Virus record (IMG/VR): IMGVR_UViG_3300042291_000844 | Coordinates: 173,725 to 237,724 of that record | DNA length: 64,000 nt | Strand: one strand, 5' to 3' | Origin: a virus | Lineage: Duplodnaviria; Caudoviricetes | In this document: one piece after another, positions 1 through 64,000 of the stretch | Position numbering within the stretch: the stretch's first letter is position 1 | Layout of the letters: the number at the start of each line of letters is the position of its first letter | Translations under genes and position numbers: made by a program | Notes under the pieces: model-generated | The model's database searches: none | What the model was told of the DNA's origin: nothing | The model's input: the letters and a program-made list of their open reading frames with translations, nothing else

Positions 1-83
1 GTAACACGCAATCGAAACATATCCGTAATCAGAAACGAAGCCATTGTTACCAACGTTGCAAGGTATCCTAATAGATTTACCAT
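1..83 (-). CDS. Partial small inner-membrane protein (YgjV-like), runs off window edge
   Basis: Read by hand: ATG at 83, MVNLLGYLATLVTMASFLITDMFRLRV..., hydrophobic, overlaps stop of the 77..307 ORF. Confidence 0.5.
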   Translation of the reverse strand, partial: MVNLLGYLATLVTMASFLITDMFRLRV

Positions 84-307
84 GTTATAAGTTCTTCGTT
101 TTTAACTTCCTTATAATACTGAGTCCTTAAATCATTTAATACTTCCTGCTGTGATACATTATATTTCCCATAGGTAAGAATATACTTTAAAATATCAGTT
201 GAATCAGTAATATTTATTTTTGGACTACTTGTAGTTGGTAACCATCCCAATAGTATTAATAATCCTTTTGTTTGTTCTGCTGTTAATTTAAACAATTTTT
301 CTTTCAT
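77..307 (-). CDS. Hypothetical protein
   Basis: 76 aa ORF abutting neighbours. Confidence 0.7.
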   Translation of the reverse strand: MKEKLFKLTAEQTKGLLILLGWLPTTSSPKINITDSTDILKYILTYGKYNVSQQEVLNDLRTQYYKEVKNEELITW

Positions 308-308
308 A

Positions 309-809
309 TTAATATTTTATTTGTTGCCATTCATTGTTTATAAACTTCCAATGTTGTATGTGATTAATCCCCACTTCAAATGGTATACTGATAAAGGATG
401 CTTGAATATCGGTATAACCTTTTTTCTTTAATCCTTCCCACACTACTCTATTGTTCTTATAGTGTTCTATTATTCGATATGGATACCACAATAACTCAGT
501 TGTAGAGTTATCACTAAATTGAATATAATCTACTTTCCAATCTCCGTAATCGCCGGTATCATTCCAATAACGTAACTTACGTGCAGGTAATCTAAATATA
601 CCCTCTGATTTAAATTGTTCGTAGTGGTTGTATTTATTCATCTCAACATCACATCCTCTTTTATATTGTGGAGCGATTAAATCTAAATCCCAATATCCAC
701 CATACTCAATACCATACCAACCCCTATCTTCTAAAAACGCCTTAGCAACAATCCTATCGTATGTATCATCGTGATTTAGTGCTGCGGGTTTGGTTACTAC
801 ATTATTCAT
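309..809 (-). CDS. Putative PD-(D/E)xK nuclease-fold protein
   Basis: WDLDL...GCDVEMNK resembles the D...(D/E)xK core; RLPARK basic motif. Confidence 0.45.
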   Translation of the reverse strand: MNNVVTKPAALNHDDTYDRIVAKAFLEDRGWYGIEYGGYWDLDLIAPQYKRGCDVEMNKYNHYEQFKSEGIFRLPARKLRYWNDTGDYGDWKVDYIQFSDNSTTELLWYPYRIIEHYKNNRVVWEGLKKKGYTDIQASFISIPFEVGINHIQHWKFINNEWQQIKY

Positions 810-1153
810 TAGTTAAGATTTATACTTGATTCGAATTTACTCCTTTCAATTGGTTCATATGAATAGGGGGATTCCTTAATTTGTTTAATCATTTTATACA
901 ATACCGCACATTCCTCATACCACTCCACCTCCGTTGCCCATTCTAACATTTCAGTTATATCTGATATCTTTTCATCCATTGATATTGAGGTATCAGACAT
1001 CAACTCAGTTCGGAATCTCACATCCATTAACATATGGATAGAATGTTCAAATAATTTATCGCGTAGGGAATTAAGAGCTTCAAAGTTTTTATCTCCGGTT
1101 ACCCATTCATTACTTTCGTGTTCATCTGAATTAAACATATCATCCCAAGCCAT
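809..1153 (-). CDS. Hypothetical protein with UVR-like helical motif
   Basis: EWATEVEWYEECAVL resembles the UvrB/UvrC hairpin; similar to 21558..21890. Confidence 0.6.
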   Translation of the reverse strand: MAWDDMFNSDEHESNEWVTGDKNFEALNSLRDKLFEHSIHMLMDVRFRTELMSDTSISMDEKISDITEMLEWATEVEWYEECAVLYKMIKQIKESPYSYEPIERSKFESSINLN

Positions 1154-1156
1154 AAT

Positions 1157-1858
1157 CTATTGTGTTTTAAGTTTCTTTTTATATTTCTTTGCTGCCTTTA
1201 TTAATTCCTTATTTAGTGGTTGTGTTTCTACCGAAACCATTACTACTGCACTGCTATCTAATGCGGATAATTTTTCCTCAAATTCATCAGCCATACCTTC
1301 GTAATCATATACCCTATTACCCACATCATCAGTATAAAAGTTTACAGGGACCGTAAAGAATACAGCACCGGTATCTTGTTTATATGGGTTACCATCAAAC
1401 CCACCATCAATGGAATCTATATCAAATCCCTCTTCGTGTGCATTATGTTCTGCAATTGCAGCATCTACTGAATCCTCAGTATACTCGCGTGTCTGCCATT
1501 CATCATCATATAATCCCAACTGCTCATCATATTCCATCATTTCTGTCAGACGGGTTCTAACTGATTCCTTTACATCGCTATGAAAGACAGCGTTTGCAAC
1601 CTCATCATCTTGCCATTCGGTTAACTTTTCTTTTAACTCTTCGTTATCAGTTTCCCTATACTCATCTGCTCTATCTAATACCCAATTCTTAAATGATGTT
1701 TGATGATATCCTAATCCTACAATGAGGGTTTGGAACGCATCCATCAATTCATCTAAATCAGTATCGCTATGGTCTATCTCAACCGATACCTTTGTACCAT
1801 ATTGTTGAGCCGTAATGATTGTGGGCTTTATAAAGTCCGTTATACTTTTGTTATTCAT
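1157..1858 (-). CDS. Acidic hypothetical protein
   Basis: 233 aa, D/E-rich. Confidence 0.75.
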   Translation of the reverse strand: MNNKSITDFIKPTIITAQQYGTKVSVEIDHSDTDLDELMDAFQTLIVGLGYHQTSFKNWVLDRADEYRETDNEELKEKLTEWQDDEVANAVFHSDVKESVRTRLTEMMEYDEQLGLYDDEWQTREYTEDSVDAAIAEHNAHEEGFDIDSIDGGFDGNPYKQDTGAVFFTVPVNFYTDDVGNRVYDYEGMADEFEEKLSALDSSAVVMVSVETQPLNKELIKAAKKYKKKLKTQ

Positions 1859-1869
1859 ATTATTTGTTT

Positions 1870-2001
1870 TTAATTGTTTTCATCTAAATCCCAATCGGCC
1901 TCGTTGTTATCCCCAATGGTGTTACCCATCTTTACCATCATATAGGTAAATCCTATAACTCCACTAAACCATACTACCATTATTATTATTTCCGTTTCCA
2001 T
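1870..2001 (-). CDS. Small single-TM protein (43 aa, not in ORF track)
   Basis: METEIIIMVVWFSGVIGFTYMMVKMGNTIGDNNEADWDLDENN; fills the gap. Confidence 0.6.
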   Translation of the reverse strand: METEIIIMVVWFSGVIGFTYMMVKMGNTIGDNNEADWDLDENN

Positions 2002-2005
2002 CTTC

Positions 2006-2620
2006 TTATATTGTTGAACAGTAATTTACTCTCCATAACCCATCAGACCCCTTTACTAAATATCTCCCACATCTCCTTTTAGCATCTTGTCGCTTCAAAT
2101 TATGTAGGTGATGTATAAATGAACCTCCCCTTTCTTTGTCGCTAAAACCTCTTATTTTCAATTGATAGTAGTTCTGCATATCAGTAAATCGAACCCCATT
2201 CCCCAATACACCACCAGAGTTGCATTCCACAAAGTCCAGTAGCTCTTGTGCCACCCATCCCCATTCGCCCTTCACTAGTTTCTCACCACCAGTTATCCGA
2301 TAGTAATCCGACCTTACCCTATTAAGGAAGTCCGAATAAGTGTTCCAATACTTACCGGCAGTGATTATCATATCTAATTCACGCCAGATAACGAAACGGT
2401 CTTCAGTCGTGTATCGGGTATTCATCATAACCCAATCACGAAGCCTTAATAGACCCGTAGTATATTCCGGTGTCAGTTCAGCATATGATATGTAGTAGGG
2501 TTCTATACTCGCTAACTCCTCTCTCGTACTCCGTGCTGGGGTATAGGTAGGTGTAGGGTATTGTAGTGTACTACTTAGTATACTATGTAGTGTAGGAGTA
2601 TTAAGGCTTGTAGGGTTCAT
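2006..2620 (-). CDS. Hypothetical protein
   Basis: 204 aa ORF, T/P-rich N-terminus. Confidence 0.7.
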   Translation of the reverse strand: MNPTSLNTPTLHSILSSTLQYPTPTYTPARSTREELASIEPYYISYAELTPEYTTGLLRLRDWVMMNTRYTTEDRFVIWRELDMIITAGKYWNTYSDFLNRVRSDYYRITGGEKLVKGEWGWVAQELLDFVECNSGGVLGNGVRFTDMQNYYQLKIRGFSDKERGGSFIHHLHNLKRQDAKRRCGRYLVKGSDGLWRVNYCSTI

Positions 2621-2634
2621 ATACGCAACGTCGT

Positions 2635-2811
2635 TTAAGGTTTAAATGTTTTTCTTCTTTGTTCTTCGAACCACTTATGTAGTTCTTCGTTTCTCTTACG
2701 CGGGAATCTTTTATCCTCTTCGGGAAAGTACTTCTCCCATAGAACCAATGCCCACATAATAATGCCAAAGGATACTAAGGTTATACCTGTTAGTAAATCT
2801 GCACGTTCCAT
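2635..2811 (-). CDS. Small single-TM protein (58 aa, not in ORF track)
   Basis: MERADLLTGITLVSFGIIMWALVLWEKYF...; start overlaps upstream stop (TAATG). Confidence 0.65.
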   Translation of the reverse strand: MERADLLTGITLVSFGIIMWALVLWEKYFPEEDKRFPRKRNEELHKWFEEQRRKTFKP

Positions 2812-3662
2812 TATTCTAAAATGTTTATATTGGTTAACAATGGTTTTAGGTGGAGGTTTTCTTTAAGGTAATCCATATGAATATAGTAGTGTTCAAATTG
2901 AACGGCCTTTATATCACTTGAAAAGGGTGAACCTTCATATACCCATTCTTTATATGGACTCTTATATAATTGTCCTGCATAAGGATTAAACTTTAATAAC
3001 CCACTATTAGATATCTTTAAATAATCTAAATAAGGATTTTTTATTTTTAAATAAGGTTGGTCATTAAATAACATCGGTGCGTGATAAATCTCATTTGATT
3101 CAAAGTTTATCAAGTTAATTTTATATTTTTTGTTTTCCTTAAAGTATTGTTTGATTATATCTAACTCACATCCTTCAGTATCTATTGATACCCAATCAAT
3201 TACCTCCGGTGTTTTGTACTTATCGAATAGAGAACATAGTGTAAGTGTATTAACATCAAACTCACCTACTACCTCCGACATCCTTGCATCGTTTATCGAA
3301 CTCTTTAATCCTGAATATGATGGTATCTCCCTACATTCAAATACTGCAGTTCCGTTTGAATCTGATATTGCTTCGGTACTGATATTACAATTTCTATGTA
3401 ACTTCAATTCTTCTTTCCAAGTAGGATTTGGTTCTACTACAATACCATTCCACCCCAATGTTCTTTCAAATAAAAATGATTGAGACATTCTAATTCCATC
3501 CAAAGCACCTACCTCTACAAAATAACCATTTCGTTTATTTCCAAATACCACATCTTTATAAAAGATATCGTTATACAAATCATGATAAAATGGTTCGTAT
3601 ATATACTCACCTAATTCGGTATGAGTTTGTCGGTTACTATCTATATCTGATGCGTGTTCCAT
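2811..3662 (-). CDS. FkbM-family SAM-dependent methyltransferase
   Basis: FVEVGALDG, GWNGIVVEPNP, IDWVSIDTEG motifs; start moved to ATG 3662 (TAATG coupling). Confidence 0.85.
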   Translation of the reverse strand: MEHASDIDSNRQTHTELGEYIYEPFYHDLYNDIFYKDVVFGNKRNGYFVEVGALDGIRMSQSFLFERTLGWNGIVVEPNPTWKEELKLHRNCNISTEAISDSNGTAVFECREIPSYSGLKSSINDARMSEVVGEFDVNTLTLCSLFDKYKTPEVIDWVSIDTEGCELDIIKQYFKENKKYKINLINFESNEIYHAPMLFNDQPYLKIKNPYLDYLKISNSGLLKFNPYAGQLYKSPYKEWVYEGSPFSSDIKAVQFEHYYIHMDYLKENLHLKPLLTNINILE

Positions 3663-3856
3663 TATTTCTTTTTTGGGTTTGGTTTGGTCACATCCCTTAA
3701 CATCTCCCAATCTTCTTTGGATATGGGTTTAGCAAGGAATATAGATTGTCGTATAAATGGGGATTGTGCTATGTGCATGAAATCTGACCTCTTCCTTTCA
3801 AATACTTCAACGAACTCATCATACGTCTTTGTTCCTGTTATAATATCTATTGACAT
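3662..3856 (-). CDS. Small hypothetical protein
   Basis: 64 aa directly behind the promoter at 3871-3907. Confidence 0.7.
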   Translation of the reverse strand: MSIDIITGTKTYDEFVEVFERKRSDFMHIAQSPFIRQSIFLAKPISKEDWEMLRDVTKPNPKKK

Positions 3857-3870
3857 GGTGGTTATTATTT

Positions 3871-3907
3871 AAAGCTAAGATACGAATAAAAATCCGTATT
3901 TCCAAAT
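3871..3907 (-). promoter_or_regulatory. Bacteroidota-type promoter (TTTG-N20-TATCTTAG)
   Basis: Minus strand ATTTGGAAATACGGATTTTTATTCGTATCTTAGCTTT; 41-bp identity with 9947-9987. Confidence 0.8.
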
Positions 3908-3912
3908 TTATT

Positions 3913-4269
3913 TTAAGTTTTTAAGTAGTTCTCCTCTATCAGATGCTTAAAGTAATCCTCTATGGACTTCATAAACTCATTAGGGGTTTTCATATTTTTA
4001 GGACTAAACCCAAATGTTGGATAGGTGAATGGTGGAAATACTGCATTAGGGCCGGAGGTATCATCCATCAATTGTAAGGTATAGAATTCACCAACGAAAT
4101 TATGTTCTAATACCCTATTTAATACCAACCTCATATAATGGTTATAGGTATCCGATTTAATGGCCATATGATAGGATTCCGGTATGGGGGTAGTAACCCT
4201 AGTGATATGATAATCAGTCCCTATTATATGGGTGTTATTAATTTTTTCTATGTTTCGTATTGTTAACAT
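3913..4269 (-). CDS. Hypothetical protein
   Basis: 118 aa ORF. Confidence 0.7.
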   Translation of the reverse strand: MLTIRNIEKINNTHIIGTDYHITRVTTPIPESYHMAIKSDTYNHYMRLVLNRVLEHNFVGEFYTLQLMDDTSGPNAVFPPFTYPTFGFSPKNMKTPNEFMKSIEDYFKHLIEENYLKT

Positions 4270-4507
4270 ATTGTTTTATTTTATATACAACCATTACACT
4301 CAGTATTAGGATATTGAATGCGTAGTTAAAAAGGAGTGGCATATCTCTTAATGGTATAATGTATATAAACATAAACACTTCACCCAAATACCACATCATA
4401 AGGAATGGCCAACCTAAGTGGCATCTCCCATCTTTAATTGTTCTTATCATTTCAGGGAACGCACATACTCCTAAGAATATTGCCCCTAAGTAACCCAGTA
4501 TTTCCAT
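4238..4507 (-). CDS. PQ-loop/SemiSWEET-like 3-TM membrane protein
   Basis: LGYLGAIFLGVCAFPEMIRTIK (PE in place of PQ), three hydrophobic helices. Confidence 0.7.
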   Translation of the reverse strand: MEILGYLGAIFLGVCAFPEMIRTIKDGRCHLGWPFLMMWYLGEVFMFIYIIPLRDMPLLFNYAFNILILSVMVVYKIKQYVNNTKHRKN

Positions 4508-4528
4508 ATTATCGTTTTTGTAGTTTTT

Positions 4529-4942
4529 CTATTTCCTCATCCAGTGAGGTAGGCTGTTTATCATATTATATAGTTGTGCTGATATAGAGAATGCTGATGA
4601 TATCGGCGATATCGGCATTGATAGGTTTTCTAAATCTATTAACCTCTCTACCAATAATTCCCAATTCTGTCTGAACCCACTTATTGTCCGAATCGCATCG
4701 GTTTGGACTTGTATTTGAGTATGTAGTTTATTTTTAGGATTACCCAACCAGATGATATGCTCATGTGGATTTGGATTATTAATATGTAAGGATAACTCCC
4801 ACTTCGGTTTCTGTGGTAAGTTTAGATTCAATACATCTGCAAGGTATTCCGTTTCATACGCATTGTGTATTGGGTTAACTATACAATAACCTCTATATGT
4901 AATACCACTCAATTTCTCCCACCCTTTTATTTTTACTCCCAT
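4529..4942 (-). CDS. Hypothetical protein
   Basis: 137 aa ORF; N-terminus resembles 3913..4269 and 6108..6422 in style. Confidence 0.7.
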   Translation of the reverse strand: MGVKIKGWEKLSGITYRGYCIVNPIHNAYETEYLADVLNLNLPQKPKWELSLHINNPNPHEHIIWLGNPKNKLHTQIQVQTDAIRTISGFRQNWELLVERLIDLENLSMPISPISSAFSISAQLYNMINSLPHWMRK

Positions 4943-6108
4943 TAGATTAAACTTTTAGGTTTAGTTACATTACCAATCTCATAAAGCCTATCTATGAAAA
5001 GGTCTTTACATATTTGTTTACGATACTCTGAATTAAAGTATAACTCCTGATTGTATCTGCAGATGGTTCTCACCTCAGGCGAATCCCATACTCTTGCCAA
5101 TTCTACGGCACTATCTATAATTTTAGTTATCTTCTCTCCACCACCCATATCGTCATAATCCTCATTGATTACGGAATTGAATGTTTTGAATCCCATATCC
5201 CTTAGGGCTTTGAGATGTCCTTTCGATGCTGATATAACAAATGGTCTTCCTAAGTATATTGCCTTAAATGTTTTTTCCGTTAGGTGTATTGCATCATCAT
5301 CTAATATCGTTTCGGTTATAATATCTACTTTACTTCGATAATACCATTCTGGGTTTATGGTGAATAGGAATTCATCGTGGTACGATAATCTACTACCATA
5401 CATCACATCCCCTTCCAATTGGATACCATCAAACTCATCTATGTTTATATTCAGTTCGGATATTAGTTTCTTACTTATCTTATTAGCGGGTACAAAGTTA
5501 TCTACCCACGTGAAACGAGTATCTCCTAGCAATCCCCTATTAAACAACTCTTCTATGATTCGGTATTTGTGATGATACATCCTTCGGTTTAAACATAAGA
5601 ACTCCTTATCCGGTTGGATAGTGGGGTTCATACCTAACTCACCAATATCACCCTTCATATGATTATAGGTTGATAAGAAAAAATGTGGGAAATAGAAAGT
5701 ATTCAAGGTGTGGTTATTATATCGTATTTTATGTATCCCAATTCTTGATGAATCATTCTTCACCACAATCAAGCGATTGATATCAATTCCCTTTAATTTT
5801 AACGCATTCAAAAAGGATACACTCAATTTATCTACCCTCTGATGTGCCTCTCTAGAGAAATCCCCCATAAAGTAAAAGTTCTGATGTTGTATCCTATCCA
5901 ATAGGTTTAGGAACTCATCTGATATAGTATTGGTTGTATATGGAAGCTTGGGACTGGTTTCCCATACAAAGACTAAGAAGTTTAGTTTGCTCGGGTCTAT
6001 GATATCGGTATTCACATTCTTAAAACGAATACCTATATCCATTCTTTCAAGCATTTCCCTAACACCAGAACCTTCCATTATATCGGTATACCAAAAATCT
6101 ATTTCCAT
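4942..6108 (-). CDS. Conserved phage protein, possible glycosyltransferase-like fold
   Basis: FLCLNRR...IITET...LTEKTFKAI...PFVI; paralog of 38044..39192. Confidence 0.55.
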   Translation of the reverse strand: MEIDFWYTDIMEGSGVREMLERMDIGIRFKNVNTDIIDPSKLNFLVFVWETSPKLPYTTNTISDEFLNLLDRIQHQNFYFMGDFSREAHQRVDKLSVSFLNALKLKGIDINRLIVVKNDSSRIGIHKIRYNNHTLNTFYFPHFFLSTYNHMKGDIGELGMNPTIQPDKEFLCLNRRMYHHKYRIIEELFNRGLLGDTRFTWVDNFVPANKISKKLISELNINIDEFDGIQLEGDVMYGSRLSYHDEFLFTINPEWYYRSKVDIITETILDDDAIHLTEKTFKAIYLGRPFVISASKGHLKALRDMGFKTFNSVINEDYDDMGGGEKITKIIDSAVELARVWDSPEVRTICRYNQELYFNSEYRKQICKDLFIDRLYEIGNVTKPKSLI

Positions 6109-6422
6109 TATACTGCTGATTTCTGAAATGATATCATCTTACTTAATAATTTATCCCTATCCTTTAAATTCGGAATCGTAATGATTTGATTCGTATTTGA
6201 TTTCTTCTTTCTATCCTCAAACGAAATTAGGACACCCCTTCTATTGGTGTAATCCTTATATATCATTATCTCATTGTAATCAGTACTATGTGACCACGCT
6301 ATATGGTATAGGTAGTATTCAGTATTCTCACCCCTATACGCAATTTGTACACTACTACCATCAAGTAGTATATGTCTAGCTGTTAGCTTATTGGGGTCGT
6401 CTAACCGGATTTTTCTACTCAT
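6108..6422 (-). CDS. Hypothetical protein
   Basis: 104 aa, coupled to neighbours. Confidence 0.7.
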   Translation of the reverse strand: MSRKIRLDDPNKLTARHILLDGSSVQIAYRGENTEYYLYHIAWSHSTDYNEIMIYKDYTNRRGVLISFEDRKKKSNTNQIITIPNLKDRDKLLSKMISFQKSAV

Positions 6423-6691
6423 TATTCAATCGTTACATTTAATCCCCTCAATACTAAGGCATCTTTGTATTTAACCAAATCCTCATATGAACCCCTTTTG
6501 ACAGAACACTTACCGGTATTGTGAATAATCATTGCACATTGTTCCGCTTGTGTCGCCTCATGCCCTAATAAAGTAATAAGACAAAGGATGACCCATTCAA
6601 AGGTATTGTAATCATCGTTCCAAATAATGAGGTTAGATTCTAATCCTGTCCCAATTACCTCATCCAATTCTATTTCATCTAATTCAATCAT
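6422..6691 (-). CDS. clpS: ATP-dependent Clp protease adaptor ClpS
   Basis: LIIWNDDYNTFEWVILCL...AMIIHNTGKCSV, Bacteroidota-type ClpS signature. Confidence 0.9.
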   Translation of the reverse strand: MIELDEIELDEVIGTGLESNLIIWNDDYNTFEWVILCLITLLGHEATQAEQCAMIIHNTGKCSVKRGSYEDLVKYKDALVLRGLNVTIE

Positions 6692-6945
6692 ATTACATTT
6701 GCTTTATCCCATTCCTTTTTAAGATACCATCGGTACTTAACTTGTGAATCCTCATTAAACTCTTCTAAGATATAAGTAAGAAGCCCTTTGGTGGATGCAT
6801 CATATACCCCCGACGTATAAGTCCAAGCTAATTGTTGGCGATGGTTATGCGCCTGAACCTTAGTTCGAATCATCCAATCCCATTCATCTTTTATCAACCA
6901 ACCCAACCATTCCTTTTGTATTGGTTTTAATACTTCATGTTTCAT
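6688..6945 (-). CDS. Hypothetical protein
   Basis: 85 aa, ATGA overlap with clpS. Confidence 0.7.
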   Translation of the reverse strand: MKHEVLKPIQKEWLGWLIKDEWDWMIRTKVQAHNHRQQLAWTYTSGVYDASTKGLLTYILEEFNEDSQVKYRWYLKKEWDKANVI

Positions 6946-6983
6946 ATCAATTCGTTTTGCGTAACACTAATACTACAAATGAC

Positions 6984-7112
6984 TCATCCTCCCATAGTAG
7001 TAAGGATAAGAACTAAGTAATTACTCAATCCCCATAAGAGAAAGAGTATACCTAAGCCAACCCCTATAAGGAAACCTATACTACCAATAACTCTCTCTAC
7101 CCACTTACTCAC
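6984..7112 (-). CDS. Small membrane peptide (42 aa, GTG start, not in ORF track)
   Basis: MSKWVERVIGSIGFLIGVGLGILFLLWGLSNYLVLILTTMGG. Confidence 0.5.
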   Translation of the reverse strand: MSKWVERVIGSIGFLIGVGLGILFLLWGLSNYLVLILTTMGG

Positions 7113-7284
7113 CTACCAACTCCAACATATCCCTCCAAGCAAGAGAACACTCATTACTCTCCGAACCACCCTCCTCAATCTCAGATACAGCAAGGTGATA
7201 TAAATCCCTTAACTCATCTGCCTGTTTGGGATACATATCTATTAATCTCAGTACCTCCAATCTCAACTCTCTTAAACCTATCAT
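7105..7284 (-). CDS. Small acidic helical protein (59 aa, not in ORF track)
   Basis: MIGLRELRLEVLRLIDMYPKQADELRDLYHLAVSEIEEGGSESNECSLAWRDMLELVGE; ATGA overlap with 7281..7496. Confidence 0.7.
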   Translation of the reverse strand: MIGLRELRLEVLRLIDMYPKQADELRDLYHLAVSEIEEGGSESNECSLAWRDMLELVGE

Positions 7285-7496
7285 ATCGTATTCCTATTTA
7301 TTGTTTCGTTTGTCGGTAATACATAATGGATATCTAATTCACTTAGGACACTTTGTATCATTGAATCACCTATTCCACTATTGGTTTTTGTATGTTCTAA
7401 GTAGTGGTCTATATACATTTGTGCCGTTACTACCTTACCATCCTTTGTGACTTCTATCTTAATGATACCACTTTCATTTGTTATTTCGTTACTCAT
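7281..7496 (-). CDS. Hypothetical protein
   Basis: 71 aa behind promoter 7514-7547. Confidence 0.7.
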   Translation of the reverse strand: MSNEITNESGIIKIEVTKDGKVVTAQMYIDHYLEHTKTNSGIGDSMIQSVLSELDIHYVLPTNETINRNTI

Positions 7497-7513
7497 ATTA
7501 TTAATTATTTATA

Positions 7514-7547
7514 CCAAAGATACGAAAAGTATTCCATATTTCCAAAT
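7514..7547 (-). promoter_or_regulatory. Bacteroidota-type promoter (TTTG-N20-TATCTTTG)
   Basis: Canonical -33/-7 elements. Confidence 0.8.
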
Positions 7548-7568
7548 CTAAAAAAGAAGTACCCACCC

Positions 7569-7955
7569 TTAACTTCCCATTTGAAGCCTATCATTGGAAT
7601 AACACTCCCGAATCCCATTAAGGATATCCCTACCATCTTCCCCATAGACCTCGAAATCTAAGACTCCCCCTAAATGTTTGACAATCGCTGAACCATTTAG
7701 GGTAATCAAATGGGGTGTATGACCATCTTCTAGAAACCCTATATGGACTTCGAATCCCTTGCCAAAGTTATGTAAGGAATCAAAATGCCAAATCATCTTT
7801 TCAATACCTGCCTTATGGCGTTCGGTTAATCGGTAGTTTCCGTTTGGAGTACGTGTTCCTGTTGGACCACTAGTAACTGTTACTATTGGTATTGTATTTC
7901 CACTACTCATTACCTTTTTAATAATTCCTAATGTATTTGCTGTATTCATACTCAT
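7569..7955 (-). CDS. Hypothetical protein
   Basis: 128 aa ORF. Confidence 0.75.
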   Translation of the reverse strand: MSMNTANTLGIIKKVMSSGNTIPIVTVTSGPTGTRTPNGNYRLTERHKAGIEKMIWHFDSLHNFGKGFEVHIGFLEDGHTPHLITLNGSAIVKHLGGVLDFEVYGEDGRDILNGIRECYSNDRLQMGS

Positions 7956-8019
7956 ATTGACTCATTTATTCTTTGATATACTATATCACCCCATAGGGGT
8001 AACCAACCTATTTTTTCCT

Positions 8020-8150
8020 AGAGTGAAAAAGCTCGCCTCGATAAAAAAACGTATCCGAGCCCCTTCGGGCCTCTTCGCCTTTTCTTGAGTTACAAGAAAC
8101 CTCAAGGGGGCGGGGTCAGCGTGAGCTCCCCTCCCTCGTGATACATATTG
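8020..8150 (-). other. GC-rich multi-hairpin intergenic element with U-tracts (terminator/attenuator or sRNA)
   Basis: Stems GGGG..CCCC, CTTGAG/CTCAAG, GCCC-GAAG-GGGC, GCTCG/CGAGC, followed by T7 and T5 runs. Confidence 0.45.
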
Positions 8151-8158
8151 TTACATAC

Positions 8159-8497
8159 TTAGCCTAAGAGGTCTACTTGTGGGTTTGCCGCAATTTCCTC
8201 CGGAGTCATAGAACTTGAGAGACCTAACTCTTGAAGTTCGCGAATCGCTTCCCTCTTTCCTCCCCTAATAAGATTCTCTGCTCCCTGTACATCTACCGCG
8301 ATAATTGCTTTATCTAAAGTGATGTATCTTCTATCTATGATAGATTTCATTTTTGCTGGTCCCTTCTCTATCCATACCATATCGGGATACTTCTCTGATG
8401 GGGTATATAGAATCTTTACGTTCTTATACTTCCATACTCCCTCTTCCATTTCTTTTAATCCGTTCATACTATTGTGTGTTTTATTTATTTGAGTCAT
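8159..8497 (-). CDS. Hypothetical protein
   Basis: 112 aa ORF. Confidence 0.75.
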   Translation of the reverse strand: MTQINKTHNSMNGLKEMEEGVWKYKNVKILYTPSEKYPDMVWIEKGPAKMKSIIDRRYITLDKAIIAVDVQGAENLIRGGKREAIRELQELGLSSSMTPEEIAANPQVDLLG

Positions 8498-8511
8498 TTT
8501 AATTATTAGTG

Positions 8512-9090
8512 TTACGCAACCTTTAAGTAAGGTAAGGCTTTCTCGATAGTGGCATCGGTTACTTTGTAACTCTTAACCTTCTCAATCGCCTTCTCTAAGG
8601 ATATCGGTCCCCAAACGTACTTACCGGCAATCATATCGGTCAACATACGAATCACATCAGGATATGTTCCGAAAGGCGCCTTATTACCAACATGAACATA
8701 TTTCACACCTGCCTCTATATCCATACCCTTCTCAGTCTTCATACCACTTACTTCGTATGAATCGTAACAATCTGTCCAACCATTAAACTTACCATACTCA
8801 AATGAGTTGGCGATAGTTCTAATATCAGCGTATATCGCTGGTGATACTTCCGAACCATCTGGCATACACATATCCACATCTAAGGAGTTACCATTAGCGA
8901 AGGATGATGATTTACACCATATCAGGATATTAGGGTATTTGGACTTGGTATATGATTTAACTATCTTACCCGCGATTACTGGACTACCATATACATAGGG
9001 GGTAACACCATCATTTCTCATTCTGATGACCTCTGCAGGTAACTCAACTTTAACTCCATTTACTACGATTGCGATTTTCTTACTTTTCAT
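8512..9090 (-). CDS. LPD29-like (polyvalent protein-associated domain) early protein
   Basis: YPNILIWCKSSSFANGNSLDV...FEYGKFNGWTDCY matches the recalled LPD29 pattern. Confidence 0.55.
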   Translation of the reverse strand: MKSKKIAIVVNGVKVELPAEVIRMRNDGVTPYVYGSPVIAGKIVKSYTKSKYPNILIWCKSSSFANGNSLDVDMCMPDGSEVSPAIYADIRTIANSFEYGKFNGWTDCYDSYEVSGMKTEKGMDIEAGVKYVHVGNKAPFGTYPDVIRMLTDMIAGKYVWGPISLEKAIEKVKSYKVTDATIEKALPYLKVA

Positions 9091-9122
9091 GTTTTATATT
9101 TTAATTGTTTATCTCTTATTAC

Positions 9123-9159
9123 AAAGCTAACATACGAAGAATAATCGGTATTACCAAAT
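9123..9159 (-). promoter_or_regulatory. Bacteroidota-type promoter (TATGTTAG variant)
   Basis: TTTG-N20-TATGTTAGCTTT. Confidence 0.75.
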
Positions 9160-9195
9160 GTTTTACCAATTATTTTTCAGAAAGTTATCAACATT

Positions 9196-9654
9196 TTATG
9201 CCGCCTTAGGGGTATTGTAAACGAAGGACTTACAACTATGGAACTTCGTGTTCATTCTCTTCCATATGTTCCAGTCAACCATCTTAGGGAACGCACCATG
9301 CATATCACCTACTGTCAGTGCCTCTAAGAGGTTCATATCTATACTACACCATTTACCACCCTTAGTAGTCAGAACGTGAAACCAATTGGATTTACCATTG
9401 GTAACCCTCTCTACCTCCACCACTGTGGTGTTCTTAGATAGGTAATAGGGTAATGACTCCACCTTACACTCTACATCACATATCATAGGGAATCCGGCTC
9501 TTGCCTTCGCAGTGTATCTGAATCGGTGTTCCTTACCGGGTTCAGTTAACTTACTAACGATAACATTCGCTCCATTAATACGGATGTTACCATAGAACAC
9601 ATCCCCACCCATTGTACCTTTGTTTACTTCGATTAAATTTGTCATATCTCTCAT
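9196..9654 (-). CDS. Hypothetical early protein (MRDM leader)
   Basis: 152 aa, starts in the shared leader ATGAGAGATATG. Confidence 0.75.
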   Translation of the reverse strand: MRDMTNLIEVNKGTMGGDVFYGNIRINGANVIVSKLTEPGKEHRFRYTAKARAGFPMICDVECKVESLPYYLSKNTTVVEVERVTNGKSNWFHVLTTKGGKWCSIDMNLLEALTVGDMHGAFPKMVDWNIWKRMNTKFHSCKSFVYNTPKAA

Positions 9655-9661
9655 TGTTTAT

Positions 9662-9698
9662 AAAGCTAATCTACAACTAATAATCCACATTTCCAAAT
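9662..9698 (-). promoter_or_regulatory. Bacteroidota-type promoter (TAGATTAG variant)
   Basis: TTTG-N20-TAGATTAGCTTTATAAACAATGAGAG. Confidence 0.75.
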
Positions 9699-9730
9699 AT
9701 TTAACCATTTATTTTTGAACTATTTTAGGC

Positions 9731-9945
9731 AAAAAATAACCCATCCCGCGGAGGCTAATCTCGAGATGGGTAGTTCAGAATGAACATTTCAGGATAGGAG
9801 AGAATGAGAGGCCTCCCTTTAACTACTTCATAACTAACCCCTTAGCTATGAGTAGGGTAATAGACACCCGTGTGGTAATACCCGCGGGATTTACAACTAT
9901 ATCTTCCGGCATCCTAGAGTACACTCAATCGGATGACCTATTCTT
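9731..9945 (-). ncRNA. Candidate structured ncRNA (~215 nt) with own promoter and terminator
   Basis: Between promoter 9948-9984 and terminator ACCCATCTCG/CGGGATGGGT+T6; several internal helices; only a 29-codon ORF (9823-9912). Confidence 0.6.
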
Positions 9946-9947
9946 AT

Positions 9948-9984
9948 AAAGCTAAGATACGAATAAAAATCCGTATTTCCAAAT
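9948..9984 (-). promoter_or_regulatory. Bacteroidota-type promoter driving the ncRNA candidate
   Basis: Identical to 3871-3907. Confidence 0.8.
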
Positions 9985-9993
9985 TTAATGTGT

Positions 9994-10024
9994 AAAAAAA
10001 TGGGACCTATTACAGTCCCATTTG
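9994..10024 (-). terminator. Intrinsic terminator of 10050..10271
   Basis: ATGGGAC/GTCCCAT stem followed by a T run on the minus strand. Confidence 0.85.
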
Positions 10025-10049
10025 TTATTACCTAACCATTAGATGCTAA

Positions 10050-10271
10050 TTAAGCAGCCAATAATTCTTTTCTAGCGATACGTGCCTTATTCAAAGACTT
10101 CGTAGATACTGAAAATTTCTCACCCTCAACAGCTACACGTACTCTGTAACTTACGTTACCAGTAGGGCTAGTGATTTTTTGGATGTTTGATTGAACTGAC
10201 TCATACTGAGTTTTTCTCTTTGCAGATGCCTTCTTTGAAGTTGTCCCTGCTTTCTTTGAGATTTTTGTCAT
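10050..10271 (-). CDS. Small basic protein with AP2/integrase-type DNA-binding-like domain
   Basis: Lys-rich tail plus SYRVRVAVEGEKFSVSTKSLNKARIARKEL (three strands then a helix). Confidence 0.55.
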   Translation of the reverse strand: MTKISKKAGTTSKKASAKRKTQYESVQSNIQKITSPTGNVSYRVRVAVEGEKFSVSTKSLNKARIARKELLAA

Positions 10272-10346
10272 AGTGTTTATGATTTAATGGCCTGTGTTGA
10301 ATAGGGGTCCCAAGCCTTTACCCCATTTATTAATGTTGTTTACTTA

Positions 10347-10380
10347 GTAAAGATACGACAATTATTTGATACTACCAAAT
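10347..10380 (-). promoter_or_regulatory. Bacteroidota-type promoter (TATCTTTA)
   Basis: TTTG-N20-TATCTTTA; 5' UTR hairpin GGGGT/ACCCC downstream. Confidence 0.7.
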
Positions 10381-10470
10381 ATTTGGGTAACTATTTTTTG
10401 GATTACTTCCCATAGGGTAGGTTGTTCCATTGTTATTACGTCCACATAGGACTGAATACGTCTACTCATA

Positions 10471-10671
10471 TTATCGGTTTTCGTTTAAGGTGAATAGGGA
10501 TTTGGGTAGTGGAGTATGTGATTCAATGACACCCAATAGATATCCAGCTCTTTCAGCTATTCTATTTATCTCACTCTCTTCACGGTCTCTAATCCATGTA
10601 TCACTATTGAACATTTCGGATAATGCTATCTTAAGCACCTCCACGTGTTCGGGGGTTAAATTCAATTTCAT
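10471..10671 (-). CDS. Hypothetical protein
   Basis: 66 aa. Confidence 0.65.
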   Translation of the reverse strand: MKLNLTPEHVEVLKIALSEMFNSDTWIRDREESEINRIAERAGYLLGVIESHTPLPKSLFTLNENR

Positions 10672-10672
10672 A

Positions 10673-10873
10673 TTAATCGTTTATAAATTTACCATCTATG
10701 AAGAGGATGTTGGTATCATCTTCCAATAGGATGTTATAGTACCCATCGTTGAAATTGGTTAAACATACATCCAACCATTCATAGTTGATATTGTTGGTAT
10801 CCAACCACTTATCGAATTTAACGGCATCTATGCCTTTACTATTGGCTTTCTGAATAATCTCTTGAGTTGTCAT
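10673..10873 (-). CDS. Hypothetical protein
   Basis: Start moved to ATG 10873 (MTTQEII), just after the stop of 10875..10988. Confidence 0.7.
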   Translation of the reverse strand: MTTQEIIQKANSKGIDAVKFDKWLDTNNINYEWLDVCLTNFNDGYYNILLEDDTNILFIDGKFIND

Positions 10874-10874
10874 A

Positions 10875-10988
10875 TTACTTGTGTTTAATGTGTTGTAAGG
10901 TGGTTTTAAAAAAGGCGTATCCAACGATGGTTACTACTGCGATTAATACCGCTTCTAAAATTGTAATGTGTGTGTTCATATCTCTCAT
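10875..10988 (-). CDS. Small single-TM protein (37 aa, MRDM leader, not in ORF track)
   Basis: MRDMNTHITILEAVLIAVVTIVGYAFFKTTLQHIKHK directly behind promoter. Confidence 0.65.
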   Translation of the reverse strand: MRDMNTHITILEAVLIAVVTIVGYAFFKTTLQHIKHK

Positions 10989-10994
10989 TGTTAT

Positions 10995-11031
10995 AAAGCT
11001 AAGATACGGCAGTTTTTCCGTATTTCCAAAT
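10995..11031 (-). promoter_or_regulatory. Bacteroidota-type promoter (TATCTTAG)
   Basis: Same motif; spacer holds the ATACGG/CCGTAT inverted repeat. Confidence 0.8.
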
Positions 11032-11102
11032 TATCCACCTGGTTTTTTAAAAGTTCTTGATTGAGTATCAATGGGTTAGCTAAGTGGTTGACTACCAATG
11101 GG

Positions 11103-11381
11103 TTAATTAGTTATTACGACCGGTTGACCATTCATTGCGTACGCACATCGGTAACCATATTCAGGTAGAGTGACGTGGTATATCCCTTTATTAAAATCAG
11201 TAGGGGATGTGACCAACGAAACTGTTTGTATTCCTGCCAGTTCGCAGTACGCTTGAAATTCATTAGGTTTCATACCCGGTCCACCTTCGGTGATATTGAC
11301 TAGGTTCATTAGGGATTTCAGACGGCTCATAGTGTTAGGGGTTATGTTCATAGGATTAGGGGTTAGGGGTTTCTCTCTCAT
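11103..11381 (-). CDS. Hypothetical early protein
   Basis: Start moved to ATG 11381 because the promoter occupies 11385-11421. Confidence 0.7.
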   Translation of the reverse strand: MREKPLTPNPMNITPNTMSRLKSLMNLVNITEGGPGMKPNEFQAYCELAGIQTVSLVTSPTDFNKGIYHVTLPEYGYRCAYAMNGQPVVITN

Positions 11382-11384
11382 TAC

Positions 11385-11421
11385 AAAGCTAATATACAAA
11401 TAATATCTGATACTACCAAAT
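11385..11421 (-). promoter_or_regulatory. Bacteroidota-type promoter (TATATTAG)
   Basis: TTTG-N20-TATATTAGCTTT. Confidence 0.75.
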
Positions 11422-11451
11422 TTATTTGAAATCAATCTCTCTGACTATCAG

Positions 11452-11883
11452 TTAGTTAGAGTTTCGGTAATTAGAACGATATTTCTTATTGACTCTATGT
11501 CCCACCTTATTATAGATTTCATAAGATATCATACCAGATGATGTATTCATATAGAACCAATCCCACGTCTCATCAGAATAGAACCTATCCCAATTAGGAC
11601 CTTTCTCTAACATCTTTTCAGTAGGGTTATATACAATCACCCCAATCTCTTTCAGACTCTTATATACACAAGAGTAGTATCCGGGAGAACTCTCACCCAT
11701 CTCGTGGATAACATTCGTCCACTTCGGTTTAGATAGAAACTCTACTACGTTCACTAGGGGATGGTACACTCTGAGTAAGTATCTTTTATTTACTTCGCTC
11801 CAGTAGGTACTATATAACTTATCTTCAAATAGGTCATTACTAATTTTATCAAAAATTAATGTACTTCGGTTTAAACTATTCAT
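11452..11883 (-). CDS. Hypothetical protein
   Basis: 143 aa. Confidence 0.75.
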   Translation of the reverse strand: MNSLNRSTLIFDKISNDLFEDKLYSTYWSEVNKRYLLRVYHPLVNVVEFLSKPKWTNVIHEMGESSPGYYSCVYKSLKEIGVIVYNPTEKMLEKGPNWDRFYSDETWDWFYMNTSSGMISYEIYNKVGHRVNKKYRSNYRNSN

Positions 11884-11894
11884 TGTATAGGGGT

Positions 11895-12134
11895 TTATTT
11901 GTTTGTAAAAAGTTTATCAATAGTAGAAGGAGAGTAATCAGATAGTGAAAGGAAGTTCACTAGGTTACATACACTATCGTAACTCAACCTCGTCCAATTG
12001 ACTTCGGTTCTTAACTCATCCAGTACCATACTGATGGTATAAGGAAAAGAAGGTTCAGTACTTAATAGATACTCCAGATGATTTGGATTCAATCGGTAGT
12101 AAAGGGAATTAGGGTTGTATTTCATATCTCTCAT
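11895..12134 (-). CDS. Hypothetical early protein (MRDM leader)
   Basis: 79 aa behind promoter. Confidence 0.75.
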   Translation of the reverse strand: MRDMKYNPNSLYYRLNPNHLEYLLSTEPSFPYTISMVLDELRTEVNWTRLSYDSVCNLVNFLSLSDYSPSTIDKLFTNK

Positions 12135-12140
12135 TGTTAT

Positions 12141-12177
12141 AAAGCTAATCTACACATAATATTCCACATTTCCAAAT
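12141..12177 (-). promoter_or_regulatory. Bacteroidota-type promoter (TAGATTAG)
   Basis: Near copy of 9662-9698 including the leader. Confidence 0.8.
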
Positions 12178-12406
12178 ATTTTGCCATTTATTTTACTGAC
12201 AATTTGTCTTCCAGTGCTAAGCGATTGAGAATCAACCGCTTTATTTTCCCAAAATAATCCAACCTGGTTAACATAATGCAAATTATATAACAAATAAATC
12301 CCCCTAAAATACAAATGATATAACGCACTGACGATCAAGGAGTTATGCAGTCACGAAGGAAAGTGAACTGGGTCGTTACAGTCAAACGCACTCCGCCCAC
12401 CCACCC

Positions 12407-12441
12407 TATAAAGGTACGGAAAAAAATCCACATTTCCAAAT
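12407..12441 (-). promoter_or_regulatory. Orphan Bacteroidota-type promoter (TACCTTTA)
   Basis: TTTG-N20-TACCTTTA with no convincing ORF downstream. Confidence 0.55.
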
Positions 12442-12563
12442 AAAAGAGATGACAATGTGTCCGATTTGAGCGATTTGCAATATCATCAAGGAATCCCCCA
12501 ATGCGTTGACTCGATTGCAATCCGGAGTGAAATGGCACTATGACATAATGTCCGAATCACAAA

Positions 12564-12636
12564 TGTGGATAACTCGTATACAAATGTGAATAACGTGTGT
12601 AAAAATAAGCGATAGAAAATTTTTTTATGTGCAAAC
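12564..12636. promoter_or_regulatory. Cluster of DnaA-box matches
   Basis: TGTGGATAA 12564-72, TGTGAATAA 12585-93, TGTGTAAAA 12596-604 (all fit TTWTNCACA); one-mismatch copy at 12628-36. Confidence 0.55.
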
Positions 12637-13024
12637 AAAGGTGTAGTGGCCTCTCCCTTAATACAATATAGTGTCATAGGGTGGGAGGTTGTGGGAAAAT
12701 GTGTCATAAATTATTATGATTGGCGGTGCATTGTGCAACTACTTAACTAATGGAGAAGCCGTAGGATAGTGATAAGACCCGCTTAACTCCTTATAGAGAG
12801 GTTAATTCCAATGGGGTGGTATAATTTCACCGCATGGGCATGGAATCCCCTTAAAACCCCTCGATATCCTCACCTCTCAGCACTCTCGAGTACCCCCAGC
12901 AGTGTGAGCTAAATACCATGAGTGAATCCCTCGTGAGTGACGGGTTGGTACTCTTTTCTTTGTACTATCTCGACTATATAGACTATGGTGTGTATCCGTA
13001 CTGGGTGTGTTATCGTATGGACAT

Positions 13025-13063
13025 AAAAAAAGGATATCCTCATTTCATCTGAGTGTATCCTTT
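13025..13063 (-). terminator. Intrinsic terminator ending the 13.2-22 kb gene run
   Basis: AAAGGATA..CTCA/TGAG..TATCCTTT followed by T7. Confidence 0.75.
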
Positions 13064-13220
13064 GTACTGTCTTATTGATTACTCTCCCCTATACTATGGT
13101 ATGAGTCATTATCCTCTTTAGTGTTACGCAATTCCTTATTTATTTGACCTCTCCCAACACGTCGGACATTCCCCTTCCACTTTTATGAGTGTCCCACATA
13201 TCGTACATAGTTCGTTTTGT

Positions 13221-13415
13221 TTACCCATGTGTATTCCTATTCCTTTTACGTGTCGTTAATTCCTTTGCATCCCTTCCCATTGCGGAGTACATAAATCTTA
13301 CCCATGCAAGGGGATATCGAAGGAGGTATTGGATTCGAGGCGTTCCTCTCATAAATTGATTACTCCTCTCTACGAACCATAAGTGATTCTCTACAAATTT
13401 TACTAGCCATTTCAT
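13221..13415 (-). CDS. Small hypothetical protein
   Basis: 64 aa. Confidence 0.6.
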   Translation of the reverse strand: MKWLVKFVENHLWFVERSNQFMRGTPRIQYLLRYPLAWVRFMYSAMGRDAKELTTRKRNRNTHG

Positions 13416-13422
13416 AACCTTA

Positions 13423-13599
13423 TTATTTATTTTGTTCTTTTAGATTTATGATTAGGTGGTTTATTAACTCATCCCAACTTTCCGCTTTATCCATTACTAT
13501 TCTATTGTATTCACTTAGTACCTTATGGAGTTGCTCCTCACTTAATAGGATACCATGTTGTACTCCTATTTCTTTAATATCGTTTATACTTACATTCAT
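13423..13599 (-). CDS. Small hypothetical protein (58 aa, not in ORF track)
   Basis: MNVSINDIKEIGVQHGILLSEEQLHKVLSEYNRIVMDKAESWDELINHLIINLKEQNK. Confidence 0.65.
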   Translation of the reverse strand: MNVSINDIKEIGVQHGILLSEEQLHKVLSEYNRIVMDKAESWDELINHLIINLKEQNK

Positions 13600-13659
13600 A
13601 TTACTATCAAAAAAATCCTAGTTGACGACTCCGGCCGAACCATACGACCAAAGTCGATG

Positions 13660-13773
13660 TTACGGATTGAGTGGGGTTAATATCATTATAAGGAGTGATA
13701 TTAGTATTACTGCTACCACCACCTCCGTCATATATTCTATATTCCCTTTGGATTCGTTTTTATTCTTTATCAT
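13660..13773 (-). CDS. Small TM peptide (37 aa, not in ORF track)
   Basis: MIKNKNESKGNIEYMTEVVVAVILISLLIMILTPLNP; followed by a CGACT/AGTCG hairpin and T run. Confidence 0.45.
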   Translation of the reverse strand: MIKNKNESKGNIEYMTEVVVAVILISLLIMILTPLNP

Positions 13774-13819
13774 AACGGTCTTTGGTTACGGCCTTCGTAT
13801 TAGTTTGGCCAATTGGGGT

Positions 13820-14011
13820 TTAATCTAAATACTCAATTGATTCCGTTACGATGGTTGCAAGACAATAAAATATGATTGCCGGAAATGGGGTGAATACACT
13901 TGCTAGAAATAATACCCTCCAAATTGCAACATCACTATTAGTGTATCTTGCTAATCCACTACATACTCCCCATATCTTTTTATCCAATTCACTTCTATAA
14001 TATTTTTTCAT
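13820..14011 (-). CDS. pspC: PspC-domain membrane protein
   Basis: YRSELDKKIWGVCSGLARY...WRVLF PspC signature. Confidence 0.85.
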   Translation of the reverse strand: MKKYYRSELDKKIWGVCSGLARYTNSDVAIWRVLFLASVFTPFPAIIFYCLATIVTESIEYLD

Positions 14012-14012
14012 A

Positions 14013-14162
14013 TTACCATCGTTGTTTTTTGTTAACTCCTATCCATGTATCTCGTTTCTTATCGTTTACCTCTTTGATTTTTGGACGGGGTTTTAATTTT
14101 ATTTTTACGGGAGTTTCAATATTCTCCCACTTCTCTATATTGTTGGGGTCGATTCGTGCCAT
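14013..14162 (-). CDS. Small basic protein (49 aa, not in ORF track)
   Basis: MARIDPNNIEKWENIETPVKIKLKPRPKIKEVNDKKRDTWIGVNKKQRW. Confidence 0.6.
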   Translation of the reverse strand: MARIDPNNIEKWENIETPVKIKLKPRPKIKEVNDKKRDTWIGVNKKQRW

Positions 14163-14167
14163 ATCGG

Positions 14168-14479
14168 TTACAATAAAAATTCAGTATCGTCACCGGTTGA
14201 ATAAGGTATATATTGAGAAACAAATTCTTGATGGTTTCTCCACCTTTCTGCATCTTCTCTTAGTTGACGAATCTCATCTCTCAATTCTACTGCTTCTGCA
14301 TGTAATTGTTGAATCTCTGCTTTTAATCTTTCATTATCTCCTTGTATATTAAGGATTTGCAATTGGTAAACTCTATTGTTACCATCTTCATATACTCCCA
14401 TGTGTTTGTCTATGTTTTGTGTGTAGGTTGTTCCATCACTCAATGGAAAGGTTTTCGTTAAATAATCCTCACGATTCAT
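14168..14479 (-). CDS. Coiled-coil hypothetical protein
   Basis: Heptad stretch NERLKAEIQQLHAEAVELRDEIRQLRED. Confidence 0.7.
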   Translation of the reverse strand: MNREDYLTKTFPLSDGTTYTQNIDKHMGVYEDGNNRVYQLQILNIQGDNERLKAEIQQLHAEAVELRDEIRQLREDAERWRNHQEFVSQYIPYSTGDDTEFLL

Positions 14480-14599
14480 TTACTTCGTTTCTAATTTATT
14501 TATCCAAAGATTTAGTTGTTCACATATTTTTGGATAGTTACCAGTCGATGCAAAGTAAGCCCAAATCTTATATAGTATTGCTATTGTTAATTTTTTCAT
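14480..14599 (-). CDS. Small protein (39 aa, not in ORF track)
   Basis: MKKLTIAILYKIWAYFASTGNYPKICEQLNLWINKLETK; TAAATG coupling. Confidence 0.55.
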   Translation of the reverse strand: MKKLTIAILYKIWAYFASTGNYPKICEQLNLWINKLETK

Positions 14600-14625
14600 A
14601 GTATTGTGTGTTATATTATTAAATA

Positions 14626-15348
14626 TCACCCTAATTCATTTATTAAAAAATTTCCCCATTCTACGTGTGCTTCTGCAGTTGGGTGGTTACGTGGTAATAA
14701 TTCTACATGTCCTTGTTTGAAATTATAATCATACATTGTATGTTTTTTAAAATCAGTAGGTAATCCATCCCATAATACTTCCAAATCCAGTTGATAATTA
14801 AATCTACTAAACTTATCAATTTTAGTTAGGGGTTCGGTTGGTAATTCATACTGATAAAAAGTATTAAAGAAATAGTAAGGGATTTTATGTTTAGATAAAA
14901 ATGCAGATAAGGCAGTAATCTGATTAAAGGTTTTTATATATGATGGTATAATATGGGTTTGATTTAGGACAAACTCATCTTCAGTTGTCTTATCCCTATC
15001 ATTCTCACCCCATTTATCATATCCTACCCATAATCGCTCTTGTTGATATTCCGTACCATTCCACCATTCAAATCGGGTTGGTGCAGTCCATCCTATTACT
15101 ATTATCAATTCATCAGATTTTACCCAACCAGTTTCTTCACTCCATATAGTTTTATCGGATAACCAACGGGATACATCTCTAATTGTTTGACGATAGATAT
15201 AATCATTTGAAACTCCGGCAGTTGCATTGTTGCAATCTATCCATCCATAATGTTTTGCAATATGATGTGAAAATCGTTGGGTTTCTTTATCCTCTAACTC
15301 TGCACCCCATACTACGGAATCACCATGTGTGTATAGTACTTTACTCAT
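14626..15348 (-). CDS. SGNH/GDSL-fold protein
   Basis: HGDSVVWG, NNATAGVSN, C-terminal NHP. Confidence 0.75.
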   Translation of the reverse strand: MSKVLYTHGDSVVWGAELEDKETQRFSHHIAKHYGWIDCNNATAGVSNDYIYRQTIRDVSRWLSDKTIWSEETGWVKSDELIIVIGWTAPTRFEWWNGTEYQQERLWVGYDKWGENDRDKTTEDEFVLNQTHIIPSYIKTFNQITALSAFLSKHKIPYYFFNTFYQYELPTEPLTKIDKFSRFNYQLDLEVLWDGLPTDFKKHTMYDYNFKQGHVELLPRNHPTAEAHVEWGNFLINELG

Positions 15349-15977
15349 TACTGATATATTTTTTGTGTGCTCAAATCATTATACAACCAACTACCACCAC
15401 AATGTGGATTATTTGAATGTATCTTTGATGAATGAAATATTTCTAATCCTCTCTGTGCTTGTTCTGGTGACATGTACATATGCCAACCTATACAATCAAA
15501 CTCATCCTCTTTATATAATTTGTATTTATGTCTGCCATCGTATATCATCGGTCTTGCCCACTCATTGAATTTTTCATCATCAGTAAGTATCATACCACCT
15601 TGTCCAATATTTAGGATTTTCTTAATGTGAAACGATAATATCATATAATTTTCACCATCGTACATTCCTTGATGAAATGCAGTTGCTGCATCTACTATTG
15701 GTGCACCATCGAATTTATATAAACCATCCCATTCGTAATCTTCGAATACCGGTTTGTTACCAGATAGGATAATTTGGTTTGGTACGGATACATAAGTTCG
15801 TGCAGGTATTCCAATTTCTTGACCGGTTATACCCAAATAGTGTAATACCAAGCGAATTGCATTAGAATTTGAATCACATGCGATACCATACTTTGAACCA
15901 CAATAATCTGCTATTTCATTTTCAAAGTGGGTAACCCAATCCCAACTATCATTTATTGTATAATCTCTCATATTCAT
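15348..15977 (-). CDS. Short DegT/DnrJ/EryC1/StrS PLP aminotransferase
   Basis: FENEIADYCG..GIACDSNS, DAA, SFHIKK (PLP Lys), GQGG; only 209 aa. Confidence 0.85.
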   Translation of the reverse strand: MNMRDYTINDSWDWVTHFENEIADYCGSKYGIACDSNSNAIRLVLHYLGITGQEIGIPARTYVSVPNQIILSGNKPVFEDYEWDGLYKFDGAPIVDAATAFHQGMYDGENYMILSFHIKKILNIGQGGMILTDDEKFNEWARPMIYDGRHKYKLYKEDEFDCIGWHMYMSPEQAQRGLEIFHSSKIHSNNPHCGGSWLYNDLSTQKIYQ

Positions 15978-16761
15978 TTAATATTAATTTTGCAAAATAA
16001 TTTGATGCGTATTCATTCGGATGACCACCATTACCTTGTGTATATTTGTTATATTTTAAAGGGTCTAATAACATATGTACAGCCATTGTGTTTCCATAAA
16101 ACGATATCCATCGTTCATCGTTAAATATCTTATCAATTACTTCTTGATTTAAAATACACGACATATGACTTGACCGGATTATTGGTTCATTTAAATGTAT
16201 ATCGACGTGAGTATTTTTTAATATAATTTTATCATTATTAATAACTACTTTACTATCAGCAATTGCATCAAAAAATAAATAAGGAATTTTATGTAATTCT
16301 AAAAAGTTTTTTAAATTTAACATTGCTACATATGTTTCATATACAGCATAATTCCAAGTTGAAAATAAGGGTGATAAGATATCTCGATGTTCCATAACAT
16401 AACCATGATATGAATCAATTCCACGAGATTTCCAATCACCTTTCTGGCCATCATGGATAAAATCTTGAGGACGGATTGTTATTATTTCATGATAATCATT
16501 TTTATGCAAAAACGTACCCAACATTCTAGTAATTTCTGACCATGCAACTACTACTATTGAATTTGATATTAGTTCTGGATTAGTGGTTAGATATCCAATT
16601 ATGCTAGTTGATATATAAGAATTACCCGCACCACCCTGTGCACGATTATGTAATTTCAACCCCATCATTTCACTTAAATAAGTTGCCCAACTACCTTTTG
16701 CTTCTAAGGTATGACCTTTTGTGAATGAACACCCGGATACTATTAAGTTTGTTTTATCCAT
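15949..16761 (-). CDS. SGNH/GDSL-fold protein
   Basis: SGCSFTKG, NRAQGGAGN, GGHP. Confidence 0.75.
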   Translation of the reverse strand: MDKTNLIVSGCSFTKGHTLEAKGSWATYLSEMMGLKLHNRAQGGAGNSYISTSIIGYLTTNPELISNSIVVVAWSEITRMLGTFLHKNDYHEIITIRPQDFIHDGQKGDWKSRGIDSYHGYVMEHRDILSPLFSTWNYAVYETYVAMLNLKNFLELHKIPYLFFDAIADSKVVINNDKIILKNTHVDIHLNEPIIRSSHMSCILNQEVIDKIFNDERWISFYGNTMAVHMLLDPLKYNKYTQGNGGHPNEYASNYFAKLILNEYERLYNK

Positions 16762-26298: not shown

Positions 26299-26455
26299 CT
26301 GCAGTATTTACTTTTGCTCTATACATCATACGAATAATCGTACCCAATTCTTCATCAGTAGTATCGTCATCCATTATGATTTCTTTTCTAACTAATAAAG
26401 ATTCTTTACCTTCTCTTGCAAGTTTAATGATTTGTTTTAAATAATGGGTATTCAT
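26252..26455 (-). CDS. Hypothetical protein
   Basis: Start moved to MNTHYLK at 26455. Confidence 0.65.
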   Translation of the reverse strand: MNTHYLKQIIKLAREGKESLLVRKEIIMDDDTTDEELGTIIRMMYRAKVNTADETITQTQNIINNAS

Positions 26456-26466
26456 ATAATTGTTTT

Positions 26467-26802
26467 TTAATAGCCAACCATGTCCTCTAATAATTCTGGT
26501 ACATACCCATCTCGTACTAAATCTGGATATTCTCCATTCAACCAATAGTTTTCAGAATTCTCAATTCCTAATATAGTTTCATCATATATATCATCAATCT
26601 CATATCCACTACCATATCCATGTGCAACTACTGCCTTAGAAATTTCTCTTAATGATTTCTCATCATCTTCACTATATGCTTTTATCAAAGCCTTTTTAAT
26701 ATTGGTTTTCATTATCTCACCAATCTTTTCGTTATGAGTATACATATCCTGATTCCAGGGCTTTGTAATATTAATTCCGTATTTAGTTCCTAATGTTTTC
26801 AT
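26467..26802 (-). CDS. Hypothetical protein
   Basis: 111 aa. Confidence 0.75.
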   Translation of the reverse strand: MKTLGTKYGINITKPWNQDMYTHNEKIGEIMKTNIKKALIKAYSEDDEKSLREISKAVVAHGYGSGYEIDDIYDETILGIENSENYWLNGEYPDLVRDGYVPELLEDMVGY

Positions 26803-27008
26803 ATTGATTTATAATTTAAATAAACGTCTCTAATTGCATTTAATCTAAGTTGAACATCATCGCCATAAAATCCAAGTGAGTGGTCATATAAATCATATAA
26901 AAATTGATAATCCGCTTTACTAATATGATTTAGTCCATCTACCCAATACCAAGCTATTAATGTTTGTAATGCTTGTTTTCGTTCTTCGGTCATTTCATTC
27001 TTCACCAT
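26799..27008 (-). CDS. Hypothetical protein
   Basis: 69 aa. Confidence 0.7.
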   Translation of the reverse strand: MVKNEMTEERKQALQTLIAWYWVDGLNHISKADYQFLYDLYDHSLGFYGDDVQLRLNAIRDVYLNYKSI

Positions 27009-27028
27009 AATCTAGTTATTTTAAGGTT

Positions 27029-27059
27029 AAATAAAAGAAGGAGGGGAGAAACTCCCCCC
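27029..27059 (-). terminator. Intrinsic terminator after the AAA+ gene
   Basis: GGGGAG/CTCCCC stem plus T-rich tail. Confidence 0.65.
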
Positions 27060-27083
27060 ATTCAGTTGTAATAATGATTAACC

Positions 27084-28301
27084 CTAAAACTGTGGAATCT
27101 CATCCACATTATCTTCAGTCTTCGCTTCGAAAAGCGGAGAACCATTTTCATCCTTTTCGTACTTTTGAACTAATTGCTTAACATAAGTTCTTTCAGAATC
27201 AACCCCACCATCGTTAGAGAAGAAAGGAAAGATTGAAATCTCTGCAGCTTCAAACAAATTGAATCCATCATAAACCAAACTCGCCATTTCAACCGATGCT
27301 CTGGTAGAAACCATTGAGGATAACTTTCCACTATCACTCATTGATTGAGTTCTTGTGTGGTGAGAAATCTCGGAGATTGCTTTCAAATCATCTTCAGCAA
27401 CTTCTGGGAACATATATTTAAGTAATTCAAATTCCTGTACATCATTCAACACATCCATTTCAATTGTTACGAAACGGTCTAACATTGCTCGGTCAATAAC
27501 ACGAGTAGAGGTATATTCAGAACCAATATTGGCAGTTGCGATAAAGGTAACCCCGTCTGCAACATTTACAATTGGTGAACCTTCTGCCTCGTCCAATCGT
27601 AAGTATCTTTGACCTTGGTCTAAAACACTCATTAAGATATTCCAAGCATCTGGGTGAGCTCTACTTAACTCATCCAATAAGATAACTGCGTTTGGTGTCT
27701 TAATGGCTTTAACGAAAGCCGATTCTGAGAAGAACGTTCCCTTGCCTTGGTCAAAGTGAGTATTACCAATTAAGGTCGCTCTCGGGTCTTGAGTTGCACC
27801 TAAGTTGAAATAATAATCAGGTCTCTCTAATGATTTAACCAACGCCTTTGCGGCTAATGTTTTACCACAACCAGCAGGGCCGGTCATCATAATATTCTTA
27901 GCACGAACTGCTGAACGAATTAAGTATTTCCACTTAAGGTCTGTCATCACCAACTCACGTGGTTTTAATGATACCGAACCCTTATGGATGAAATCCTTAA
28001 CTGCATTGTGGTCTGCGGATTCCTCAATTTGGATACCACCATCTGCAGTATTCATTGGGATAATCATCGCGTTATATACACCCATATCTACTTTACGATA
28101 GGTTTTTTTACCTGTCTTATCTACATATGCTTGAACCGCTTTACCTTCGTTGAAGGCTTGTTTACGGGTTAAGGATGTACCTAATGTACCAACCTTGTTA
28201 CCGGCAGTGTCAATCATTTTGAAAGTACTACCAAATTTTTCTACTTTGTAGATTTCGTTAGCAACGAACCCTACCACATTTAAATCGAGATTTTTTTTCA
28301 T
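27084..28301 (-). CDS. MoxR/CbbQ/NirQ-type AAA+ ATPase
   Basis: Walker A GPAGCGKT, Walker B ILLDELSR, TANIG, DRAMLDRF; start moved to ATG 28301. Confidence 0.9.
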   Translation of the reverse strand: MKKNLDLNVVGFVANEIYKVEKFGSTFKMIDTAGNKVGTLGTSLTRKQAFNEGKAVQAYVDKTGKKTYRKVDMGVYNAMIIPMNTADGGIQIEESADHNAVKDFIHKGSVSLKPRELVMTDLKWKYLIRSAVRAKNIMMTGPAGCGKTLAAKALVKSLERPDYYFNLGATQDPRATLIGNTHFDQGKGTFFSESAFVKAIKTPNAVILLDELSRAHPDAWNILMSVLDQGQRYLRLDEAEGSPIVNVADGVTFIATANIGSEYTSTRVIDRAMLDRFVTIEMDVLNDVQEFELLKYMFPEVAEDDLKAISEISHHTRTQSMSDSGKLSSMVSTRASVEMASLVYDGFNLFEAAEISIFPFFSNDGGVDSERTYVKQLVQKYEKDENGSPLFEAKTEDNVDEIPQF

Positions 28302-28332
28302 TGTTTTAAGTTTTAATGTTATCAATTATTAC

Positions 28333-28369
28333 AAAGCTAATATACGACCTTTTATTGAGATTTCCAAAT
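28333..28369 (-). promoter_or_regulatory. Bacteroidota-type promoter (TATATTAG)
   Basis: Shares leader TAATTGATAACATTAAAAC with 30564-30600. Confidence 0.8.
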
Positions 28370-28403
28370 ATATTGCCATTTATTTTTAAAGTTTTTTTAT
28401 GAA

Positions 28404-28433
28404 TAAAAACAAGCCATTGAAACCCAATGGCTT
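28404..28433 (-). terminator. Hairpin after the VWA gene
   Basis: AAGCCATTG/CAATGGCTT plus T-rich tail. Confidence 0.65.
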
Positions 28434-28438
28434 ATATA

Positions 28439-30532
28439 TTATTTAGAAAGAAAGAGTGAATTCATTGTTTTGGTGATTTGTGAAACGTTTGTCACATCAA
28501 TACATTCAGCACCCTTACCATACATCGTTTTAAACCCGTGACTAACTCTACCTGAACTACTTTCCTCAACAAAGTAAGAAAGTGTTTTAATACCCATTCC
28601 TTCTATTTGCTTAACCATCTTTTGAGTATGTTTATAAGCAGGTCCACCTTGATATTCAAATTTACTGCAGTTAAAGAAAGGTTCACCATCTGATATGTTT
28701 AAGAAATAAGAATCCATATCGTTATTAGATGGAACTAACAATTTCATAATTGCTTCGTAACATAATCCTTCCGGTGTAGTACCCCCTGCGTTTAAGCCAG
28801 GGAATAAACTTTTCACTTTTGAAATCTTATCAACTCGTGAATCATAAGCAATAACTACATAAGGTTTTGAATCGGTTGTGGTTCTGATTGAAATCTGAAT
28901 TGAAAGATTTTGAATCATATCAACTGCCTTACATAAAGCGGTTACGTTGGTAAGAGTTTCCACCCATTTTCTACCACTCATTGAACCAGATGCATCAATC
29001 GAAACGTGCAAGTTAGCCTTTTTGTATGAATCAATCTCAGTAAATTGGAAAACGTTTTCGTTTCCGAATCCTAATGATGAAATCATTCTCTTATCAATAC
29101 GACCAACTTTTTGTCTATTAAAGACCGTCGTTCTATCTTCACCTCGTACCTGTAATCTCTTACCTAACAAAGTTCCGATACGAATTCCGTTGTCAATTGC
29201 AGCCTGATTATATTTGTGAAATTCCTTAGTTTCCCAATTTACATAACTAAGAGGGAACGTGTCGGTATTCATCAATGCCGTAGTTAATTTATTAACCACA
29301 ATACATTCAACACCTCGTTGTGGAGTACCCCAACCATTTGGCATATCCACACCCACCGATTTAATTTCAGAACCAGATTCTTCAATTGAGTTAAGGTCGG
29401 TCAATTCTCTATTACTAATACCCTTCTTATGGATATTACCACGTAAGAAATCCTTTTGTTTTTCTATTTTCTTTTTTAATAACTTTTTCTGAGTTTCTGA
29501 TAATTCGGTAGCCGATTTTGAACTACCCTCTGAATCAGATGTAGATGGCTTACCACCTTCCATTGGAGATGATGCAGACATCGATGAACCTCCCATTGAA
29601 TTTTCATCTTCATCGCCAACCATTTCAGTTTTACCATTTTCAGAATCAGAATCAGATTCATCCGATTCATCATTTGATTGACCAGAACCACCACCACCTT
29701 CACCTTCTTCGTCTCCATTTTCTCCCTCACCGGTTTCACCTTGTGTAGAATTAGATTGGTCTTGTGCTTTAGTTGCGATAGGTAAGTTAGTTAAAATCTC
29801 TTCAAAGATACTCAATGCAACATCAAACGCATCTTTTGTAGATTGTAAACGGCTGATATTACCCAACCCAACCAATTTGTAAATGGCTTTAAGACCATTC
29901 AACTTATTAAGGTCAGCGTTTTTATTATGAAGATTGATAATTCTGAACATATATGATTCAATAGTTTCCTCATTATATTCATCACTTTTCAATGCCTTAT
30001 CAATTAAAGGGTCATTAAAGTACTTATCATACATTGAACGATAATACTCTCTATAACCAGGTGCCTGATTAAATACATACCAGTCAATTCGTCTATCTTC
30101 AACATAGTTCCAAATATCCTTTACGATTGATATCGGATTCATAATCCCTTTTTTAATTGCGGAATCAGAAACCGAAGCGGGAATCATTGAATGAATATCT
30201 CTCAATAATTCAAAGTTAGATAATTTAATGTGAGAACCCTCGTGTAACGCCAATCCAACTGCCACGTCAAAATCCTTTGGTTCAACTACATTAGAACCAA
30301 TTACCACTGCTTTACCATCAGTATAGGAATTACCCTTACCGGAGAATTTCACAGGGATTGATTTGTTAGTAACAATGTTTACGAAGTTTGAAATCGCCCT
30401 CTTTGCAGTGGCTAATTTATAAAGGTCATGTGATTTACGCTCAACATCATTCATGTTGGTAACTAAGATGTCATCATCTTCCCAATCGCGTAACCAGTAA
30501 GAGGCGTGGGGTTTATAAGAATATTTACTCAT
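28439..30532 (-). CDS. CobT-like protein: HExxH metallopeptidase-like N-domain, acidic linker, C-terminal VWA
   Basis: LHEGSH, VEDRRID, acidic G/S/E/D linker, MIDAS DASGS, GGTTP, SDGEP; start moved to ATG 30532. Confidence 0.85.
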   Translation of the reverse strand: MSKYSYKPHASYWLRDWEDDDILVTNMNDVERKSHDLYKLATAKRAISNFVNIVTNKSIPVKFSGKGNSYTDGKAVVIGSNVVEPKDFDVAVGLALHEGSHIKLSNFELLRDIHSMIPASVSDSAIKKGIMNPISIVKDIWNYVEDRRIDWYVFNQAPGYREYYRSMYDKYFNDPLIDKALKSDEYNEETIESYMFRIINLHNKNADLNKLNGLKAIYKLVGLGNISRLQSTKDAFDVALSIFEEILTNLPIATKAQDQSNSTQGETGEGENGDEEGEGGGGSGQSNDESDESDSDSENGKTEMVGDEDENSMGGSSMSASSPMEGGKPSTSDSEGSSKSATELSETQKKLLKKKIEKQKDFLRGNIHKKGISNRELTDLNSIEESGSEIKSVGVDMPNGWGTPQRGVECIVVNKLTTALMNTDTFPLSYVNWETKEFHKYNQAAIDNGIRIGTLLGKRLQVRGEDRTTVFNRQKVGRIDKRMISSLGFGNENVFQFTEIDSYKKANLHVSIDASGSMSGRKWVETLTNVTALCKAVDMIQNLSIQISIRTTTDSKPYVVIAYDSRVDKISKVKSLFPGLNAGGTTPEGLCYEAIMKLLVPSNNDMDSYFLNISDGEPFFNCSKFEYQGGPAYKHTQKMVKQIEGMGIKTLSYFVEESSSGRVSHGFKTMYGKGAECIDVTNVSQITKTMNSLFLSK

Positions 30533-30563
30533 ATGTTTATGTTTTAATGTTATCAATTACTAC

Positions 30564-30600
30564 AAAGCTAAACTACTAATAAAAATCGGTATTTCCAAAT
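30564..30600 (-). promoter_or_regulatory. Bacteroidota-type promoter (TAGTTTAG)
   Basis: Proximal promoter of the VWA gene. Confidence 0.8.
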
Positions 30601-30665
30601 TTTTACCCATTTATTTTTAAATTATTTTGGGTCGTATTATTAGGGGTGTTGTCTCTCATTGTTAT

Positions 30666-30702
30666 AAAGCTAAACTACACATTATTTACCACATTTCCAA
30701 AT
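30666..30702 (-). promoter_or_regulatory. Tandem upstream promoter (TAGTTTAG) with MRD leader
   Basis: Followed by ATAACAATGAGAGAC and an 18-codon ORF (30603-30659). Confidence 0.75.
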
Positions 30703-30720
30703 ATTTTACCAATTATTTTA

Positions 30721-30754
30721 AAAAAAAATAACCTATTGGTTATCAATAGGTTAT
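30721..30754 (-). terminator. Inverted repeat (terminator and/or operator)
   Basis: ATAACCTATTG/CAATAGGTTAT plus T run. Confidence 0.6.
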
Positions 30755-31014
30755 ATATAATTTTTTTAAGATGAGTATAAATTGTATTATACGAGGAAGT
30801 TACGTCAACTTATTAGGAAAATCCTATTTTTGTTAGTTTTTTACTATTATGAGTGATAGTTATATAAAAATAACACAACAAACTCAATTATTATGCTTAA
30901 CTTATTTATAGGATTATTCTTATTATGTGCCTCTTTAGGGGTAGGAATTTCTAAAACTACCAAAGATTATGGGGTTAAAAAACAAAGAGAACACAAAGAA
31001 CCACTTAGGTTAGA

Positions 31015-31425
31015 TTAATGTAAACTTTCTTCAAATACCAATTGTTCTAATCCTTGCTTTTGTCTATAATCATTTATTGCAGATTTAATAGCATCTTCTG
31101 CCAATACTGAACAATGTATCTTAACTGGTGGTAATGATAGTTCCTCTACCAATTCCATATTATCCATTTTGATTGCATCATCTATTGACATTCCCTTCAA
31201 CCATTCAGTTGCTAGGGATGATGCTGCTATTGCAGAACCACATCCAAAGGTTTTAAATTTAGCATCAGTAATGATATTATCATTAACTTCTATTTGTAAT
31301 CTCATTACATCACCACATTCGGGTGCACCCACTAATCCCGTACCTACATTGGATTTACTTTTATCCAAAGTACCTACGTTACGTGGGTTATTGAAATGGT
31401 CTATTACTTTATCGCCGTATGCCAT
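31015..31425 (-). CDS. iscU: Fe-S cluster scaffold IscU/NifU-N
   Basis: DHFNNPRNVG, GAPECGDVM, FKTFGCGSAIA, LPPVKIHCS. Confidence 0.95.
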   Translation of the reverse strand: MAYGDKVIDHFNNPRNVGTLDKSKSNVGTGLVGAPECGDVMRLQIEVNDNIITDAKFKTFGCGSAIAASSLATEWLKGMSIDDAIKMDNMELVEELSLPPVKIHCSVLAEDAIKSAINDYRQKQGLEQLVFEESLH

Positions 31426-31428
31426 AAT

Positions 31429-31662
31429 TTATTTTTTATTTAAGTATCTCGTAAGAAATATATACACCAACCAAAAAGAGCCTGAAATTGAGTAGAAGAT
31501 AACGTCTGCTCCCCAATACGAACCTGTCAGTTCCATCATTAGTTTGAATAGTGCATCGTAACCAAGTGGTAGAAAGAACATCGCTAACATTAGTGATGTA
31601 TCTTTGTAAAACATCAATCGATGTTCCTTTTCCTTTAATTTGTTTAGTTTTTTTACTATCAC
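31429..31662 (-). CDS. Small 2-TM membrane protein
   Basis: Two hydrophobic helices; preferred over the overlapping 31436..31672 frame. Confidence 0.6.
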   Translation of the reverse strand: MIVKKLNKLKEKEHRLMFYKDTSLMLAMFFLPLGYDALFKLMMELTGSYWGADVIFYSISGSFWLVYIFLTRYLNKK

Positions 31663-31722
31663 CTTCGTTCATTTATAAGTTAGTTTCGTGAATAATGCGT
31701 AACCTTTTATATAAGTATCATT

Positions 31723-33051
31723 CTAATCAATATAAACAAAATCCAAATATTTATCAGATTTTAATTTTTGGCGAATTCTTTCATCTGAACATTTGAAATG
31801 ATTTGCTGCTTCTAACAACGAATAAAACTCCATACCTTCACAACTAATTATCGGCACTTCTATACGAATTGTGCCGTTCCATAGTTTTTCCATTTCATCA
31901 TATGTAATATCCCATTCATCAGTTTTTTTCCAATGACGGTATTTTAAGTTACCAGAATCTATAAAATTACGAGCTCGTTGTTCACTAAAATCTCCACCAA
32001 TTAGTTCTGATATTTGTTTAGGGGTTTCAAATGGAATACCATCCACCTCATATCGAATTGTGGGTTTAGTTTCTGCTCCTACTATTTGCCAATCTTTGTA
32101 TTTTGATTTAGTAGATTTGCATCTACGTTCTATCTCCGTTGCAACTAATTCATTTGGGTCTATTGATATTGCTGCTTCTCTGAATGATTTATATCTAATC
32201 CCATCTACAATACATTTATACGAACCATCCCAATTAATATCTTCAGTTGCTAAATCAGGATTACCCTTTACAAATACTAATATGTTTTGATGAACCGATG
32301 CTATTTTTCGATTTCTATCAAAATATGTTTTGGATATTTTAGATGCCTGATGTTGTGAATTAAATAACACCATATCGTTATAAAAACTAAAACCAATTTC
32401 CTCACATCCCATTATTGTTTTAGCAACTAAGTTTCGATACTTACCGATTTTATAATTCCCTGTCTTAGATACCTCACGGGTTTCTGATAGAACTATACAA
32501 AAGAATCTATTATCTTTTAGTTTAGAATAGGACTCAGTTAAAATGTGTGCATATGCATCATCAAAATCCTCATCATCCATATTTGATAAATCGTTTTCAT
32601 TATCAGAATATATTTCTAAATCGTAGTAAGGTGGACATGTAAATACAAAATCATAGGTTTCATCATCAAGTGTTTCCAATATCTCTGCACTATCACCTAC
32701 TATCCAATTTGGTTTTTCAGATTGTTTTTGATTTGCAAGGATTTGAGTTTCCGATATATCAATGCCGGTGTAATTGTATCCCATTTCTGATGCAACTATA
32801 CCTCTAACACTGCCTCCTGCAAATGGGTCTAATATAGTTCCGCCTTTGGGACAAAACCATTCATACATCAATTCACATAATGTAGCATCAAATATTGATA
32901 CGGAAGGTTCTTCAGTATCCCAAAAATTTGTTTTGGAAATAGTTTGTTCTCTACCTAATTCAGATTGAATTTTATAGGTATTAATCCACCATCTCTTTCT
33001 ATCTTGCCACTCTTTTGTACGAGTGTCTAAAATAGAGAAAGGTTTAATCAT
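31723..33051 (-). CDS. Amino (m6A/m4C) DNA methyltransferase with three C-terminal NUMOD1-like repeats
   Basis: LDPFAGGSVRG (motif I), TCPPY (motif IV); three repeats of the (V/C)(D/E)G..(Y/F)..helix-turn-helix type. Confidence 0.8.
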   Translation of the reverse strand: MIKPFSILDTRTKEWQDRKRWWINTYKIQSELGREQTISKTNFWDTEEPSVSIFDATLCELMYEWFCPKGGTILDPFAGGSVRGIVASEMGYNYTGIDISETQILANQKQSEKPNWIVGDSAEILETLDDETYDFVFTCPPYYDLEIYSDNENDLSNMDDEDFDDAYAHILTESYSKLKDNRFFCIVLSETREVSKTGNYKIGKYRNLVAKTIMGCEEIGFSFYNDMVLFNSQHQASKISKTYFDRNRKIASVHQNILVFVKGNPDLATEDINWDGSYKCIVDGIRYKSFREAAISIDPNELVATEIERRCKSTKSKYKDWQIVGAETKPTIRYEVDGIPFETPKQISELIGGDFSEQRARNFIDSGNLKYRHWKKTDEWDITYDEMEKLWNGTIRIEVPIISCEGMEFYSLLEAANHFKCSDERIRQKLKSDKYLDFVYID

Positions 33052-33223
33052 TTTGTTTTGATTTGTAATATTCCTCTATCTTCATATCAAGATAATCAAT
33101 AGAGCCAGTATGTGTACTAGAAAACCCTTCATACTTTAAATACCTTTTAATCGCATCAGAATTTTCTTCTAATTCCGATTTTAATTTTTTTAATTCCGGT
33201 AGGTGTGCAGTAATATAGGTCAT
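33044..33223 (-). CDS. Small hypothetical protein (59 aa, not in ORF track)
   Basis: MTYITAHLPELKKLKSELEENSDAIKRYLKYEGF...; overlaps the MTase start. Confidence 0.65.
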   Translation of the reverse strand: MTYITAHLPELKKLKSELEENSDAIKRYLKYEGFSSTHTGSIDYLDMKIEEYYKSKQND

Positions 33224-33239
33224 AACTTATTTATTTTTA

Positions 33240-33401
33240 TTAATATTCGCCAGAATCGAATCCATTAGATTTTCTTTCTAAGTCTTCGTATAGAGCATCC
33301 ATCTCCTTTAAGACAAGTTTTACCTGTCTCCAATCTTGCTCATCTATTGCATCTTCTAAAATATTACAATATTTTCCAATAAGTGTTGTTAAATCATCCA
33401 T
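33240..33401 (-). CDS. Small acidic helical protein (53 aa, not in ORF track)
   Basis: MDDLTTLIGKYCNILEDAIDEQDWRQVKLVLKEMDALYEDLERK... Confidence 0.65.
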   Translation of the reverse strand: MDDLTTLIGKYCNILEDAIDEQDWRQVKLVLKEMDALYEDLERKSNGFDSGEY

Positions 33402-33453
33402 AATTATTTCGTTGGTTTATTTATAAATTAAATATACCTTATTTAAAAAAAAG

Positions 33454-34320
33454 TTAGTTTTCCATATATTCAATAATAGAATCTGCTATATATTGATGTT
33501 GTAATAGGGTTGGGTGGCCATTTTCAGTATTTGGAAATTCATATTGAATACGTGAGTAAGGAAATGTATTTTCCCATTCCTTCCATTTTTTATAATACTT
33601 ACCATCATATCCTTTTAATGGAATTAAATACTTTTCTATCATTGGATGTGATGCTAATATTTCAGAAGTCAATCCATCCCAAGAATCTATTAAATATACA
33701 TTAGTAGTTTCCAACCATTTTTTTAAATGTTTATCTATAAAAACATCCAAATTTCGTTTAAACATTTCAATGAATAAATGATATATGTGTTCAATGTTAA
33801 TTATATGTTGCGTTCCTATAATTGGAATATTTTCATATTTTTCTAACCAATTTAAAAAAAACATATCTCTTTCTGATAGTGGAATATTTTCTAATTGTTT
33901 ATTCATGCACTCTAAATAAAACATAATTGGTCTAATATTTCCATATTTAGTCTTACAAAATTCACAAGGACACTCATCATCATAGTGTAAAAGCATTCTA
34001 TCAAATATTGTAAATTGATATACAACTGCTTTAGGATTTTTATCTAAATTATCAGTAATTAATTCAGCAGGGGCATTAAACCCACCACCATTGTAATCTA
34101 ATGTTATTTGATTACAGTTAAATTTACTAGAAACAATACCAGCAAATCTATTAGATTCTCTAAATATAATACCATCTAACGTTTGCTTTGGTTCTAATTC
34201 ATTCCATCCATTTAAATTATGTCTTTCATTAATCCAAAATGGGGTATCTAAATATAATTCTAACCCCTCACCCCAAGTGAAAGAATCGCCACCAAAAACC
34301 ATTATATTCTTATTTTCCAT
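33454..34320 (-). CDS. SGNH/GDSL-fold protein (tandem paralog A)
   Basis: GGDSFTWGEG, CxCxxC insert, NGHPTLLQH. Confidence 0.75.
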   Translation of the reverse strand: MENKNIMVFGGDSFTWGEGLELYLDTPFWINERHNLNGWNELEPKQTLDGIIFRESNRFAGIVSSKFNCNQITLDYNGGGFNAPAELITDNLDKNPKAVVYQFTIFDRMLLHYDDECPCEFCKTKYGNIRPIMFYLECMNKQLENIPLSERDMFFLNWLEKYENIPIIGTQHIINIEHIYHLFIEMFKRNLDVFIDKHLKKWLETTNVYLIDSWDGLTSEILASHPMIEKYLIPLKGYDGKYYKKWKEWENTFPYSRIQYEFPNTENGHPTLLQHQYIADSIIEYMEN

Positions 34321-35200
34321 CTAAATGTGTTATTATTGATTTTGCCAAATATTGGTGTTGTAACAGAGTTGGGTGACCATTCCATGTTTCTGGAAATTCG
34401 TTTATAATTCGTTTATGTGGAAATGTAGTTTCCCATTCCAAATAATTTGTATAATAGGTGTTATCAAACCCCAATAAAGGAATCATTCTTTTACTAAATT
34501 CAGGTAGTTCGTTAATTACATTAGATGAATTTTCATCCCAAGAATCTATGAAATATACTGGTGCTATAGTTTCCCATTTAGATACATAGTCTTTCATGAA
34601 CAAATTTAAATTTCGTATAAACAGTGGTTTAAACCAATTATCAATTTGTTGAAATAAAGTACTATAATCTAAATTTTTATAAGGAATATTTTCATTTTTT
34701 TCCAACCATCTTAAAGCCCAATAATCAGTATCAGTTATAACATCATTATTAATATGTTTATGTATGTATTTGGTATAGATATTCCATGGTTTTTCAAATC
34801 CTGTTGTAACACAAAATTTACATTTACAATCTTTATCTAAATGTAATGACATTCTTTGAATAGTTGTAAATTGTAAAATTATACATTTTATTTTATTAGG
34901 TCTGAACCCTACATCATTTTGTATATTTCTTTCAATATGTACAATTGGAGTTTCAAACTGACCTCCATTGAATTCAAAAACCCGCGGGTCAACATTAAAA
35001 TAATTTGATACTATGGCTGGAAATCGATTTGATTCTCTAAATTTTTGAGATTCATAATCTTGTTTTTGATATAATTGAGTCCAACCATTTATTTTGGTTC
35101 GCTCATCAATCCATTTTGGGGTATCTAAATATAATTCTAGACCTTCACCCCACGTAAAGGAATCTCCACCAAAAATGATTACATCATTTGTATTACTCAT
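34310..35200 (-). CDS. SGNH/GDSL-fold protein (tandem paralog B)
   Basis: Same motifs; 22-bp DNA identity 34241-34262 vs 35118-35139. Confidence 0.75.
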   Translation of the reverse strand: MSNTNDVIIFGGDSFTWGEGLELYLDTPKWIDERTKINGWTQLYQKQDYESQKFRESNRFPAIVSNYFNVDPRVFEFNGGQFETPIVHIERNIQNDVGFRPNKIKCIILQFTTIQRMSLHLDKDCKCKFCVTTGFEKPWNIYTKYIHKHINNDVITDTDYWALRWLEKNENIPYKNLDYSTLFQQIDNWFKPLFIRNLNLFMKDYVSKWETIAPVYFIDSWDENSSNVINELPEFSKRMIPLLGFDNTYYTNYLEWETTFPHKRIINEFPETWNGHPTLLQHQYLAKSIITHLDGK

Positions 35201-35221
35201 TTGTAACCAATTTAATTAAAT

Positions 35222-35347
35222 TTATCTACCTTGACCACGATAATTCTTTTCTTTCCTATCGTGTCTATTAGTAGTTTTAGATGCCTTACCGGATTTTCGT
35301 TTTCCGAATGTTACTTTTGATGTAGTTAAGGATTTTCCTTTTGCCAT
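35222..35347 (-). CDS. Small very basic peptide ending YRGQGR (41 aa, not in ORF track)
   Basis: MAKGKSLTTSKVTFGKRKSGKASKTTNRHDRKEKNYRGQGR; TAATG coupling. Confidence 0.75.
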   Translation of the reverse strand: MAKGKSLTTSKVTFGKRKSGKASKTTNRHDRKEKNYRGQGR

Positions 35348-36228
35348 TATTTGATAAACCCTGCGGATTTCAATGCCCTAGCATTTAATACCCACTGTTT
35401 TCCTATTGGGTTGTAAATAGGTTTGCGTAAAAATTGGTCAATAGATGTTTGAATGTTTCGTGCGATGGGTTTATCAGATGTTACAACCTTTCCGGCTTTT
35501 TTATCCTTAAAACTATAAATGTTTTTACTATAATTAGTATTATCAACAATTACAAAATTTCCACCAAACATACCTTGAAATGCACCTAAATTATTTTGAC
35601 AATCCTTCCAGATTTTATTTACTAAATCATCGGATAATGTCCTATCTCTTTCTGCATTTCTCTTTAACGCAACCTCCAGCGAAGTATTTACGAATACCAT
35701 ATAACAATCGTATCCTAAACTTTCTGCATGTTCTTTCTTTTTCTTTATTTTAGTAACCTCATCACCAGTACCATCGATAACCATACCCAATCTACCTGCT
35801 TCATAAAAAGCTCTTTGTTTATTGGTTAAGTTTTTTGCATGGTTTCTAATTGAGTTTTTATTATCCTCTCCTGCAATCATATCCCAAAGTTCAGGATTTT
35901 CTTTTTCAATCGTACCTAAATCTTTTGAATTGATTCCGTTATCCTTTAATCCCTTTTCAAATAGACTATCAGAGTTAACTAATTTTAATCCCCCAGCAGA
36001 TACTGCTGACATTGTTTTATGCGATACCCCAAAAATCTCATTTGCAATGAAAGATTTACCACTACCTGGTCCACCTGCCATAAATACACATTTTAGGATG
36101 CCGGGGTCATCTACACCTTCAAGTATTAAATGTTCAATAATAGATTCCTTTATGGACATCATTTCAGATTCCATATCAAACATATTATCAACTATAACTG
36201 CTTCTGCAATTAATTTCTTAATACTCAT
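35347..36228 (-). CDS. Zeta-toxin-like P-loop kinase with N-terminal extension
   Basis: MAGGPGSGKS, VNSD, VIDGTG, FVNTSLEVALKRNAER. Confidence 0.75.
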   Translation of the reverse strand: MSIKKLIAEAVIVDNMFDMESEMMSIKESIIEHLILEGVDDPGILKCVFMAGGPGSGKSFIANEIFGVSHKTMSAVSAGGLKLVNSDSLFEKGLKDNGINSKDLGTIEKENPELWDMIAGEDNKNSIRNHAKNLTNKQRAFYEAGRLGMVIDGTGDEVTKIKKKKEHAESLGYDCYMVFVNTSLEVALKRNAERDRTLSDDLVNKIWKDCQNNLGAFQGMFGGNFVIVDNTNYSKNIYSFKDKKAGKVVTSDKPIARNIQTSIDQFLRKPIYNPIGKQWVLNARALKSAGFIK

Positions 36229-36237
36229 AAGTTCTCC

Positions 36238-36498
36238 TTATTTCTTAGTAGCAGTTTTTTTAGCCTTTACTGATTTAGCAACTGTCTCTACTACATTAAT
36301 TGCAGTTTCGTTTTGAGTAGCAATTTCTTGTCCTTGTTTAGTTACTTTTTTTGCTTTAGCAATTCCAGTTTTAACTTTATCAGTTACTTTCTTTGCTTCC
36401 GGTGCAATTACTTCCACTTCGTTTACAAATTTTTCAACTGAATTTTCAATCTGTTCTGCTTTAGAGAAAAGATTCTTAATGAATGCGAATAATCCCAT
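36238..36498 (-). CDS. Small K/A/T-rich protein
   Basis: 86 aa; TATTTATA motif upstream. Confidence 0.7.
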   Translation of the reverse strand: MGLFAFIKNLFSKAEQIENSVEKFVNEVEVIAPEAKKVTDKVKTGIAKAKKVTKQGQEIATQNETAINVVETVAKSVKAKKTATKK

Positions 36499-36548
36499 AA
36501 TTTTTGGTTTTTGGTTTGTTAATAAATATAAATATAAAATTTTAAAAG

Positions 36549-36824
36549 TTATTCTTCACCATATAATGACCATTTTTTCTCTGGTTCTGGTTGTATAACT
36601 CTCTCTTCGGTATCTATAATGTACGTGAATCCTTCTCTAGCATCCATATAGAACTGCGTATTACCGGTCTTTTGGTAAACATACTCCAATACTTCAGTTA
36701 GGGATTGTAGTGTGACTTGAGGGTTGTCAAGAGGTTGCCACCTATCTCCAGGTGGAACTCTCTTAGCAATTTTTGTTTTAACCTCTTCTTGTATGATTTC
36801 TAATTGTTTTCCCATACTATTCAA
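36549..36824 (-). CDS. Hypothetical protein
   Basis: 91 aa. Confidence 0.7.
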   Translation of the reverse strand: MNSMGKQLEIIQEEVKTKIAKRVPPGDRWQPLDNPQVTLQSLTEVLEYVYQKTGNTQFYMDAREGFTYIIDTEERVIQPEPEKKWSLYGEE

Positions 36825-37029
36825 TTACTCTTAGTACTCTACTTTCTTTAGCACCACTTACTTTGTAATCAATTTGAACACCTGCTTTTTCAAAATCCTT
36901 AACAACTCTTGCTTCCGCTTCGGTTACTGATTGTGCATCTACTAAATAAATTTCTTTATTTTTCTTTTCTTTACCATTTTTAAGTGTGGCAACCACCACT
37001 TCAACTGCAACTTCAAAATACTTGTTCAT
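36817..37029 (-). CDS. DUF4494-family protein (Bacteroidota)
   Basis: YFEV.V...KEIYLVDAQSVTEAEARV. Confidence 0.8.
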   Translation of the reverse strand: MNKYFEVAVEVVVATLKNGKEKKNKEIYLVDAQSVTEAEARVVKDFEKAGVQIDYKVSGAKESRVLRVIE

Positions 37030-37061
37030 ACGTTTTTTTGTTTAAATTATTAATTATAAGT

Positions 37062-37095
37062 CCAAAGATACGAAATCTTTTTCAATTTTCCAAAT
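37062..37095 (-). promoter_or_regulatory. Bacteroidota-type promoter (TATCTTTG)
   Basis: Canonical -33/-7. Confidence 0.8.
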
Positions 37096-37416
37096 TTATT
37101 TTATAGGTTTTTTCCAAGTCATACCATAAAACCCATAATTTATTTGAATAGATTCTTCATCCCCCAATGCTACAGCTTCTCTTTCATCTCTATAAATTGC
37201 ATCCACAGGACATTCAGGTACACATGCACCACAATCTATACATTCAGCTGGGTTGATGTATAATTGTTTACCTACCTTTTCTTCATCAGTTAATGATAAG
37301 GCATCTTGTCCTCTATCATCAATTCTAAATGGTCCGTTGATTACATCTACGGGACATACTGTTACACACGCTCCATCTATACAACTTATACACGCTTTAC
37401 CTATTATATAACTCAT
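37096..37416 (-). CDS. 4Fe-4S dicluster (7Fe-type) ferredoxin
   Basis: CISCIDGACVTVCPVD and CIDCGACVPECPVDAI. Confidence 0.92.
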   Translation of the reverse strand: MSYIIGKACISCIDGACVTVCPVDVINGPFRIDDRGQDALSLTDEEKVGKQLYINPAECIDCGACVPECPVDAIYRDEREAVALGDEESIQINYGFYGMTWKKPIK

Positions 37417-37979
37417 TAATATTCGTATTCTTTTTTCGGACCAGTTAAGTTACCATTTAATAAGAATGAACAATTAAAACATAGCATTCTTAAATTATCA
37501 TATTTGTGATTACATCTATTACCATCTGCGAAATCTAATACCAATGGAACTTTACCATCAGTAATTCTTTTTTCCTCAAACCCACAACTATTACATTTTT
37601 CTAACATATAACCATTTAGTAGTAATCTTTGTTTTAATTTCCAAATTGGATAATCTGGATATTTACCTGCTACAATATCATCTAATGAAAATTTACCTCT
37701 TTTGATATTAAATCCTTTACGAATTCCTTTACCATCGGGATTCTTTAGATTTTCAAAAATACCATATTGTCTTGCGTATTTTTTATAGGTGTTATATGAT
37801 ATACCTAACACCCTTGCTGCTTCCATTGCAGAACGAGCCTTTGATTGTGCATCTTTGATTTCGGATTCCATTATAGGTTTAGCACCCAATCCTCTTTTCA
37901 TTCTCCTACTATTACCAGCCAAAGAAAGATTCTTAGTTGGGTCAAAGTTAGGGAATATCTTTTCCTCATTATTTTCCAT
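37416..37979 (-). CDS. HTH + HNH-like zinc domain protein, probably catalytically altered
   Basis: AARVLGISYNTY; CNSC..LVLDFADGN..N..NLRMLCFNC (Phe at the usual His position). Confidence 0.7.
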   Translation of the reverse strand: MENNEEKIFPNFDPTKNLSLAGNSRRMKRGLGAKPIMESEIKDAQSKARSAMEAARVLGISYNTYKKYARQYGIFENLKNPDGKGIRKGFNIKRGKFSLDDIVAGKYPDYPIWKLKQRLLLNGYMLEKCNSCGFEEKRITDGKVPLVLDFADGNRCNHKYDNLRMLCFNCSFLLNGNLTGPKKEYEY

Positions 37980-38043
37980 AGTAACTATATTTTATTATAA
38001 GTATAGTGTAGAATAATTTTTGTATGAAAATGAGTAAAATATA

Positions 38044-39192
38044 TTATAATAGTATTGTTTTGTGAAATTTATTTAGCATATCAAAACCTTTATTTGATAT
38101 TTCATATGCTAATAATGAATTGTGTAATAATCTATTTTTATTTTGATTTCTGAATTCTAAAATATCTAATTCTGATACTCGTTTTAATTCCTTGCACATT
38201 TCTTTTAAACGTTGATGTGGATTTACTATATTTTCATATGAGTTATGATTTATAAAATCATCAAATAAATCAAACCCAAAATTTCTCAATATAGTATTCA
38301 ATCCTTTTAGTCCATATATCATAGGAAGTTGATAAGCAAGAAATGGTTTTATTGTTTTTTCAGTAAAGGTTATTAATCCATATTCAGAATTATCGCCCTT
38401 TACTAATCCAGTTACATTTTCCGTAATAAAATTTAAAGGTAAATTATAACTATTATCTATTTTATTTTGAATCCATATTGGTTCACTTGAATCGTAATCT
38501 AATATCTTTGGAACTTGTTCTTTTTTTAATATTGTATAATCTGATTCAGTTATATAATTATTTTCTAATAATTCAATTAACATTTCATCATATACTTTTT
38601 TATTAAATTGATATCCACCTGTTGGATTACTCGTATAAAATAAAAATGATGTGTGGGCGTTATTGATATTATGTTTTTTCATTTCTAAAAAAAATAATAT
38701 TCTTTGCATTCTAAGACTTCCATTAAATGACATAAACCCATTTTTCATTTTATTCTCTTGATGATTTTTTTCAACTTTTATATATGAATCAGATGATGTA
38801 TTCATGAATCCATAAAACGTCAATTCATGTCCATAAATACATTCATATTTAACATTAACTTTATTTAAATAATTAGATAAATCACTATCTACAAATAGAT
38901 AAAATTTATTAGGAATGGAATCCGTTAGTTCTTTAAAATAATCTAAAAATATTTGTAAGTTACCACTTTCAGTAGTTATATCAACTACAAATTTAGTAGT
39001 ATCTTTCGTGTATTTTTTTATATTTTCAAAATTATCCTGCACACCTTCTCTATGTAAATGAATAATATCATATTGACCGGTGGCAGTATCAATATCATCA
39101 TAATCAATATAAAATCGTGCAAATATTCGATTTAGTTGATTGTTTACATCTAATATTCTTATATCTGAATTAGTTATCATCTCTAACAACAT
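38044..39192 (-). CDS. Conserved phage protein, paralog of 4942..6108
   Basis: FMSFNG..R..R, FITEN, FTEKTIKPF...PMI. Confidence 0.55.
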   Translation of the reverse strand: MLLEMITNSDIRILDVNNQLNRIFARFYIDYDDIDTATGQYDIIHLHREGVQDNFENIKKYTKDTTKFVVDITTESGNLQIFLDYFKELTDSIPNKFYLFVDSDLSNYLNKVNVKYECIYGHELTFYGFMNTSSDSYIKVEKNHQENKMKNGFMSFNGSLRMQRILFFLEMKKHNINNAHTSFLFYTSNPTGGYQFNKKVYDEMLIELLENNYITESDYTILKKEQVPKILDYDSSEPIWIQNKIDNSYNLPLNFITENVTGLVKGDNSEYGLITFTEKTIKPFLAYQLPMIYGLKGLNTILRNFGFDLFDDFINHNSYENIVNPHQRLKEMCKELKRVSELDILEFRNQNKNRLLHNSLLAYEISNKGFDMLNKFHKTILL

Positions 39193-40201
39193 CTAATGTT
39201 ACGCAATGTGGTCCACCACTAAACGTTCTAGCATGTCTCATTTTTACAGGGATTGATTCAATACCCCATTTTTTTAATTCCCTCATTAATAATGCTTGGT
39301 TTTCTTCAACCATACATAATCTATCATTAATAGGTAATATATTCATACCCAACCACGGGGAAGCAGGACACCAATCTTCCATTACTTGAGTTGCGTATGG
39401 TTCTGGTGCCCAAATTTTATCAAAATCATTTAACATCTGAGGACAGTTTGTCCAATTCACCCTTGATGGGTTAAGCATCACTAATCCTTCTCTTAGGAAT
39501 ACAAAAGTTGTATCAATATGAATGTATGCATAAACATTTTCAGCAGTATGAACTTTATATTCATTACCAAATGTTTCTTTACAATAATTTTCTAACCAAA
39601 TTGCACCATCTTTATTTCCAGTATTACTTACTAAATATAATAAATCATTATTGTGTTTAATAACGTTTGCTGCATCAAAGACGGGTTCACCATTTAATAG
39701 AGTGGGTATTTTTAAATTATCTCTCTGATAAATAGAATCTAATAATTTTGGTTTAGGTGCTTCCACCCAATGATTCGGGTCAAATAATCTTTTACAAGTT
39801 TCTGCTTCATTTGAACGATGACGGAGTGTCATAGGAGTTGCGATTACTTTATCATTAATAACCAACATTGAATCGCGAGGACAATAATTATAGTAACCAT
39901 CCACTTCCCAATCATCGGTCTTAATTGGTTGTGAGAAATCTCTTTCATCTGGTCTATGTACTTTTATACCAAGTGATTGTAAAGTTCTTGCTATTTCATT
40001 TAAATCCTGCTCGGTTTCCTCCATTATTTTTTCAGGATATGGACCAGAGGGTCTTTTAGCAAATTCTTCATTCGATAAATGTGCATAATCTATACTATGT
40101 AAACATTTATCACCAATTGTTGGTACTTGTGCACCAATTGGACTACCTACGATGATTTCACGTAATTGACCCCATTCGTTTCGTACTTGTGGCTTTATCA
40201 T
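39170..40201 (-). CDS. Amidinotransferase (glycine/inosamine-phosphate, StrB1/AGAT family)
   Basis: EWGQLREIIVG, YCPRD, FDAAN, HIDTT, GGPHCVTLD (catalytic Cys/His/Asp). Confidence 0.9.
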   Translation of the reverse strand: MIKPQVRNEWGQLREIIVGSPIGAQVPTIGDKCLHSIDYAHLSNEEFAKRPSGPYPEKIMEETEQDLNEIARTLQSLGIKVHRPDERDFSQPIKTDDWEVDGYYNYCPRDSMLVINDKVIATPMTLRHRSNEAETCKRLFDPNHWVEAPKPKLLDSIYQRDNLKIPTLLNGEPVFDAANVIKHNNDLLYLVSNTGNKDGAIWLENYCKETFGNEYKVHTAENVYAYIHIDTTFVFLREGLVMLNPSRVNWTNCPQMLNDFDKIWAPEPYATQVMEDWCPASPWLGMNILPINDRLCMVEENQALLMRELKKWGIESIPVKMRHARTFSGGPHCVTLDVVRDDN

Positions 40202-41064
40202 ATTATTTTAGTTTTTAGTTTAAAATCTTTTAATTCTTTCCAATTTATATCTATCTTTTCTAAATTAATCAATCCTAACTCAATTAAAGTATTATAAATA
40301 GTCATTGCAACAATTTTATTACTTACATATCCATTATGTAAATCCCCATCAATTCCATCGGTTTCACATTTTATTGATAAATTATTATAAGCTGAAAATT
40401 GATTAAAATCATTTGATTTTTTAAAATATTCACCATCTCCAAATATAAAGTTTTTACCAATATTTCCTTCAAACACATCACTAACGTAAAAATAATTCAA
40501 TTGGTGTAGTTTTAAATAACTAGAAAAGAATTCAATATTTTGAAAAAGTAATTTATGTTCCTTTTGTAAATCTAATGTATGTTGAAAAAATTCTAAAAAC
40601 ATTGATTTATAGTTTTTTAGATTATTTTCCACTTCAAAGGTTTCATAACCATATGAATTAGCTAAATTAACTTCATCTTTAAGTTTACCAGTATTCCAAT
40701 CAAACCAATAATTTAATACTATATAATCTTGTATTGGGTTAAACCAATATTCGGTTCTACCTAATCCAGCGTATTCAATTATAAAAATATGTTCATCTTT
40801 GTTAAAATCTGGAGTGTTAATTATTTGATAAATTTGTCTGAATGTTCTATCATTTCCATATCCATTTTTAGCATAGTTAATAACTTTAATATCCTTATTT
40901 AATATTTTTTTAAGTTGACCAGGATATGAAAAATTAAATTGAGTTAATGGGGTTTCTAATCCTTCATATAAATTATTACGTGGATTTTTATGGCCATCAA
41001 ATTCAAACCCACCACCTGCGGTGAATGATGTACCAAAACAATTGATATATTTAATTTTTGACAT
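40198..41064 (-). CDS. SGNH/GDSL-fold protein
   Basis: FGTSFTAGGG, NYAKNGYGN, DLH. Confidence 0.7.
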   Translation of the reverse strand: MSKIKYINCFGTSFTAGGGFEFDGHKNPRNNLYEGLETPLTQFNFSYPGQLKKILNKDIKVINYAKNGYGNDRTFRQIYQIINTPDFNKDEHIFIIEYAGLGRTEYWFNPIQDYIVLNYWFDWNTGKLKDEVNLANSYGYETFEVENNLKNYKSMFLEFFQHTLDLQKEHKLLFQNIEFFSSYLKLHQLNYFYVSDVFEGNIGKNFIFGDGEYFKKSNDFNQFSAYNNLSIKCETDGIDGDLHNGYVSNKIVAMTIYNTLIELGLINLEKIDINWKELKDFKLKTKII

Positions 41065-41275
41065 TGGTTTTTTTCAATCCGTATTTAATCCAACGATACC
41101 AAATTCTTTCGTGTATATAATATTGGATGGGTTTATAAATCAATTCTGCCACTCCAAATGCAGTTCCAATTTTAATTGAACCACTTATCCACCACATCAA
41201 CAAGAACCCAATTAAGGTACTTAAAATTCGATATGAGATGGTTTTAGCAATGTGTCTTCTTTTATCTACGGTCAT
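41051..41275 (-). CDS. DUF2061-family small membrane protein
   Basis: RHIAKTISYRILST...YYIHERIW. Confidence 0.85.
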   Translation of the reverse strand: MTVDKRRHIAKTISYRILSTLIGFLLMWWISGSIKIGTAFGVAELIYKPIQYYIHERIWYRWIKYGLKKTNVKN

Positions 41276-41670
41276 AACTTACCATCTGTTTTCAATTGTT
41301 CTCTGATAGCAGTTGCAGATATTTCCTTTATCTCATCCGGAGGACAATGTTCTATCACATCATATCCAACTCCTCTGCCAATATTGATTGATTCAATATC
41401 AGGTATGATAATAATTTTAACTTTACCTTCTTGAATTATATCTAATAATTCATGTGTAAGATTTTGTAATACTTCTAATGGAGTCCACGGGTTTTTCTCA
41501 TCTGGTTCTACATCTCTAATACAAATTAGAACTTTCTTACCCTCATTCAATCTTTGGTCGATTAACCAACGATGTCCTGCATGCCAGGGTTGCCATCTAC
41601 CAATGTACATTGAATACTTTACATCATTTGATGATGATTTAAACGCTGCTTGTGCTAGATACTTTTTCAT
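41272..41670 (-). CDS. Minimal HIGH-type nucleotidyltransferase (ATP-sulfurylase/cytidylyltransferase-like)
   Basis: IGRWQPWHAGH and ISATAIR. Confidence 0.75.
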   Translation of the reverse strand: MKKYLAQAAFKSSSNDVKYSMYIGRWQPWHAGHRWLIDQRLNEGKKVLICIRDVEPDEKNPWTPLEVLQNLTHELLDIIQEGKVKIIIIPDIESINIGRGVGYDVIEHCPPDEIKEISATAIREQLKTDGKL

Positions 41671-42461
41671 TGTAATTTATTTTTTATTTTATTATATATT
41701 TCTACGGCTATCGATTCGTGCCCTTTAATATTTGGATGATAATCATTTGAATCTTTTATAATATCAATTATACGTTCATTTTTATTTGATACAAATGATG
41801 ATAACCCATGTTGTTGACCATAATTTACCTTACTATTATTTTTTGTCATAAAGATAGAATTATCAATAATAACAGGTTCATCATAAATACCCATCCAAAA
41901 TGGATTTTCAAGATAAATAACCATAAAATTAATTTTTTTGTACAATAATTTATATAATAAATTTACAAATTGTTTATCTCTACTAATTAAAAAATCTTTT
42001 TCATTAAAATGAGTTTCTAAAAATTTCTCCCACAACTTAAATTCGATTGGTTCTAACTGCATACCATATGTGTAATCAGTTGTCATCATTACTGAGTATC
42101 CTTCATTCTTTGGGTCTTTCCCATCAGTTGGACCCCAATTAGTTACGATGTATTGATTTCTAGTAGAATCCCATAATTCAGTTCTACCCCAACCTGAATA
42201 CTCTAATATAAGTAATTTATCAGAAACATCTTCATTTTCGATTATTTCTTCAACATTGCGAATTAGGTAATCAATGCCACTCCCACACTTACCTAAATTT
42301 CTAACTATTGTATTTGATATTTTATTTAAATGAGATGGCCAAGATACCTCCGATTGTTTATCGTATATTATATTTTGTTTTTTATAATATTCTTTTACTA
42401 ATGGGTCGTATAACCCACCGCCTTCAGTATATGATGTACCAATACAAATAATTTCCTTCAT
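41667..42461 (-). CDS. SGNH/GDSL-fold protein
   Basis: IGTSYTEGGG, NLGKCGSG, DYHP. Confidence 0.75.
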   Translation of the reverse strand: MKEIICIGTSYTEGGGLYDPLVKEYYKKQNIIYDKQSEVSWPSHLNKISNTIVRNLGKCGSGIDYLIRNVEEIIENEDVSDKLLILEYSGWGRTELWDSTRNQYIVTNWGPTDGKDPKNEGYSVMMTTDYTYGMQLEPIEFKLWEKFLETHFNEKDFLISRDKQFVNLLYKLLYKKINFMVIYLENPFWMGIYDEPVIIDNSIFMTKNNSKVNYGQQHGLSSFVSNKNERIIDIIKDSNDYHPNIKGHESIAVEIYNKIKNKLQ

Positions 42462-42471
42462 TATAAATAAA

Positions 42472-42942
42472 TTATAATTTATTAATTTTATTGAGATTAT
42501 TTATTAATTTTGAAAATGAGGTATCCGGTGAATCCTTTGTAGTATTAATATCAATAAAGTTCACTTGTGGTTGTTCGTAGTTAGAAACGTGAAAATGGTC
42601 TCTTTCTCTTGCTTCGGTAGTATGTACAAATATTTCAACAATATCTTTACCGATTTTATCTTTGAATTCTTCTCTTAAATCTAAATATGGAGCTACTAAT
42701 GATACTACCACATCACATTCGCATGTATGTAAGTATTCTACTAATGCTTGTGCATTTTTAATATTAGTACGTCTACCTTGCTCTGAATAATCTTTATTTT
42801 GGTAGATTTCCCTTAGATGGTCACCATCAACATGGAAAACTGATTTTCTCCAATTACGTTTTTCAGTTTGTAAAAACTTATGTAACTTACCACCTAAAAC
42901 TGTCTTTCCTGCTGCAGGTTGACCTGTAAACCAATATATCAT
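42472..42942 (-). CDS. cysC: Adenylyl-sulfate kinase
   Basis: WFTGQPAAGKT, DGDHLR, VVSLVAPY, YEQP. Confidence 0.85.
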   Translation of the reverse strand: MIYWFTGQPAAGKTVLGGKLHKFLQTEKRNWRKSVFHVDGDHLREIYQNKDYSEQGRRTNIKNAQALVEYLHTCECDVVVSLVAPYLDLREEFKDKIGKDIVEIFVHTTEARERDHFHVSNYEQPQVNFIDINTTKDSPDTSFSKLINNLNKINKL

Positions 42943-43724
42943 AACTTATTCTCTCTTTTTATTTTATATCCTTTTATGTGATATGCTTTATCATGTGATT
43001 CACACACAATATAATTACCATCAAAAAATTCATGTACTGCTTTAACAACACCAACGTGAATTTTAGTATCGCCAAAAAGATAAGTATCATTTTTTAACAT
43101 TTCTTCAGTTGTATTTTTCATATCATATTGTTCATACGAATCCATACCCCCACTAAAATCATCAAAAATCATTATACCACCATCTTTTAATTTATTATAT
43201 CCGTTTTCTACATCAGATTTAACAATATCATACTCGTGACCACCGTCAATGAATACAATATCATAATAATTGTTTTCAACATTATGAATTTGTTCTCTTG
43301 AATCTCCTTCAAATACTGTAATGATATCATCTACTTTGAATTTTCTTGCTTCTGACCATAGATGTGCTTTCCATGTTTCTGGGTTACTCTCATCGTATGC
43401 CCATTCTTCTTCAATATCGACGGTGAGATTACCTTTAAACCAATCAATGATATGAAGTTCTCCATTAATCATTGGTAATTTTAATATCTTTGCATTCTCA
43501 ACTGCATCCCATCCTTGAGCACATCCAATTTGTAATACTCTTGGTTTGTTGTATGTATTATTATCATCTACTCCCCAAAATTTAGCAACTAAATGGGTAT
43601 AGATAAACGCAGAAATCCACGGAAGTGGTAAGTTCCAATCATTAGGATGAAAGGTTTTTCGTTCATTTGCAGTAACAAAATACTCACTCATATCTAATGG
43701 TGGTATTGTTTTAAATCTTGACAT
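42939..43724 (-). CDS. Class I SAM-dependent methyltransferase (Methyltransf_24-like)
   Basis: LQIGCAQG, FEGDS, FIDGGHEY..V..D, LKDGGIMIFDD. Confidence 0.85.
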   Translation of the reverse strand: MSRFKTIPPLDMSEYFVTANERKTFHPNDWNLPLPWISAFIYTHLVAKFWGVDDNNTYNKPRVLQIGCAQGWDAVENAKILKLPMINGELHIIDWFKGNLTVDIEEEWAYDESNPETWKAHLWSEARKFKVDDIITVFEGDSREQIHNVENNYYDIVFIDGGHEYDIVKSDVENGYNKLKDGGIMIFDDFSGGMDSYEQYDMKNTTEEMLKNDTYLFGDTKIHVGVVKAVHEFFDGNYIVCESHDKAYHIKGYKIKRENKL

Positions 43725-43740
43725 AACTTATTTTATTTAT

Positions 43741-44589
43741 CTATGATAGTAGCGAATAATATTCTTTAAAGTGTTTTATTCTGTCTGGTAATCCAATTGT
43801 ACCACCATTTACTCTTTTAGTAATTTTTGTTACTACTGCATCACTAGCTCCTTCATCTGCAATCTTATGTAATCCATTTTTAGAAAAGAACCATGCTGCT
43901 GATGCAAGTGCATATTGTGATGCAACTAACTCTGGATTAGCACACACATCTACTCCGATTGATTTACCAAATGCAGTATAGTTTTCTTTTCCTGTTAATT
44001 GAATGTATCCTCTACCACAAAACTTTGCACCTTCACCACTTGCTTCCGTTCCATTACCCATTCTATTTGAGTAAACTTTGTTTGCAATCTTTGCAGGTTG
44101 TCTTTCGTATGCTTTAGCTAGGGCTTCAGTTGGGAAATACTTTTTGAATATACCCATTAATCCCTTTGCAGAATAGTTTAGATTTTCTTTTGTTAAACGG
44201 AATCCACCGCTCTCATGTCCACATTGTGCAAGAAAGTGTGCTACTCTTAATGGAGTATTAATACTAAACTTAGTTGCCACTTCTGGAATTGAATCAATTA
44301 CTGATTGAGGAACGTGTCCTTTAAGTTTATCTAATTTCAATCCACTTGTAGATGGAGTTGATATCGGAGTTGATACTACTGGTTTTGGTGTTACTTCAAC
44401 ACTCTCACCCATAATCATTTTCCATGTCTTATCACCAACTATACCATCGGGTGTCAATCCATTTTTTGTTTGAAATGCTTTTACTGCCTCTTCGGTTTTA
44501 GGACCAAAATTGGTAACTGCTGGAGATATCCCCAACTTTTCTTGCATTAATTTTACATTTTCGTTATTGTCACCTTTTTTTAATAACAT
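43741..44589 (-). CDS. Endolysin: peptidoglycan-binding domain + GH19 lysozyme/chitinase
   Basis: FGPKTEEAVKAFQ..GLTPDGIVG; HFLAQCGHESGG, ENLNYS, GRGYIQLTG. Confidence 0.92.
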   Translation of the reverse strand: MLLKKGDNNENVKLMQEKLGISPAVTNFGPKTEEAVKAFQTKNGLTPDGIVGDKTWKMIMGESVEVTPKPVVSTPISTPSTSGLKLDKLKGHVPQSVIDSIPEVATKFSINTPLRVAHFLAQCGHESGGFRLTKENLNYSAKGLMGIFKKYFPTEALAKAYERQPAKIANKVYSNRMGNGTEASGEGAKFCGRGYIQLTGKENYTAFGKSIGVDVCANPELVASQYALASAAWFFSKNGLHKIADEGASDAVVTKITKRVNGGTIGLPDRIKHFKEYYSLLS

Positions 44590-44605
44590 ACATATCTCCT
44601 ATTCT

Positions 44606-45121
44606 TTAATCTAAGTTTGATTTTAATTTACTACTAATTCTACCTAATTCCATTTTATCAATACCCAATCCATCAATTATTTTTGCCAATAATTTAATTT
44701 TTTGATTATAAGATAATTCTTTACCATTCATTAATTCTAATGCTTTCTCAAATTTTATTTTGATTGCTGCCGGAATTACTGCTGTGTTTATTTCATCAGC
44801 ACCTTCCATAATTTTTTTTAGTTTCATAATTTTACTTTCTCCATATTGTTCATCTTCATCATCTAACCCCATAGCAACAGCTGCAGGTTGTACATGATGG
44901 TTTGGTAACATTAAACCATATTCGGTTTTTAATTTATTAAGAATTTCTTTTTTAATATGATTTGGTAACCCTTTATGCGATGTGGATGCAAAATCCTTGG
45001 CATCTTTATCAGTCATATCCTTTGCCACCTTTGCAACTTCTGGACTTGCAGGTTTCTCGCCTTTTTGTGTAGCGTGAACCATACCCATAAATCGTTGTTG
45101 TGCTTTAGATACTGATGGCAT
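44606..45121 (-). CDS. Phage protein, putative head-packaged
   Basis: MPSVSKAQQRFMGMV motif recalled from large phages; internal MKLKKIMEG. Confidence 0.65.
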   Translation of the reverse strand: MPSVSKAQQRFMGMVHATQKGEKPASPEVAKVAKDMTDKDAKDFASTSHKGLPNHIKKEILNKLKTEYGLMLPNHHVQPAAVAMGLDDEDEQYGESKIMKLKKIMEGADEINTAVIPAAIKIKFEKALELMNGKELSYNQKIKLLAKIIDGLGIDKMELGRISSKLKSNLD

Positions 45122-45153
45122 ATTTCTTCCTTATTTAGTATAAATATAGAATT

Positions 45154-45681
45154 TTAATGTTTTATATGTTGAACTCTCCACTTAACGTTCTTAGTTCTCA
45201 ACATTTGTTTTGCTGCTGATACATTTTTCTCCGAATCATCTACAAAGTAAATATCATCATAACCTTCATTATCAATCATATTTTCAATCCAATCTGCTTT
45301 ATCTTTTGGATTATTAGATGCAAGTGCAACCACATAAATTTTTTTAGAATTTATACCTATATCACTTAAATATTTTTTGATTGGTTGGTATGATGCTCGT
45401 GCTGTAAGGATATACACCACCTCTTTACTTTTTTGAACGATACCTCTAAGGATTTTAGTTATCTTTTGTATCTCTTGTGGTTCTTTTACCTGTTCAAAAT
45501 CTTTAAAATCATAAACATCGCCAGGTTTTTCAGTATACACTGCATATTGGCCGGGTGTCAGTTTACTCTTCATTCCATTATTATGGGTGACGTAGATATA
45601 AGAGTTTGTTTTGACAAGAGTATCATCAAAATCAAATATTCGTAAATTTTTACTTTCAGTAAATAAATTTCTTGAAATCAT
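45154..45681 (-). CDS. HAD-superfamily phosphatase-like protein
   Basis: FDFDDTL, ILTAR, FVDDSEKN. Confidence 0.8.
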   Translation of the reverse strand: MISRNLFTESKNLRIFDFDDTLVKTNSYIYVTHNNGMKSKLTPGQYAVYTEKPGDVYDFKDFEQVKEPQEIQKITKILRGIVQKSKEVVYILTARASYQPIKKYLSDIGINSKKIYVVALASNNPKDKADWIENMIDNEGYDDIYFVDDSEKNVSAAKQMLRTKNVKWRVQHIKH

Positions 45682-45715
45682 AGATGTATATAAATATTAC
45701 TAACCTTTTTAATGA

Positions 45716-45749
45716 GTAAAGATACGAAAAAAAGCTTAGATTTCCAAAT
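45716..45749 (-). promoter_or_regulatory. Bacteroidota-type promoter (TATCTTTA)
   Basis: TTTG-N20-TATCTTTA, followed by a TATTTATA motif at 45689-45696. Confidence 0.65.
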
Positions 45750-45758
45750 TTATTTATA

Positions 45759-46379
45759 CTAACTATTTAAGAAATTGGATAAGAAACCAGATAAACGATT
45801 AGCCCTTTCCATAAAGAACCCCTTCTCTTCGTTTGTAAGTTTTTTTGGTTTGATATAATCAATTCCAACTATACCAATACATGCTTCAGTTTTTATATCA
45901 AAAAGTGCTATACAATAAGCTGCTTTTGTACCACCTACTTCTGCTCCTGGTTTTAATCCGAATGTTGCTATGGTTGGGTCCTCAAAATTAGGAATAAAAA
46001 TATAACCAGTTTTAAGTATTTCATCAATTGATTTTGCAAATAGAGAAAGGGGTATATTTGTAAATGTATGTGCTATTTTAGCAACTCCTGGTCTTTCTAC
46101 TTCATGTACTATTGAAAATTTTTGAATAGATTTATTGGTATGTAGATAGTTCCCTCCATTATGAAACATTGATATCCAAACTCTATCACCTTTAAGTTCT
46201 TCTCTGATGTTTTCGATTTCCTCTTCAATAACAAGTCCTTGTTGACATCCTTTTTTAATAGGGTCTTCTTTGTCTTTCTTAGATAATTTAATCTTAACCC
46301 ATTCTAATACGATTGGACCGATTACTGCTGTTATCAAAGCAATTATAATTGTAGCAAATATTTCCATTTGGTGTGACAT
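45759..46379 (-). CDS. N-terminal TM + GAF-like domain protein (possible T4 gpT-type holin)
   Basis: IIIALITAVIGPIVLEWV TM; DRVWISMFHNGG...IGIVGIDY GAF-like pattern. Confidence 0.55.
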   Translation of the reverse strand: MSHQMEIFATIIIALITAVIGPIVLEWVKIKLSKKDKEDPIKKGCQQGLVIEEEIENIREELKGDRVWISMFHNGGNYLHTNKSIQKFSIVHEVERPGVAKIAHTFTNIPLSLFAKSIDEILKTGYIFIPNFEDPTIATFGLKPGAEVGGTKAAYCIALFDIKTEACIGIVGIDYIKPKKLTNEEKGFFMERANRLSGFLSNFLNS

Positions 46380-46400
46380 TACTTTTGAACCTTTAATTTA

Positions 46401-46700
46401 TTATTGTTCCTTGTCAAACCCGTAGTTGGCTTGGTTGATGTAATTTTGGGATTTTGAGATATGGTCTTGTATCCATGCGGCTACATTAAATTCACTATCA
46501 CCCATTTTTTGTTTTAATTCTGTTGCAGACTTGATTATATCATCTAATTGTTTTTGTGCCATAGATACTTCATAATCGGAATCCTCACCCTCTTTAAGAG
46601 GTTTAAATGCATTTGCGTAAGGATTACTATACACCTTACCCAACTCCACCTTACGACCGTTCCAGTCCATTCCAGTCATTATATTTTTTAAACTTATCAT
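46401..46700 (-). CDS. Phage hypothetical protein
   Basis: MISLKNIM leader; EVSMAQKQL...AWIQDHI. Confidence 0.7.
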   Translation of the reverse strand: MISLKNIMTGMDWNGRKVELGKVYSNPYANAFKPLKEGEDSDYEVSMAQKQLDDIIKSATELKQKMGDSEFNVAAWIQDHISKSQNYINQANYGFDKEQ

Positions 46701-46704
46701 ATGA

Positions 46705-48054
46705 TTATCCTATATAGCAGTTTAATTCGTATTTGGTTTTCATTCCATATACTTGGATTTGTAGCATTTTTCGTTGAACCTTACCATCTTTAGATAATTC
46801 AATACTAAATCTATTAGTCTTACCTTCCGATGGTTTTTTTGGACCCATTCCTATTTTTGTGAATGAATCATCATCGTTAATAGTATATCCTTGCTTCTCT
46901 GCATATTCTTTAGCTGCGGTGATAGCTGAAGTATATGAGTTATGGTATACTTCATACTTTGCTTCGTTTATTTTTGATTCACTAAAAGCTTTGATAATAC
47001 CTTGTGCGTATTTATTATTAGCTTTACCTACAATAGCAGTCGAAATATCCATTCTATTACTCAATGTATGCGGGCCTTTCATTTTAAGAAATGCAAATAA
47101 TTTTCTAGCATGAATATTATTATCATCAATAAACTTTTGAACCGCATCTCCTCTAAGACCTGTTAGTGCTGCAATTCCCATTGCTTCTACACTTGCAGCT
47201 TCGTTTACTGATTCGTTATTTATTTTTTTGATTCCCAATCCACTCTTTATTTTAGTAAGGGTTTGTAGAGCGTTTTTTAATCTTTGTTGGATTAGATTTT
47301 TTTGAGTTGATGATTTGGTTGAATTCATCTTATCTCTCAATGCTTTAATTCTATCATTAAGTTTTTGTATTCTATCACCCTCTACTGATTCTTGTATGTT
47401 TAATTCGTCTTGATATTGTGTTATTTGATTATAATCTGAATCTAATAATTCCTCTTCAATATCACGTCTTGATGCTTTTGAATTTCTACATACTATAACT
47501 GCTACTTTCTTTTTTGTGAATGAACCACCTCTATCATACATTTTCATTATTTCTTTAAAATGTACATCGTTTCTACTCATTTCATTTACTGATTCACCAA
47601 ACTCACCTCTACCATCTTTTTCTGCTGCTCTCATTGCACTACTGCTATTTCTCATATCAGGAGATGCGTTTTTAAGATATTTAATAACTTGAATTTGTTT
47701 TGCTAATAAATCTTTATATATTTTAGCGTATTCTTCTTTAGAAACTAAACCATTTTTTAATAAGAATAATACAAGTGCAGGTTGTTTACCCCTAGTCTTT
47801 ACATCTGATTGGGTAGTACCAGTTAATTTAGCTAAATCATTTGCTACATATATTCTATGTCCTAATGTTTTACCTACTAATTTTGTTATGGGTTCATTAA
47901 CATAAGCCATTGCTAAATCCAAAATTTCGGTTGGTGTCATATTTTTATCGGTATATTGTTTTTTACCGAAATCATATGTTGCTTCTGATATTGATTGGTG
48001 GAAATTTTCACGAATCAATTTTGCAATTACCTTTTTTAAATCATCCATTTTCAT
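46705..48054 (-). CDS. Multi-module protein with repeated ES(V/K)(I)NE linkers (putative internal head polyprotein)
   Basis: SISEA, ESVNEM, IQESVE, ESVNEA, ESKINEA separate unrelated modules. Confidence 0.6.
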   Translation of the reverse strand: MKMDDLKKVIAKLIRENFHQSISEATYDFGKKQYTDKNMTPTEILDLAMAYVNEPITKLVGKTLGHRIYVANDLAKLTGTTQSDVKTRGKQPALVLFLLKNGLVSKEEYAKIYKDLLAKQIQVIKYLKNASPDMRNSSSAMRAAEKDGRGEFGESVNEMSRNDVHFKEIMKMYDRGGSFTKKKVAVIVCRNSKASRRDIEEELLDSDYNQITQYQDELNIQESVEGDRIQKLNDRIKALRDKMNSTKSSTQKNLIQQRLKNALQTLTKIKSGLGIKKINNESVNEAASVEAMGIAALTGLRGDAVQKFIDDNNIHARKLFAFLKMKGPHTLSNRMDISTAIVGKANNKYAQGIIKAFSESKINEAKYEVYHNSYTSAITAAKEYAEKQGYTINDDDSFTKIGMGPKKPSEGKTNRFSIELSKDGKVQRKMLQIQVYGMKTKYELNCYIG

Positions 48055-48089
48055 ACTTCTATTATTTTAATATATCAATAAATATTGAA

Positions 48090-48737
48090 TTATTTTTTTA
48101 ATCGGATTTTCCAATAAACTCCTGCACCAACATATGGTTTAAATTCACCATTTACTCCATCGATTGTTGAGTTTGTAACTCCTAAATTAACTTGATATAT
48201 CTTATCTTTTTTAGTTTTTAATATTACTCCAGTACTAAGACCATTAATAAAATCAGCCTTATTAAATTGACCACCGAATCCAAAATAAAGTTGATTCTTA
48301 GGTAATTCTTTTACTATTGTAGTTTCTTTAATAACTCTTTGTTTAACATTTGCATTAAAAGTTCTGCCAAATATTTTGTTTTGTGAAATTGTATCAGTTA
48401 CTGCAACTGTTCCTAATGAATCAGGTAATACTAATACATCTTTGTATAATACTTTTGTATAGTATTCTTTTAGGATTGCGTTAGTATCTACGTTTGCAGG
48501 TACTCTAACCTCTTTTTCAACGATTGTCTCGTGGTAAATATCTTCACCTTTTTTAGTTACTACTTTTGTCTTAACTACTTCAATTGTATCAATTTCATGT
48601 TTAATAAGTTCATACTTTTTACCATCTACTTTTACAATTTCACCCGTTCCTTTTTTGTTTCCACCACATTGTTGGAATACAACAATTACAATTAATAATA
48701 ATAATGCAATGTTTTTGATGTTTAATAATTTTTTCAT
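48090..48737 (-). CDS. Membrane-anchored/secreted protein, possible spanin-like
   Basis: N-terminal TM with QQC; V/K/T/D-rich strands; aromatic C-terminus. Confidence 0.5.
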   Translation of the reverse strand: MKKLLNIKNIALLLLIVIVVFQQCGGNKKGTGEIVKVDGKKYELIKHEIDTIEVVKTKVVTKKGEDIYHETIVEKEVRVPANVDTNAILKEYYTKVLYKDVLVLPDSLGTVAVTDTISQNKIFGRTFNANVKQRVIKETTIVKELPKNQLYFGFGGQFNKADFINGLSTGVILKTKKDKIYQVNLGVTNSTIDGVNGEFKPYVGAGVYWKIRLKK

Positions 48738-48767
48738 AAAATTTTGTTGTTTGTATTACTATAAGTA

Positions 48768-50324
48768 TTAGAATGTCATTTTAGAACCAATTTGGAAGTT
48801 ATGTAATAAACTAAATTCGGGTACGAACGCTATGTTTGCTTTATATCCAAAGTTAAATCCAAATCTTTTACTAATTCTATAATCAATAGCAGTTCCTAAT
48901 AATGCACCCGGTGTTCTACTTACAGCAGTTCCACCAGTCACTGTGTTATATGCAATGGGTGCTGACATTACAAACACCTGTGGTGAAATTGTAAGTTTTT
49001 TTGAGTATTGATATGGTTTAGTCCAAAATACTACTACTGAGGTTGAAAGTGATGTATTATATTTCATTTCAGTACCTTGCATCATTAAGGTAATTACACC
49101 TAAGTTATATCCAAACGTACCTAATGTTGGGTGCGGTTTAATCCAAGTATATCCCAATAACCCCATCAACGTACCTTTAAGATATGCGGTGGTGAACGAG
49201 TAACTATTAAGTGCTTTTAATTTACCATCCTCAATTACCATTTTAGTAACTCCAGTTGATAGTGCGAATTGGTCAAATGTAGACCATATCAACGCAGATG
49301 CTGAATAAGATTTATCACCCATTAAGGATGATTTAGATACTCCTACTGACATCATTGCTGCATACTCACCATCTGCACTTTCAGTTCCTGCTAAATCAGA
49401 TGATAGCATCATTGGATTTGTAACTGCAGCTTTTTTCTTTTCTTTCTTTTCCTCTTTCTTCTCTTCCTTTTTTTCTTCTTTCTTTTCCTCTTTGGACTCT
49501 TCCTTTTTTTCTTCTTTCTTTTCTTCCGATTTACTTTCCTCTTTCTTTTCCTCTTTACTTTCAGATTTAGTTTCCTCTTTCTTTTCCTCTGATTTAGTTT
49601 CGGTTTTCTTTTCTTCAGTTTTTGATTCGGTTTTAGCTTCAGTCTTACTTTCCGTTTTAGTTTCGGTCTTACTCTCCGTAGATGAAGATGATGAAGAACT
49701 ACTCGATGAAGATGAAGATGAAGAACTACTACTTGATGATGAAGAACTACTTGCAGGTGGAGGTGTTGAACTACTACTTGCAGGTGGAGGTGTTGATGCA
49801 GGTGGTGGAGTTGCTACCGATGAAGTTGCTGCTGTTGCAGATGAACTTGCTGCGGATGATGCGGATGATGATGCGGCACCACTCGCGGATGAACTTGCTG
49901 CTTTTGCTGCTGCTTCTGCTGCTGCTTTCGCTGCTGCATCGGATGCTGCTTTTGCTGCTGCATCTGCTGCTGCTTGTGCGGCGGCGGATGCTGCTGCGGC
50001 TGCTGCTTGTGCTGCAGCCTGACTTACTGCTTGTTGGACGGTTTGTTGAACTACTACATTAGTTGGACATCCTAATGTGGAATATGCTAAATAGGTAGTT
50101 TGTAACCATGCATTTAATATACCACTTTGTACTTCTAAAGGAGTGAATGTTCGAACTTGATTATAAAATGAAACTACTGCATTACCACCTACATAAGTGG
50201 TGGATGCAATTTTTATTTCACCAGTACATTTATCTATGAATGTTTGCGTGAATACTTGAGCATTTACTTTTTGTGCAAATAGAAAAATACAAATTATTAT
50301 AAAGTTTACTATCCATTTTTTCAT
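48768..50324 (-). CDS. Secreted protein: low-complexity Ala/Pro/Ser/Glu-Lys stalk + C-terminal beta-barrel
   Basis: Signal peptide (VNA-Q), long low-complexity linker, amphipathic strands, terminal Phe. Confidence 0.7.
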   Translation of the reverse strand: MKKWIVNFIIICIFLFAQKVNAQVFTQTFIDKCTGEIKIASTTYVGGNAVVSFYNQVRTFTPLEVQSGILNAWLQTTYLAYSTLGCPTNVVVQQTVQQAVSQAAAQAAAAAASAAAQAAADAAAKAASDAAAKAAAEAAAKAASSSASGAASSSASSAASSSATAATSSVATPPPASTPPPASSSSTPPPASSSSSSSSSSSSSSSSSSSSSSSSTESKTETKTESKTEAKTESKTEEKKTETKSEEKKEETKSESKEEKKEESKSEEKKEEKKEESKEEKKEEKKEEKKEEKKEKKKAAVTNPMMLSSDLAGTESADGEYAAMMSVGVSKSSLMGDKSYSASALIWSTFDQFALSTGVTKMVIEDGKLKALNSYSFTTAYLKGTLMGLLGYTWIKPHPTLGTFGYNLGVITLMMQGTEMKYNTSLSTSVVVFWTKPYQYSKKLTISPQVFVMSAPIAYNTVTGGTAVSRTPGALLGTAIDYRISKRFGFNFGYKANIAFVPEFSLLHNFQIGSKMTF

Positions 50325-51151
50325 TACTTATTATTCAATCCGATTGAAATTTGAGAATACCCTCTAATTGGGTCAGTTTCTAATTTTAATGTAACGAATT
50401 TGAAATCTTTTATAATACCAACTTTAAATGTAGTGAATGAGGAATTTGATTTTGGAAATGAAATACCACCTAAGTCATCTTTACCTTGCCATCTGATAAC
50501 TTCATTGCCAAATCCTATCATACCATGTATACCTATTTTACCAATTCGTTTACCACCACCTACATATAAAGTTGATTCTTTTTTCCAATCTTCTTTACTA
50601 AGTGGAAAGTCAACATTATTAATTTGACCATATGGATAGTATTGGTTTTGGTCTATTGCATAAGTCATTACATAATCCATAATGAAATATGATTTTTTAC
50701 CACCAACGATTCCCCAAAATGCTGCTTGTTTATTAGTAGTATGCCCAAATCCAAATGAGGTATAAACTCTTTCTTTTCTAATAGTATCTCTTTTACCACT
50801 TTCGTATACATGAATTACACTTCTTTGTCTCCAGCCATAATCATCATACCAAATGTAAGGCATTGGTTGATACCATCCCCAATTACCCCAATAATAACCA
50901 AACTGATTATTTCTATTCCAATTTTGGAATCCACCTCTACCACGTGGTGGCAATGGTTGTGATTCTTGTGGTGGATTGTTTCTCCAACTACTCACATTAT
51001 TTTGTTGTGGTATAGATGGTTGAACTCTTGTTTGAGTTGATTGTGATGTTTGTGATGATGATGGAACACTTCCACCAGTTTGTCTCCAAGTTGATACTTG
51101 TGAAAATGCTAACGTTGGTAATAATACCAATAAGGTTATTATACTTTTCAT
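50324..51151 (-). CDS. Secreted/outer-membrane beta-barrel-like protein
   Basis: Start moved to MKSIITLL (TATTTATA 15 nt upstream); AFS-Q signal; amphipathic strands. Confidence 0.65.
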   Translation of the reverse strand: MKSIITLLVLLPTLAFSQVSTWRQTGGSVPSSSQTSQSTQTRVQPSIPQQNNVSSWRNNPPQESQPLPPRGRGGFQNWNRNNQFGYYWGNWGWYQPMPYIWYDDYGWRQRSVIHVYESGKRDTIRKERVYTSFGFGHTTNKQAAFWGIVGGKKSYFIMDYVMTYAIDQNQYYPYGQINNVDFPLSKEDWKKESTLYVGGGKRIGKIGIHGMIGFGNEVIRWQGKDDLGGISFPKSNSSFTTFKVGIIKDFKFVTLKLETDPIRGYSQISIGLNNK

Positions 51152-51155
51152 AGGA

Positions 51156-51872
51156 CTATCTTTTATATAAATATAACATTCCATTTCCATCAACACAAAT
51201 TGCACTCATATTCTCAATCCAATCACCACTATTTAAATATCTCTTATCGTTTATCATTCTGTCTTCCGGTTGGTGGATATGCCCACATATAACTCCATCA
51301 CATCCTTTTTTAGTTGCCATTGATAATGCAGTAGTTTCAAAATCATTTACATAATTTGTTGCAACCTTAACTGAATTTTTAATCTTTTGTGAAATGGATA
51401 TGTAAGGTAGTTTTCTCCACTTACGATATGTGTTGTAAACTCTATTTAACCAAAGTGCAAAATCATATCCCACTGCACCTATCTTTGATAACCATTTATA
51501 TTTTGTAATGAATACATCGATGACATCTCCATGAAAACAATAGTATTTTTTTTCGTTCACATTTAGGATATAATCCTCTCTTATTTCAATTGACCCAATG
51601 TGATTATTCATAAATTCTTGAATAAATTCATCGTGGTTTCCTCTAATCCAAATAATACGAGTTTTATTAGAAATCTTTAATAACTTACTGATTACTTTGG
51701 TATGCGATTTTCTCCATTTAGAACCTCTATTCAATGCCCAACCATCGATTATATCTCCATTAAGAATTAATAATTCCGTAGGATGTGATTCTATAAATTC
51801 TATGAATTCATCAGTTTTAGAATCTTTTATACCTAAGTGTAAATCTGATACTATGATTGCTTGATATTTCAT
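51156..51872 (-). CDS. Metallophosphoesterase of the PlcP/LpxH2 (UDP-2,3-diacylglucosamine hydrolase-like) family
   Basis: SDLHLG, NGDIIDGW, RGNHDE, FHGD, CGHIH, YLNSGDW; start at ATG 51872 (ATGA overlap). Confidence 0.85.
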   Translation of the reverse strand: MKYQAIIVSDLHLGIKDSKTDEFIEFIESHPTELLILNGDIIDGWALNRGSKWRKSHTKVISKLLKISNKTRIIWIRGNHDEFIQEFMNNHIGSIEIREDYILNVNEKKYYCFHGDVIDVFITKYKWLSKIGAVGYDFALWLNRVYNTYRKWRKLPYISISQKIKNSVKVATNYVNDFETTALSMATKKGCDGVICGHIHQPEDRMINDKRYLNSGDWIENMSAICVDGNGMLYLYKR

Positions 51873-52588
51873 GTCCAATAGTTGTGGTGGTGTTTAAAGA
51901 AGTTAGGATTATTTCGGTTTATATAACTTAGTATCATTATCTTAAACATCCATAATACTCCTTTATTTTTAAATCGCCTTGCAGATGTCCACACTCCTTT
52001 TGTTTTATGAATCCAAAATTTCTTTGGATTTATTTTTGATGAAAGAGAGTAATCTTCTGCAAATAATTCTTCAGGATTATATCCACCAATTTCCCAATAG
52101 GTTTTAGTATTAAAAATCTGAAACCCACCTACTGCAAATGGAGTGCCTAATAATGTACTTAATCTTTGAAATTTATCAAAGATACGGAAAACCCAATTCC
52201 ATCCCGTTTCTGTCTGAAATGGAGTGGTTACTAAATCTACTTCATAGTATGCAAGTGAAGTTTCCCATATATTTTTTAATAGATTTTTATTTCTTAACAT
52301 CACATCCGCATCTAAGAATAGAACGTATGGTGTTTTTACCAATTGTGAACCATTTAGACGGGCTTTAGCAGGATATCCACCATTGATGGTATGAATTACT
52401 ATGGAGAACCCAAAATCGATTCTTGCCCTGCTTAACCAATAAAGTGAATCCGCATCATCGGAACTATCTGCAATTACTACATTAGTTCCTTCTATATCAG
52501 ATTGTTTACAAATTAAACCTAAACAATCGTAAATGTTAATACCTTCATTTTTACAAGGTATAACGATAGTAAGTATATCTTTTAGCAT
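51869..52588 (-). CDS. GT2 glycosyltransferase
   Basis: IVIPCKNE, IADSSDD, FLDAD, GGY...AED, SARRF. Confidence 0.9.
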   Translation of the reverse strand: MLKDILTIVIPCKNEGINIYDCLGLICKQSDIEGTNVVIADSSDDADSLYWLSRARIDFGFSIVIHTINGGYPAKARLNGSQLVKTPYVLFLDADVMLRNKNLLKNIWETSLAYYEVDLVTTPFQTETGWNWVFRIFDKFQRLSTLLGTPFAVGGFQIFNTKTYWEIGGYNPEELFAEDYSLSSKINPKKFWIHKTKGVWTSARRFKNKGVLWMFKIMILSYINRNNPNFFKHHHNYWT

Positions 52589-52600
52589 ATAGGTATAAAT

Positions 52601-52626
52601 AAAAAATCCCCATTTTTATTGGGGGA
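52601..52626 (-). terminator. Intrinsic terminator followed by a TATTTATA motif
   Basis: TCCCCA/TGGGG stem plus T run. Confidence 0.7.
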
Positions 52627-52651
52627 CTTATGTATTATTAAATTATTAATA

Positions 52652-52885
52652 TTAATTTTTTTCTTTTAAACAAATTCGATTAAATTCTTCTTCTCTTAAT
52701 GCTATAGTTTGTTCAACGTGTCCTTGTTTTGAAACCAGATTGATAACATATAACCCCCATTGTTTTTTTTGTATCTCTATATCCTGACCTGTTATAAAAC
52801 CAAATTCCATTAATTTAAGTCTCATGCAAGGAACACAATTTTCACAAGGGTCGTTTTGTGGAACATCTATTACTTCATATATCAT
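52652..52885 (-). CDS. feoA: FeoA-family SH3-like protein
   Basis: RLKLMEFGFITGQDIEI...IALREEE. Confidence 0.75.
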   Translation of the reverse strand: MIYEVIDVPQNDPCENCVPCMRLKLMEFGFITGQDIEIQKKQWGLYVINLVSKQGHVEQTIALREEEFNRICLKEKN

Positions 52886-52897
52886 ATGTATAAATAT

Positions 52898-52925
52898 AAA
52901 AAAAGGGAGAATAAATCTCCCTTTT
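52898..52925 (-). terminator. Intrinsic terminator (copy 1 of the terminator+TATTTATA cassette)
   Basis: AAAAGGGAGA/TCTCCCTTTT. Confidence 0.85.
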
Positions 52926-52929
52926 GATA

Positions 52930-54132
52930 TTAATTACCTTTTGTTGGGAATCTAGTCCAACCACTAATCCATATTGGTTTGGATAATATTTCCATTTCAG
53001 CTTTTGTATAAGATACTTGTTTGTTACCATCTGATAAAGCTTTTATCTTTATATCAGTTGTAGTAAATATAGTTGATGTTGATTTGAAGTTTAATAATGG
53101 GTCATACGCCTGAATCTCATTATTTTGGAACTTGCTTACACCATCTTTATATGCTTGTGCAGTTTCATTACTTTCCAGTGAGAAACTACCTTTTTGATAT
53201 CCAACAATCTTTGAGTTAGTAATTGTGAATTGAGTTGCTCTCCTCCATCTTAAACCTAAATTGTGGTTTGCTAATGCGGTTACATCAAATGGTCCAACTA
53301 AAATCATATTATCTAATTTAGGATGTGTGAATGGTTGTGCGGATGTACCCGTTCCATCGTTATCACACTCTACACCATTTCCAGCATCACCGGCATCTAC
53401 AAATAATGGGTCTCTCTTTGATACTGAATAAGATACTGAACCTCTATATCCAAAATCAAAATCGTAATCATCATCCGCAGTTGCATAAGCGTATAAGTTC
53501 TTTGCATTTACAGTTCCACCAAAGAATTCAAATGCATCATCGTTAGCGTAAATAGTTTGAACATTCTCAATGATTGTTCCACTACCAACACCACCCAATG
53601 TTAGGGCGTTGATTTCAGAGTTTGGCATTGCTGCGATACCAGCGTATTCAATTCTTACATATTTTAGAATACCACTATTATCTATATCGTTAGTGCCACC
53701 ATATGGTCTACCAATACCACCTTCAATAGTTGGTTCGGAAGTTCTATTAGTAGTTGCCCTACCTAATAATACCACACCACCCCAATCACCAGGAGTTCTT
53801 TCACCTACTGCTTTGCCTGATGTAAATACAATTGGTTTTGCCGAAGTTCCTTCTGCTAAAAGTTGTGCACCTCTTTCAATAATTAATGCACCTTTCTCTG
53901 CAATATCAGAAATAATTGTTGTACCCGGTTGGATAATAAGTTTAGCACCATCAGTTACATAAACATATCCTTTTAATGTCCATACTTTGTCTGATGTCAA
54001 AGTTGTTGTTGTGTTAATGTTACCACTCAAAGTTGTTGAAGTTGGAACATTGATAGGAGTTATATCACCACCTAATTCTTTTTGGCAACTGAATAATCCT
54101 AATACCAAAATAATACCTAATAATTTTTTCAT
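52930..54132 (-). CDS. Surface lipoprotein with acidic beta-helix-like repeats (TBDR partner)
   Basis: Lipobox LFSC; GDWGGVVLLG, DNSGILKYVRIEYAG, DDAFEFFGG, DDDYDFD. Confidence 0.8.
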   Translation of the reverse strand: MKKLLGIILVLGLFSCQKELGGDITPINVPTSTTLSGNINTTTTLTSDKVWTLKGYVYVTDGAKLIIQPGTTIISDIAEKGALIIERGAQLLAEGTSAKPIVFTSGKAVGERTPGDWGGVVLLGRATTNRTSEPTIEGGIGRPYGGTNDIDNSGILKYVRIEYAGIAAMPNSEINALTLGGVGSGTIIENVQTIYANDDAFEFFGGTVNAKNLYAYATADDDYDFDFGYRGSVSYSVSKRDPLFVDAGDAGNGVECDNDGTGTSAQPFTHPKLDNMILVGPFDVTALANHNLGLRWRRATQFTITNSKIVGYQKGSFSLESNETAQAYKDGVSKFQNNEIQAYDPLLNFKSTSTIFTTTDIKIKALSDGNKQVSYTKAEMEILSKPIWISGWTRFPTKGN

Positions 54133-56609
54133 AATGTTAAATTTAATGTTAAAGAAATTGTTTGTTCATTGTTTGTTTTTATCAAATTTCGGTTTTGTAA
54201 TTTTTGATAATAGATTGATTGTTGGCCAAACAAATCACCTATTGCCAATTTTATTTCACCTTTATTTAATTTATGTAAAAGGGTCACATCCAATACATCT
54301 CTACTATTTTCAAAAATGTCTGGATAACCTTGAAATCCTATTGCTGATATTCTATAGCCTACTCTATTGTAAGTTACGTTAAGTGTGTTTTTGTTTTTGT
54401 GGATATTAACCCCACCATTTAATACATAATTTGATTGTCCTTGTAATTGTCTTTTAATTCCTTTCACGTTTACTTCCGAATTCATCACCGAAGCGTTTGT
54501 ATAAAAATCAAACCATTCAGTTACCTTTTTACGAAACTCTAATTCAACACCATAAAGATACGCGTTATCAGGGTTTGCGTAAGTTAATAATAAGTTAGAT
54601 GGAACTGAACCATCTGCTACTACTTGTTCAATTGGTTTTATGAAGTTCTTACCAAATAGGGATACTGAAATATTCTCTCCTACTTTTGGATATAATTCCC
54701 ATTTCAAATCTAAATTATATATGTCAGATTTTTCTAATTTAGGATTACCCAATAATTGTGCATTTCTTACAAAATCATAATAAGCAAAATTAGCTACTTC
54801 TCTAAACTCAGGTCTTGCTAATGTTTTACTTAATGAAAATCTATACTTTATTTTTTCTAAATTGTATGAAAGATTTAGAGATGGTAATACATCTAAATAC
54901 TCTCTATTAACTTTAACTTTACTTCCACTAAAATCTGCAGTAGATACATCAAATAAATTATATTCGGTTCTAACACCTGTATTTAATTTCCATAAACCAA
55001 ATTCTTTATCCCACATTACATACCCACTACCTAAATCAAAATCAGCAGTGTATTTGTCTGTATTGTTTGTTATCTCATCTAACATATCAGTTGAAAGATA
55101 ACGGAATATTCTTGCATTAAATCCTCTAATCTTTTTTAAGTAGCCACCACCAATCTTAATATCACCAAATGATTTGTTAATGTTACCACTAAAAGAGTTT
55201 TCATCCATCACACTCCAAAAACGATATGTATCTCTCCACGCCGTAGTATATGGTTCGTTTACTCCTAATGATTTTGTAATTGGATTAACTCTATAATCAG
55301 GTTGTTCTCTTAAAATTAAATTATACCCTAAATTAAAATCCCATGTTTTAAGTTTACCATCGAATTGAGAATTAACTACAATATTATTTATGTGGTTAGA
55401 TGAATTACTATGAACATTCTGAACATTATCATAGTTCTCACCATTTCTATTCATATAAGAATCATCCGTTTGATAGTTCACTAATGTTTTCCAACTATAT
55501 CGGTTCTCACCTAAATAAGTTAAATTCAATAAACCATTTGCGGAAAATCTTTTTGTATACAATGTATCTCTATAATCGTATGCTAATTCGGTTGAGGATT
55601 GGTAATCGATTCTATCTATGTAATTTATTCCATATGTGTTTCTAAGGGTTGAACTGAATAGAGCGTTGAATTTATTTTTCTTTACACCAAATGATATCCC
55701 ACCATTTAAGTTTGGAGATGATGTAACCCCATCTAGTATTGGATTATTAAATTGCTTTGTGTATAATCTTTTATCACCATTACTACTAACTCTATATCCG
55801 TATGTAGAGGGGAATGTGGAAGGGAATTCAGTAGCTTGAACTAACTTAAAATCCTTTAAAGTTGAAACTAAACCCCAACCACTTCCCAATGAGATATTAA
55901 AAAAGTTATCAGAAACTTCTTTTGTTGTAATCTGAACCAATCCACCACTCCAATCACCTGGCTGATTTGCCGATGCTGATTTAGCAACTATAATATTATC
56001 AATTAATGCTGTTGGAATTATATCAAATGAAAATGCTCTCCTATCAGGTTCGGTTGATGGTAGTAGGGTTTTGTTTAAGATAGCTGAATTGTATCTATCC
56101 GCCAATCCTCTTACTAATACAAACTTATCGTTTTGGATTGTTACACCACTTACTCTTTTAAGAGCATCACCAACATTTCTATCAGGTGTTTTTTTAATGA
56201 ATTCTATGGATACTCCATCGGATACTACATTACTATTTCGGATTGTTCTAACTACTGCTACATCAGTTACTTTTTGATTTGCTGCTCTAACAACGACTTC
56301 TGATAATTGCTTTGTATCATCCAACAATATAATATCAAATGTAGTATCTGATATTAAGTTTATTTGTGTTGTATAGGTAGTATAACCAACATAAGATGCT
56401 TTGATTTTATATACACCTAATTTTAGATTGATTTTGTATTCAGCGTTTTCATTAGAAATTGTAGAAAACTTATTACCATTCACATCTTCAAATGTAATAT
56501 GTGAAAAATATATTTTTTCGGTTTTGGATTTTGTTTCTCCACTTAATTGGGAGGTTTGAGAAAATGCTACAAATGGAAATAGTAACAAAATAAAAAAGAA
56601 ACGGGCCAT
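54129..56609 (-). CDS. TonB-dependent outer-membrane receptor
   Basis: Signal peptide, CarboxypepD_reg-like N-domain (ASYVGY), LSEVVV, plug DALKRVSGV..VRGLADRY, barrel RPEFRE..GNPKL. Confidence 0.92.
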   Translation of the reverse strand: MARFFFILLLFPFVAFSQTSQLSGETKSKTEKIYFSHITFEDVNGNKFSTISNENAEYKINLKLGVYKIKASYVGYTTYTTQINLISDTTFDIILLDDTKQLSEVVVRAANQKVTDVAVVRTIRNSNVVSDGVSIEFIKKTPDRNVGDALKRVSGVTIQNDKFVLVRGLADRYNSAILNKTLLPSTEPDRRAFSFDIIPTALIDNIIVAKSASANQPGDWSGGLVQITTKEVSDNFFNISLGSGWGLVSTLKDFKLVQATEFPSTFPSTYGYRVSSNGDKRLYTKQFNNPILDGVTSSPNLNGGISFGVKKNKFNALFSSTLRNTYGINYIDRIDYQSSTELAYDYRDTLYTKRFSANGLLNLTYLGENRYSWKTLVNYQTDDSYMNRNGENYDNVQNVHSNSSNHINNIVVNSQFDGKLKTWDFNLGYNLILREQPDYRVNPITKSLGVNEPYTTAWRDTYRFWSVMDENSFSGNINKSFGDIKIGGGYLKKIRGFNARIFRYLSTDMLDEITNNTDKYTADFDLGSGYVMWDKEFGLWKLNTGVRTEYNLFDVSTADFSGSKVKVNREYLDVLPSLNLSYNLEKIKYRFSLSKTLARPEFREVANFAYYDFVRNAQLLGNPKLEKSDIYNLDLKWELYPKVGENISVSLFGKNFIKPIEQVVADGSVPSNLLLTYANPDNAYLYGVELEFRKKVTEWFDFYTNASVMNSEVNVKGIKRQLQGQSNYVLNGGVNIHKNKNTLNVTYNRVGYRISAIGFQGYPDIFENSRDVLDVTLLHKLNKGEIKLAIGDLFGQQSIYYQKLQNRNLIKTNNEQTISLTLNLTL

Positions 56610-56661
56610 AAATTATTTAAGTTAGTTCCTCAATAATTATGCTCTCGCTTCTTTTAATAGG

Positions 56662-56688
56662 TTAATTCAATATTAACAAATTATTATC
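56662..56688 (-). promoter_or_regulatory. Three 11-bp-phased repeats (PhoB/OmpR-box-like) upstream of the TBDR
   Basis: Minus strand GATAA/GTTAA/ATTAA; plus-strand starts 56684, 56673, 56662. Confidence 0.4.
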
Positions 56689-56691
56689 ATA

Positions 56692-57393
56692 TTACCACTT
56701 TCTACAAGACCAATAATTTGCTTTTGTTCTTGGTCCTGGTGAATCACAATTCATTCTTGCTCTAAATGATTTTCTAGCAGCAGGATTATCTTTCTTAATT
56801 ACCATTCCCTTTTGGCCAAAGTTTACTTTAATAACTTTACCTGTCTTAGGATTCTTTACATACACTTTGAATTTCTTAACATCACCTTGCATTGGTTTGC
56901 CTAACTTAACTTCTCTACCTTTGTATTCTGCTTCATAAACACAATTACAATTTGCTTCTTTTAGTTCGGTTTTATATCCTTTTAAGTAATTTAAGAAATC
57001 CTCCTCATCATCATCCTCTACATCCAATTCATCGTACTCATCTGAATTATCGTATCCACATTTATGACAAGTATACGGGTCTTCTCCCCCATCTTCTAAA
57101 TCCCAATCCCAACCACACTCTGCACATTTTATTGTATCAGTTTCTACACCTTCTTTAATGCTTCTTTTTTGTTGAATTATTTGTTGTATTTGTGAGAATA
57201 TACTTTGTATATCTTTGTCTAATTGTTTTTCATCCGCACTCATTGGGGATTCTATATCCATATTAGAATATAGTTTTTTCTTTTTAGCAATTAAAACATC
57301 TACTTTTTTAATTAAATCGTGTCTTACCTTATCTAAATCTTTTATAATATCAGATGCAGTTGCTTCGTTTAATATTTTCTTTAACTTTATCAT
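56692..57393 (-). CDS. Modular phage protein with Zn ribbon and conserved basic C-terminal domain
   Basis: MIKLKKILNEA leader; CAEC..CHKC; RKSFRARMNC...ANYWSCRKW. Confidence 0.7.
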   Translation of the reverse strand: MIKLKKILNEATASDIIKDLDKVRHDLIKKVDVLIAKKKKLYSNMDIESPMSADEKQLDKDIQSIFSQIQQIIQQKRSIKEGVETDTIKCAECGWDWDLEDGGEDPYTCHKCGYDNSDEYDELDVEDDDEEDFLNYLKGYKTELKEANCNCVYEAEYKGREVKLGKPMQGDVKKFKVYVKNPKTGKVIKVNFGQKGMVIKKDNPAARKSFRARMNCDSPGPRTKANYWSCRKW

Positions 57394-57399
57394 ATTATT

Positions 57400-58119
57400 T
57401 TATTTTTCAAATACACCTTTTTTAATCATTCTGCCTAAAATTCTTGCACAAGCAATATCCAATGCTTTCTTTGTAGATGTTCCAATTGTTGATTGGTTAA
57501 ATTTAACTTCATCAACAGTTGCATCTGAAAGGAGTGATAATTCTCTTGTTGTAACCGCTTCACCCAATCCACTTGCTGCTATAATTTCTCCTGTCTCTGC
57601 ATTTGTAAATCTAACTTGTAAACCCAAACGAGTTACTACTTTATTCTTAACGCCATTACTTAAATTTACGGTCTCATCTTCGGATACTGAAAAATCATAC
57701 ACTTCAATTTCTACAAAATAATGTGCTAATCTAATCTTTCCTCTGCCATCTAACTTATCTTGTGAAATACCAGATTGAGAAGCTTGAAACTGCTTTACCA
57801 TGCGGTTCTTAATTTCTGTCTTATCCTCCGTAAACGTAAACCTGTTAAGATTCTCCAAATATTCCATCGTGATATTAGCCACACCCAAACCCACTTTCTT
57901 TTCTTTGAGTTCAGGATACTGCTCATAAACTTCATCACCAATACCACATTTGAGAATCTGTATTGGGATTTGTTTACCTTCATAATCTAAGAATTGACTA
58001 ATGTCTACTTTTGTTTCGAAACTTGCTTTGTAATTTTCTGTCTTTGTTGTTCCCACAGTTTGGGCAATGGCAACATTGCTTAGTAAAACACCAAGCAAGA
58101 ATATTAATAATTGTTTCAT
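57400..58119 (-). CDS. CsgG/HfaB-family secreted protein
   Basis: Signal peptide; RFTFTE, IEVYDFSVS, LQVRFTNAETGEII, ALDIAC. Confidence 0.7.
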   Translation of the reverse strand: MKQLLIFLLGVLLSNVAIAQTVGTTKTENYKASFETKVDISQFLDYEGKQIPIQILKCGIGDEVYEQYPELKEKKVGLGVANITMEYLENLNRFTFTEDKTEIKNRMVKQFQASQSGISQDKLDGRGKIRLAHYFVEIEVYDFSVSEDETVNLSNGVKNKVVTRLGLQVRFTNAETGEIIAASGLGEAVTTRELSLLSDATVDEVKFNQSTIGTSTKKALDIACARILGRMIKKGVFEK

Positions 58120-58128
58120 ATATTTTTT

Positions 58129-58872
58129 TTATGGATTCCATTTATTTAATGCACTTATATAATTACTTGTCATATGGTCTTTTGCTGTCTTACCAGTGAA
58201 AACTGCTTTAAGGTATTCACCTACTCTTTGCCAATCAACCATCCATTCTTTTATTTTACCCTCATCATCAATCCTTAATTCGGTATTAACATGATGATAT
58301 CCAATATTTGGTGCACGAGTAACAACATCTAAATTATGAACTATTCTTAGGGATTCTATCGGTGATTTATCAAAGTTTTGTTTAAATATTTTATTTCCAA
58401 CTCTTGGACTACCAATGGTACAGCATATAATTTTATTTGATTTGTAAATCGAATAAATCTCATATGCAGATAAGGTTGAAACTGCAGCACCCAAACTATG
58501 ACCACACACAATAATATTATCTATTGAATGTTCTTGACCTAAGTTTTTAAGTGCAACATCTAACGCCTGATATGTTTTATCTTTAACTGCTTCCCACGAT
58601 GATTTGAATCCAATATGAACTTTTTCACCTTCTTCAATGAAAGGAACTTTATCAATTGATGCATCATTTTGGAAATCCTTTTTAGATGAACTCCCTCTCC
58701 AAACAATATAAATTGATTTATCTTTTGTTGCAACGAATCCCTGAGTATCGGATTTTTTATCCTCAACCCATTTAACTAATTTTAAACCCAATGATTTAAA
58801 ATCAATATCTTTTTGGTAAGAATAAACTTTTTCAGTTAAACCAACATTATATAATATTTCATCCTTTGTCAT
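58129..58872 (-). CDS. Lipase class 3
   Basis: VWRGS, VHIGF, CGHSLG, IGSPRVGN, DVVTRAP, terminal DH. Confidence 0.92.
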   Translation of the reverse strand: MTKDEILYNVGLTEKVYSYQKDIDFKSLGLKLVKWVEDKKSDTQGFVATKDKSIYIVWRGSSSKKDFQNDASIDKVPFIEEGEKVHIGFKSSWEAVKDKTYQALDVALKNLGQEHSIDNIIVCGHSLGAAVSTLSAYEIYSIYKSNKIICCTIGSPRVGNKIFKQNFDKSPIESLRIVHNLDVVTRAPNIGYHHVNTELRIDDEGKIKEWMVDWQRVGEYLKAVFTGKTAKDHMTSNYISALNKWNP

Positions 58873-58890
58873 AGTATTTTTTATTTTATA

Positions 58891-59610
58891 TTATGCACCG
58901 AATGCTTTAGTAAATCCTTCAGGACAAGTTTTTGTACATATCAAATCTGCAATAACAGGTGCAAATGCTGCTCCAATCGCAATACCAACTCCAGCCGGTG
59001 TTGCCCATAACTCTGCAGAATCTAAACTTTTACCTAAACAATTTGAAATTATATTTTTTAATAGCGTGTGGTCAATACTATCACTAACGTATGGTATTGC
59101 TAAAAATCCTTCTGTTATAATTTCACTCATCGCCATTACTACCACCACTTTAGCTGCCTTATCCGCAACATAAAGAATTGGTTGTGCCATAAGCGATAGA
59201 GTGGTTGATGTTGCAGCTCCCGCTGGTTGTTCTGGCGCAAATGCTGCCACACACCCCAACCCAATTGCTGCGGTTACTCCTATATTACAAGCATTTTTAT
59301 CGGCCCATTGATATGCATCAATTACCCCTTCTTTTACTTCTTCGTAACCTTCTTTGATTACAGACTCTATTTCATTTCCAATATTAATGAGTACCGGTAC
59401 TACTTCTTCTTCCCACTCTCTACCAGTTACATCTTCAATTCTATGATTTATTTCAGGATGGTCGTGTATGTACCTTATTGCTTTATCGGTAAGTCCCCAT
59501 GATTCACATGTTGAACAAGGGCCGTCACCACCAAATCCATACCATCTTACATTGTTATCTCCGCAATCTGAGCGATGATAAACTATTCCGTCTCCGTTTC
59601 TGTCTGCCAT
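58891..59610 (-). CDS. Hypothetical protein with Ala/Gly-rich hydrophobic helices and Cys pairs
   Basis: 239 aa; TATTTATA upstream. Confidence 0.7.
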   Translation of the reverse strand: MADRNGDGIVYHRSDCGDNNVRWYGFGGDGPCSTCESWGLTDKAIRYIHDHPEINHRIEDVTGREWEEEVVPVLINIGNEIESVIKEGYEEVKEGVIDAYQWADKNACNIGVTAAIGLGCVAAFAPEQPAGAATSTTLSLMAQPILYVADKAAKVVVVMAMSEIITEGFLAIPYVSDSIDHTLLKNIISNCLGKSLDSAELWATPAGVGIAIGAAFAPVIADLICTKTCPEGFTKAFGA

Positions 59611-59645
59611 AATTTTTTTCTTTTTTGTTTATTTTATATAAATAT

Positions 59646-59673
59646 AAAAAAAGGGAGAAATCATCTCCCTTTT
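59646..59673 (-). terminator. Intrinsic terminator (copy 2 of the cassette)
   Basis: AAAAGGGAGA/TCTCCCTTTT, same flank as 52898-52925. Confidence 0.85.
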
Positions 59674-59677
59674 AAAT

Positions 59678-59932
59678 TTATCCCAATTCTTCTTCCTTTG
59701 GTTCTTCTTTTTTATTAAAGATTTTACCCACTTCAGCGATACCAAAAGCACCTAATGTTATGTACATAAATGAATTGTAAATAAATTCATTTACAAGTAA
59801 TTCTTTTCCTAAATAACCAGTTACCAAATCAGTAACTGCAAATGCAGTCATTACAATAAATGATGCAAACCCTACGATTGTTTTCTCATTCAAATCATTT
59901 GAATCTTTGAAAATATCAGTAAATTTAGCCAT
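59678..59932 (-). CDS. Small 2-TM protein, holin-like
   Basis: Two TM helices and a charged C-terminus. Confidence 0.55.
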   Translation of the reverse strand: MAKFTDIFKDSNDLNEKTIVGFASFIVMTAFAVTDLVTGYLGKELLVNEFIYNSFMYITLGAFGIAEVGKIFNKKEEPKEEELG

Positions 59933-59978
59933 AGTCTTTTTTCCTTTTTTTTAATTATGAAACTATGTAACCTTTATT

Positions 59979-60602
59979 TTATCCTACTTGTTCGGCATCT
60001 TCATCTCTGATTTTGCCACATTTTAAACATTCTTCTTCACCATCACCATCCAAATCTCCCCATACGTGCTCACATTGTCTATGTGCAAAGTACATATCGA
60101 TTTTACCATCACCATCAAAATCTATACCATCCATTGTACCATCACCATCTTCATCCACTTCAATACCTGTTCTTGGTTTTGTGGTTGGTACTTGTTCAAA
60201 TGTATCGTTTACCTTTTCTATTTTTGAGTTTTCAATAGCGGTTTGAAACGCCTCTGGTATGATTGGTGTGTTGTTTGGTGGAGTTACCGGCATATCAGCA
60301 GTGTTGCTCATTGCCGTACCATCTTCCTCATCCATCTTTTGAACTAACATCTTATCCTTATCCGTATCACTAAACCAATAGTCAATGATTTTACCATAAG
60401 AACCAATGAAAGCTCCTAATAATAAAAGTAAAAGTTCTTTCCACTCACCTTCTATTGCTGATTTATTTAATATGGCGAAGAACATTCCACCTATAATAAA
60501 CATAAATCCACCCAATACCAATGCGGTGATGTACCATCTTCTGGCCATCATATTACTTAATAAATCTTTAAAACCACTTGGGGGTTGATTATTTTCTGAC
60601 AT
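59979..60602 (-). CDS. 2-TM protein with DxDGDG Ca-binding-like repeats
   Basis: DEDGDG, DFDGDG, DLDGDG; CxH..CxxC. Confidence 0.7.
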   Translation of the reverse strand: MSENNQPPSGFKDLLSNMMARRWYITALVLGGFMFIIGGMFFAILNKSAIEGEWKELLLLLLGAFIGSYGKIIDYWFSDTDKDKMLVQKMDEEDGTAMSNTADMPVTPPNNTPIIPEAFQTAIENSKIEKVNDTFEQVPTTKPRTGIEVDEDGDGTMDGIDFDGDGKIDMYFAHRQCEHVWGDLDGDGEEECLKCGKIRDEDAEQVG

Positions 60603-60625
60603 TTTACTTATTCTCTTTTTTTAAG

Positions 60626-60787
60626 TTACGGCCTATGTGGCCATTTCCAACCTTTTTTTCTACTTCTTATTACTAAATAACTGCTACCTCCAATAAAAGA
60701 TGTTAAAAACATCAATGGAGAATTAAATACAAACATAGCTATCGTACACAATACAATTACCACTATAAAACTTAACCCCTGTTCCAT
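60626..60787 (-). CDS. Small 2-TM protein
   Basis: Start moved to MEQGLSF at 60787. Confidence 0.6.
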   Translation of the reverse strand: MEQGLSFIVVIVLCTIAMFVFNSPLMFLTSFIGGSSYLVIRSRKKGWKWPHRP

Positions 60788-60788
60788 A

Positions 60789-61097
60789 TTACCACTTAGG
60801 TGCTTCTTCTTTAAATTCATCACCTTCTTTTTTCTTTGGTTTTGGTGCCGGTGCTGGTTTAGCACTACCATCTCCACCCTTATTGATGATTATAGTTTTA
60901 GTACCGCCTGATACTTGTTGAGGTGCTGCTTGATTGATGTTGATTACTGGTGCTGATTGTTGAACCGGTGCTTCATCTTTTTCACCCGTAATAATTTTTG
61001 TGACATACGCCGCAATACCTAATGATATTGTACTTACAACTGTGATTAGAATACCTTTAAAAGATTTTCCCGTTGATTCCTCTTGTTCTTCTGCCAT
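60789..61097 (-). CDS. Single-TM protein with Q/P/K-rich tail
   Basis: 102 aa. Confidence 0.7.
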   Translation of the reverse strand: MAEEQEESTGKSFKGILITVVSTISLGIAAYVTKIITGEKDEAPVQQSAPVININQAAPQQVSGGTKTIIINKGGDGSAKPAPAPKPKKKEGDEFKEEAPKW

Positions 61098-61112
61098 TGT
61101 TAATTCTCCTAT

Positions 61113-61484
61113 TTATAGTTTGTTAAAATCCGTTATTCCTAATTGGTTACCCTTTGCATCAAATAATCCTACTCTATATGCAGATGATGGTAAAGCAGTT
61201 GTATATACTTTTAGTATATTATCACCAACTTTTACATCACTTGTTGATTTAGATACTACTCTATTAGCAATATCAAAAATCTTTATAGTTACAGTTTGTG
61301 CTACATCACTTTTTACATTCATAGATACTTCCGATGTTACGAATGGTGATTGTAATTTAATACCAACCGCATTAGCTATTTTTAAATTATCAGTAGCCTC
61401 AGGTCTGATTGGTTCTATAATATCATCTTTATAACAACCGGTTAATAATACTGATAATGCAATTATTGAAATTAATTTTTTCAT
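61113..61484 (-). CDS. Lipoprotein with T9SS-CTD-like Ig domain
   Basis: Lipobox LTGC; TIKIFDIANRVV...ALPSSAYRV. Confidence 0.6.
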   Translation of the reverse strand: MKKLISIIALSVLLTGCYKDDIIEPIRPEATDNLKIANAVGIKLQSPFVTSEVSMNVKSDVAQTVTIKIFDIANRVVSKSTSDVKVGDNILKVYTTALPSSAYRVGLFDAKGNQLGITDFNKL

Positions 61485-61494
61485 ATGGTTTCCC

Positions 61495-61839
61495 TTATTT
61501 GGTTATTATTGTTGTTTTACCTATTTCTTTTTTAGTAACATCTTCTAATAACAAATATAAATATTGAGATTGTATTGAATTCGTATAAATCTTCTTTATA
61601 TTTTCACCACTTTGACCGGCGAATCGTTCCCTACTTACAACTTGTCCACTTTCTTTATCAATTAAAGTTAAAGTATATACCCCAGTTGATGGTAAATCAA
61701 AGTAAATAGATTGTCCGTTTACTACTCTACTTTCCTTTACACCAAATATCTTTTCAATAGGTATAATTGGGGTTGGTAGTTCTGGTTTGGTACACCCTAC
61801 TAATAAAATTACAAATATAAATAATATCTTTTTCATCAA
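61495..61839 (-). CDS. Lipoprotein with T9SS-CTD/FlgD-like Ig domain
   Basis: Lipobox LVGC; YTLTLIDKESGQVV...YLYLLL. Confidence 0.55.
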   Translation of the reverse strand: MMKKILFIFVILLVGCTKPELPTPIIPIEKIFGVKESRVVNGQSIYFDLPSTGVYTLTLIDKESGQVVSRERFAGQSGENIKKIYTNSIQSQYLYLLLEDVTKKEIGKTTIITK

Positions 61840-62729
61840 AATTGAAAGTTTGTTCCTATCATAAATAGGATTGGGTTACTCTTTTTATATCCAACTGACT
61901 CACTTAATTTATCCCAAGTTGTGTTATATCTGATATTAGTGTTTAATATAAATCTTTTGGTTATTTTCCAATCCATAGATGTACCATAATATAAATCCAA
62001 ATTGAAATCATCTACATATGCTAAATCCGATGCAGTACCATCTTTGAATACCTTGTAGATATCACTCATTGCGAATATTTGTGGTGAGATGTTTACTCTT
62101 TTTGTTTTCAATGTATATGTGTACATCACCATACCCCTATAACTTATTTCACTTGATGCCGGCACCATTGGATATATTAAATCTTTAAAATCACCATTTG
62201 CATCTACTATATATTTTCCTTCCCACTCACCCTGATAAGTTCCCCAAAATGATTTTGAAGCAATTAAACTATATCCAAATGTCCCAAATTTTTTAGTTCT
62301 GAATACATCGATGAATGATAGTGTAATATCTTTTTGAAAATCAAAATCGGTTGAATAGAATGATTGTAATGTAGTAGTTCTTTTTTCAGTATTTTTACTT
62401 AAACCATACCCCACACCATAATAGTTCCATATAGGATTTATTGATGCTGCGAATGTATGTCCCCACTGCCCATTCATAGATGATTTATTATAACCCAAAT
62501 TAAGAGTTGTTGATATCTGCTTTCCAATTATACCAACTGATAAGTTTGAAGATGAAAGTACATCTTTTGAAAAATTAACATAGGATTGTAATATACCCAC
62601 ATCGTTCCAATCATCACTTTCTCCAAATAGTTCCTTTGGTGATAGTTGTAATGTATCAGGTTTTTGTATTTGTGCATTTGATACAAATCCAATTAAAACT
62701 AATGATATGATTAATAATAGTTTTTTCAT
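61836..62729 (-). CDS. Outer-membrane beta-barrel protein, paralog of the 48768..50324 barrel
   Basis: Signal SNA-Q; ISPQIFAMS..DWKITKRF vs ISPQVFVMS..DYRISKRF; terminal Phe. Confidence 0.7.
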   Translation of the reverse strand: MKKLLLIISLVLIGFVSNAQIQKPDTLQLSPKELFGESDDWNDVGILQSYVNFSKDVLSSSNLSVGIIGKQISTTLNLGYNKSSMNGQWGHTFAASINPIWNYYGVGYGLSKNTEKRTTTLQSFYSTDFDFQKDITLSFIDVFRTKKFGTFGYSLIASKSFWGTYQGEWEGKYIVDANGDFKDLIYPMVPASSEISYRGMVMYTYTLKTKRVNISPQIFAMSDIYKVFKDGTASDLAYVDDFNLDLYYGTSMDWKITKRFILNTNIRYNTTWDKLSESVGYKKSNPILFMIGTNFQF

Positions 62730-64000
62730 TAGTTTACTTTCACTTTTAATTGTGTTCCATTTTTGTTAACGGCATCGGTTGTTGATATTGAAGTCAATCC
62801 CAATACTCCACCCAATTCAATTTTTGGTACAAATGTTATTTTATATTCTGTTGTTTTATCTAATAGACTTGACCCATCAGTTATTAATGAACCCAATGTA
62901 ATATAATTACCTCTATCACTTCCAAAATTGATTGGGTTTCCCTTAGTTGTAAACTCCACCTTCTCAAAACTTAACGAGGTATTATCATAGTTTAATTGAA
63001 ATTGAGTTCCCACCAATTCATGTTGTAATGGGTCTAAGGATATAGTAACTATAACTTTATTACCTACATTTTCTCCCATAATTAAAGCGTTTACTTCATT
63101 TGAAACTGAATTAGTACTCAAACTCATAGTTCTAATAGAATTATTAGCAACACCACTTGCACTTTGTTGTGCGGAATGTGATAGGTTTACATCACCTTTC
63201 CAAGTAACATTTACATTGTATGTATTATTAAGTGTGCCTGTGTTTAAACTAAACGGAAATAAACTTCTTGTTGAATTGAATTTGGTATTCCAATTGGATT
63301 TACTAATCCCATCATAATCTGATTTACTATAAAGTTTCATCAGATATGTCAATGCTGAATATTCTGTAAGAGGTTGAACTCCTGTCAAATGTTGTAATAA
63401 TTTGTATGTATCTCCTTCATTGAATATACCATTACCATCTACATCCGCGTTCAAAAATTGAATACCTGATGTGAATTCATTTCCACTTTCATTTCCAAAT
63501 ATCCCACCATTTGATAATTCTTTGAATGCAATAAACACATCCGATACGGTCACAACACTATTGTATAAAGTGTTTAAATCCGTTTGATTGGTATATGTTA
63601 ATTCAATCCCATGTTGTTTATAACTTTGAATTGGTGAGAAAGTAAATTCAGCTCTCGTTCCATACCAACCATCTTGTAATCTTAATTGAGCTTGAAATGT
63701 AGACGAAGTTATTTTGGTTGTCAAATTACCTGGCATTACATATGTTTTCCACCAACCACTTACACTATTAACAGTAACAGGTCCATCGTATATATCAAAT
63801 AATTTAATTGATGTTATATCATTTGGAGATACTCCCGTTCCATCAAATTCTCTTTCATCTATTAACAATTGATGTCCACCTAAATTTGCATCATATGGAT
63901 TTATTATTGCCCATTCAACTTGTCCGGCGGATGTTGTTGCTTTAGTACCAACCCCACTTACCTTTGCGGTATCCAAATCATTTGTAATATCAACCTTACC
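62729..64000 (-). CDS. Large secreted protein with dockerin-like and cohesin-like domains (5' part outside window)
   Basis: Frame open to base 64000; NADVDGNGIFNEGD (dockerin-like); GTQFQLNYD (cohesin-like). Confidence 0.65.
   Translation of the reverse strand, partial: GKVDITNDLDTAKVSGVGTKATTSAGQVEWAIINPYDANLGGHQLLIDEREFDGTGVSPNDITSIKLFDIYDGPVTVNSVSGWWKTYVMPGNLTTKITSSTFQAQLRLQDGWYGTRAEFTFSPIQSYKQHGIELTYTNQTDLNTLYNSVVTVSDVFIAFKELSNGGIFGNESGNEFTSGIQFLNADVDGNGIFNEGDTYKLLQHLTGVQPLTEYSALTYLMKLYSKSDYDGISKSNWNTKFNSTRSLFPFSLNTGTLNNTYNVNVTWKGDVNLSHSAQQSASGVANNSIRTMSLSTNSVSNEVNALIMGENVGNKVIVTISLDPLQHELVGTQFQLNYDNTSLSFEKVEFTTKGNPINFGSDRGNYITLGSLITDGSSLLDKTTEYKITFVPKIELGGVLGLTSISTTDAVNKNGTQLKVKVN

What the first reader, a model, noticed from the sequence alone, without database searches (positions are those of the whole stretch)
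9731..9945. Stand-alone ~215-nt structured RNA gene in the early cassette array
Seen: a full cassette promoter (9948-9984) and an intrinsic terminator (9731-9771) enclose GC-rich DNA with only a 29-codon ORF lacking the cassette leader. Predicted helices: CATCC/GGATG with inner GAGT/ACTC; GGGTA/TACCC; CATAGCTAA-GGGG-TTAGTTATG (9 bp); GTAGTT/AACTAC enclosing GGAG/CTCC and GTTCA/TGAAC. A perfect 9-bp long-range pair ATCCCGCGG/CCGCGGGAT (9882-9890 with 9743-9751) competes with the terminator stem. I do not recognise it as tRNA, tmRNA, 6S, SRP or a hammerhead. Inference: a novel abundant early phage ncRNA (decoy, antitoxin mimic or regulator).
Basis: partly seen in the sequence, partly recalled or inferred. 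Interest (0 to 1): 0.75.

Follow-up and report, generated by a model that had tools for sequence, protein, structure and literature searches.

The report
New structured small RNA of giant lake phages
Between its own promoter and terminator, this giant lake-water phage carries a gene for a folded, non-coding RNA of about 205 bases; relatives keep it far more strictly than the neighbouring protein genes, no RNA library holds it, and its job is unknown.

Summary
On the minus strand, a copy of the phage's repeated cassette promoter (9983-9944) and a hairpin plus U-run (9771-9731) enclose about 205 nt with no conserved ORF.

I found the unit in more than 35 metagenomic or viral contigs, giving 24 distinct sequences. 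Two are from IMG/VR; one of these is a complete 287-kb genome that also encodes ribosomal protein bS21.

Comparison supports a folded RNA:
- 96% of pair cells are kept.
- 16 of 54 pairs change on both sides, against 7.2 +/- 1.8 in shuffles and 0-3 in slid controls.
- Covariation lies in P1, P3 and the terminator stem. G-U pairs fix the strand.

His 9-bp long-range pair and the GGGTA/TACCC helix are not conserved.

The 3' half (P3 to terminator) shows 2 substitutions in 122 nt where neighbouring genes differ at 19-39% of third codon positions. The middle domain comes in discrete alleles.

Every downstream gene has its own promoter, so the unit is a stand-alone RNA rather than a leader. Rfam, ARAGORN and 151 Bacteroidia genomes gave no match.

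Function is unknown. My tentative mechanism (about 0.2) is interference with Shine-Dalgarno-dependent initiation, through an invariant AAAGGGAGG tract and CU-rich CCUCC-type tracts. Another first-stage reading of this scan had flagged the same stretch.

The parts
9944..9983 (-). Cassette promoter of the RNA. It has TTTGGAAAT upstream and a -7-type box TAGCTTTA at 9954-9947. The start site is inferred at about 9941-9938.
   Evidence: 5 exact-pattern copies in the window, 0 expected. This promoter travels with the RNA into other contexts, and its spacer (GATTTTTATTCGTATC) is kept even in L044, L045 and L111. The start site is inferred from the spacing of Bacteroidota-type promoters (general knowledge); it is not measured.
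9731..9941 (-). The RNA itself, about 205-210 nt. Its 5' end is inferred; its 3' end lies in the U-run.
   Evidence: Conserved block in 24 distinct sequences. Conservation stops right after the U-run, where four or more different downstream contexts begin.
9908..9938 (-). P1, the 5' hairpin: GG/CC, CAUCC/GGAUG and GAG/CUC, with an invariant internal loop GAUU / UA.
   Evidence: C-G to U-G change in 7-8 sequences. The apical loop varies (UGUA, UGUU, AUAU, UGU). The outer stem is rebuilt with other letters in L044 (GAUAC/GUAUC) and L045.
9860..9900 (-). P2, the variable middle domain. The tentative closing pairs are AUAG/CUAU and CCCG/CGGG. The window carries allele 'A'.
   Evidence: There are two discrete alleles, A (window-like) and B (L015-like, also in L044 and L045), and one recombinant (L041). 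In CCN/NGG one pair changes C-G to G-C in L045 (read). The alignment here is unreliable, so this helix is tentative.
9823..9855 (-). P3, a 14-bp hairpin (5 + 9 bp with one bulged A) capped by an invariant GGGG loop.
   Evidence: 6 of 14 pairs change on both sides, and 97.6% of cells are paired. The L044/L111 forms rewrite both strands yet keep the pairing and the GGGG loop.
9796..9818 (-). P4: the purine tract AGGGAGG (Shine-Dalgarno-like) paired with UCUC-U-CCU, with a CU-rich loop CCUCUCAU.
   Evidence: Both strands are invariant in all 24 sequences. Only the loop takes insertions, +U and +AA. Because the stem never varies, the pairing is neither proved nor disproved.
9773..9785 (-). P5, a small hairpin GUUCA-UUC-UGAAC.
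   Evidence: A-U to G-U change in 11-13 sequences; the loop reads UUC or CUC.
9731..9771 (-). Intrinsic terminator: a 10-bp stem, a 13-nt loop AGAUUAGCCUCCG and a U-run.
   Evidence: One compensatory U-A to C-G change and two wobble exchanges in 5 sequences; 100% of cells are paired. Inverted repeat I3.
9811..9816 (-). 5' strand (GGAGGC) of a candidate pseudoknot with the terminator loop.
   Evidence: GGAGGC/GCCUCC in the window becomes GGAGGUC/GACCUCC in L044, L045, L110, L111 and L117. This takes one inserted U plus the swap AG->GA in the loop, and gives 7 perfect pairs. It is one evolutionary event only, so the evidence is weak.
9750..9755 (-). 3' strand (GCCUCC, anti-Shine-Dalgarno-like) of the candidate pseudoknot, inside the terminator loop.
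   Evidence: Same evidence as the 5' strand.
9823..9924 (-). It is not a conserved gene.
   Evidence: In type B, ATG becomes ATT and a stop follows after 6 codons. The GTG is absent there as well. Other in-frame ORFs range from 12 to 35 codons with unrelated ends.

Best explanation
This is a real, independently transcribed, non-coding structured RNA gene and a new family.

A Bacteroidota-type cassette promoter fires a transcript of about 205 nt. It folds into a 5' hairpin (P1), a variable middle domain (P2), a long GGGG-capped hairpin (P3), two small hairpins (P4, P5) and its own intrinsic terminator. The promoter, RNA and terminator move together as one module within the early-gene cassette arrays of a clade of giant freshwater phages that encode bS21.

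Because every gene behind it has its own promoter, the RNA most likely acts in trans.

The step I infer, but have not shown, concerns how it works. The almost invariant 3' domain holds an extended Shine-Dalgarno-like tract (AAAGGGAGG). It also holds three CU-rich anti-Shine-Dalgarno-like tracts: CCUCUC, UCUCUCCU, and CCUCC in the terminator loop. Through these, the RNA would interfere with the rare Shine-Dalgarno-dependent initiation of Bacteroidia. It could do this in either of two ways:
- as a decoy for ribosomes whose 16S tail is exposed;
- by masking the Shine-Dalgarno sites of the few mRNAs that have one, such as host rpsU or some phage mRNAs.

My odds: real non-coding RNA gene about 0.85-0.9; acts in trans about 0.65; this particular mechanism about 0.2.
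For: Unit and boundaries:
- Promoter pattern in 5 copies with 0 expected; hairpin plus U-run.
- Conservation starts at the promoter and ends at the U-run, although the DNA beyond differs between contigs.

Conservation:
- 24 distinct homologues.
- The 3' domain has 2 substitutions and 1 indel in 122 nt against type-B loci. In the same loci, flanking genes differ at 19-39% of third and 6-16% of first and second codon positions.
- Against the 287-kb relative, whose proteins have a median identity of 69%, every substitution from P4 to the terminator is a wobble change, a compensatory change, or one of the two loop letters that fit the pseudoknot.

Structure:
- 96.4% of cells are paired.
- 16 pairs change on both sides, against 7.2 +/- 1.8 in shuffles (0 of 500) and 0-3 in slid controls (likewise).
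- Independent folds of L044 and L045 recover P1, P3 and the terminator.
- Conserved G-U pairs would be C-A on the other strand, so the folded strand is the minus strand.

Not coding:
- The start is lost, stops appear and ORF length varies. A 1-nt indel (CCUGAAAUG / CCUAAAUG) is polymorphic in several lineages.

Trans rather than cis:
- In all 14 contexts read, a cassette promoter precedes the next gene. That gene varies: a 152-aa, a 192-aa or a 78-82-aa protein, among others.

Transcription:
- Contigs from lake metatranscriptomes of three studies cover the RNA. An L045-type variant appears as well.

Context for the mechanism:
- The tract pairs with a Flavobacterium-type 16S tail at -14.0 kcal/mol, better than any of 350 gene starts in the 287-kb relative, whose best is -11.6.
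- That genome encodes bS21.
- In Bacteroidia an extended Shine-Dalgarno site is nearly confined to rpsU and is read by ribosomes lacking bS21 (PMC9976891). I saw AAAGGAGGT-type sites before rpsU in 5 of 30 sampled genomes.
Against: - No 5' or 3' end has been measured. The RNA-library evidence is from assembled contigs, which may hold DNA and cannot show strand or ends. One contig runs straight from the 73-aa gene into the RNA.
- Fold energies are not better than shuffles.
- The covariation counts come from an alignment fitted to the model, and the sequences are related. L044, L110, L111 and L117 repeat the same events.
- For the mechanism: GGAGG is not rare (88 on the coding strand of the 287-kb relative), and GGGAGG may simply be a stem strand.
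- P4 and the terminator-loop tract never vary apart from one joint event, so neither P4 nor the pseudoknot is proved.
- A terminator loop with only 1 nt after the paired tract is sterically tight for a pseudoknot.
- No mRNA target stood out in the window or in the relative's 350 gene starts.
- The strongest Shine-Dalgarno-like gene starts in the relative belong to a mixed set (helicase, endolysin, nuclease), not to virion genes.
- The CCUCC loop would pair with only 5-6 bp of an rpsU site.
Confidence: 0.55

Rival explanations
1. A cis-acting leader or attenuator. The transcript would exist to be terminated or read through, like the lambda pR' '6S' transcript under Q, HK022 put RNA, or a pyrBI-type leader. 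In the last case a ribosome on a short ORF (AUU or AUG after the GGGAGG tract) unfolds the terminator. Its output would be the expression of the genes behind it.
For: - It has the same orientation as all downstream genes, and its terminator is perfectly kept.
- A Shine-Dalgarno-like tract sits 6-9 nt before a conserved AUU. The ORFs from there, or from the AUG at 9788-9786, run into or up to the terminator stem (read).
- One metatranscriptome contig is continuous across units.
Against: - A full cassette promoter precedes the next gene in all 14 contexts.
- The next gene differs between contexts.
- In several relatives, 85-270 nt of unrelated DNA lie in between.
- The short ORF's frame is broken by a common 1-nt indel, and its stop codon is lost in L044 and L045.
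Confidence: 0.13
2. A trans-acting decoy or mimic aimed at a host defence or another host protein. Examples would be a mimic of a host RNA such as a CRISPR repeat or tracrRNA, or a sponge for an RNA-binding protein. The variable P2 domain would be the part under an arms race.
For: - It lies in the early takeover region.
- It has a modular build, with an invariant scaffold plus a middle domain in discrete alleles and a recombinant.
- GAUU recurs in two conserved unpaired places: the P1 internal loop and the terminator loop.
Against: - No likeness to any Rfam family.
- Two invariant 20-nt blocks were absent from 185,579 species genomes, apart from two chance hits inside genes.
- The covariance model found nothing in 151 sampled Bacteroidia genomes.
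- The host is unknown, so this is weak evidence.
Confidence: 0.17
3. A small-protein gene: the 29/33-aa ORF, the type-B ORF that begins MKDT, or a micropeptide from the AUG at 9788. The RNA structure would be secondary.
For: - An ORF in one frame runs through P3 in both type A and type B and ends ...IAKGLVMK.
- Three of seven differences between the window and L009 are synonymous in that frame.
Against: - The start is lost (ATG to ATT) with a stop after 6 codons in type B.
- ORF length ranges from 12 to 35 codons with unrelated C-termini in L024, L044 and L045.
- Compensatory changes in P3 rewrite the peptide.
- No synonymous drift appears in the 3' domain.
- There is no protein-level similarity to anything fetched.
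Confidence: 0.04
4. A DNA-level element (origin, protein-binding site, recombination hotspot) or a decayed gene remnant, not a functional RNA.
For: - Palindromes such as CCCGCGGG.
- A 1-kb ORF-free region lies 2 kb upstream (other readers' notes).
- The cassettes are shuffled between genomes.
Against: - Strand-specific G-U pairs and compensatory changes.
- A dedicated promoter and terminator are kept with it.
- The constraint is stronger than at second codon positions.
- There is no protein remnant by blastx.
- The palindromes are not conserved.
Confidence: 0.04

Closest known systems
Stand-alone small RNAs of lytic phages with unknown or partly known roles, such as the T4 stable RNAs C and D (named from general knowledge)
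   Same: A short, stable-looking, structured transcript made from the phage's own promoter in the non-structural part of the genome. It is non-coding.
   Different: There is no sequence or Rfam relation. It is not tRNA-like and does not lie in the tRNA cluster. It has its own terminator rather than being processed from a tRNA precursor.
Lambda pR' '6S' transcript / HK022 put RNA (short promoter-proximal transcripts that serve antitermination; general knowledge)
   Same: About 200 nt between a strong promoter and a strong terminator, in the same direction as the genes behind.
   Different: In those systems the genes behind depend on read-through. Here each has its own promoter, and the neighbours vary. 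No conserved antiterminator pairing exists.
C-rich anti-Shine-Dalgarno sRNAs of Firmicutes (RsaE/RoxS type; general knowledge)
   Same: Several unpaired C/U-rich tracts that could pair with G-rich ribosome-binding sites; an intrinsic terminator at the 3' end.
   Different: No homology, since Rfam includes RsaE and gave no match. The presumed hosts hardly use Shine-Dalgarno sites. This RNA also carries a Shine-Dalgarno-like tract of its own. No target was found.
rpsU leader of Flavobacteriales with its extended Shine-Dalgarno site (PMC9976891, PMC7797042)
   Same: An A-run followed by GGAGG(U), able to form 8-9 pairs with the 16S tail. Such sites are rare in Bacteroidia.
   Different: It has an extra G (AAAGGGAGG). 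No AUG sits at the right distance, only AUU. It lies in a phage RNA without a conserved ORF, and ribosome binding is untested.
phi29 pRNA (early, about 174-nt structured phage RNA; general knowledge)
   Same: An early-promoter-driven, multi-helix phage RNA whose relatives keep their structure better than their sequence in some helices.
   Different: pRNA belongs to small terminal-protein podoviruses and works on the packaging motor. Here the phage is a 190-290-kb myovirus-type genome, and no intermolecular loop pairs are conserved.

Membership tests
Any Rfam 15 family | Covariance-model score at or above the family's gathering score | tested here: not met
   0 matches in the whole window. Only 3 chance-level matches at E 0.15-2.1, mostly lying over the promoter and the neighbouring terminator. 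0 matches at E<=1 in the loci of the two diverged homologues.
tRNA / tmRNA | Cloverleaf, or tRNA-like domain plus tag ORF | tested here: not met
   ARAGORN found no gene in the window.
Riboswitch or attenuator leader (cis-regulatory) | Lies in the 5' UTR of the regulated gene, with no promoter in between | tested here: not met
   A cassette promoter follows the terminator in all 14 contexts read, and the downstream genes differ.
Riboswitch or attenuator leader (cis-regulatory) | A conserved alternative pairing that competes with the terminator | tested here: not met
   The 9-bp pair 9882-9890 / 9743-9751 is broken by G->T in many close relatives. It is absent in type B, L044 and L045.
6S RNA | A long, mostly double-stranded rod with a central open-promoter-like bubble | tested here: not met
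   The consensus fold is a string of six separate helices. There is no Rfam 6S match.
Type III antitoxin RNA (ToxI-like) | Tandem direct repeats of about 36 nt next to a toxin endoribonuclease gene | tested here: not met
   No tandem repeats. Only two weak two-copy direct repeats. The neighbours have no Pfam hit.
RNA anti-CRISPR / solitary repeat units | Sequence and fold of a host CRISPR repeat | tested here: inconclusive
   The host is unknown. Two invariant 20-nt blocks are absent from 185,579 species genomes except for chance hits. The model finds nothing in 151 Bacteroidia genomes. P3 itself was not scanned against the genomes.
Small-protein gene | An ORF kept in start, frame and length, with mostly synonymous change | tested here: not met
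   The start is lost, early stops appear and length ranges from 12 to 35 codons. A polymorphic 1-nt indel is present. Helices are kept at the expense of the peptide.
Intrinsically terminated bacterial/phage sRNA gene (generic kind) | Own promoter, own Rho-independent terminator, conserved structure, no conserved ORF | tested here: met
   Not tested: the measured transcript ends.

The most novel reading that the evidence does not exclude
The RNA would be the phage's tool for taking over the unusual translation initiation of Bacteroidia.

Its extended Shine-Dalgarno mimic and its CCUCC-type loops may pair with each other as an internal Shine-Dalgarno/anti-Shine-Dalgarno helix. Two routes would follow:
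- it traps the small pool of bS21-free ribosomes that alone translate host rpsU; or
- it masks Shine-Dalgarno-led mRNAs.

Either way, host bS21 could not be replenished, and the phage's own bS21 could re-programme the ribosomes. The authors of PMC9976891 predicted that such phages should have some means of helping bS21 exchange. An RNA doing this would be without precedent.
Probability: 0.12. Interest if true: 0.9.

Novelty: new member of a known kind. Interest (0 to 1): 0.6.

Why it matters
Very few non-coding RNAs of lytic phages are known, and to my knowledge none has been described for the giant bS21-encoding phages of freshwater Bacteroidota.

This one is kept more strictly than the proteins around it. 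It travels as a self-contained promoter-RNA-terminator module. Lake metatranscriptome contigs from several studies cover it.

It gives a concrete, short and easily synthesised molecule with which to probe early host takeover in a phage group that has no cultured model. If the Shine-Dalgarno link holds, it also gives a direct handle on how these phages exploit the hidden anti-Shine-Dalgarno sequence of their hosts.

The covariance model built here can be used at once to chart the family in metagenomes.

Tried and rejected
- **Known RNA families.** Rfam at gathering score and at E<=10 or E<=1, and ARAGORN, found nothing.
- **Cultured phages.** blastn of 9000-11000 against 50,697 phage records gave no match.
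- **IMG/VR scans.** The exact P3, the promoter pattern and the exact P4 found nothing. A protein-based scan with the 152-aa neighbour also found nothing. Only degenerate P4 and P5 patterns found L044 and L045.
- **Pseudogene idea.** blastx of the unit against 120 homologues of the neighbouring gene gave nothing significant. The 13-nt sense identity with that gene's 3' end is at chance level.
- **Antisense targets.** Complementary runs in the window are no longer than with shuffled RNA (longest 12 nt; shuffles reach 10-15). Duplex energies of the 3' domain with 350 gene starts of the 287-kb relative are no better than shuffles.
- **Host origin or mimicry.** Two 20-nt blocks scanned against 185,579 species genomes gave 0 and 2 hits; both hits lie inside genes. 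The model found nothing in 151 Bacteroidia genomes searched.
- **Partner-protein idea.** The 73-aa gene sits directly upstream in the 14 close contexts tabulated. It is missing from the complete 287-kb genome that has the RNA, and it is present without the RNA in L025-L032. They are not an obligate pair.
- **Shine-Dalgarno-led virion genes.** I looked for them in the 287-kb relative as targets. The strongest sites belong to a mixed set of genes.
- **Metatranscriptome contigs.** They cannot give ends, strand or level. Parts without cover are no finding.
- **Not reachable.** Whole records behind metagenome loci could not be searched, and no whole genome is held for the window.

Full report
**1. 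What is there**

All genes in this part of the window lie on the minus strand, so I read the finding on that strand. Read 5' to 3' it holds the following:
- The terminator of a 73-aa gene: hairpin at 10020-10001 and T-run at 10000-9994.
- A copy of the phage's repeated promoter, TTTGGAAAT-N19-TTAGCTTTATAA, at 9983-9944. The window has five exact-pattern copies where none is expected.
- About 205 nt without a credible ORF.
- A 10-bp hairpin with a 13-nt loop, followed by TATTTTTT (9771-9731).
- Thirty bases later, the next cassette promoter (9697-9658) and its 152-aa gene.

Two of his points are weaker than stated:
- G+C is only 43-45%.
- The fold energy is not clearly better than shuffles: z = -1.87 for the window, and -0.08 and -0.92 for two relatives.

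**2. Where the window comes from**

No whole genome is held for the window. Earlier notes of this scan place it in a giant freshwater phage that encodes bS21 and probably infects Bacteroidota. Another first-stage reading had flagged the same stretch as a stand-alone non-coding unit.

**3. Relatives**

- The 152-aa gene has 361 homologue clusters. Contigs around some of them carry the RNA at the same place (L009, L010). More distant ones (L001-L008) do not.
- A scan of metagenome contigs with a 21-nt piece of P4 gave 14 loci.
- Contexts of the 73-aa protein gave ten more.
- A degenerate pattern found two diverged copies in IMG/VR: L044 in a complete 287-kb genome and L045.
- Contexts of the gene downstream of L045 gave a third diverged group, L110-L117.

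In all there are 24 distinct sequences. Relatives whose 73-aa protein is only 66% identical (L025-L032) lack the RNA.

**4. It is a module with sharp edges**

Conservation begins at the promoter, whose spacer is specific to this RNA. It ends right after the U-run, beyond which at least four unrelated continuations occur.

- The upstream gene is the 73-aa gene in the close relatives, but another gene in L044 and L045.
- The 287-kb genome has the RNA once and no 73-aa homologue.
- In all 14 contexts read, the next gene has its own cassette promoter, and that gene differs between contexts.

This argues against a leader or attenuator and for a stand-alone product.

**5. Selection**

Against type-B loci, the 122-nt 3' domain shows 2 substitutions and one 3-nt indel. 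Both substitutions turn A-U into G-U. In the same loci the flanking genes differ at 19-39% of third codon positions and at 6-16% of first and second positions.

Against the 287-kb relative, whose proteins have a median identity of 69%, the stretch from P4 to the terminator has 7 substitutions. All are of three kinds: wobble changes, compensatory changes, or the two loop letters discussed in section 8.

**6. Structure**

I built a covariance model on my reading of the helices. It aligns all homologues end to end. On the 24 distinct sequences:
- 96.4% of pair cells are standard pairs.
- 16 of 54 pairs show changes on both sides, against 7.2 +/- 1.8 after shuffling (0 of 500) and 0-3 when partners are slid (one search is similar).

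| Helix | Support |
|---|---|
| P3 | Best supported. 6 of 14 pairs change on both sides. The L044 group rewrites both strands while keeping the GGGG loop. |
| Terminator stem | One U-A to C-G change and two wobble exchanges. |
| P1 | Keeps its inner pairs. Its outer stem is rebuilt with other letters in L044 and L045. |
| P5 | Varies only A-U to G-U. |
| P4 | Never varies, so it is neither supported nor contradicted. |
| P2 | Tentative, because the alignment there is unreliable. |

Caveats:
- The alignment is fitted to the model.
- The sequences are related.
- Several diverged rows repeat the same events.

Independent single-sequence folds of L044 and L045 still recover P1, P3 and the terminator. 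Conserved G-U pairs tie the fold to the minus strand.

**7.

- P1, P3, P4 and P5 agree with his helices.
- GGGTA/TACCC is absent from type B.
- GTAGTT/AACTAC overlaps the outer stem of P3, which has a compensatory U-A to C-G change in L024 and L033.
- The 9-bp pair that would compete with the terminator is broken by G->T in many close relatives. It is missing in the diverged forms.
- The 29/33-codon ORF fails his own test. In type B the ATG reads ATT and a stop follows. Other ORFs in that frame run 12-35 codons with unrelated ends. A 1-nt indel before the AUG at 9788 is polymorphic in several lineages.

**8. Anatomy worth noting**

The middle domain comes in discrete forms:
- Type A is window-like, with a small hot spot that reads CACAC, TGGCT, CACGT and so on.
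- Type B, also found in the most diverged copies, has a conserved loop AGGYRAUGAAAG.
- L041 is a recombinant of the two.

The 3' domain is almost frozen. It holds:
- an A-run plus GGGAGG;
- CU-rich tracts: CCUCUC, UCUCUCCUAUCCU, and CCUCC in the terminator loop.

GGAGGC can pair with the loop's GCCUCC. In the five diverged sequences an inserted U and the loop swap AG to GA turn this into a perfect 7-bp GGAGGUC/GACCUCC. This hints at a pseudoknot. It is one event only, and the 1-nt link to the terminator's 3' strand would be tight.

**9. Expression**

Eighteen lake, river or estuary metatranscriptome runs hold part of 9500-10300. I laid four of them:
- Contigs cover the RNA in X1 (9760-9907, depth 2), X3 (9726-10133, depth 7) and X4 (from 9875).
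- An L045-type variant shows up as a loose end in X3.
- The 73-aa gene is far deeper, up to about 100.

These are assembled contigs. They may contain DNA and show neither ends nor strand. Transcription is therefore consistent with the data but not proved, and 'abundant' is not shown.

**10. What it might do**

Several searches gave nothing:
- No antisense target beyond chance, in the window or at 350 gene starts of the 287-kb relative.
- No host counterpart.
- No obligate protein partner.

The one feature that connects with known biology is the purine tract. That is better than any gene start in the relative, whose best is -11.6.

The surrounding facts are these:
- In Bacteroidia the anti-Shine-Dalgarno sequence is hidden by bS21, bS18 and bS6.
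- Extended Shine-Dalgarno sites are almost confined to rpsU.
- Such sites are read by ribosomes that lack bS21 (PMC7797042, PMC9976891).
- I saw AAAGGAGGT-type sites before rpsU in 5 of 30 sampled genomes.
- The phage clade encodes its own bS21 (PMC9723584, which mentions no non-coding RNA).

A decoy or masking role in Shine-Dalgarno-dependent initiation is therefore my preferred mechanism. I give it only about 0.2, for three reasons:
- GGAGG is common.
- The tract may be just a stem strand.
- The strongest Shine-Dalgarno-like starts in the relative are not virion genes.

**11. Verdict**

This is a real, new family of structured non-coding RNA in a clade of giant freshwater phages, carried as a self-contained promoter-RNA-terminator module.
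- His antiterminator pair, the abundance claim and the functional guesses are not.
- Function remains open.

Noticed in passing
window 9654-9697, 10988-11030, 12134-12176: In the protein-coding cassettes the ATG lies about 5 nt after the -7 box (TTAGCTTTATAAACAATGAGAGAT). These early mRNAs would therefore be leaderless or nearly so.
   Followed up: no
window 7956-8158 (minus strand): A 200-nt ORF-free stretch with 53-57% G+C lies behind gene 8159-8497. It has G/C-rich hairpins and a T7 run but no cassette promoter. Relatives keep the gap (L019 4345-4557). It may be only a compound terminator, or another structured element.
   Followed up: partly
L016 2438-2620, L017, L033 2026-2190, L041 1777-2050, L020/L023 after the RNA: In some relatives, 85-270 nt of extra non-coding DNA sit between the RNA's terminator and the next promoter. 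They hold repeated units beginning GGGTAAGAAAATC and their own hairpin plus T-run. They may be small inserted elements.
   Followed up: no
window 10050-10271: A 73-aa basic protein (Lys/Ser-rich tail plus a YRVRV..GEK..KAR..EL domain) is the most deeply covered part of this stretch in lake metatranscriptome contigs, with depth up to about 100 in X3. It has no Pfam family. By eye it looks like an Arm/AP2-type nucleic-acid-binding domain; I did not test this.
   Followed up: partly
window 9887-9900 and 9230-9242: A 13-14-nt same-sense identity (ATAGTTGTAAATC) links the RNA's variable domain and the 3' end of the 152-aa gene. It is seen in all homologues of that gene. The BLAST E-value of 0.4 puts it at chance level.
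   Followed up: yes
L019 1160-1191 and the matching place in L016, L017, L018, L022: The terminator hairpin behind the 143-aa gene, about 1.4 kb upstream, weakly resembles the apical part of P3 on the opposite strand (nhmmer E 0.02, cmsearch E 0.3).
   Followed up: no
L044 5655-5665 (G001 about 124960): In the 287-kb relative the 3' strand of P1 reads CUCUAGGAGGUA. This is a second strong Shine-Dalgarno-like tract in the same RNA, and it is absent from the window's P1 (CUCUAGGAUGCC).
   Followed up: no

What the first reader, a model, noticed from the sequence alone, without database searches (positions are those of the whole stretch)
51156..52588. PlcP-like phosphoesterase + glycosyltransferase operon: phage-driven membrane lipid remodelling?
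Seen: a coupled GT2 and metallophosphoesterase behind their own TATTTATA motif. The latter matches the PlcP/LpxH2 pattern (SDLHLG, GDIIDGW, GNHDE, HGD, GHIH, NSGDW). Known: in P-starved bacteria PlcP cleaves phospholipids to DAG and a neighbouring glycosyltransferase makes P-free glycolipids. Inference: the phage mines host phospholipids for phosphate for its genome while back-filling the membrane. A class 3 lipase and the TBDR module are nearby. I am not aware of this being described as a phage module.
Basis: partly seen in the sequence, partly recalled or inferred. Interest (0 to 1): 0.8.

Follow-up and report, generated by a model that had tools for sequence, protein, structure and literature searches.

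The report
Phage PlcP-type phospholipase plus GT2 cassette
A giant lake-water phage of Bacteroidota carries two tightly coupled genes, a relative of the bacterial enzyme that cuts the phosphate head off membrane lipids and a sugar-adding enzyme, so it probably turns host phospholipids into phosphorus-free sugar lipids during infection, which has not been shown experimentally for any phage.

Summary
Two minus-strand genes overlap by ATGA: a 239-aa family-2 glycosyltransferase (51869-52588) and a 238-aa LpxH-like metallophosphoesterase (51156-51872). All the quoted motifs are present.

The phosphoesterase is not LpxH. It fails both NCBIfam LpxH cut-offs. On a tree it lies apart from E. coli LpxH and from the separate LpxH paralog of Bacteroidota. 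Its clade includes cellular members that are fused to, or flanked by, Agt-type GT4 glycosyltransferases, which is the published plcP-agt layout.

The GT2-phosphoesterase pair is adjacent in 79 of 80 related IMG/VR loci, and all catalytic residues are invariant. Four near-complete relatives (180-289 kb) encode a terminase.

The partner is a phage-specific GT2, not Agt. Its acceptor is inferred only, from weak GT21 (Pgt-like) similarity and an amphipathic helix.

An 11-bp-phased TTAAY box lies upstream. It recurs before the neighbouring TonB-dependent receptor operon and before bacterial PlcP-like genes, which suggests PhoB-type control.

I found no paper describing phage PlcP; virome papers file such genes as lpxH. 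This scan has already noted the same kind of cassette on at least 16 other phage genomes.

Verdict: a new variant of the known PlcP-Agt lipid-renovation pathway. The biochemistry is untested.

The parts
52633..52649 (-). 17-bp box TTAATAATTTAATAATA: two TTAAY-type half-sites 11 bp apart. Candidate PhoB/OmpR-type operator of the module.
   Evidence: The pattern WTAAYAATNNNWTAAYA occurs only twice in the 64-kb window, here and before the receptor operon (0.32 expected). A matching box lies upstream of GT2 in 30 of 64 distinct related loci, against 10 of 770 control upstream regions. The spacing of TTAAY words peaks sharply at 11 nt.
52608..52624 (-). GC-rich hairpin followed by a T run (terminator-like), between feoA and the module.
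   Evidence: CCCCAATAAAAATGGGG plus ATTTTTT. The same layout of hairpin then TATTTATA recurs before feoA and before other genes and in related loci.
52594..52601 (-). TATTTATA word 6 nt upstream of the GT2 start. Candidate phage promoter element of unknown class.
   Evidence: It is not over-represented in the window overall, but it recurs just before start codons after hairpins.
51869..52588 (-). Family-2 (GT-A fold) glycosyltransferase of 239 aa, with no transmembrane segment. It belongs to a phage-specific lineage. Proposed glycolipid synthase acting on the lipid made by the next gene.
   Evidence: PF00535 at E 3e-13 and PF13506 (GT21) at 21.1 bits against a cut-off of 21.7. The model has pLDDT 94.9. 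Fold matches are generic GT-A. D41, D93xD95, E178-D179 and R204-R205 are invariant in 76 phage copies. The best match in 301 Bacteroidota genomes is 26-31% identical.
51156..51872 (-). LpxH-like metallophosphoesterase of the PlcP-type clade, 238 aa. Its ATG overlaps the GT2 stop codon (ATGA). Proposed phospholipase C that releases diacylglycerol and a phospho-head group.
56661..56687 (-). Three 11-bp-phased repeats (ATAATAA tttg TTAATAT tgaa TTAAC) upstream of the TonB-dependent receptor/lipoprotein operon. It is the same kind of box as the one before GT2. Context, not part of the module.
50324..51151 (-). Downstream gene for a secreted protein (signal peptide MKSIITLLVLLPTLAFSQ). It starts 5 nt after the phosphoesterase stop with no terminator between, so it is possibly co-transcribed. 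Function unknown.
   Evidence: A homologue follows the pair directly in L005, L011, L015, L040 and L042.

Best explanation
The cassette is a phage version of the bacterial PlcP-glycosyltransferase 'lipid renovation' pathway. The 238-aa enzyme is a Mn-type metallophosphoesterase of the PlcP clade. During infection it probably cleaves host glycerophospholipids (in Bacteroidota mainly phosphatidylethanolamine) into diacylglycerol and a phospho-head group. The translationally coupled GT2 probably sits on the inner face of the membrane and uses a nucleotide sugar to glycosylate that diacylglycerol (or a ceramide). The bilayer is then back-filled with a phosphorus-free glycolipid while the head-group phosphorus becomes available for the phage's large DNA genome. 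An 11-bp-phased TTAAY box upstream, shared with the neighbouring receptor operon and with bacterial PlcP-like genes, suggests that the host PhoB-type regulator turns the module on when phosphate is scarce. Shown: gene anatomy, clade placement outside LpxH, conservation of the pair and of its catalytic residues, and the shared box. Inferred: the substrates, the glycolipid product, Pho control and the benefit to the phage.
For: 1. It is not LpxH. It scores 60.6 and 42.8 bits against cut-offs of 134 and 190 for the two LpxH equivalogs. Bacteroidota genomes carry two paralogs, an LpxH-like one (75-98 bits to the model; 23-26% identical to the phage protein) and a second one (34-52 bits; 45-49% identical). 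On the tree, E. coli LpxH plus the first paralog are split from everything else with SH-aLRT 98, and the phage clade is monophyletic (98) next to the second paralog.

2. The clade behaves like PlcP. Four of the ten best library representatives are GT4-phosphoesterase fusions. In Verrucomicrobiota a GT4 gene lies directly upstream or is fused. One MAG has the order OlsF-like acyltransferase, GT4, phosphoesterase, GT4, His_Phos, CHAD. The phage-like paralog was found in 110 of 301 Bacteroidota genomes, against 230 of 301 for the LpxH paralog. F. johnsoniae has a PlcP (Fjoh_4577, PF12850, listed as not part of an operon) induced about 2^8.6-fold by phosphate depletion (PMC8115612).

3. The architecture fits a lipid substrate. 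The protein aligns end to end with LpxH, lid included. The seven metal ligands are invariant in 79 phage copies.

4. The two genes are coupled. GT2 is adjacent in 79 of 80 viral loci, mostly with the ATGA overlap. The pair is also found in a more distant contig, with the phosphoesterase 52% and the GT2 34% identical.

5. A lipid acceptor for the GT2 is plausible. 18 of 28 family members match PF13506/GT21. GT21 Pgt enzymes make glycosyl-diacylglycerols under phosphate deprivation (PMC8231724). GT2 enzymes that use diacylglycerol exist: MG517, which is monotopic through an amphipathic helix (PMC6506492), and cyanobacterial Sll1377. The phage GT2 has a Trp/Phe-rich amphipathic helix at residues 126-148 with a hydrophobic moment of 0.65.

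6. Regulation. TTAAY words upstream of bacterial PlcP-like genes and of phage GT2 genes peak at 11-nt spacing (12 and 14 pairs, against 0-4 at other spacings of 5-21 nt; in the bacterial set there is a second peak of 6 at 22 nt). The box is enriched over control upstream regions and is shared with the receptor operon.

7. Other phages. Pelagibacter phage Mosig has a homologue placed divergently beside its pstS gene.
Against: No experimentally characterised PlcP sequence could be placed in the tree, so the PlcP assignment rests on exclusion from LpxH and on genomic context. The partner is not Agt. It is a GT2 with no close cellular relative. Its nearest curated family is TIGR04283 (54 bits against a cut-off of 182), whose function is unrelated or unknown. 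Fold searches give only generic GT-A matches, including polyprenol-phosphate and polysaccharide enzymes. The box lies about 50-65 nt upstream of the start codon with a hairpin in between, which is not the classical Pho-box position. Binding by PhoB is not shown, and no Bacteroidota Pho-box consensus was found in the literature. Within this AT-rich window the loose form of the box is not rarer than chance. Four near-complete relatives with the pair have no pstS and no receptor, so the module is kept without other phosphate genes. The module heads a run of secreted or outer-membrane protein genes with no terminator, which would also fit a general envelope-remodelling role.
Confidence: 0.55

Rival explanations
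1. The enzymes work as proposed (phospholipase C plus a lipid glycosyltransferase), but the purpose is envelope remodelling rather than phosphorus supply. Possible aims are changing membrane charge or receptors (superinfection exclusion, resistance to cationic agents), or preparing the envelope for the phage-encoded outer-membrane proteins that follow in the same transcription unit.
For: There is no terminator between the pair and the downstream genes for secreted or barrel proteins, and the same order recurs in L005, L011, L015 and L040. Relatives keep the pair without pstS or the receptor. The phosphoesterase is highly conserved across the lineage (67-85%), which suggests a constitutive role in infection. 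In P. aeruginosa the glycolipids alter polymyxin sensitivity (PMC8528852).
Against: The upstream 11-bp-phased box is shared with a phosphate-starvation-type receptor operon and with bacterial PlcP-like genes. Every characterised cellular PlcP system is a phosphate-starvation response.
Confidence: 0.2
2. The phosphoesterase is PlcP-like, but the GT2 acts on something other than its product, for example a polyprenol phosphate, a polysaccharide, a protein or a small molecule. In that case the pair is linked for regulation only.
For: Fold matches are generic GT-A. The best TM-score (0.70) is to a DPMS-like mannosyltransferase, with others to wall-teichoic-acid and polysaccharide enzymes. The nearest curated family, TIGR04283, has no lipid function on record. 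There is a weak PHROG match to GtrB-like O-antigen conversion (E 5e-4).
Against: The start/stop overlap is kept in most of the 79 loci and in a pair only 34%/52% identical. The cellular PlcP clade is repeatedly fused to, or flanked by, lipid glycosyltransferases. The GT21-type signal is present in 18 of 28 members. There is no GtrA or GtrC partner and no transmembrane segment.
Confidence: 0.15
3. The phosphoesterase is a working LpxH (UDP-2,3-diacylglucosamine diphosphatase), and the pair modifies or boosts lipid A/LPS synthesis. This is how databases and virome papers label such genes.
For: Source annotations call it LpxH. The best curated and structural matches by name are LpxH. Virome papers list viral lpxH under LPS biosynthesis (PMC10653327 and PMC13384950).
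Against: Its scores are less than half of both equivalog cut-offs. It is 18% identical to E. coli LpxH and 23-26% to the Bacteroidota LpxH paralog, against 45-49% to the other paralog. The tree separates them with SH-aLRT 98. The phage-like paralog was detected in fewer Bacteroidota genomes than the LpxH paralog (110 against 230 of 301).
Confidence: 0.05
4. The phosphoesterase acts on a soluble phosphodiester or pyrophosphate (a cyclic nucleotide signal, a nucleotide sugar) as a counter-defence or nucleotide-metabolism enzyme.
For: Many phage metallophosphoesterases have such roles. There are weak PHROG matches to generic phosphoesterases and to a repair exonuclease.
Against: The protein has the full-length LpxH-type architecture with the helical, basic and aromatic lid. 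Its clade and the contexts of that clade are lipid-related.
Confidence: 0.05

Closest known systems
Bacterial PlcP-Agt lipid-renovation pathway (S. meliloti SMc00171; Phaeobacter sp. MED193; SAR11 HTCC7211; P. aeruginosa PA3219-PA3218; B. cenocepacia BCAL2364-2365; F. johnsoniae Fjoh_4577)
   Same: Both pair an LpxH-like metallophosphoesterase that is distinct from LpxH with a glycosyltransferase in one operon. Cellular members of the phage protein's clade show the published layout, with GT4 adjacent or fused. Both have an upstream direct-repeat box of the OmpR/PhoB kind (Pho boxes are reported for PA3219 and PA0842 in PMC8528852).
   Different: The cassette is encoded by a lytic-type giant phage. 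The partner is a 239-aa GT-A enzyme of family GT2, not the roughly 350-400-aa GT-B enzyme of family GT4. The gene order is glycosyltransferase first. The phage phosphoesterase is at most 49% identical to any bacterial protein found. No activity has been shown.
LpxH (UDP-2,3-diacylglucosamine diphosphatase; PDB 5k8k, 5b49)
   Same: Same fold and same lid insertion. The seven metal ligands align, and the proteins align end to end.
   Different: It scores below both equivalog cut-offs and is 18% identical to E. coli LpxH. It falls in a separate clade. The lid sequence and flanking motifs differ: NGDIIDGW, CGHIHxP and YLNSGDW in the phage protein against GDLFxxW, GHTHRP and LGxW in LpxH.
Lipid glycosyltransferases with a GT-A fold: GT21 Pgt of Mesorhizobium/Agrobacterium, GT2 MG517 of Mycoplasma genitalium, GT2 Sll1377 (MgdA) of Synechocystis
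   Same: All have a GT-A fold with a DxD motif. 18 of 28 members of the phage family match the GT21 Pfam model. The phage enzyme has no transmembrane helix but has a strongly amphipathic helix, as described for MG517.
   Different: No sequence-level membership could be shown. The window's protein scores 21.1 bits against a cut-off of 21.7 for PF13506. It is shorter than all three enzymes, and its acceptor is unknown.
Phage phosphate-regulon auxiliary genes (cyanophage and pelagiphage pstS, phoA, phoH)
   Same: These are host-derived phosphate-stress functions carried by phages. In pelagiphage Mosig the PlcP-like gene lies beside pstS.
   Different: The target is membrane lipid phosphorus rather than external phosphate. 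In the held library such genes are filed as 'lpxH'.

Membership tests
PlcP (LpxH-like phospholipase C of lipid renovation) | Calcineurin-like metallophosphoesterase core with a complete set of metal ligands | tested here: met
   PF00149 and PF12850 match. D10, H12, D40, N79, H114, H198 and H200 align with the LpxH ligands and are invariant in 79 phage copies.
PlcP (LpxH-like phospholipase C of lipid renovation) | LpxH-type helical lid inserted in the core (lipid-binding cap) | tested here: met
   End-to-end alignment with 5k8k and 5b49. The model has helices at 120-188. The top 30 Swiss-Prot fold matches are all LpxH.
PlcP (LpxH-like phospholipase C of lipid renovation) | Branches with PlcP and apart from LpxH in a phylogeny | tested here: inconclusive
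   It is apart from E. coli LpxH and the Bacteroidota LpxH paralog with SH-aLRT 98. No experimentally characterised PlcP sequence was obtainable through the tools, so 'with PlcP' rests on context only.
PlcP (LpxH-like phospholipase C of lipid renovation) | Genetic linkage to a diacylglycerol glycosyltransferase | tested here: met
   The clade's cellular members are fused to or adjacent to GT4. In phages a glycosyltransferase is adjacent in 79 of 80 loci, but it is of family GT2, not GT4.
PlcP (LpxH-like phospholipase C of lipid renovation) | Induced by phosphate starvation through PhoB (Pho box) | tested here: inconclusive
   An 11-bp-phased TTAAY box is conserved upstream and shared with bacterial homologues and with the receptor operon. 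Binding by PhoB and induction are not shown.
PlcP (LpxH-like phospholipase C of lipid renovation) | Mn-dependent hydrolysis of PC, PE or PG to diacylglycerol | not testable with these tools
   This needs an enzyme assay or lipidomics.
LpxH (UDP-2,3-diacylglucosamine diphosphatase) | Reaches the curated equivalog score | tested here: not met
   NF003743 scores 60.6 bits against 134; TIGR01854 scores 42.8 against 190.35.
LpxH (UDP-2,3-diacylglucosamine diphosphatase) | Orthologous to the housekeeping copy of the host phylum | tested here: not met
   Bacteroidota have a separate LpxH-like paralog that is 23-26% identical to the phage protein. That paralog was found in 230 of 301 genomes, against 110 of 301 for the phage-like one.
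Agt (GT4 glycolipid glycosyltransferase, partner of PlcP) | GT-B fold, with Glyco_transf_4 and Glycos_transf_1 domains | tested here: not met
   The phage partner matches PF00535 and has a GT-A fold. There is no GT4 match.
GT21 (ceramide glucosyltransferase / Pgt processive DAG glycosyltransferases) | Reaches the PF13506 gathering score | tested here: inconclusive
   The window's protein scores 21.1 bits against 21.7. 18 of 28 family members match at E <= 0.01, the best at 4.6e-10.
TIGR04283 (small GT2, 'arsenosugar biosynthesis glycosyltransferase') | Reaches the curated equivalog score | tested here: not met
   It scores 54.2 bits against 182. True members from Bacteroidota score 196-222 bits and are 24-31% identical.
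GtrB-like phage O-antigen conversion glycosyltransferase | GT2 with C-terminal transmembrane helices and GtrA/GtrC partners | tested here: not met
   There is only a weak phrog_841 match (E 5e-4). The model shows no transmembrane helix, and no GtrA- or GtrC-like neighbour was found.

The most novel reading that the evidence does not exclude
A large lineage of giant freshwater Bacteroidota phages carries, as a near-constant genome feature, its own two-enzyme pathway: a PlcP-type phospholipase C plus a phage-specific GT2 that has taken the place of the cellular GT4, GT21 or GT28 partners. The pathway is wired to the host's phosphate-starvation regulator. It converts the infected cell's phospholipids into glycolipid and passes membrane phosphorus into virion DNA. 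If so, many 'viral lpxH' genes in aquatic viromes are lipid-remodelling genes, and viral infection changes the lipid phosphorus pool of phosphate-limited lakes.
Probability: 0.4. Interest if true: 0.75.

Novelty: new variant of a known kind. Interest (0 to 1): 0.62.

Why it matters
Phosphorus is the limiting nutrient in many lakes and ocean gyres, and a 200-300 kb phage genome needs a lot of it. Phages are known to carry genes for phosphate uptake (pstS, phoA). A phage pathway that mines the host's own membrane phospholipids would be a different route of viral phosphorus acquisition. It would also change how 'lpxH' auxiliary genes are read in viromes, where they are now filed under LPS biosynthesis. 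It would add a new, compact GT2 family to the enzymes that may make phosphorus-free glycolipids. The module is small, highly conserved, and directly testable by expression in E. coli or Flavobacterium followed by lipidomics.

Tried and rejected
1. Complex prediction on GT2 plus phosphoesterase gave no verdict (score 0.01 against a mark of 0.32). It counts neither for nor against binding.

2. Expression. No expression data were obtained.

3. GNHD against GNRD as a PlcP/LpxH discriminator was rejected. E. coli LpxH has GNRD, but the Bacteroidota LpxH paralog has GNHD.

4. TATTTATA as a statistically enriched word: it is not enriched window-wide (20 found, 20.25 expected).

5. Tying the box to a known Pho gene. 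The only pstS-like gene found in one Dyadobacter genome sits behind another ORF, and no box lies in the 6.5 kb around it. A strict three-repeat pattern hit only the plcP-like locus in that genome, while the reversed control pattern hit three times. This was uninformative.

6. The loose box pattern is not rarer than chance inside this AT-rich window. Only the refined 17-bp form and the comparison across loci carry weight.

7. Fold searches for the GT2 (PDB and Swiss-Prot AlphaFold) give generic GT-A matches at TM 0.6-0.7 and do not identify the acceptor.

8. The first genome-contig scan with the wide alignment A1 failed for lack of a conserved stretch. It was repeated with A2.

9. Wei et al. 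2018 on PlcP residues (PMC6052262) is not held. The B. cenocepacia PlcP paper mentions none of the terms I searched for (LpxH, metallophosphoesterase, motif, active site).

10. There is no near-identical phage in the INPHARED collection, and tblastn with the GT2 found nothing among deposited phages.
Full report
**What is there**

The window is AT-rich (about 32% G+C), and nearly all long ORFs lie on the minus strand. At the stated place there are two ORFs. The first is a 239-aa protein (51869-52588) that matches Glycos_transf_2 (PF00535, E 3e-13). The second is a phosphoesterase that matches Metallophos and Metallophos_2.

Reading the DNA shows that the real start of the second gene is the ATG at 51872. 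It overlaps the TGA of the first gene as ATGA, the usual sign of translational coupling.

Upstream of the GT2 start, in order, lie a 17-bp AT-rich box, a GC-rich hairpin with a T run, and TATTTATA 6 nt before the ATG. There is no terminator-like site on the minus strand between the pair and the following genes for secreted or barrel-like proteins.

**It is phage DNA**

The phosphoesterase has more than 120 relatives in IMG/VR at 67-85% identity. Four near-complete records that hold the pair (180-289 kb, CheckV 95-100%, one with terminal repeats) each encode a large terminase. Host-type promoters of the Bacteroidota kind (TTTG ... TAnnTTTG) stand before several genes of the window. The nearest bacterial homologues are from Bacteroidota and Verrucomicrobiota. 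Earlier notes of this scan on the same genome, which I did not re-test, describe head, tail and tRNA genes and a probable Bacteroidota host.

**The phosphoesterase is LpxH-like but not LpxH**

It aligns end to end with solved LpxH structures, including the helical lid. Its AlphaFold model (pLDDT 90.9) finds only LpxH entries in Swiss-Prot. However, it reaches less than half of the two curated LpxH cut-offs.

In four Bacteroidota genomes the LpxH model finds two paralogs. One scores 75-98 bits and the other 34-52 bits. The phage protein is 23-26% identical to the first and 45-49% to the second.

In a maximum-likelihood tree of 93 sequences, E. coli LpxH plus the first paralog are separated from all the rest by a long branch (SH-aLRT 98). 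The 16 giant-phage loci sampled, with one library representative, form one clade (98) beside the second Bacteroidota paralog and the Verrucomicrobiota proteins. Pelagiphage Mosig and cyanophage S-SRM01 fall elsewhere in the same large clade, which suggests separate acquisitions.

With single-protein queries at E <= 1e-30, the LpxH-type paralog was found in 230 of 301 Bacteroidota genomes and the phage-like one in 110 of 301. This is as expected for a housekeeping gene and an accessory gene.

**Why I call the clade PlcP-type**

I could not obtain a characterised PlcP sequence through the tools, so the assignment rests on context.

- Among the ten best representatives of a 1.8-billion-protein library, four are fusions of a complete GT4 glycosyltransferase to the phosphoesterase.
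- In the Verrucomicrobiota loci other than the single Opitutae locus (L159), a GT4 gene lies directly upstream or is fused.
- One MAG carries the order OlsF-like acyltransferase, GT4, phosphoesterase, GT4, histidine phosphatase, CHAD protein. This is a cluster of phosphorus-free-lipid and polyphosphate functions.

This is the published plcP-agt layout (PMC4796936, PMC8528852, PMC9239053, PMC13691135). In F. johnsoniae, a PF12850 protein listed as not part of an operon and named PlcP is among the genes most strongly induced by phosphate depletion (PMC8115612).

**The pair is a conserved module**

A homologue of the GT2 lies directly upstream of the phosphoesterase in 79 of 80 viral loci. In most of them it has the same 4-nt start/stop overlap. 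The GT2 diverges faster (42-71% identity) than the phosphoesterase (67-85%).

A more distant contig has the same pair at 34% and 52% identity. All catalytic residues of both enzymes are invariant in 79 and 76 phage copies respectively. None of the 80 bacterial loci has this GT2. In 301 Bacteroidota genomes the best match is 26-31% identical, and the two such matches I scanned are genuine members of TIGR04283. The partnership is therefore a phage invention, not a copied operon.

**What the GT2 may do**

Its model is confident (pLDDT 94.9), but the fold matches are generic GT-A enzymes. Three observations point to a lipid acceptor, and none of them is proof.

- 18 of 28 family members also match the GT21 Pfam model, the best at E 4.6e-10. 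GT21 Pgt enzymes make glycosyl-diacylglycerols under phosphate deprivation (PMC8231724).
- GT2 enzymes that glycosylate diacylglycerol exist, and one of them holds to the membrane by an amphipathic helix (PMC6506492).
- The phage protein has no transmembrane segment but has a conserved Trp/Phe-rich amphipathic helix (residues 126-148, hydrophobic moment 0.65 against a median of 0.19).

**Regulation**

The upstream regions of the related loci share a box, consensus (T/A)TAAYAAT-N3-(T/A)TAAYAT.

- A loose form occurs upstream of GT2 in 30 of 64 distinct loci, against 10 of 770 other upstream regions of the same loci. It occurs upstream of bacterial PlcP-like genes in 13 of 64, against 12 of 504. 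The loci are related, so the p-values are inflated.
- The spacing of TTAAY words is sharply peaked. Upstream of the bacterial genes there are 12 pairs at 11 nt and 6 at 22 nt, with 0-2 elsewhere. Upstream of phage GT2 there are 14 pairs at 11 nt, with 0-4 elsewhere. Direct repeats one helical turn apart are the signature of OmpR/PhoB-type regulators.
- In this window the refined box occurs only twice, both times on the coding strand. One is before GT2 and the other is before the receptor-lipoprotein operon (0.32 expected). An earlier follow-up of this scan judged that operon to be a copy of host phosphate-starvation genes.
- I found no published Bacteroidota Pho-box consensus, and the position of the box is unusual, so Pho control remains an inference.

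**Limits of the phosphorus story**

Four near-complete relatives with the pair have no pstS and no such receptor. The module heads a block of envelope protein genes. A role in envelope remodelling for other ends therefore cannot be excluded.

**Comparison with what is known, and novelty**

In the held literature I found no description of a phage-encoded PlcP. Deposited phages annotate the homologue as UDP-2,3-diacylglucosamine hydrolase, and virome papers list viral lpxH under LPS biosynthesis.

This scan has already recorded the same kind of cassette, with GT2 or GT4 partners, in at least 16 other phage genomes. Those are unchecked AI notes and do not count as independent evidence.

I classify the finding as a new variant of a known kind: the bacterial PlcP-glycosyltransferase pathway in a phage, with a different glycosyltransferase family as partner. 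My confidence that the phosphoesterase is of the PlcP clade is about 0.9. My confidence that the whole pathway works as proposed is about 0.55.

Noticed in passing
window 52889-52925, 52594-52624, 59637-59670, 45689-45696, 45139-45146: A recurring unit of GC-rich hairpin, T run and (TA)TATTTATA sits directly before start codons (feoA, GT2, 58891-59610, 45154-45681, 44606-45121). It looks like a phage-specific terminator/promoter cassette that separates inserted genes. A second class, ATTTGGAAAT...TTAGCTTTGTA, which resembles host -33/-7 promoters, stands before other genes (for example 28439-30532, 27084-28301 and 8512-9090).
   Followed up: partly
window 56661-56687 (-): Three 11-bp-phased repeats lie upstream of the TonB-dependent receptor operon and match the box before GT2. 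The two modules may share one regulator.
   Followed up: yes
L081 (Pelagibacter phage Mosig, MT647606) 2897-4732: A PlcP-like gene, annotated as UDP-2,3-diacylglucosamine hydrolase, lies divergently next to the phage's pstS-type phosphate-binding protein gene. No glycosyltransferase is adjacent.
   Followed up: partly
L191 2024-9722 (MAG contig): A bacterial cluster with the order OlsF-like bifunctional acyltransferase, GT4, PlcP-like phosphoesterase, GT4, histidine phosphatase, CHAD protein. It is a compact phosphorus-sparing lipid island.
   Followed up: no
P0244, P0245, P0248, P0250, P0260: Natural fusion proteins of a whole GT4 glycosyltransferase with a PlcP-like phosphoesterase (564-663 aa). 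On the tree they group with the Verrucomicrobiota proteins.
   Followed up: partly
window 50324-51205: The listed ORF starts at a GTG inside the phosphoesterase gene. The plausible start is the ATG at 51151, which gives a clear signal peptide (MKSIITLLVLLPTLAFSQ) and a Gln/Asn/Trp-rich secreted protein with no family match.
   Followed up: no
window 45154-45681: A small HAD-family hydrolase (PF13419 and PF00702, weak matches) behind both promoter-like motifs. It could be a phosphatase acting on a released phospho-head group, but this is speculation.
   Followed up: no
literature: PMC13384950 (Xanthomonas phage X1): The authors list both 'lpxH' and 'mgs' (a monoglucosyl-diacylglycerol synthase name) among the phage's auxiliary genes and read them as cell-wall or LPS genes. 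Together they could be another PlcP-plus-glycolipid-synthase pair.
   Followed up: no

What the first reader, a model, noticed from the sequence alone, without database searches (positions are those of the whole stretch)
52652..56690. Phage-encoded TonB-dependent receptor + surface lipoprotein + FeoA unit
Seen: an intact 826-aa TBDR overlapping a 400-aa acidic beta-helix lipoprotein, then a terminator, then feoA, all inside a phage-like gene array. Known: TBDR/lipoprotein pairs import scarce nutrients in Bacteroidota. From memory, this pair type often sits near Pho-regulon genes (to be verified). Inference: an auxiliary outer-membrane uptake system for phosphate compounds or iron, and possibly a change in phage-receptor landscape.
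Basis: partly seen in the sequence, partly recalled or inferred. Interest (0 to 1): 0.85.

Follow-up and report, generated by a model that had tools for sequence, protein, structure and literature searches.

The report
Phage-borne phosphate-starvation outer-membrane importer pair
A large freshwater phage of Bacteroidota carries an intact outer-membrane importer and its surface "lid" lipoprotein, copied from the host's phosphate-starvation gene set with what looks like the host's phosphate switch still in front; the neighbouring feoA gene is unrelated to the pair.

Summary
The minus strand carries an 826-aa TonB-dependent transporter (54129-56609). A 400-aa beta-helix lipoprotein (52930-54132) overlaps it by 4 nt, followed by a terminator and a 77-aa FeoA-domain gene.

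The pair is truly viral. At least 144 IMG/VR contigs encode it, including complete genomes of 171-326 kb with a tail-sheath gene. It is under purifying selection (dN/dS about 0.15), and the phage lipoproteins form one clade.

It belongs to the ElpS / FII / BT4056 (Beta_helix_4) lipoprotein-plus-transporter module that bacteria switch on under phosphate starvation. Bacterial homologues sit beside phoB/phoR-like genes, a PitA/PhoU-like pair and a PlcP-like phosphoesterase.

An 11-bp-period TTAAYA direct repeat, shaped like a Pho box, precedes both the bacterial and the phage transporter genes. It also precedes a second phage module, a GT2 glycosyltransferase plus metallophosphoesterase.

A predicted complex places the lipoprotein as a lid on extracellular loops L1-L10 (score 0.82; best control 0.00).

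feoA is not part of the unit, and nothing links the pair to iron.

Phage transporters of this class have been reported before, and this scan has described the bacterial module in other genomes. The phage-borne lid pair with a retained Pho-like box appears new. The substrate is unknown.

The parts
56660..56687 (-). Pho-box-like array: three 11-bp-period direct repeats, ATAATA-atttg-TTAATA-ttgaa-TTAACC, 51-78 nt upstream of the transporter start codon
   Evidence: Sequence read; pattern hits. The same motif (at most 1 mismatch) is found in 32 of 54 distinct phage transporter upstreams (background 0.01 per 150 nt) and in 39 of 59 bacterial homologue upstreams (background 0.02 per 200 nt). It is one of only two intergenic sites with two or more exact units on the coding strand of the window.
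56631..56639 (-). Conserved TAATTATTG element, possibly a variant of the Bacteroidota -7 promoter box TAnnTTTG, 21 nt upstream of the ATG
   Evidence: CATA(A/G)TTATTG(G/A)GGAACTAACTT is conserved in many phage upstreams. It occurs only twice in the window, so it is not a genome-wide phage promoter. Bacterial homologues have TAnnTTTG at the matching place behind their repeat arrays. Its role as a promoter is inferred.
54129..56609 (-). TonB-dependent transporter, 826 aa: signal peptide, CarboxypepD_reg-like N-domain, TonB box (SEVVVRA, about residues 103-109), plug, 22-strand barrel
   Evidence: At least 144 viral contigs encode relatives of 63-91% identity. Median dN/dS is 0.144.
52930..54132 (-). 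Beta-helix lipoprotein (PF28492 Beta_helix_4; ElpS/FII/BT4056 type), 400 aa, lipobox Cys16; predicted lid of the transporter
   Evidence: It lies directly downstream in 73 of 80 phage loci, and 68 of 71 pairs share the 4-nt overlap. Median dN/dS is 0.152. Complex prediction: score 0.82 against best control 0.00.
52901..52925 (-). Intrinsic-terminator-like hairpin plus T-run that closes the two-gene operon
52652..52885 (-). FeoA-domain small protein (77 aa; four invariant Cys: C14, C17, C20, C72). It lies inside the finding's range but is not part of the unit.
   Evidence: It is absent from all pair-bearing relatives. It is present in phages without the pair and beside the GT2-phosphoesterase module in L181 and L187. 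A DNA contig skips 52612-52929.
52633..52649 (-). Second Pho-box-like site (TTAATAATTTAATAATA), upstream of the GT2-phosphoesterase pair
   Evidence: The motif is found at -58 to -60 in 29 of 44 distinct phage GT2 upstreams (background 0.009 per 150 nt).
52608..52624 (-). Hairpin plus T-run between the second Pho-like site and the GT2 start; conserved in relatives; role unknown
51869..52588 (-). GT2-family glycosyltransferase (239 aa), a neighbouring module
   Evidence: Pfam PF00535, E 3e-13. It precedes the phosphoesterase in 74 of 80 viral loci.
51156..51878 (-). Calcineurin-like metallophosphoesterase (240 aa; PlcP/LpxH-like), a neighbouring module
   Evidence: It is about 40% identical to phosphoesterases beside the bacterial transporter-lipoprotein loci. 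At least 386 viral contigs encode relatives.

Best explanation
The two genes are a phage copy of the Bacteroidota phosphate-starvation outer-membrane module. That module is a non-SusC TonB-dependent transporter plus a surface-exposed beta-helix lipoprotein of the ElpS / FII (Fjoh_0546) / BT4056 family (Pfam Beta_helix_4).

A lineage of large freshwater myoviruses acquired the pair once, from a Chitinophagales- or Cytophagales-like host. The phages trimmed the extracellular loops, kept the pair under purifying selection, and moved it as a cassette within a variable region of their genomes.

Proposed mechanism:
1. In an infected, phosphate-starved cell, the host's PhoB binds the retained 11-bp-period TTAAYA repeats in front of the operon and turns it on.
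2. The host's Sec, Lol/surface-export and BAM machineries insert both proteins.
3. The lipoprotein sits as a lid on extracellular loops L1-L10 of the barrel and captures a still unknown phosphorus-containing ligand.
4. The host's TonB-ExbBD powers import, supplying phosphorus for replicating a genome of roughly 200 kb.

The neighbouring GT2 plus PlcP-like phosphoesterase module carries the same upstream motif. It may spare phosphorus by remodelling lipids.

What is shown: gene integrity, viral context, family membership, selection, single origin, the phosphate-linked neighbourhood in bacteria, and enrichment of the motif. What is only predicted: the lid-on-barrel complex. What is inferred: PhoB control, expression during infection, the phosphorus substrate, and the benefit to the phage.
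For: Viral context
- At least 144 IMG/VR contigs encode the transporter at 63-91% identity.
- 73 of 80 have the lipoprotein directly downstream, and 68 of 71 pairs share the ATGA overlap.
- Four carrier records are CheckV-complete genomes of 171-326 kb with a sheath gene; one has direct terminal repeats and holds the pair 18-21 kb from an end.
- Both junctions recur in independent assemblies (L041/L051 on one side, L013/L030 on the other).

Selection and origin
- Median dN/dS is 0.144 (transporter) and 0.152 (lipoprotein).
- 70 of 71 transporter ORFs are of full length, 725-845 aa.
- 39 phage lipoprotein representatives form one clade (SH-aLRT 95) nested among Chitinophagales sequences.

Family
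- Close homologues carry PF28492.
- The protein atlas names Beta_helix_4, score 0.98.
- The model is a beta-helix, pLDDT 87.9.

Phosphate link
- The transporter-then-lipoprotein order is seen in about 68 of 80 Bacteroidota loci.
- Neighbours in those loci: PhoB-like regulator (16 loci), PhoR-like kinase (15), PlcP-like phosphoesterase (10), PhoU_div (9), PHO4 (7).
- Fjoh_0545/0546, with the same Pfam architecture, lies in the phoBR operon and is induced by phosphate depletion only (PMC8115612).
- ElpS is made under phosphate starvation (PMC2996285).

Motif
- TTAAYA-N5-TTAAYA with at most 1 mismatch: 32 of 54 phage transporter upstreams (background 0.01); 39 of 59 bacterial ones (background 0.02); 29 of 44 phage GT2 upstreams (background 0.009).
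- Two or more exact units: 32 of 59 bacterial transporter upstreams against 17 of 665 other ORFs.
- Bacterial arrays are followed by the TAnnTTTG -7 box.
- The 11-nt direct-repeat unit is the defining architecture of PHO boxes (PMC4415409).

Lid
- Complex score 0.82 against best control 0.00. In the tool's calibration this mark was reached by 58 of 80 solved complexes and 2 of 110 mismatched pairs; those counts hold only roughly here, because my own alignments were used.
- The three runs agree in at least 89% of contacts, and the partner's pLDDT is at least 91.
- All ten contact segments fall in extracellular loops L1-L10 of the transporter model and none in periplasmic turns.
- The same lid idea was proposed for BT4055/BT4056 (bioRxiv 10.1101/2023.03.17.533168).
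Against: - No experiment shows expression, membrane insertion or transport for the phage copies.
- The substrate is unknown even for the bacterial family. The preprint that proposed the lid reports no clear mutant phenotype for three of its nine pairs, presumably including BT4055/4056. In Caulobacter the receptor cc0171 was expressed constitutively, unlike elpS (PMC2996285).
- The Pho-box reading rests on motif shape and gene neighbourhood only. No Bacteroidota PhoB site has been mapped in the papers I could search. Any OmpR-family regulator binds such repeats.
- The upstream regions compared are related to each other, so the p-values overstate independence.
- The phage DNA is AT-rich. In the window as a whole the relaxed motif is only about twice as frequent as in shuffles (23 against 12.7).
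- The phage -7-like element (TAATTATTG) is not a perfect TAnnTTTG.
- In the GT2 module a terminator-like hairpin lies between the motif and the start codon, which the simple model does not explain.
- The complex was predicted without the plug and N-domain.
- Phage transporters are only 25-41% identical to bacterial ones and have lost loop segments, so their specificity may have changed.
Confidence: 0.6

Rival explanations
1. Superinfection exclusion or receptor remodelling. The phage-made barrel and its lid replace, mask or crowd the host transporter that competing phages use as a receptor. This would resemble T5 Llp blocking FhuA, or lambda Lom blocking LamB. Nutrient import would be secondary or absent.
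For: TonB-dependent transporters are common phage receptors (established knowledge). A 2026 preprint on outer-membrane proteins of huge phages proposes exactly this (bioRxiv 10.64898/2026.10.24.761521). The phage transporters have shortened extracellular loops compared with bacterial ones, and the lid is predicted to cover loops L1-L10; both would hide epitopes.
Against: A phosphate-type regulatory motif is conserved in front of the operon, which an exclusion function does not require. Plug, TonB box and barrel are all kept under purifying selection; a mere mask would not need a working TonB box. The pair occurs next to a second phosphate-type module in some phages. No competing phage or receptor is known.
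Confidence: 0.15
2. An importer for a nutrient that contains no phosphorus. Candidates are iron or a siderophore, as the neighbouring feoA suggested to the first reader, or carbohydrate, as proposed for the 'SusC' transporter of marine megaphages.
For: feoA lies 44 nt downstream. Michniewski et al. annotated the distant homologue in LR745206 and Mar_Mega_1 as SusC for carbohydrate uptake (PMC9723777). The lipoprotein has a pectate-lyase-like fold.
Against: feoA is not linked to the pair in any relative. No SusD gene is present, and no SusC-family model was hit; the best NCBIfam match is TonB-Xanth-Caul. Fjoh_0545/0546 are induced by phosphate depletion and stay repressed under nitrogen and iron limitation (PMC8115612). 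The bacterial neighbours are phosphate genes, not iron or glycan genes.
Confidence: 0.08
3. An assembly chimera or host contamination, or a recently captured passenger with no function.
For: The window itself contains no structural hallmark gene. GenBank phages that carry homologues are all uncultured records, and some are short faecal contigs that may be bacterial.
Against: At least 144 viral contigs from many metagenomes carry the pair, including CheckV-complete genomes and one with terminal repeats. Independent assemblies share both junctions. The phage copies are monophyletic and at most 72% (lipoprotein) or 62% (transporter) identical to any bacterial copy found. dN/dS is about 0.15.
Confidence: 0.03

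Closest known systems
Fjoh_0545 (transporter) / Fjoh_0546 (lipoprotein 'FII') in the phoBR operon of Flavobacterium johnsoniae (Lidbury et al. 2021, PMC8115612)
   Same: The transporter has the same Pfam architecture (PF07715, PF13715, PF14905). A pectin-lyase-fold lipoprotein lies directly downstream. The genomic link to phoBR is also seen in the bacterial homologues fetched here. The pair is strongly induced by phosphate depletion, and the lipoprotein is abundant in the exoproteome.
   Different: This copy is on a phage genome. The transporter is about 110 aa shorter in its loops and only 25-41% identical to bacterial homologues. No phoBR, OprP or other operon members came with it. I could not align directly to the Fjoh sequences because they are not held.
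BT4055 / BT4056 of Bacteroides thetaiotaomicron, a proposed non-SusD 'lid' for a non-SusC transporter (Price, Deutschbauer, Arkin 2023, bioRxiv 10.1101/2023.03.17.533168)
   Same: Same lipoprotein family (BT4056 is 40% identical to Fjoh_0546). Same gene order. In both, the lipoprotein is predicted to sit on the outer face of the barrel.
   Different: That prediction found few high-confidence contacts. The phage pair gives a large, confident interface (about 150 contacts, score 0.82 against 0.00). The context here is a phage.
ElpS (CC0170) with TonB-dependent receptor CC0171 of Caulobacter crescentus (Le Blastier et al. 2010, PMC2996285)
   Same: A surface-anchored lipoprotein made under phosphate starvation, next to a TonB-dependent receptor. 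The transporter here matches the TonB-Xanth-Caul subfamily model best.
   Different: Only a distant relative. The gene order is reversed (the lipoprotein comes first). ElpS is released by a T2SS-dependent protease, and no T2SS lies near the phage genes. cc0171 was reported to be constitutive.
Cyanophage pstS/phoA: phage phosphate genes controlled by the host's PhoBR through a Pho box (Zeng & Chisholm 2012; from my own knowledge, not read here)
   Same: A phage copy of a host Pho-regulon uptake gene that keeps a host-type regulatory box, so that the phage senses the host's phosphate status.
   Different: Those are a periplasmic binding protein and a phosphatase of cyanobacteria. This is an outer-membrane, TonB-powered importer plus lid in phages of heterotrophic Bacteroidota. 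Regulation here is inferred, not shown.
TonB-dependent receptors reported in huge phages (Mar_Mega_1 and LR745206, PMC9723777; 22-stranded outer-membrane proteins in bioRxiv 10.64898/2026.10.24.761521)
   Same: Phage-encoded 22-strand transporters. LR745206 holds a distant homologous pair (27% and 39% identity). The 2026 preprint notes phosphate-acquisition genes as neighbours in aquatic phages.
   Different: Those papers do not describe the partner lipoprotein or a regulatory box (no mention of 'lipoprotein'). One of them called the gene SusC for carbohydrate uptake. The lineage here has genomes of roughly 170-330 kb and a compact transporter.

Membership tests
TonB-dependent transporter | N-terminal signal peptide and TonB box ahead of the plug | tested here: met
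   The N-terminus is MARFFFILLLFPFVAFSQ. LSEVVVRA lies at about residues 101-109, in a low-confidence linker (99-113), and aligns with the conserved (V/I)(V/T)(V/I) box of 34 homologues.
TonB-dependent transporter | Plug domain inside a 22-strand beta-barrel | tested here: met
   Plug PF07715 scores 32.1 bits (cut-off 23.9) and the barrel PF14905 scores 94.2 bits. In the AF2 model (pLDDT 85.5) the DSSP strands read as 22 barrel strands from 236 to 825.
TonB-dependent transporter | Energy-dependent import through TonB-ExbBD | not testable with these tools
   Needs uptake assays in a tonB background.
SusC/SusD pair | SusC-family barrel (TIGR04056) with an adjacent SusD-family lipoprotein | tested here: not met
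   The only NCBIfam match is TIGR01782 TonB-Xanth-Caul. The partner is a beta-helix and has no SusD match.
ElpS / FII / BT4056 lid lipoproteins (Pfam PF28492 Beta_helix_4) | Lipoprotein signal peptide with lipobox cysteine | tested here: met
   The signal peptide ends ...LGLFS-C16, followed by QKE. The Cys column is present in the consensus of 20 homologues.
ElpS / FII / BT4056 lid lipoproteins (Pfam PF28492 Beta_helix_4) | Beta_helix_4 domain (right-handed parallel beta-helix) | tested here: met
   All 120 listed homologues (81-98% identical) carry PF28492. The atlas clusters are 100% PF28492, score 0.98. The AF2 model is a beta-helix. The model itself is not in the local Pfam copy.
ElpS / FII / BT4056 lid lipoproteins (Pfam PF28492 Beta_helix_4) | Encoded next to, and co-transcribed with, a non-SusC TonB-dependent transporter | tested here: met
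   A 4-nt overlap in the window and in 68 of 71 phage pairs. The adjacent order is seen in about 68 of 80 bacterial loci.
ElpS / FII / BT4056 lid lipoproteins (Pfam PF28492 Beta_helix_4) | Binds the extracellular face of its transporter | tested here: inconclusive
   The prediction supports it: score 0.82 against best control 0.00. In the tool's calibration the mark was reached by 58 of 80 solved complexes and 2 of 110 mismatched pairs, counts that hold only roughly with my own alignments. The runs agree in at least 89% of contacts and the partner's pLDDT is at least 91. Contacts lie only in loops L1-L10. This is a model, not a measurement.
ElpS / FII / BT4056 lid lipoproteins (Pfam PF28492 Beta_helix_4) | Induced by phosphate starvation; surface exposed or released | not testable with these tools
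   Shown for Fjoh_0546 and ElpS in the literature (PMC8115612, PMC2996285). For the phage copy there is only the upstream motif.
Phage Pho-regulon auxiliary genes under host PhoB control | Phage homologue of a host Pho-regulon gene | tested here: met
   The bacterial homologues' neighbourhoods hold phoB/phoR-like genes, PhoU_div-PHO4 and a PlcP-like gene. The family is induced by phosphate depletion in F. johnsoniae (PMC8115612).
Phage Pho-regulon auxiliary genes under host PhoB control | Pho box (tandem 11-nt direct-repeat units) at the promoter | tested here: inconclusive
   The repeats are present and strongly enriched upstream of both phage and bacterial copies. That PhoB binds them has not been shown for any Bacteroidota.
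Phage Pho-regulon auxiliary genes under host PhoB control | Higher expression in infected phosphate-starved hosts | not testable with these tools
   There is no cultured phage-host pair. Contigs from RNA libraries cannot show level or condition.
FeoA | FeoA (SH3-like) domain above Pfam's cut-off | tested here: inconclusive
   The window's protein scores 20 bits against a cut-off of 23. All 8 family members match, best E 1.3e-7. A FeoB partner was not looked for.
PlcP plus glycosyltransferase lipid-renovation pair (for the neighbouring module) | Mn-dependent metallophosphoesterase next to a diacylglycerol glycosyltransferase of family GT4, GT21 or GT28 | tested here: inconclusive
   The phosphoesterase fold is met, and the protein is about 40% identical to phosphoesterases next to MJ1255-type glycosyltransferases in bacterial phosphate loci. 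The phage transferase, however, is GT2, with only a weak GT21 match (E 2.3e-4).

The most novel reading that the evidence does not exclude
Large freshwater phages of heterotrophic Bacteroidota carry a miniature, host-wired Pho regulon. It consists of an outer-membrane, TonB-powered importer with its lid, and separately a glycosyltransferase plus PlcP-like phosphoesterase. Each module sits behind a retained PhoB-type repeat array, so the virus reads the host's phosphate status and boosts phosphorus capture and sparing only when needed. This would be the first outer-membrane transporter-plus-lid complex shown to act as a viral auxiliary gene set. It would also offer a compact, streamlined version of a transporter family whose substrate is still unknown.
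Probability: 0.45. Interest if true: 0.72.

Novelty: new variant of a known kind. Interest (0 to 1): 0.62.

Why it matters
Phosphorus often limits production in lakes, and a genome of roughly 200 kb is costly in phosphorus.

- **Wider reach of a known strategy.** If these phages switch on an outer-membrane importer through the host's own phosphate sensor, the strategy known from cyanophage pstS/phoA extends to heterotrophic Bacteroidota and to the outer membrane.
- **A lead on an unsolved transporter family.** The phage copies are loop-trimmed and strongly conserved, with a confidently predicted lid interface. They are a convenient minimal version of the ElpS/FII/BT4056 module, which is widespread and among the most strongly phosphate-induced proteins in Flavobacterium, yet has no known substrate.
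- **A testable regulatory site.** The TTAAYA-N5 repeat array followed by a TAnnTTTG box gives a concrete candidate Pho box for Bacteroidota.

Tried and rejected
- **PHROGs:** no family for the transporter, the lipoprotein or feoA.
- **Cultured phages:** GenBank/INPHARED hold no homologue in any cultured phage. The only hits are LR745206 and short faecal contigs.
- **Solved structures:** a PDB sequence search with the lipoprotein profile found nothing. Foldseek against the PDB gave only weak generic beta-helix matches, best E 0.01 (GH87, AlgE, pectate lyases, tailspikes); this says nothing about function.
- **Terminase_6C:** not found in five carrier genomes. This is uninformative, and the sheath gene was used instead.
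- **PF28492:** cannot be searched as a family because it is missing from the local library.
- **No whole genome is held for the window**.
- **Three-unit pattern search:** a strict TTAAYA pattern found nothing in the Sediminibacterium genome, because its units read GTAACA. The motif was therefore re-defined as TAAYA units with an 11-bp period.
- **Hypervariable transporter idea:** suggested by L041/L051 (flanking proteins 100% identical, transporter 89%). Rejected, because the whole region is uniformly about 90% identical at the DNA level.
- **Genome-wide phage promoter idea:** the conserved upstream elements might have been a general phage promoter. Rejected, because they are almost unique in the window.
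- **Third repeat site (4237):** it lies inside an ORF and is probably chance.
- **Expression:** contigs from three RNA libraries hold fragments of both genes at 90-98% identity. Contigs cannot show transcription level, strand or condition, DNA carry-over is possible, and stretches without cover mean nothing.
- **Literature:** I found no paper on a phage-borne lid lipoprotein, on phage plcP, or on a Bacteroidota Pho box.

Full report
**1. Observation**

Every ORF of 200 aa or more in the 64-kb window lies on the minus strand (a few shorter frames on the other strand overlap them), GC is about 32%, and no tRNA was found.

- ORF 54129-56609 encodes an 826-aa protein with four recognisable parts:
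  - a signal peptide;
  - a CarboxypepD_reg-like N-domain;
  - a Plug domain (32.1 bits, cut-off 23.9);
  - an OMP_b-brl_3 barrel (94.2 bits).
- Its best NCBIfam match is TIGR01782 TonB-Xanth-Caul, 180 bits, below that model's cut-off. No SusC-family model was hit.
- An AF2 model built on 35 homologues has mean pLDDT 85.5. It shows an N-terminal beta-sandwich, a disordered linker that holds the TonB box (LSEVVVRA), a plug, and strands that read as a 22-strand barrel from residue 236 to 825.
- ORF 52930-54132 overlaps the transporter's stop codon by 4 nt. It encodes a 400-aa protein starting MKKLLGIILVLGLFSC.
  - It has no match in the local Pfam copy.
  - Its close homologues carry PF28492, which the protein atlas names Beta_helix_4, 'pectate-lyase like beta helix'.
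  - Its AF2 model (pLDDT 87.9) is a beta-helix.
  - The mature protein has pI 5.0.
- A hairpin plus T-run follows at 52925-52901.
- Next comes a 77-aa ORF (52652-52885). Its FeoA match is just below Pfam's cut-off, but all eight members of its family match FeoA, best E 1.3e-7.

**2. The pair is truly viral**

- A scan of IMG/VR found 144 contigs that encode a relative of the transporter at 63-91% identity.
- In 73 of the 80 loci kept, the lipoprotein follows directly; the others end at a contig edge.
- Of 71 complete pairs, 68 keep the ATGA overlap. All but one transporter ORF are of full length, 725-845 aa.
- Five carrier records were checked. Four are CheckV-complete genomes of 171-326 kb and contain a tail-sheath gene. 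One of these, 171 kb long, has direct terminal repeats and holds the pair 18-21 kb from one end.
- The window's flanking ORFs are shared with these contigs.
- Both junctions recur in independent assemblies. L041 and L051 share the upstream side at about 90% DNA identity. L013 and L030 show lipoprotein, GT2, phosphoesterase and the next three ORFs in the window's order.
- Notes by earlier readers on other windows of this genome mention capsid, sheath, portal and a tRNA array. I did not check these directly.
- Twenty-one lake-water DNA runs hold 38-74% of the sampled words of the stretch.

Chimerism or host contamination is therefore very unlikely.

**3. Selection and origin**

- Among the phage copies, median pairwise dN/dS is 0.144 for the transporter and 0.152 for the lipoprotein.
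- In a maximum-likelihood tree of 39 phage and 67 bacterial lipoproteins, the phage sequences form one clade (SH-aLRT 95).
  - Their nearest neighbours are two Lake Mendota MAG contigs, L089 and L115.
  - The clade is nested among Chitinophagales sequences.
- L089 has a compact, phage-type transporter (62% identity) and lipoprotein (72%), but bacterial-looking neighbours: a kinase-like protein, a response-regulator-like protein and a weak transposase-like fragment. The direction of transfer there is open.
- Other bacterial homologues are 42-65% (lipoprotein) and 25-41% (transporter) identical.
- Phage transporters lack several loop insertions that bacterial ones have.
- The phage transporters come in two forms. 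One is about 825 aa and has the N-terminal domain; the other is about 750 aa and lacks it.
- Against L001 and L003, the cassette is 85-89% identical at the DNA level while the flanks are 65-78% identical and partly rearranged. The pair therefore behaves as a conserved cassette in a variable region.

**4. feoA is not part of the unit**

- No pair-bearing relative has a feoA homologue, even in a relaxed search.
- Its eight closest viral homologues lie in related phages, none near a copy of the pair; in three of them (L081-L083) it sits between the same backbone genes as in the window.
- Further copies sit just downstream of the GT2-phosphoesterase module in L181 and L187.
- The pair's own terminator separates feoA from the pair.
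- One DNA contig in a lake run skips 52612-52929, which removes feoA.

**5. What the pair is**

*Gene neighbourhood in bacteria.* I fetched 80 Bacteroidota loci with a profile of the lipoprotein. About 68 have the transporter directly upstream of the lipoprotein. I clustered all neighbouring ORFs and scanned the recurrent clusters. The result:

| Neighbour | Loci |
|---|---|
| OmpR-type regulator, best match PhoB | 16 |
| Histidine kinase matching PnpS/PhoR models | 15 |
| Calcineurin-like phosphoesterase | 10 |
| PhoU_div (DUF47) | 9 |
| PHO4/PitA | 7 |

- The phosphoesterase is about 40% identical to the window's 51156-51878. In four loci it lies next to an MJ1255-type glycosyltransferase.
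- The other recurrent neighbours are housekeeping genes.

*Match to the literature.*
- This fits the 'PhoBR operon' of F. johnsoniae. There Fjoh_0545 is a transporter with the same three Pfam domains, and Fjoh_0546 is lipoprotein FII with a pectin-lyase fold.
  - Both are among the proteins most strongly induced by phosphate depletion.
  - Both stay repressed under nitrogen and iron limitation.
  - FII is abundant in the exoproteome (PMC8115612).
- BT4056 of B. thetaiotaomicron is 40% identical to Fjoh_0546. It was proposed as a lid for the non-SusC transporter BT4055 (bioRxiv 10.1101/2023.03.17.533168).
- The distant relative ElpS of Caulobacter is a surface lipoprotein made under phosphate starvation, next to the receptor CC0171 (PMC2996285).
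- Earlier agents of this scan described the bacterial module, with Pho boxes, in several other genomes. My neighbourhood and motif results agree with them.

**6. A Pho-box-like array is retained**

*In the phages.*
- Upstream regions of the phage transporters share two elements. The first is TTAATAATTTG(A/T)TAATA at about -60 to -90. The second is CATA(A/G)TTATTG(G/A)GGAACTAACTT at about -35 to -10.
- Neither is a genome-wide phage promoter.
- The first element is a direct repeat with an 11-bp period. In the window it reads ATAATA-atttg-TTAATA-ttgaa-TTAACC (56687-56660).

*Counts for TTAAYA-N5-TTAAYA with at most one mismatch.*

| Upstream regions | With motif | Background |
|---|---|---|
| Phage transporter (distinct) | 32 of 54 | 0.01 per 150 nt of the same loci |
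| Bacterial transporter | 39 of 59 | 0.02 per 200 nt |
| Bacterial phosphoesterase | 4 of 8 | 0.02 per 200 nt |
| Bacterial regulator | 4 of 18 | 0.02 per 200 nt |
| Seven housekeeping gene groups (43 upstreams) | 0 | 0.02 per 200 nt |

*Exact TAAYA units at 11-bp spacing.*
- Two or more units occur upstream of 32 of 59 bacterial transporters, against 17 of 665 other ORFs (Fisher p about 3e-27).
- Three or more units occur upstream of 12 of 59, against 2 of 665.
- These p-values ignore the relatedness of the sequences.

*Architecture.*
- Bacterial arrays can hold six units; L112 has GTAACA-N5 six times. They are followed within about 9 nt by the Bacteroidota -7 box TAnnTTTG. That is where a PhoB-type activator site would replace the upstream promoter element.
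- Two 11-nt direct-repeat units define PHO boxes in general (PMC4415409).
- On the coding strand of the window, two or more exact units occur at only three places. These are in front of the transporter, in front of the GT2-phosphoesterase pair (52649-52633), and once inside an ORF.

I read this as a retained host regulatory site, most likely for PhoB. Binding has not been shown.

**7. Lid prediction**

- I folded barrel residues 230-826 with the mature lipoprotein (residues 28-400).
- The score was 0.82 (three runs: 0.80-0.83), against 0.00 for the best of three controls.
- In the tool's calibration, this mark was reached by 58 of 80 solved complexes and by 2 of 110 mismatched pairs. These counts hold only roughly here, because my own alignments were used.
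- The runs agree in at least 89% of contacts, and the partner's pLDDT is at least 91.
- The ten barrel segments in contact are 269-277, 336-341, 395-397, 441-462, 503-516, 559-563, 609-618, 665-674, 716 and 760-762.
  - All fall in the extracellular loops L1-L10 of the full-length model.
  - None falls in a periplasmic turn.
- On the lipoprotein, one long face of the helix makes the contacts, including the region around the conserved acidic motif at 219-227.
- The model supports binding; it does not show it.

**8. Neighbouring module**

- The GT2 glycosyltransferase (51869-52588) and the metallophosphoesterase (51156-51878) overlap by 10 nt.
- At least 386 viral contigs encode the phosphoesterase. 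GT2 precedes it in 74 of the 80 loci kept, mostly without the transporter pair nearby.
- Their upstream regions carry the same repeat motif at -58 to -60 in 29 of 44 distinct loci. It is followed by a conserved hairpin plus T-run.
- PlcP, a Mn-dependent metallophosphoesterase, acts with a glycosyltransferase to replace phospholipids by glycolipids under phosphorus stress (PMC8231724).
- The phage enzyme may do the same. However, its partner is a GT2 enzyme, not one of the known lipid families GT4, GT21 or GT28, and I could not compare it with authentic PlcP sequences.

**9. Prior art and novelty**

- TonB-dependent receptors in huge phages have been reported before. Mar_Mega_1 and LR745206 were read as SusC for carbohydrate uptake (PMC9723777).
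- A 2026 preprint lists 1,603 phage outer-membrane beta-barrels, including 22-stranded ones.
  - It notes phosphate-acquisition neighbours in aquatic phages.
  - It discusses receptor remodelling.
- LR745206 carries a distant copy of this very pair.
- None of the papers I could search describes the partner lipoprotein, the assignment to this family, or a regulatory box in phages.
- I therefore rate the finding a new variant of a known kind: a phage auxiliary phosphorus-acquisition module that sits in the outer membrane.

**10. Verdict**

- The phosphate interpretation is supported by homology, gene neighbourhood and a conserved regulatory motif.
- The iron reading and the three-gene unit are not supported.
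- The receptor-landscape idea remains an untested rival.
- Expression, localisation and the substrate need experiments.
- Contigs from RNA libraries of three studies contain fragments of both genes at 90-98% identity. This does not establish transcription.

Noticed in passing
window 51156-52649 (-): A GT2 glycosyltransferase and a PlcP/LpxH-like metallophosphoesterase form a tightly conserved pair. At least 386 viral contigs encode the phosphoesterase, and 74 of the 80 kept have GT2 upstream. The same TTAAYA-N5 repeat motif sits at -58 to -60. This may be a phage-encoded lipid-renovation module under phosphate control.
   Followed up: partly
window 52608-52624 (-), and homologous sites in L169-L232: A conserved GC-rich hairpin plus T-run lies between the Pho-like repeat and the GT2 start codon. 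It sits where a 5' leader or promoter would be. It could be a terminator for the upstream gene, an attenuator, or something else.
   Followed up: no
window 52652-52885 (-); L081-L088, L181, L187: The small FeoA-domain protein has four invariant cysteines (C14-x2-C17-x2-C20 and C72), which is unusual for FeoA. It is a backbone gene of this phage group and is independent of the transporter pair.
   Followed up: partly
L003, L013, L025 and other loci, compared with the window: Phage transporters come in two intact forms. One is about 825 aa and has the CarboxypepD_reg-like N-domain. The other is about 750 aa, with the signal peptide followed directly by the TonB box. Both forms lack several extracellular-loop insertions present in bacterial homologues.
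   Followed up: partly
L089 (MAG contig labelled Spirosomataceae, Lake Mendota), 7497-11215: This is the closest non-viral copy: transporter 62% and lipoprotein 72% identical, of the compact phage type. Its neighbours look bacterial (kinase-like and response-regulator-like proteins, plus a weak transposase-like fragment). It could be the donor lineage, a gene transferred back from a phage, or a mis-binned mobile element.
   Followed up: partly
window 58129-58872 (-): A class-3 lipase gene (PF01764, E 7e-28) is conserved in related phages (62-96% identity). It lies in the same variable region as the phosphate-type modules.
   Followed up: no
window 56692-57393 (-): The ORF just upstream of the transporter shares a 200-nt stretch of 70-73% identity with hypothetical genes of several Pelagibacter phages. 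Its C-terminus matches phrog_7595.
   Followed up: no
L112 9,800-9,950 and other bacterial loci: Bacterial homologues carry arrays of up to six (G/T)TAAYA-N5 units directly upstream of a TAnnTTTG box. This is a concrete candidate for the so far unmapped Pho box of Bacteroidota. The motif also occurs upstream of some phoB-like and PlcP-like genes.
   Followed up: partly
window 50000-60000, DNA run X1: Summed contig depth over the transporter-lipoprotein genes is several times that of the flanks. Contigs also join the cassette to other neighbours. This is consistent with many co-occurring phage variants sharing the cassette, though depth figures from contigs are not reliable.
   Followed up: no
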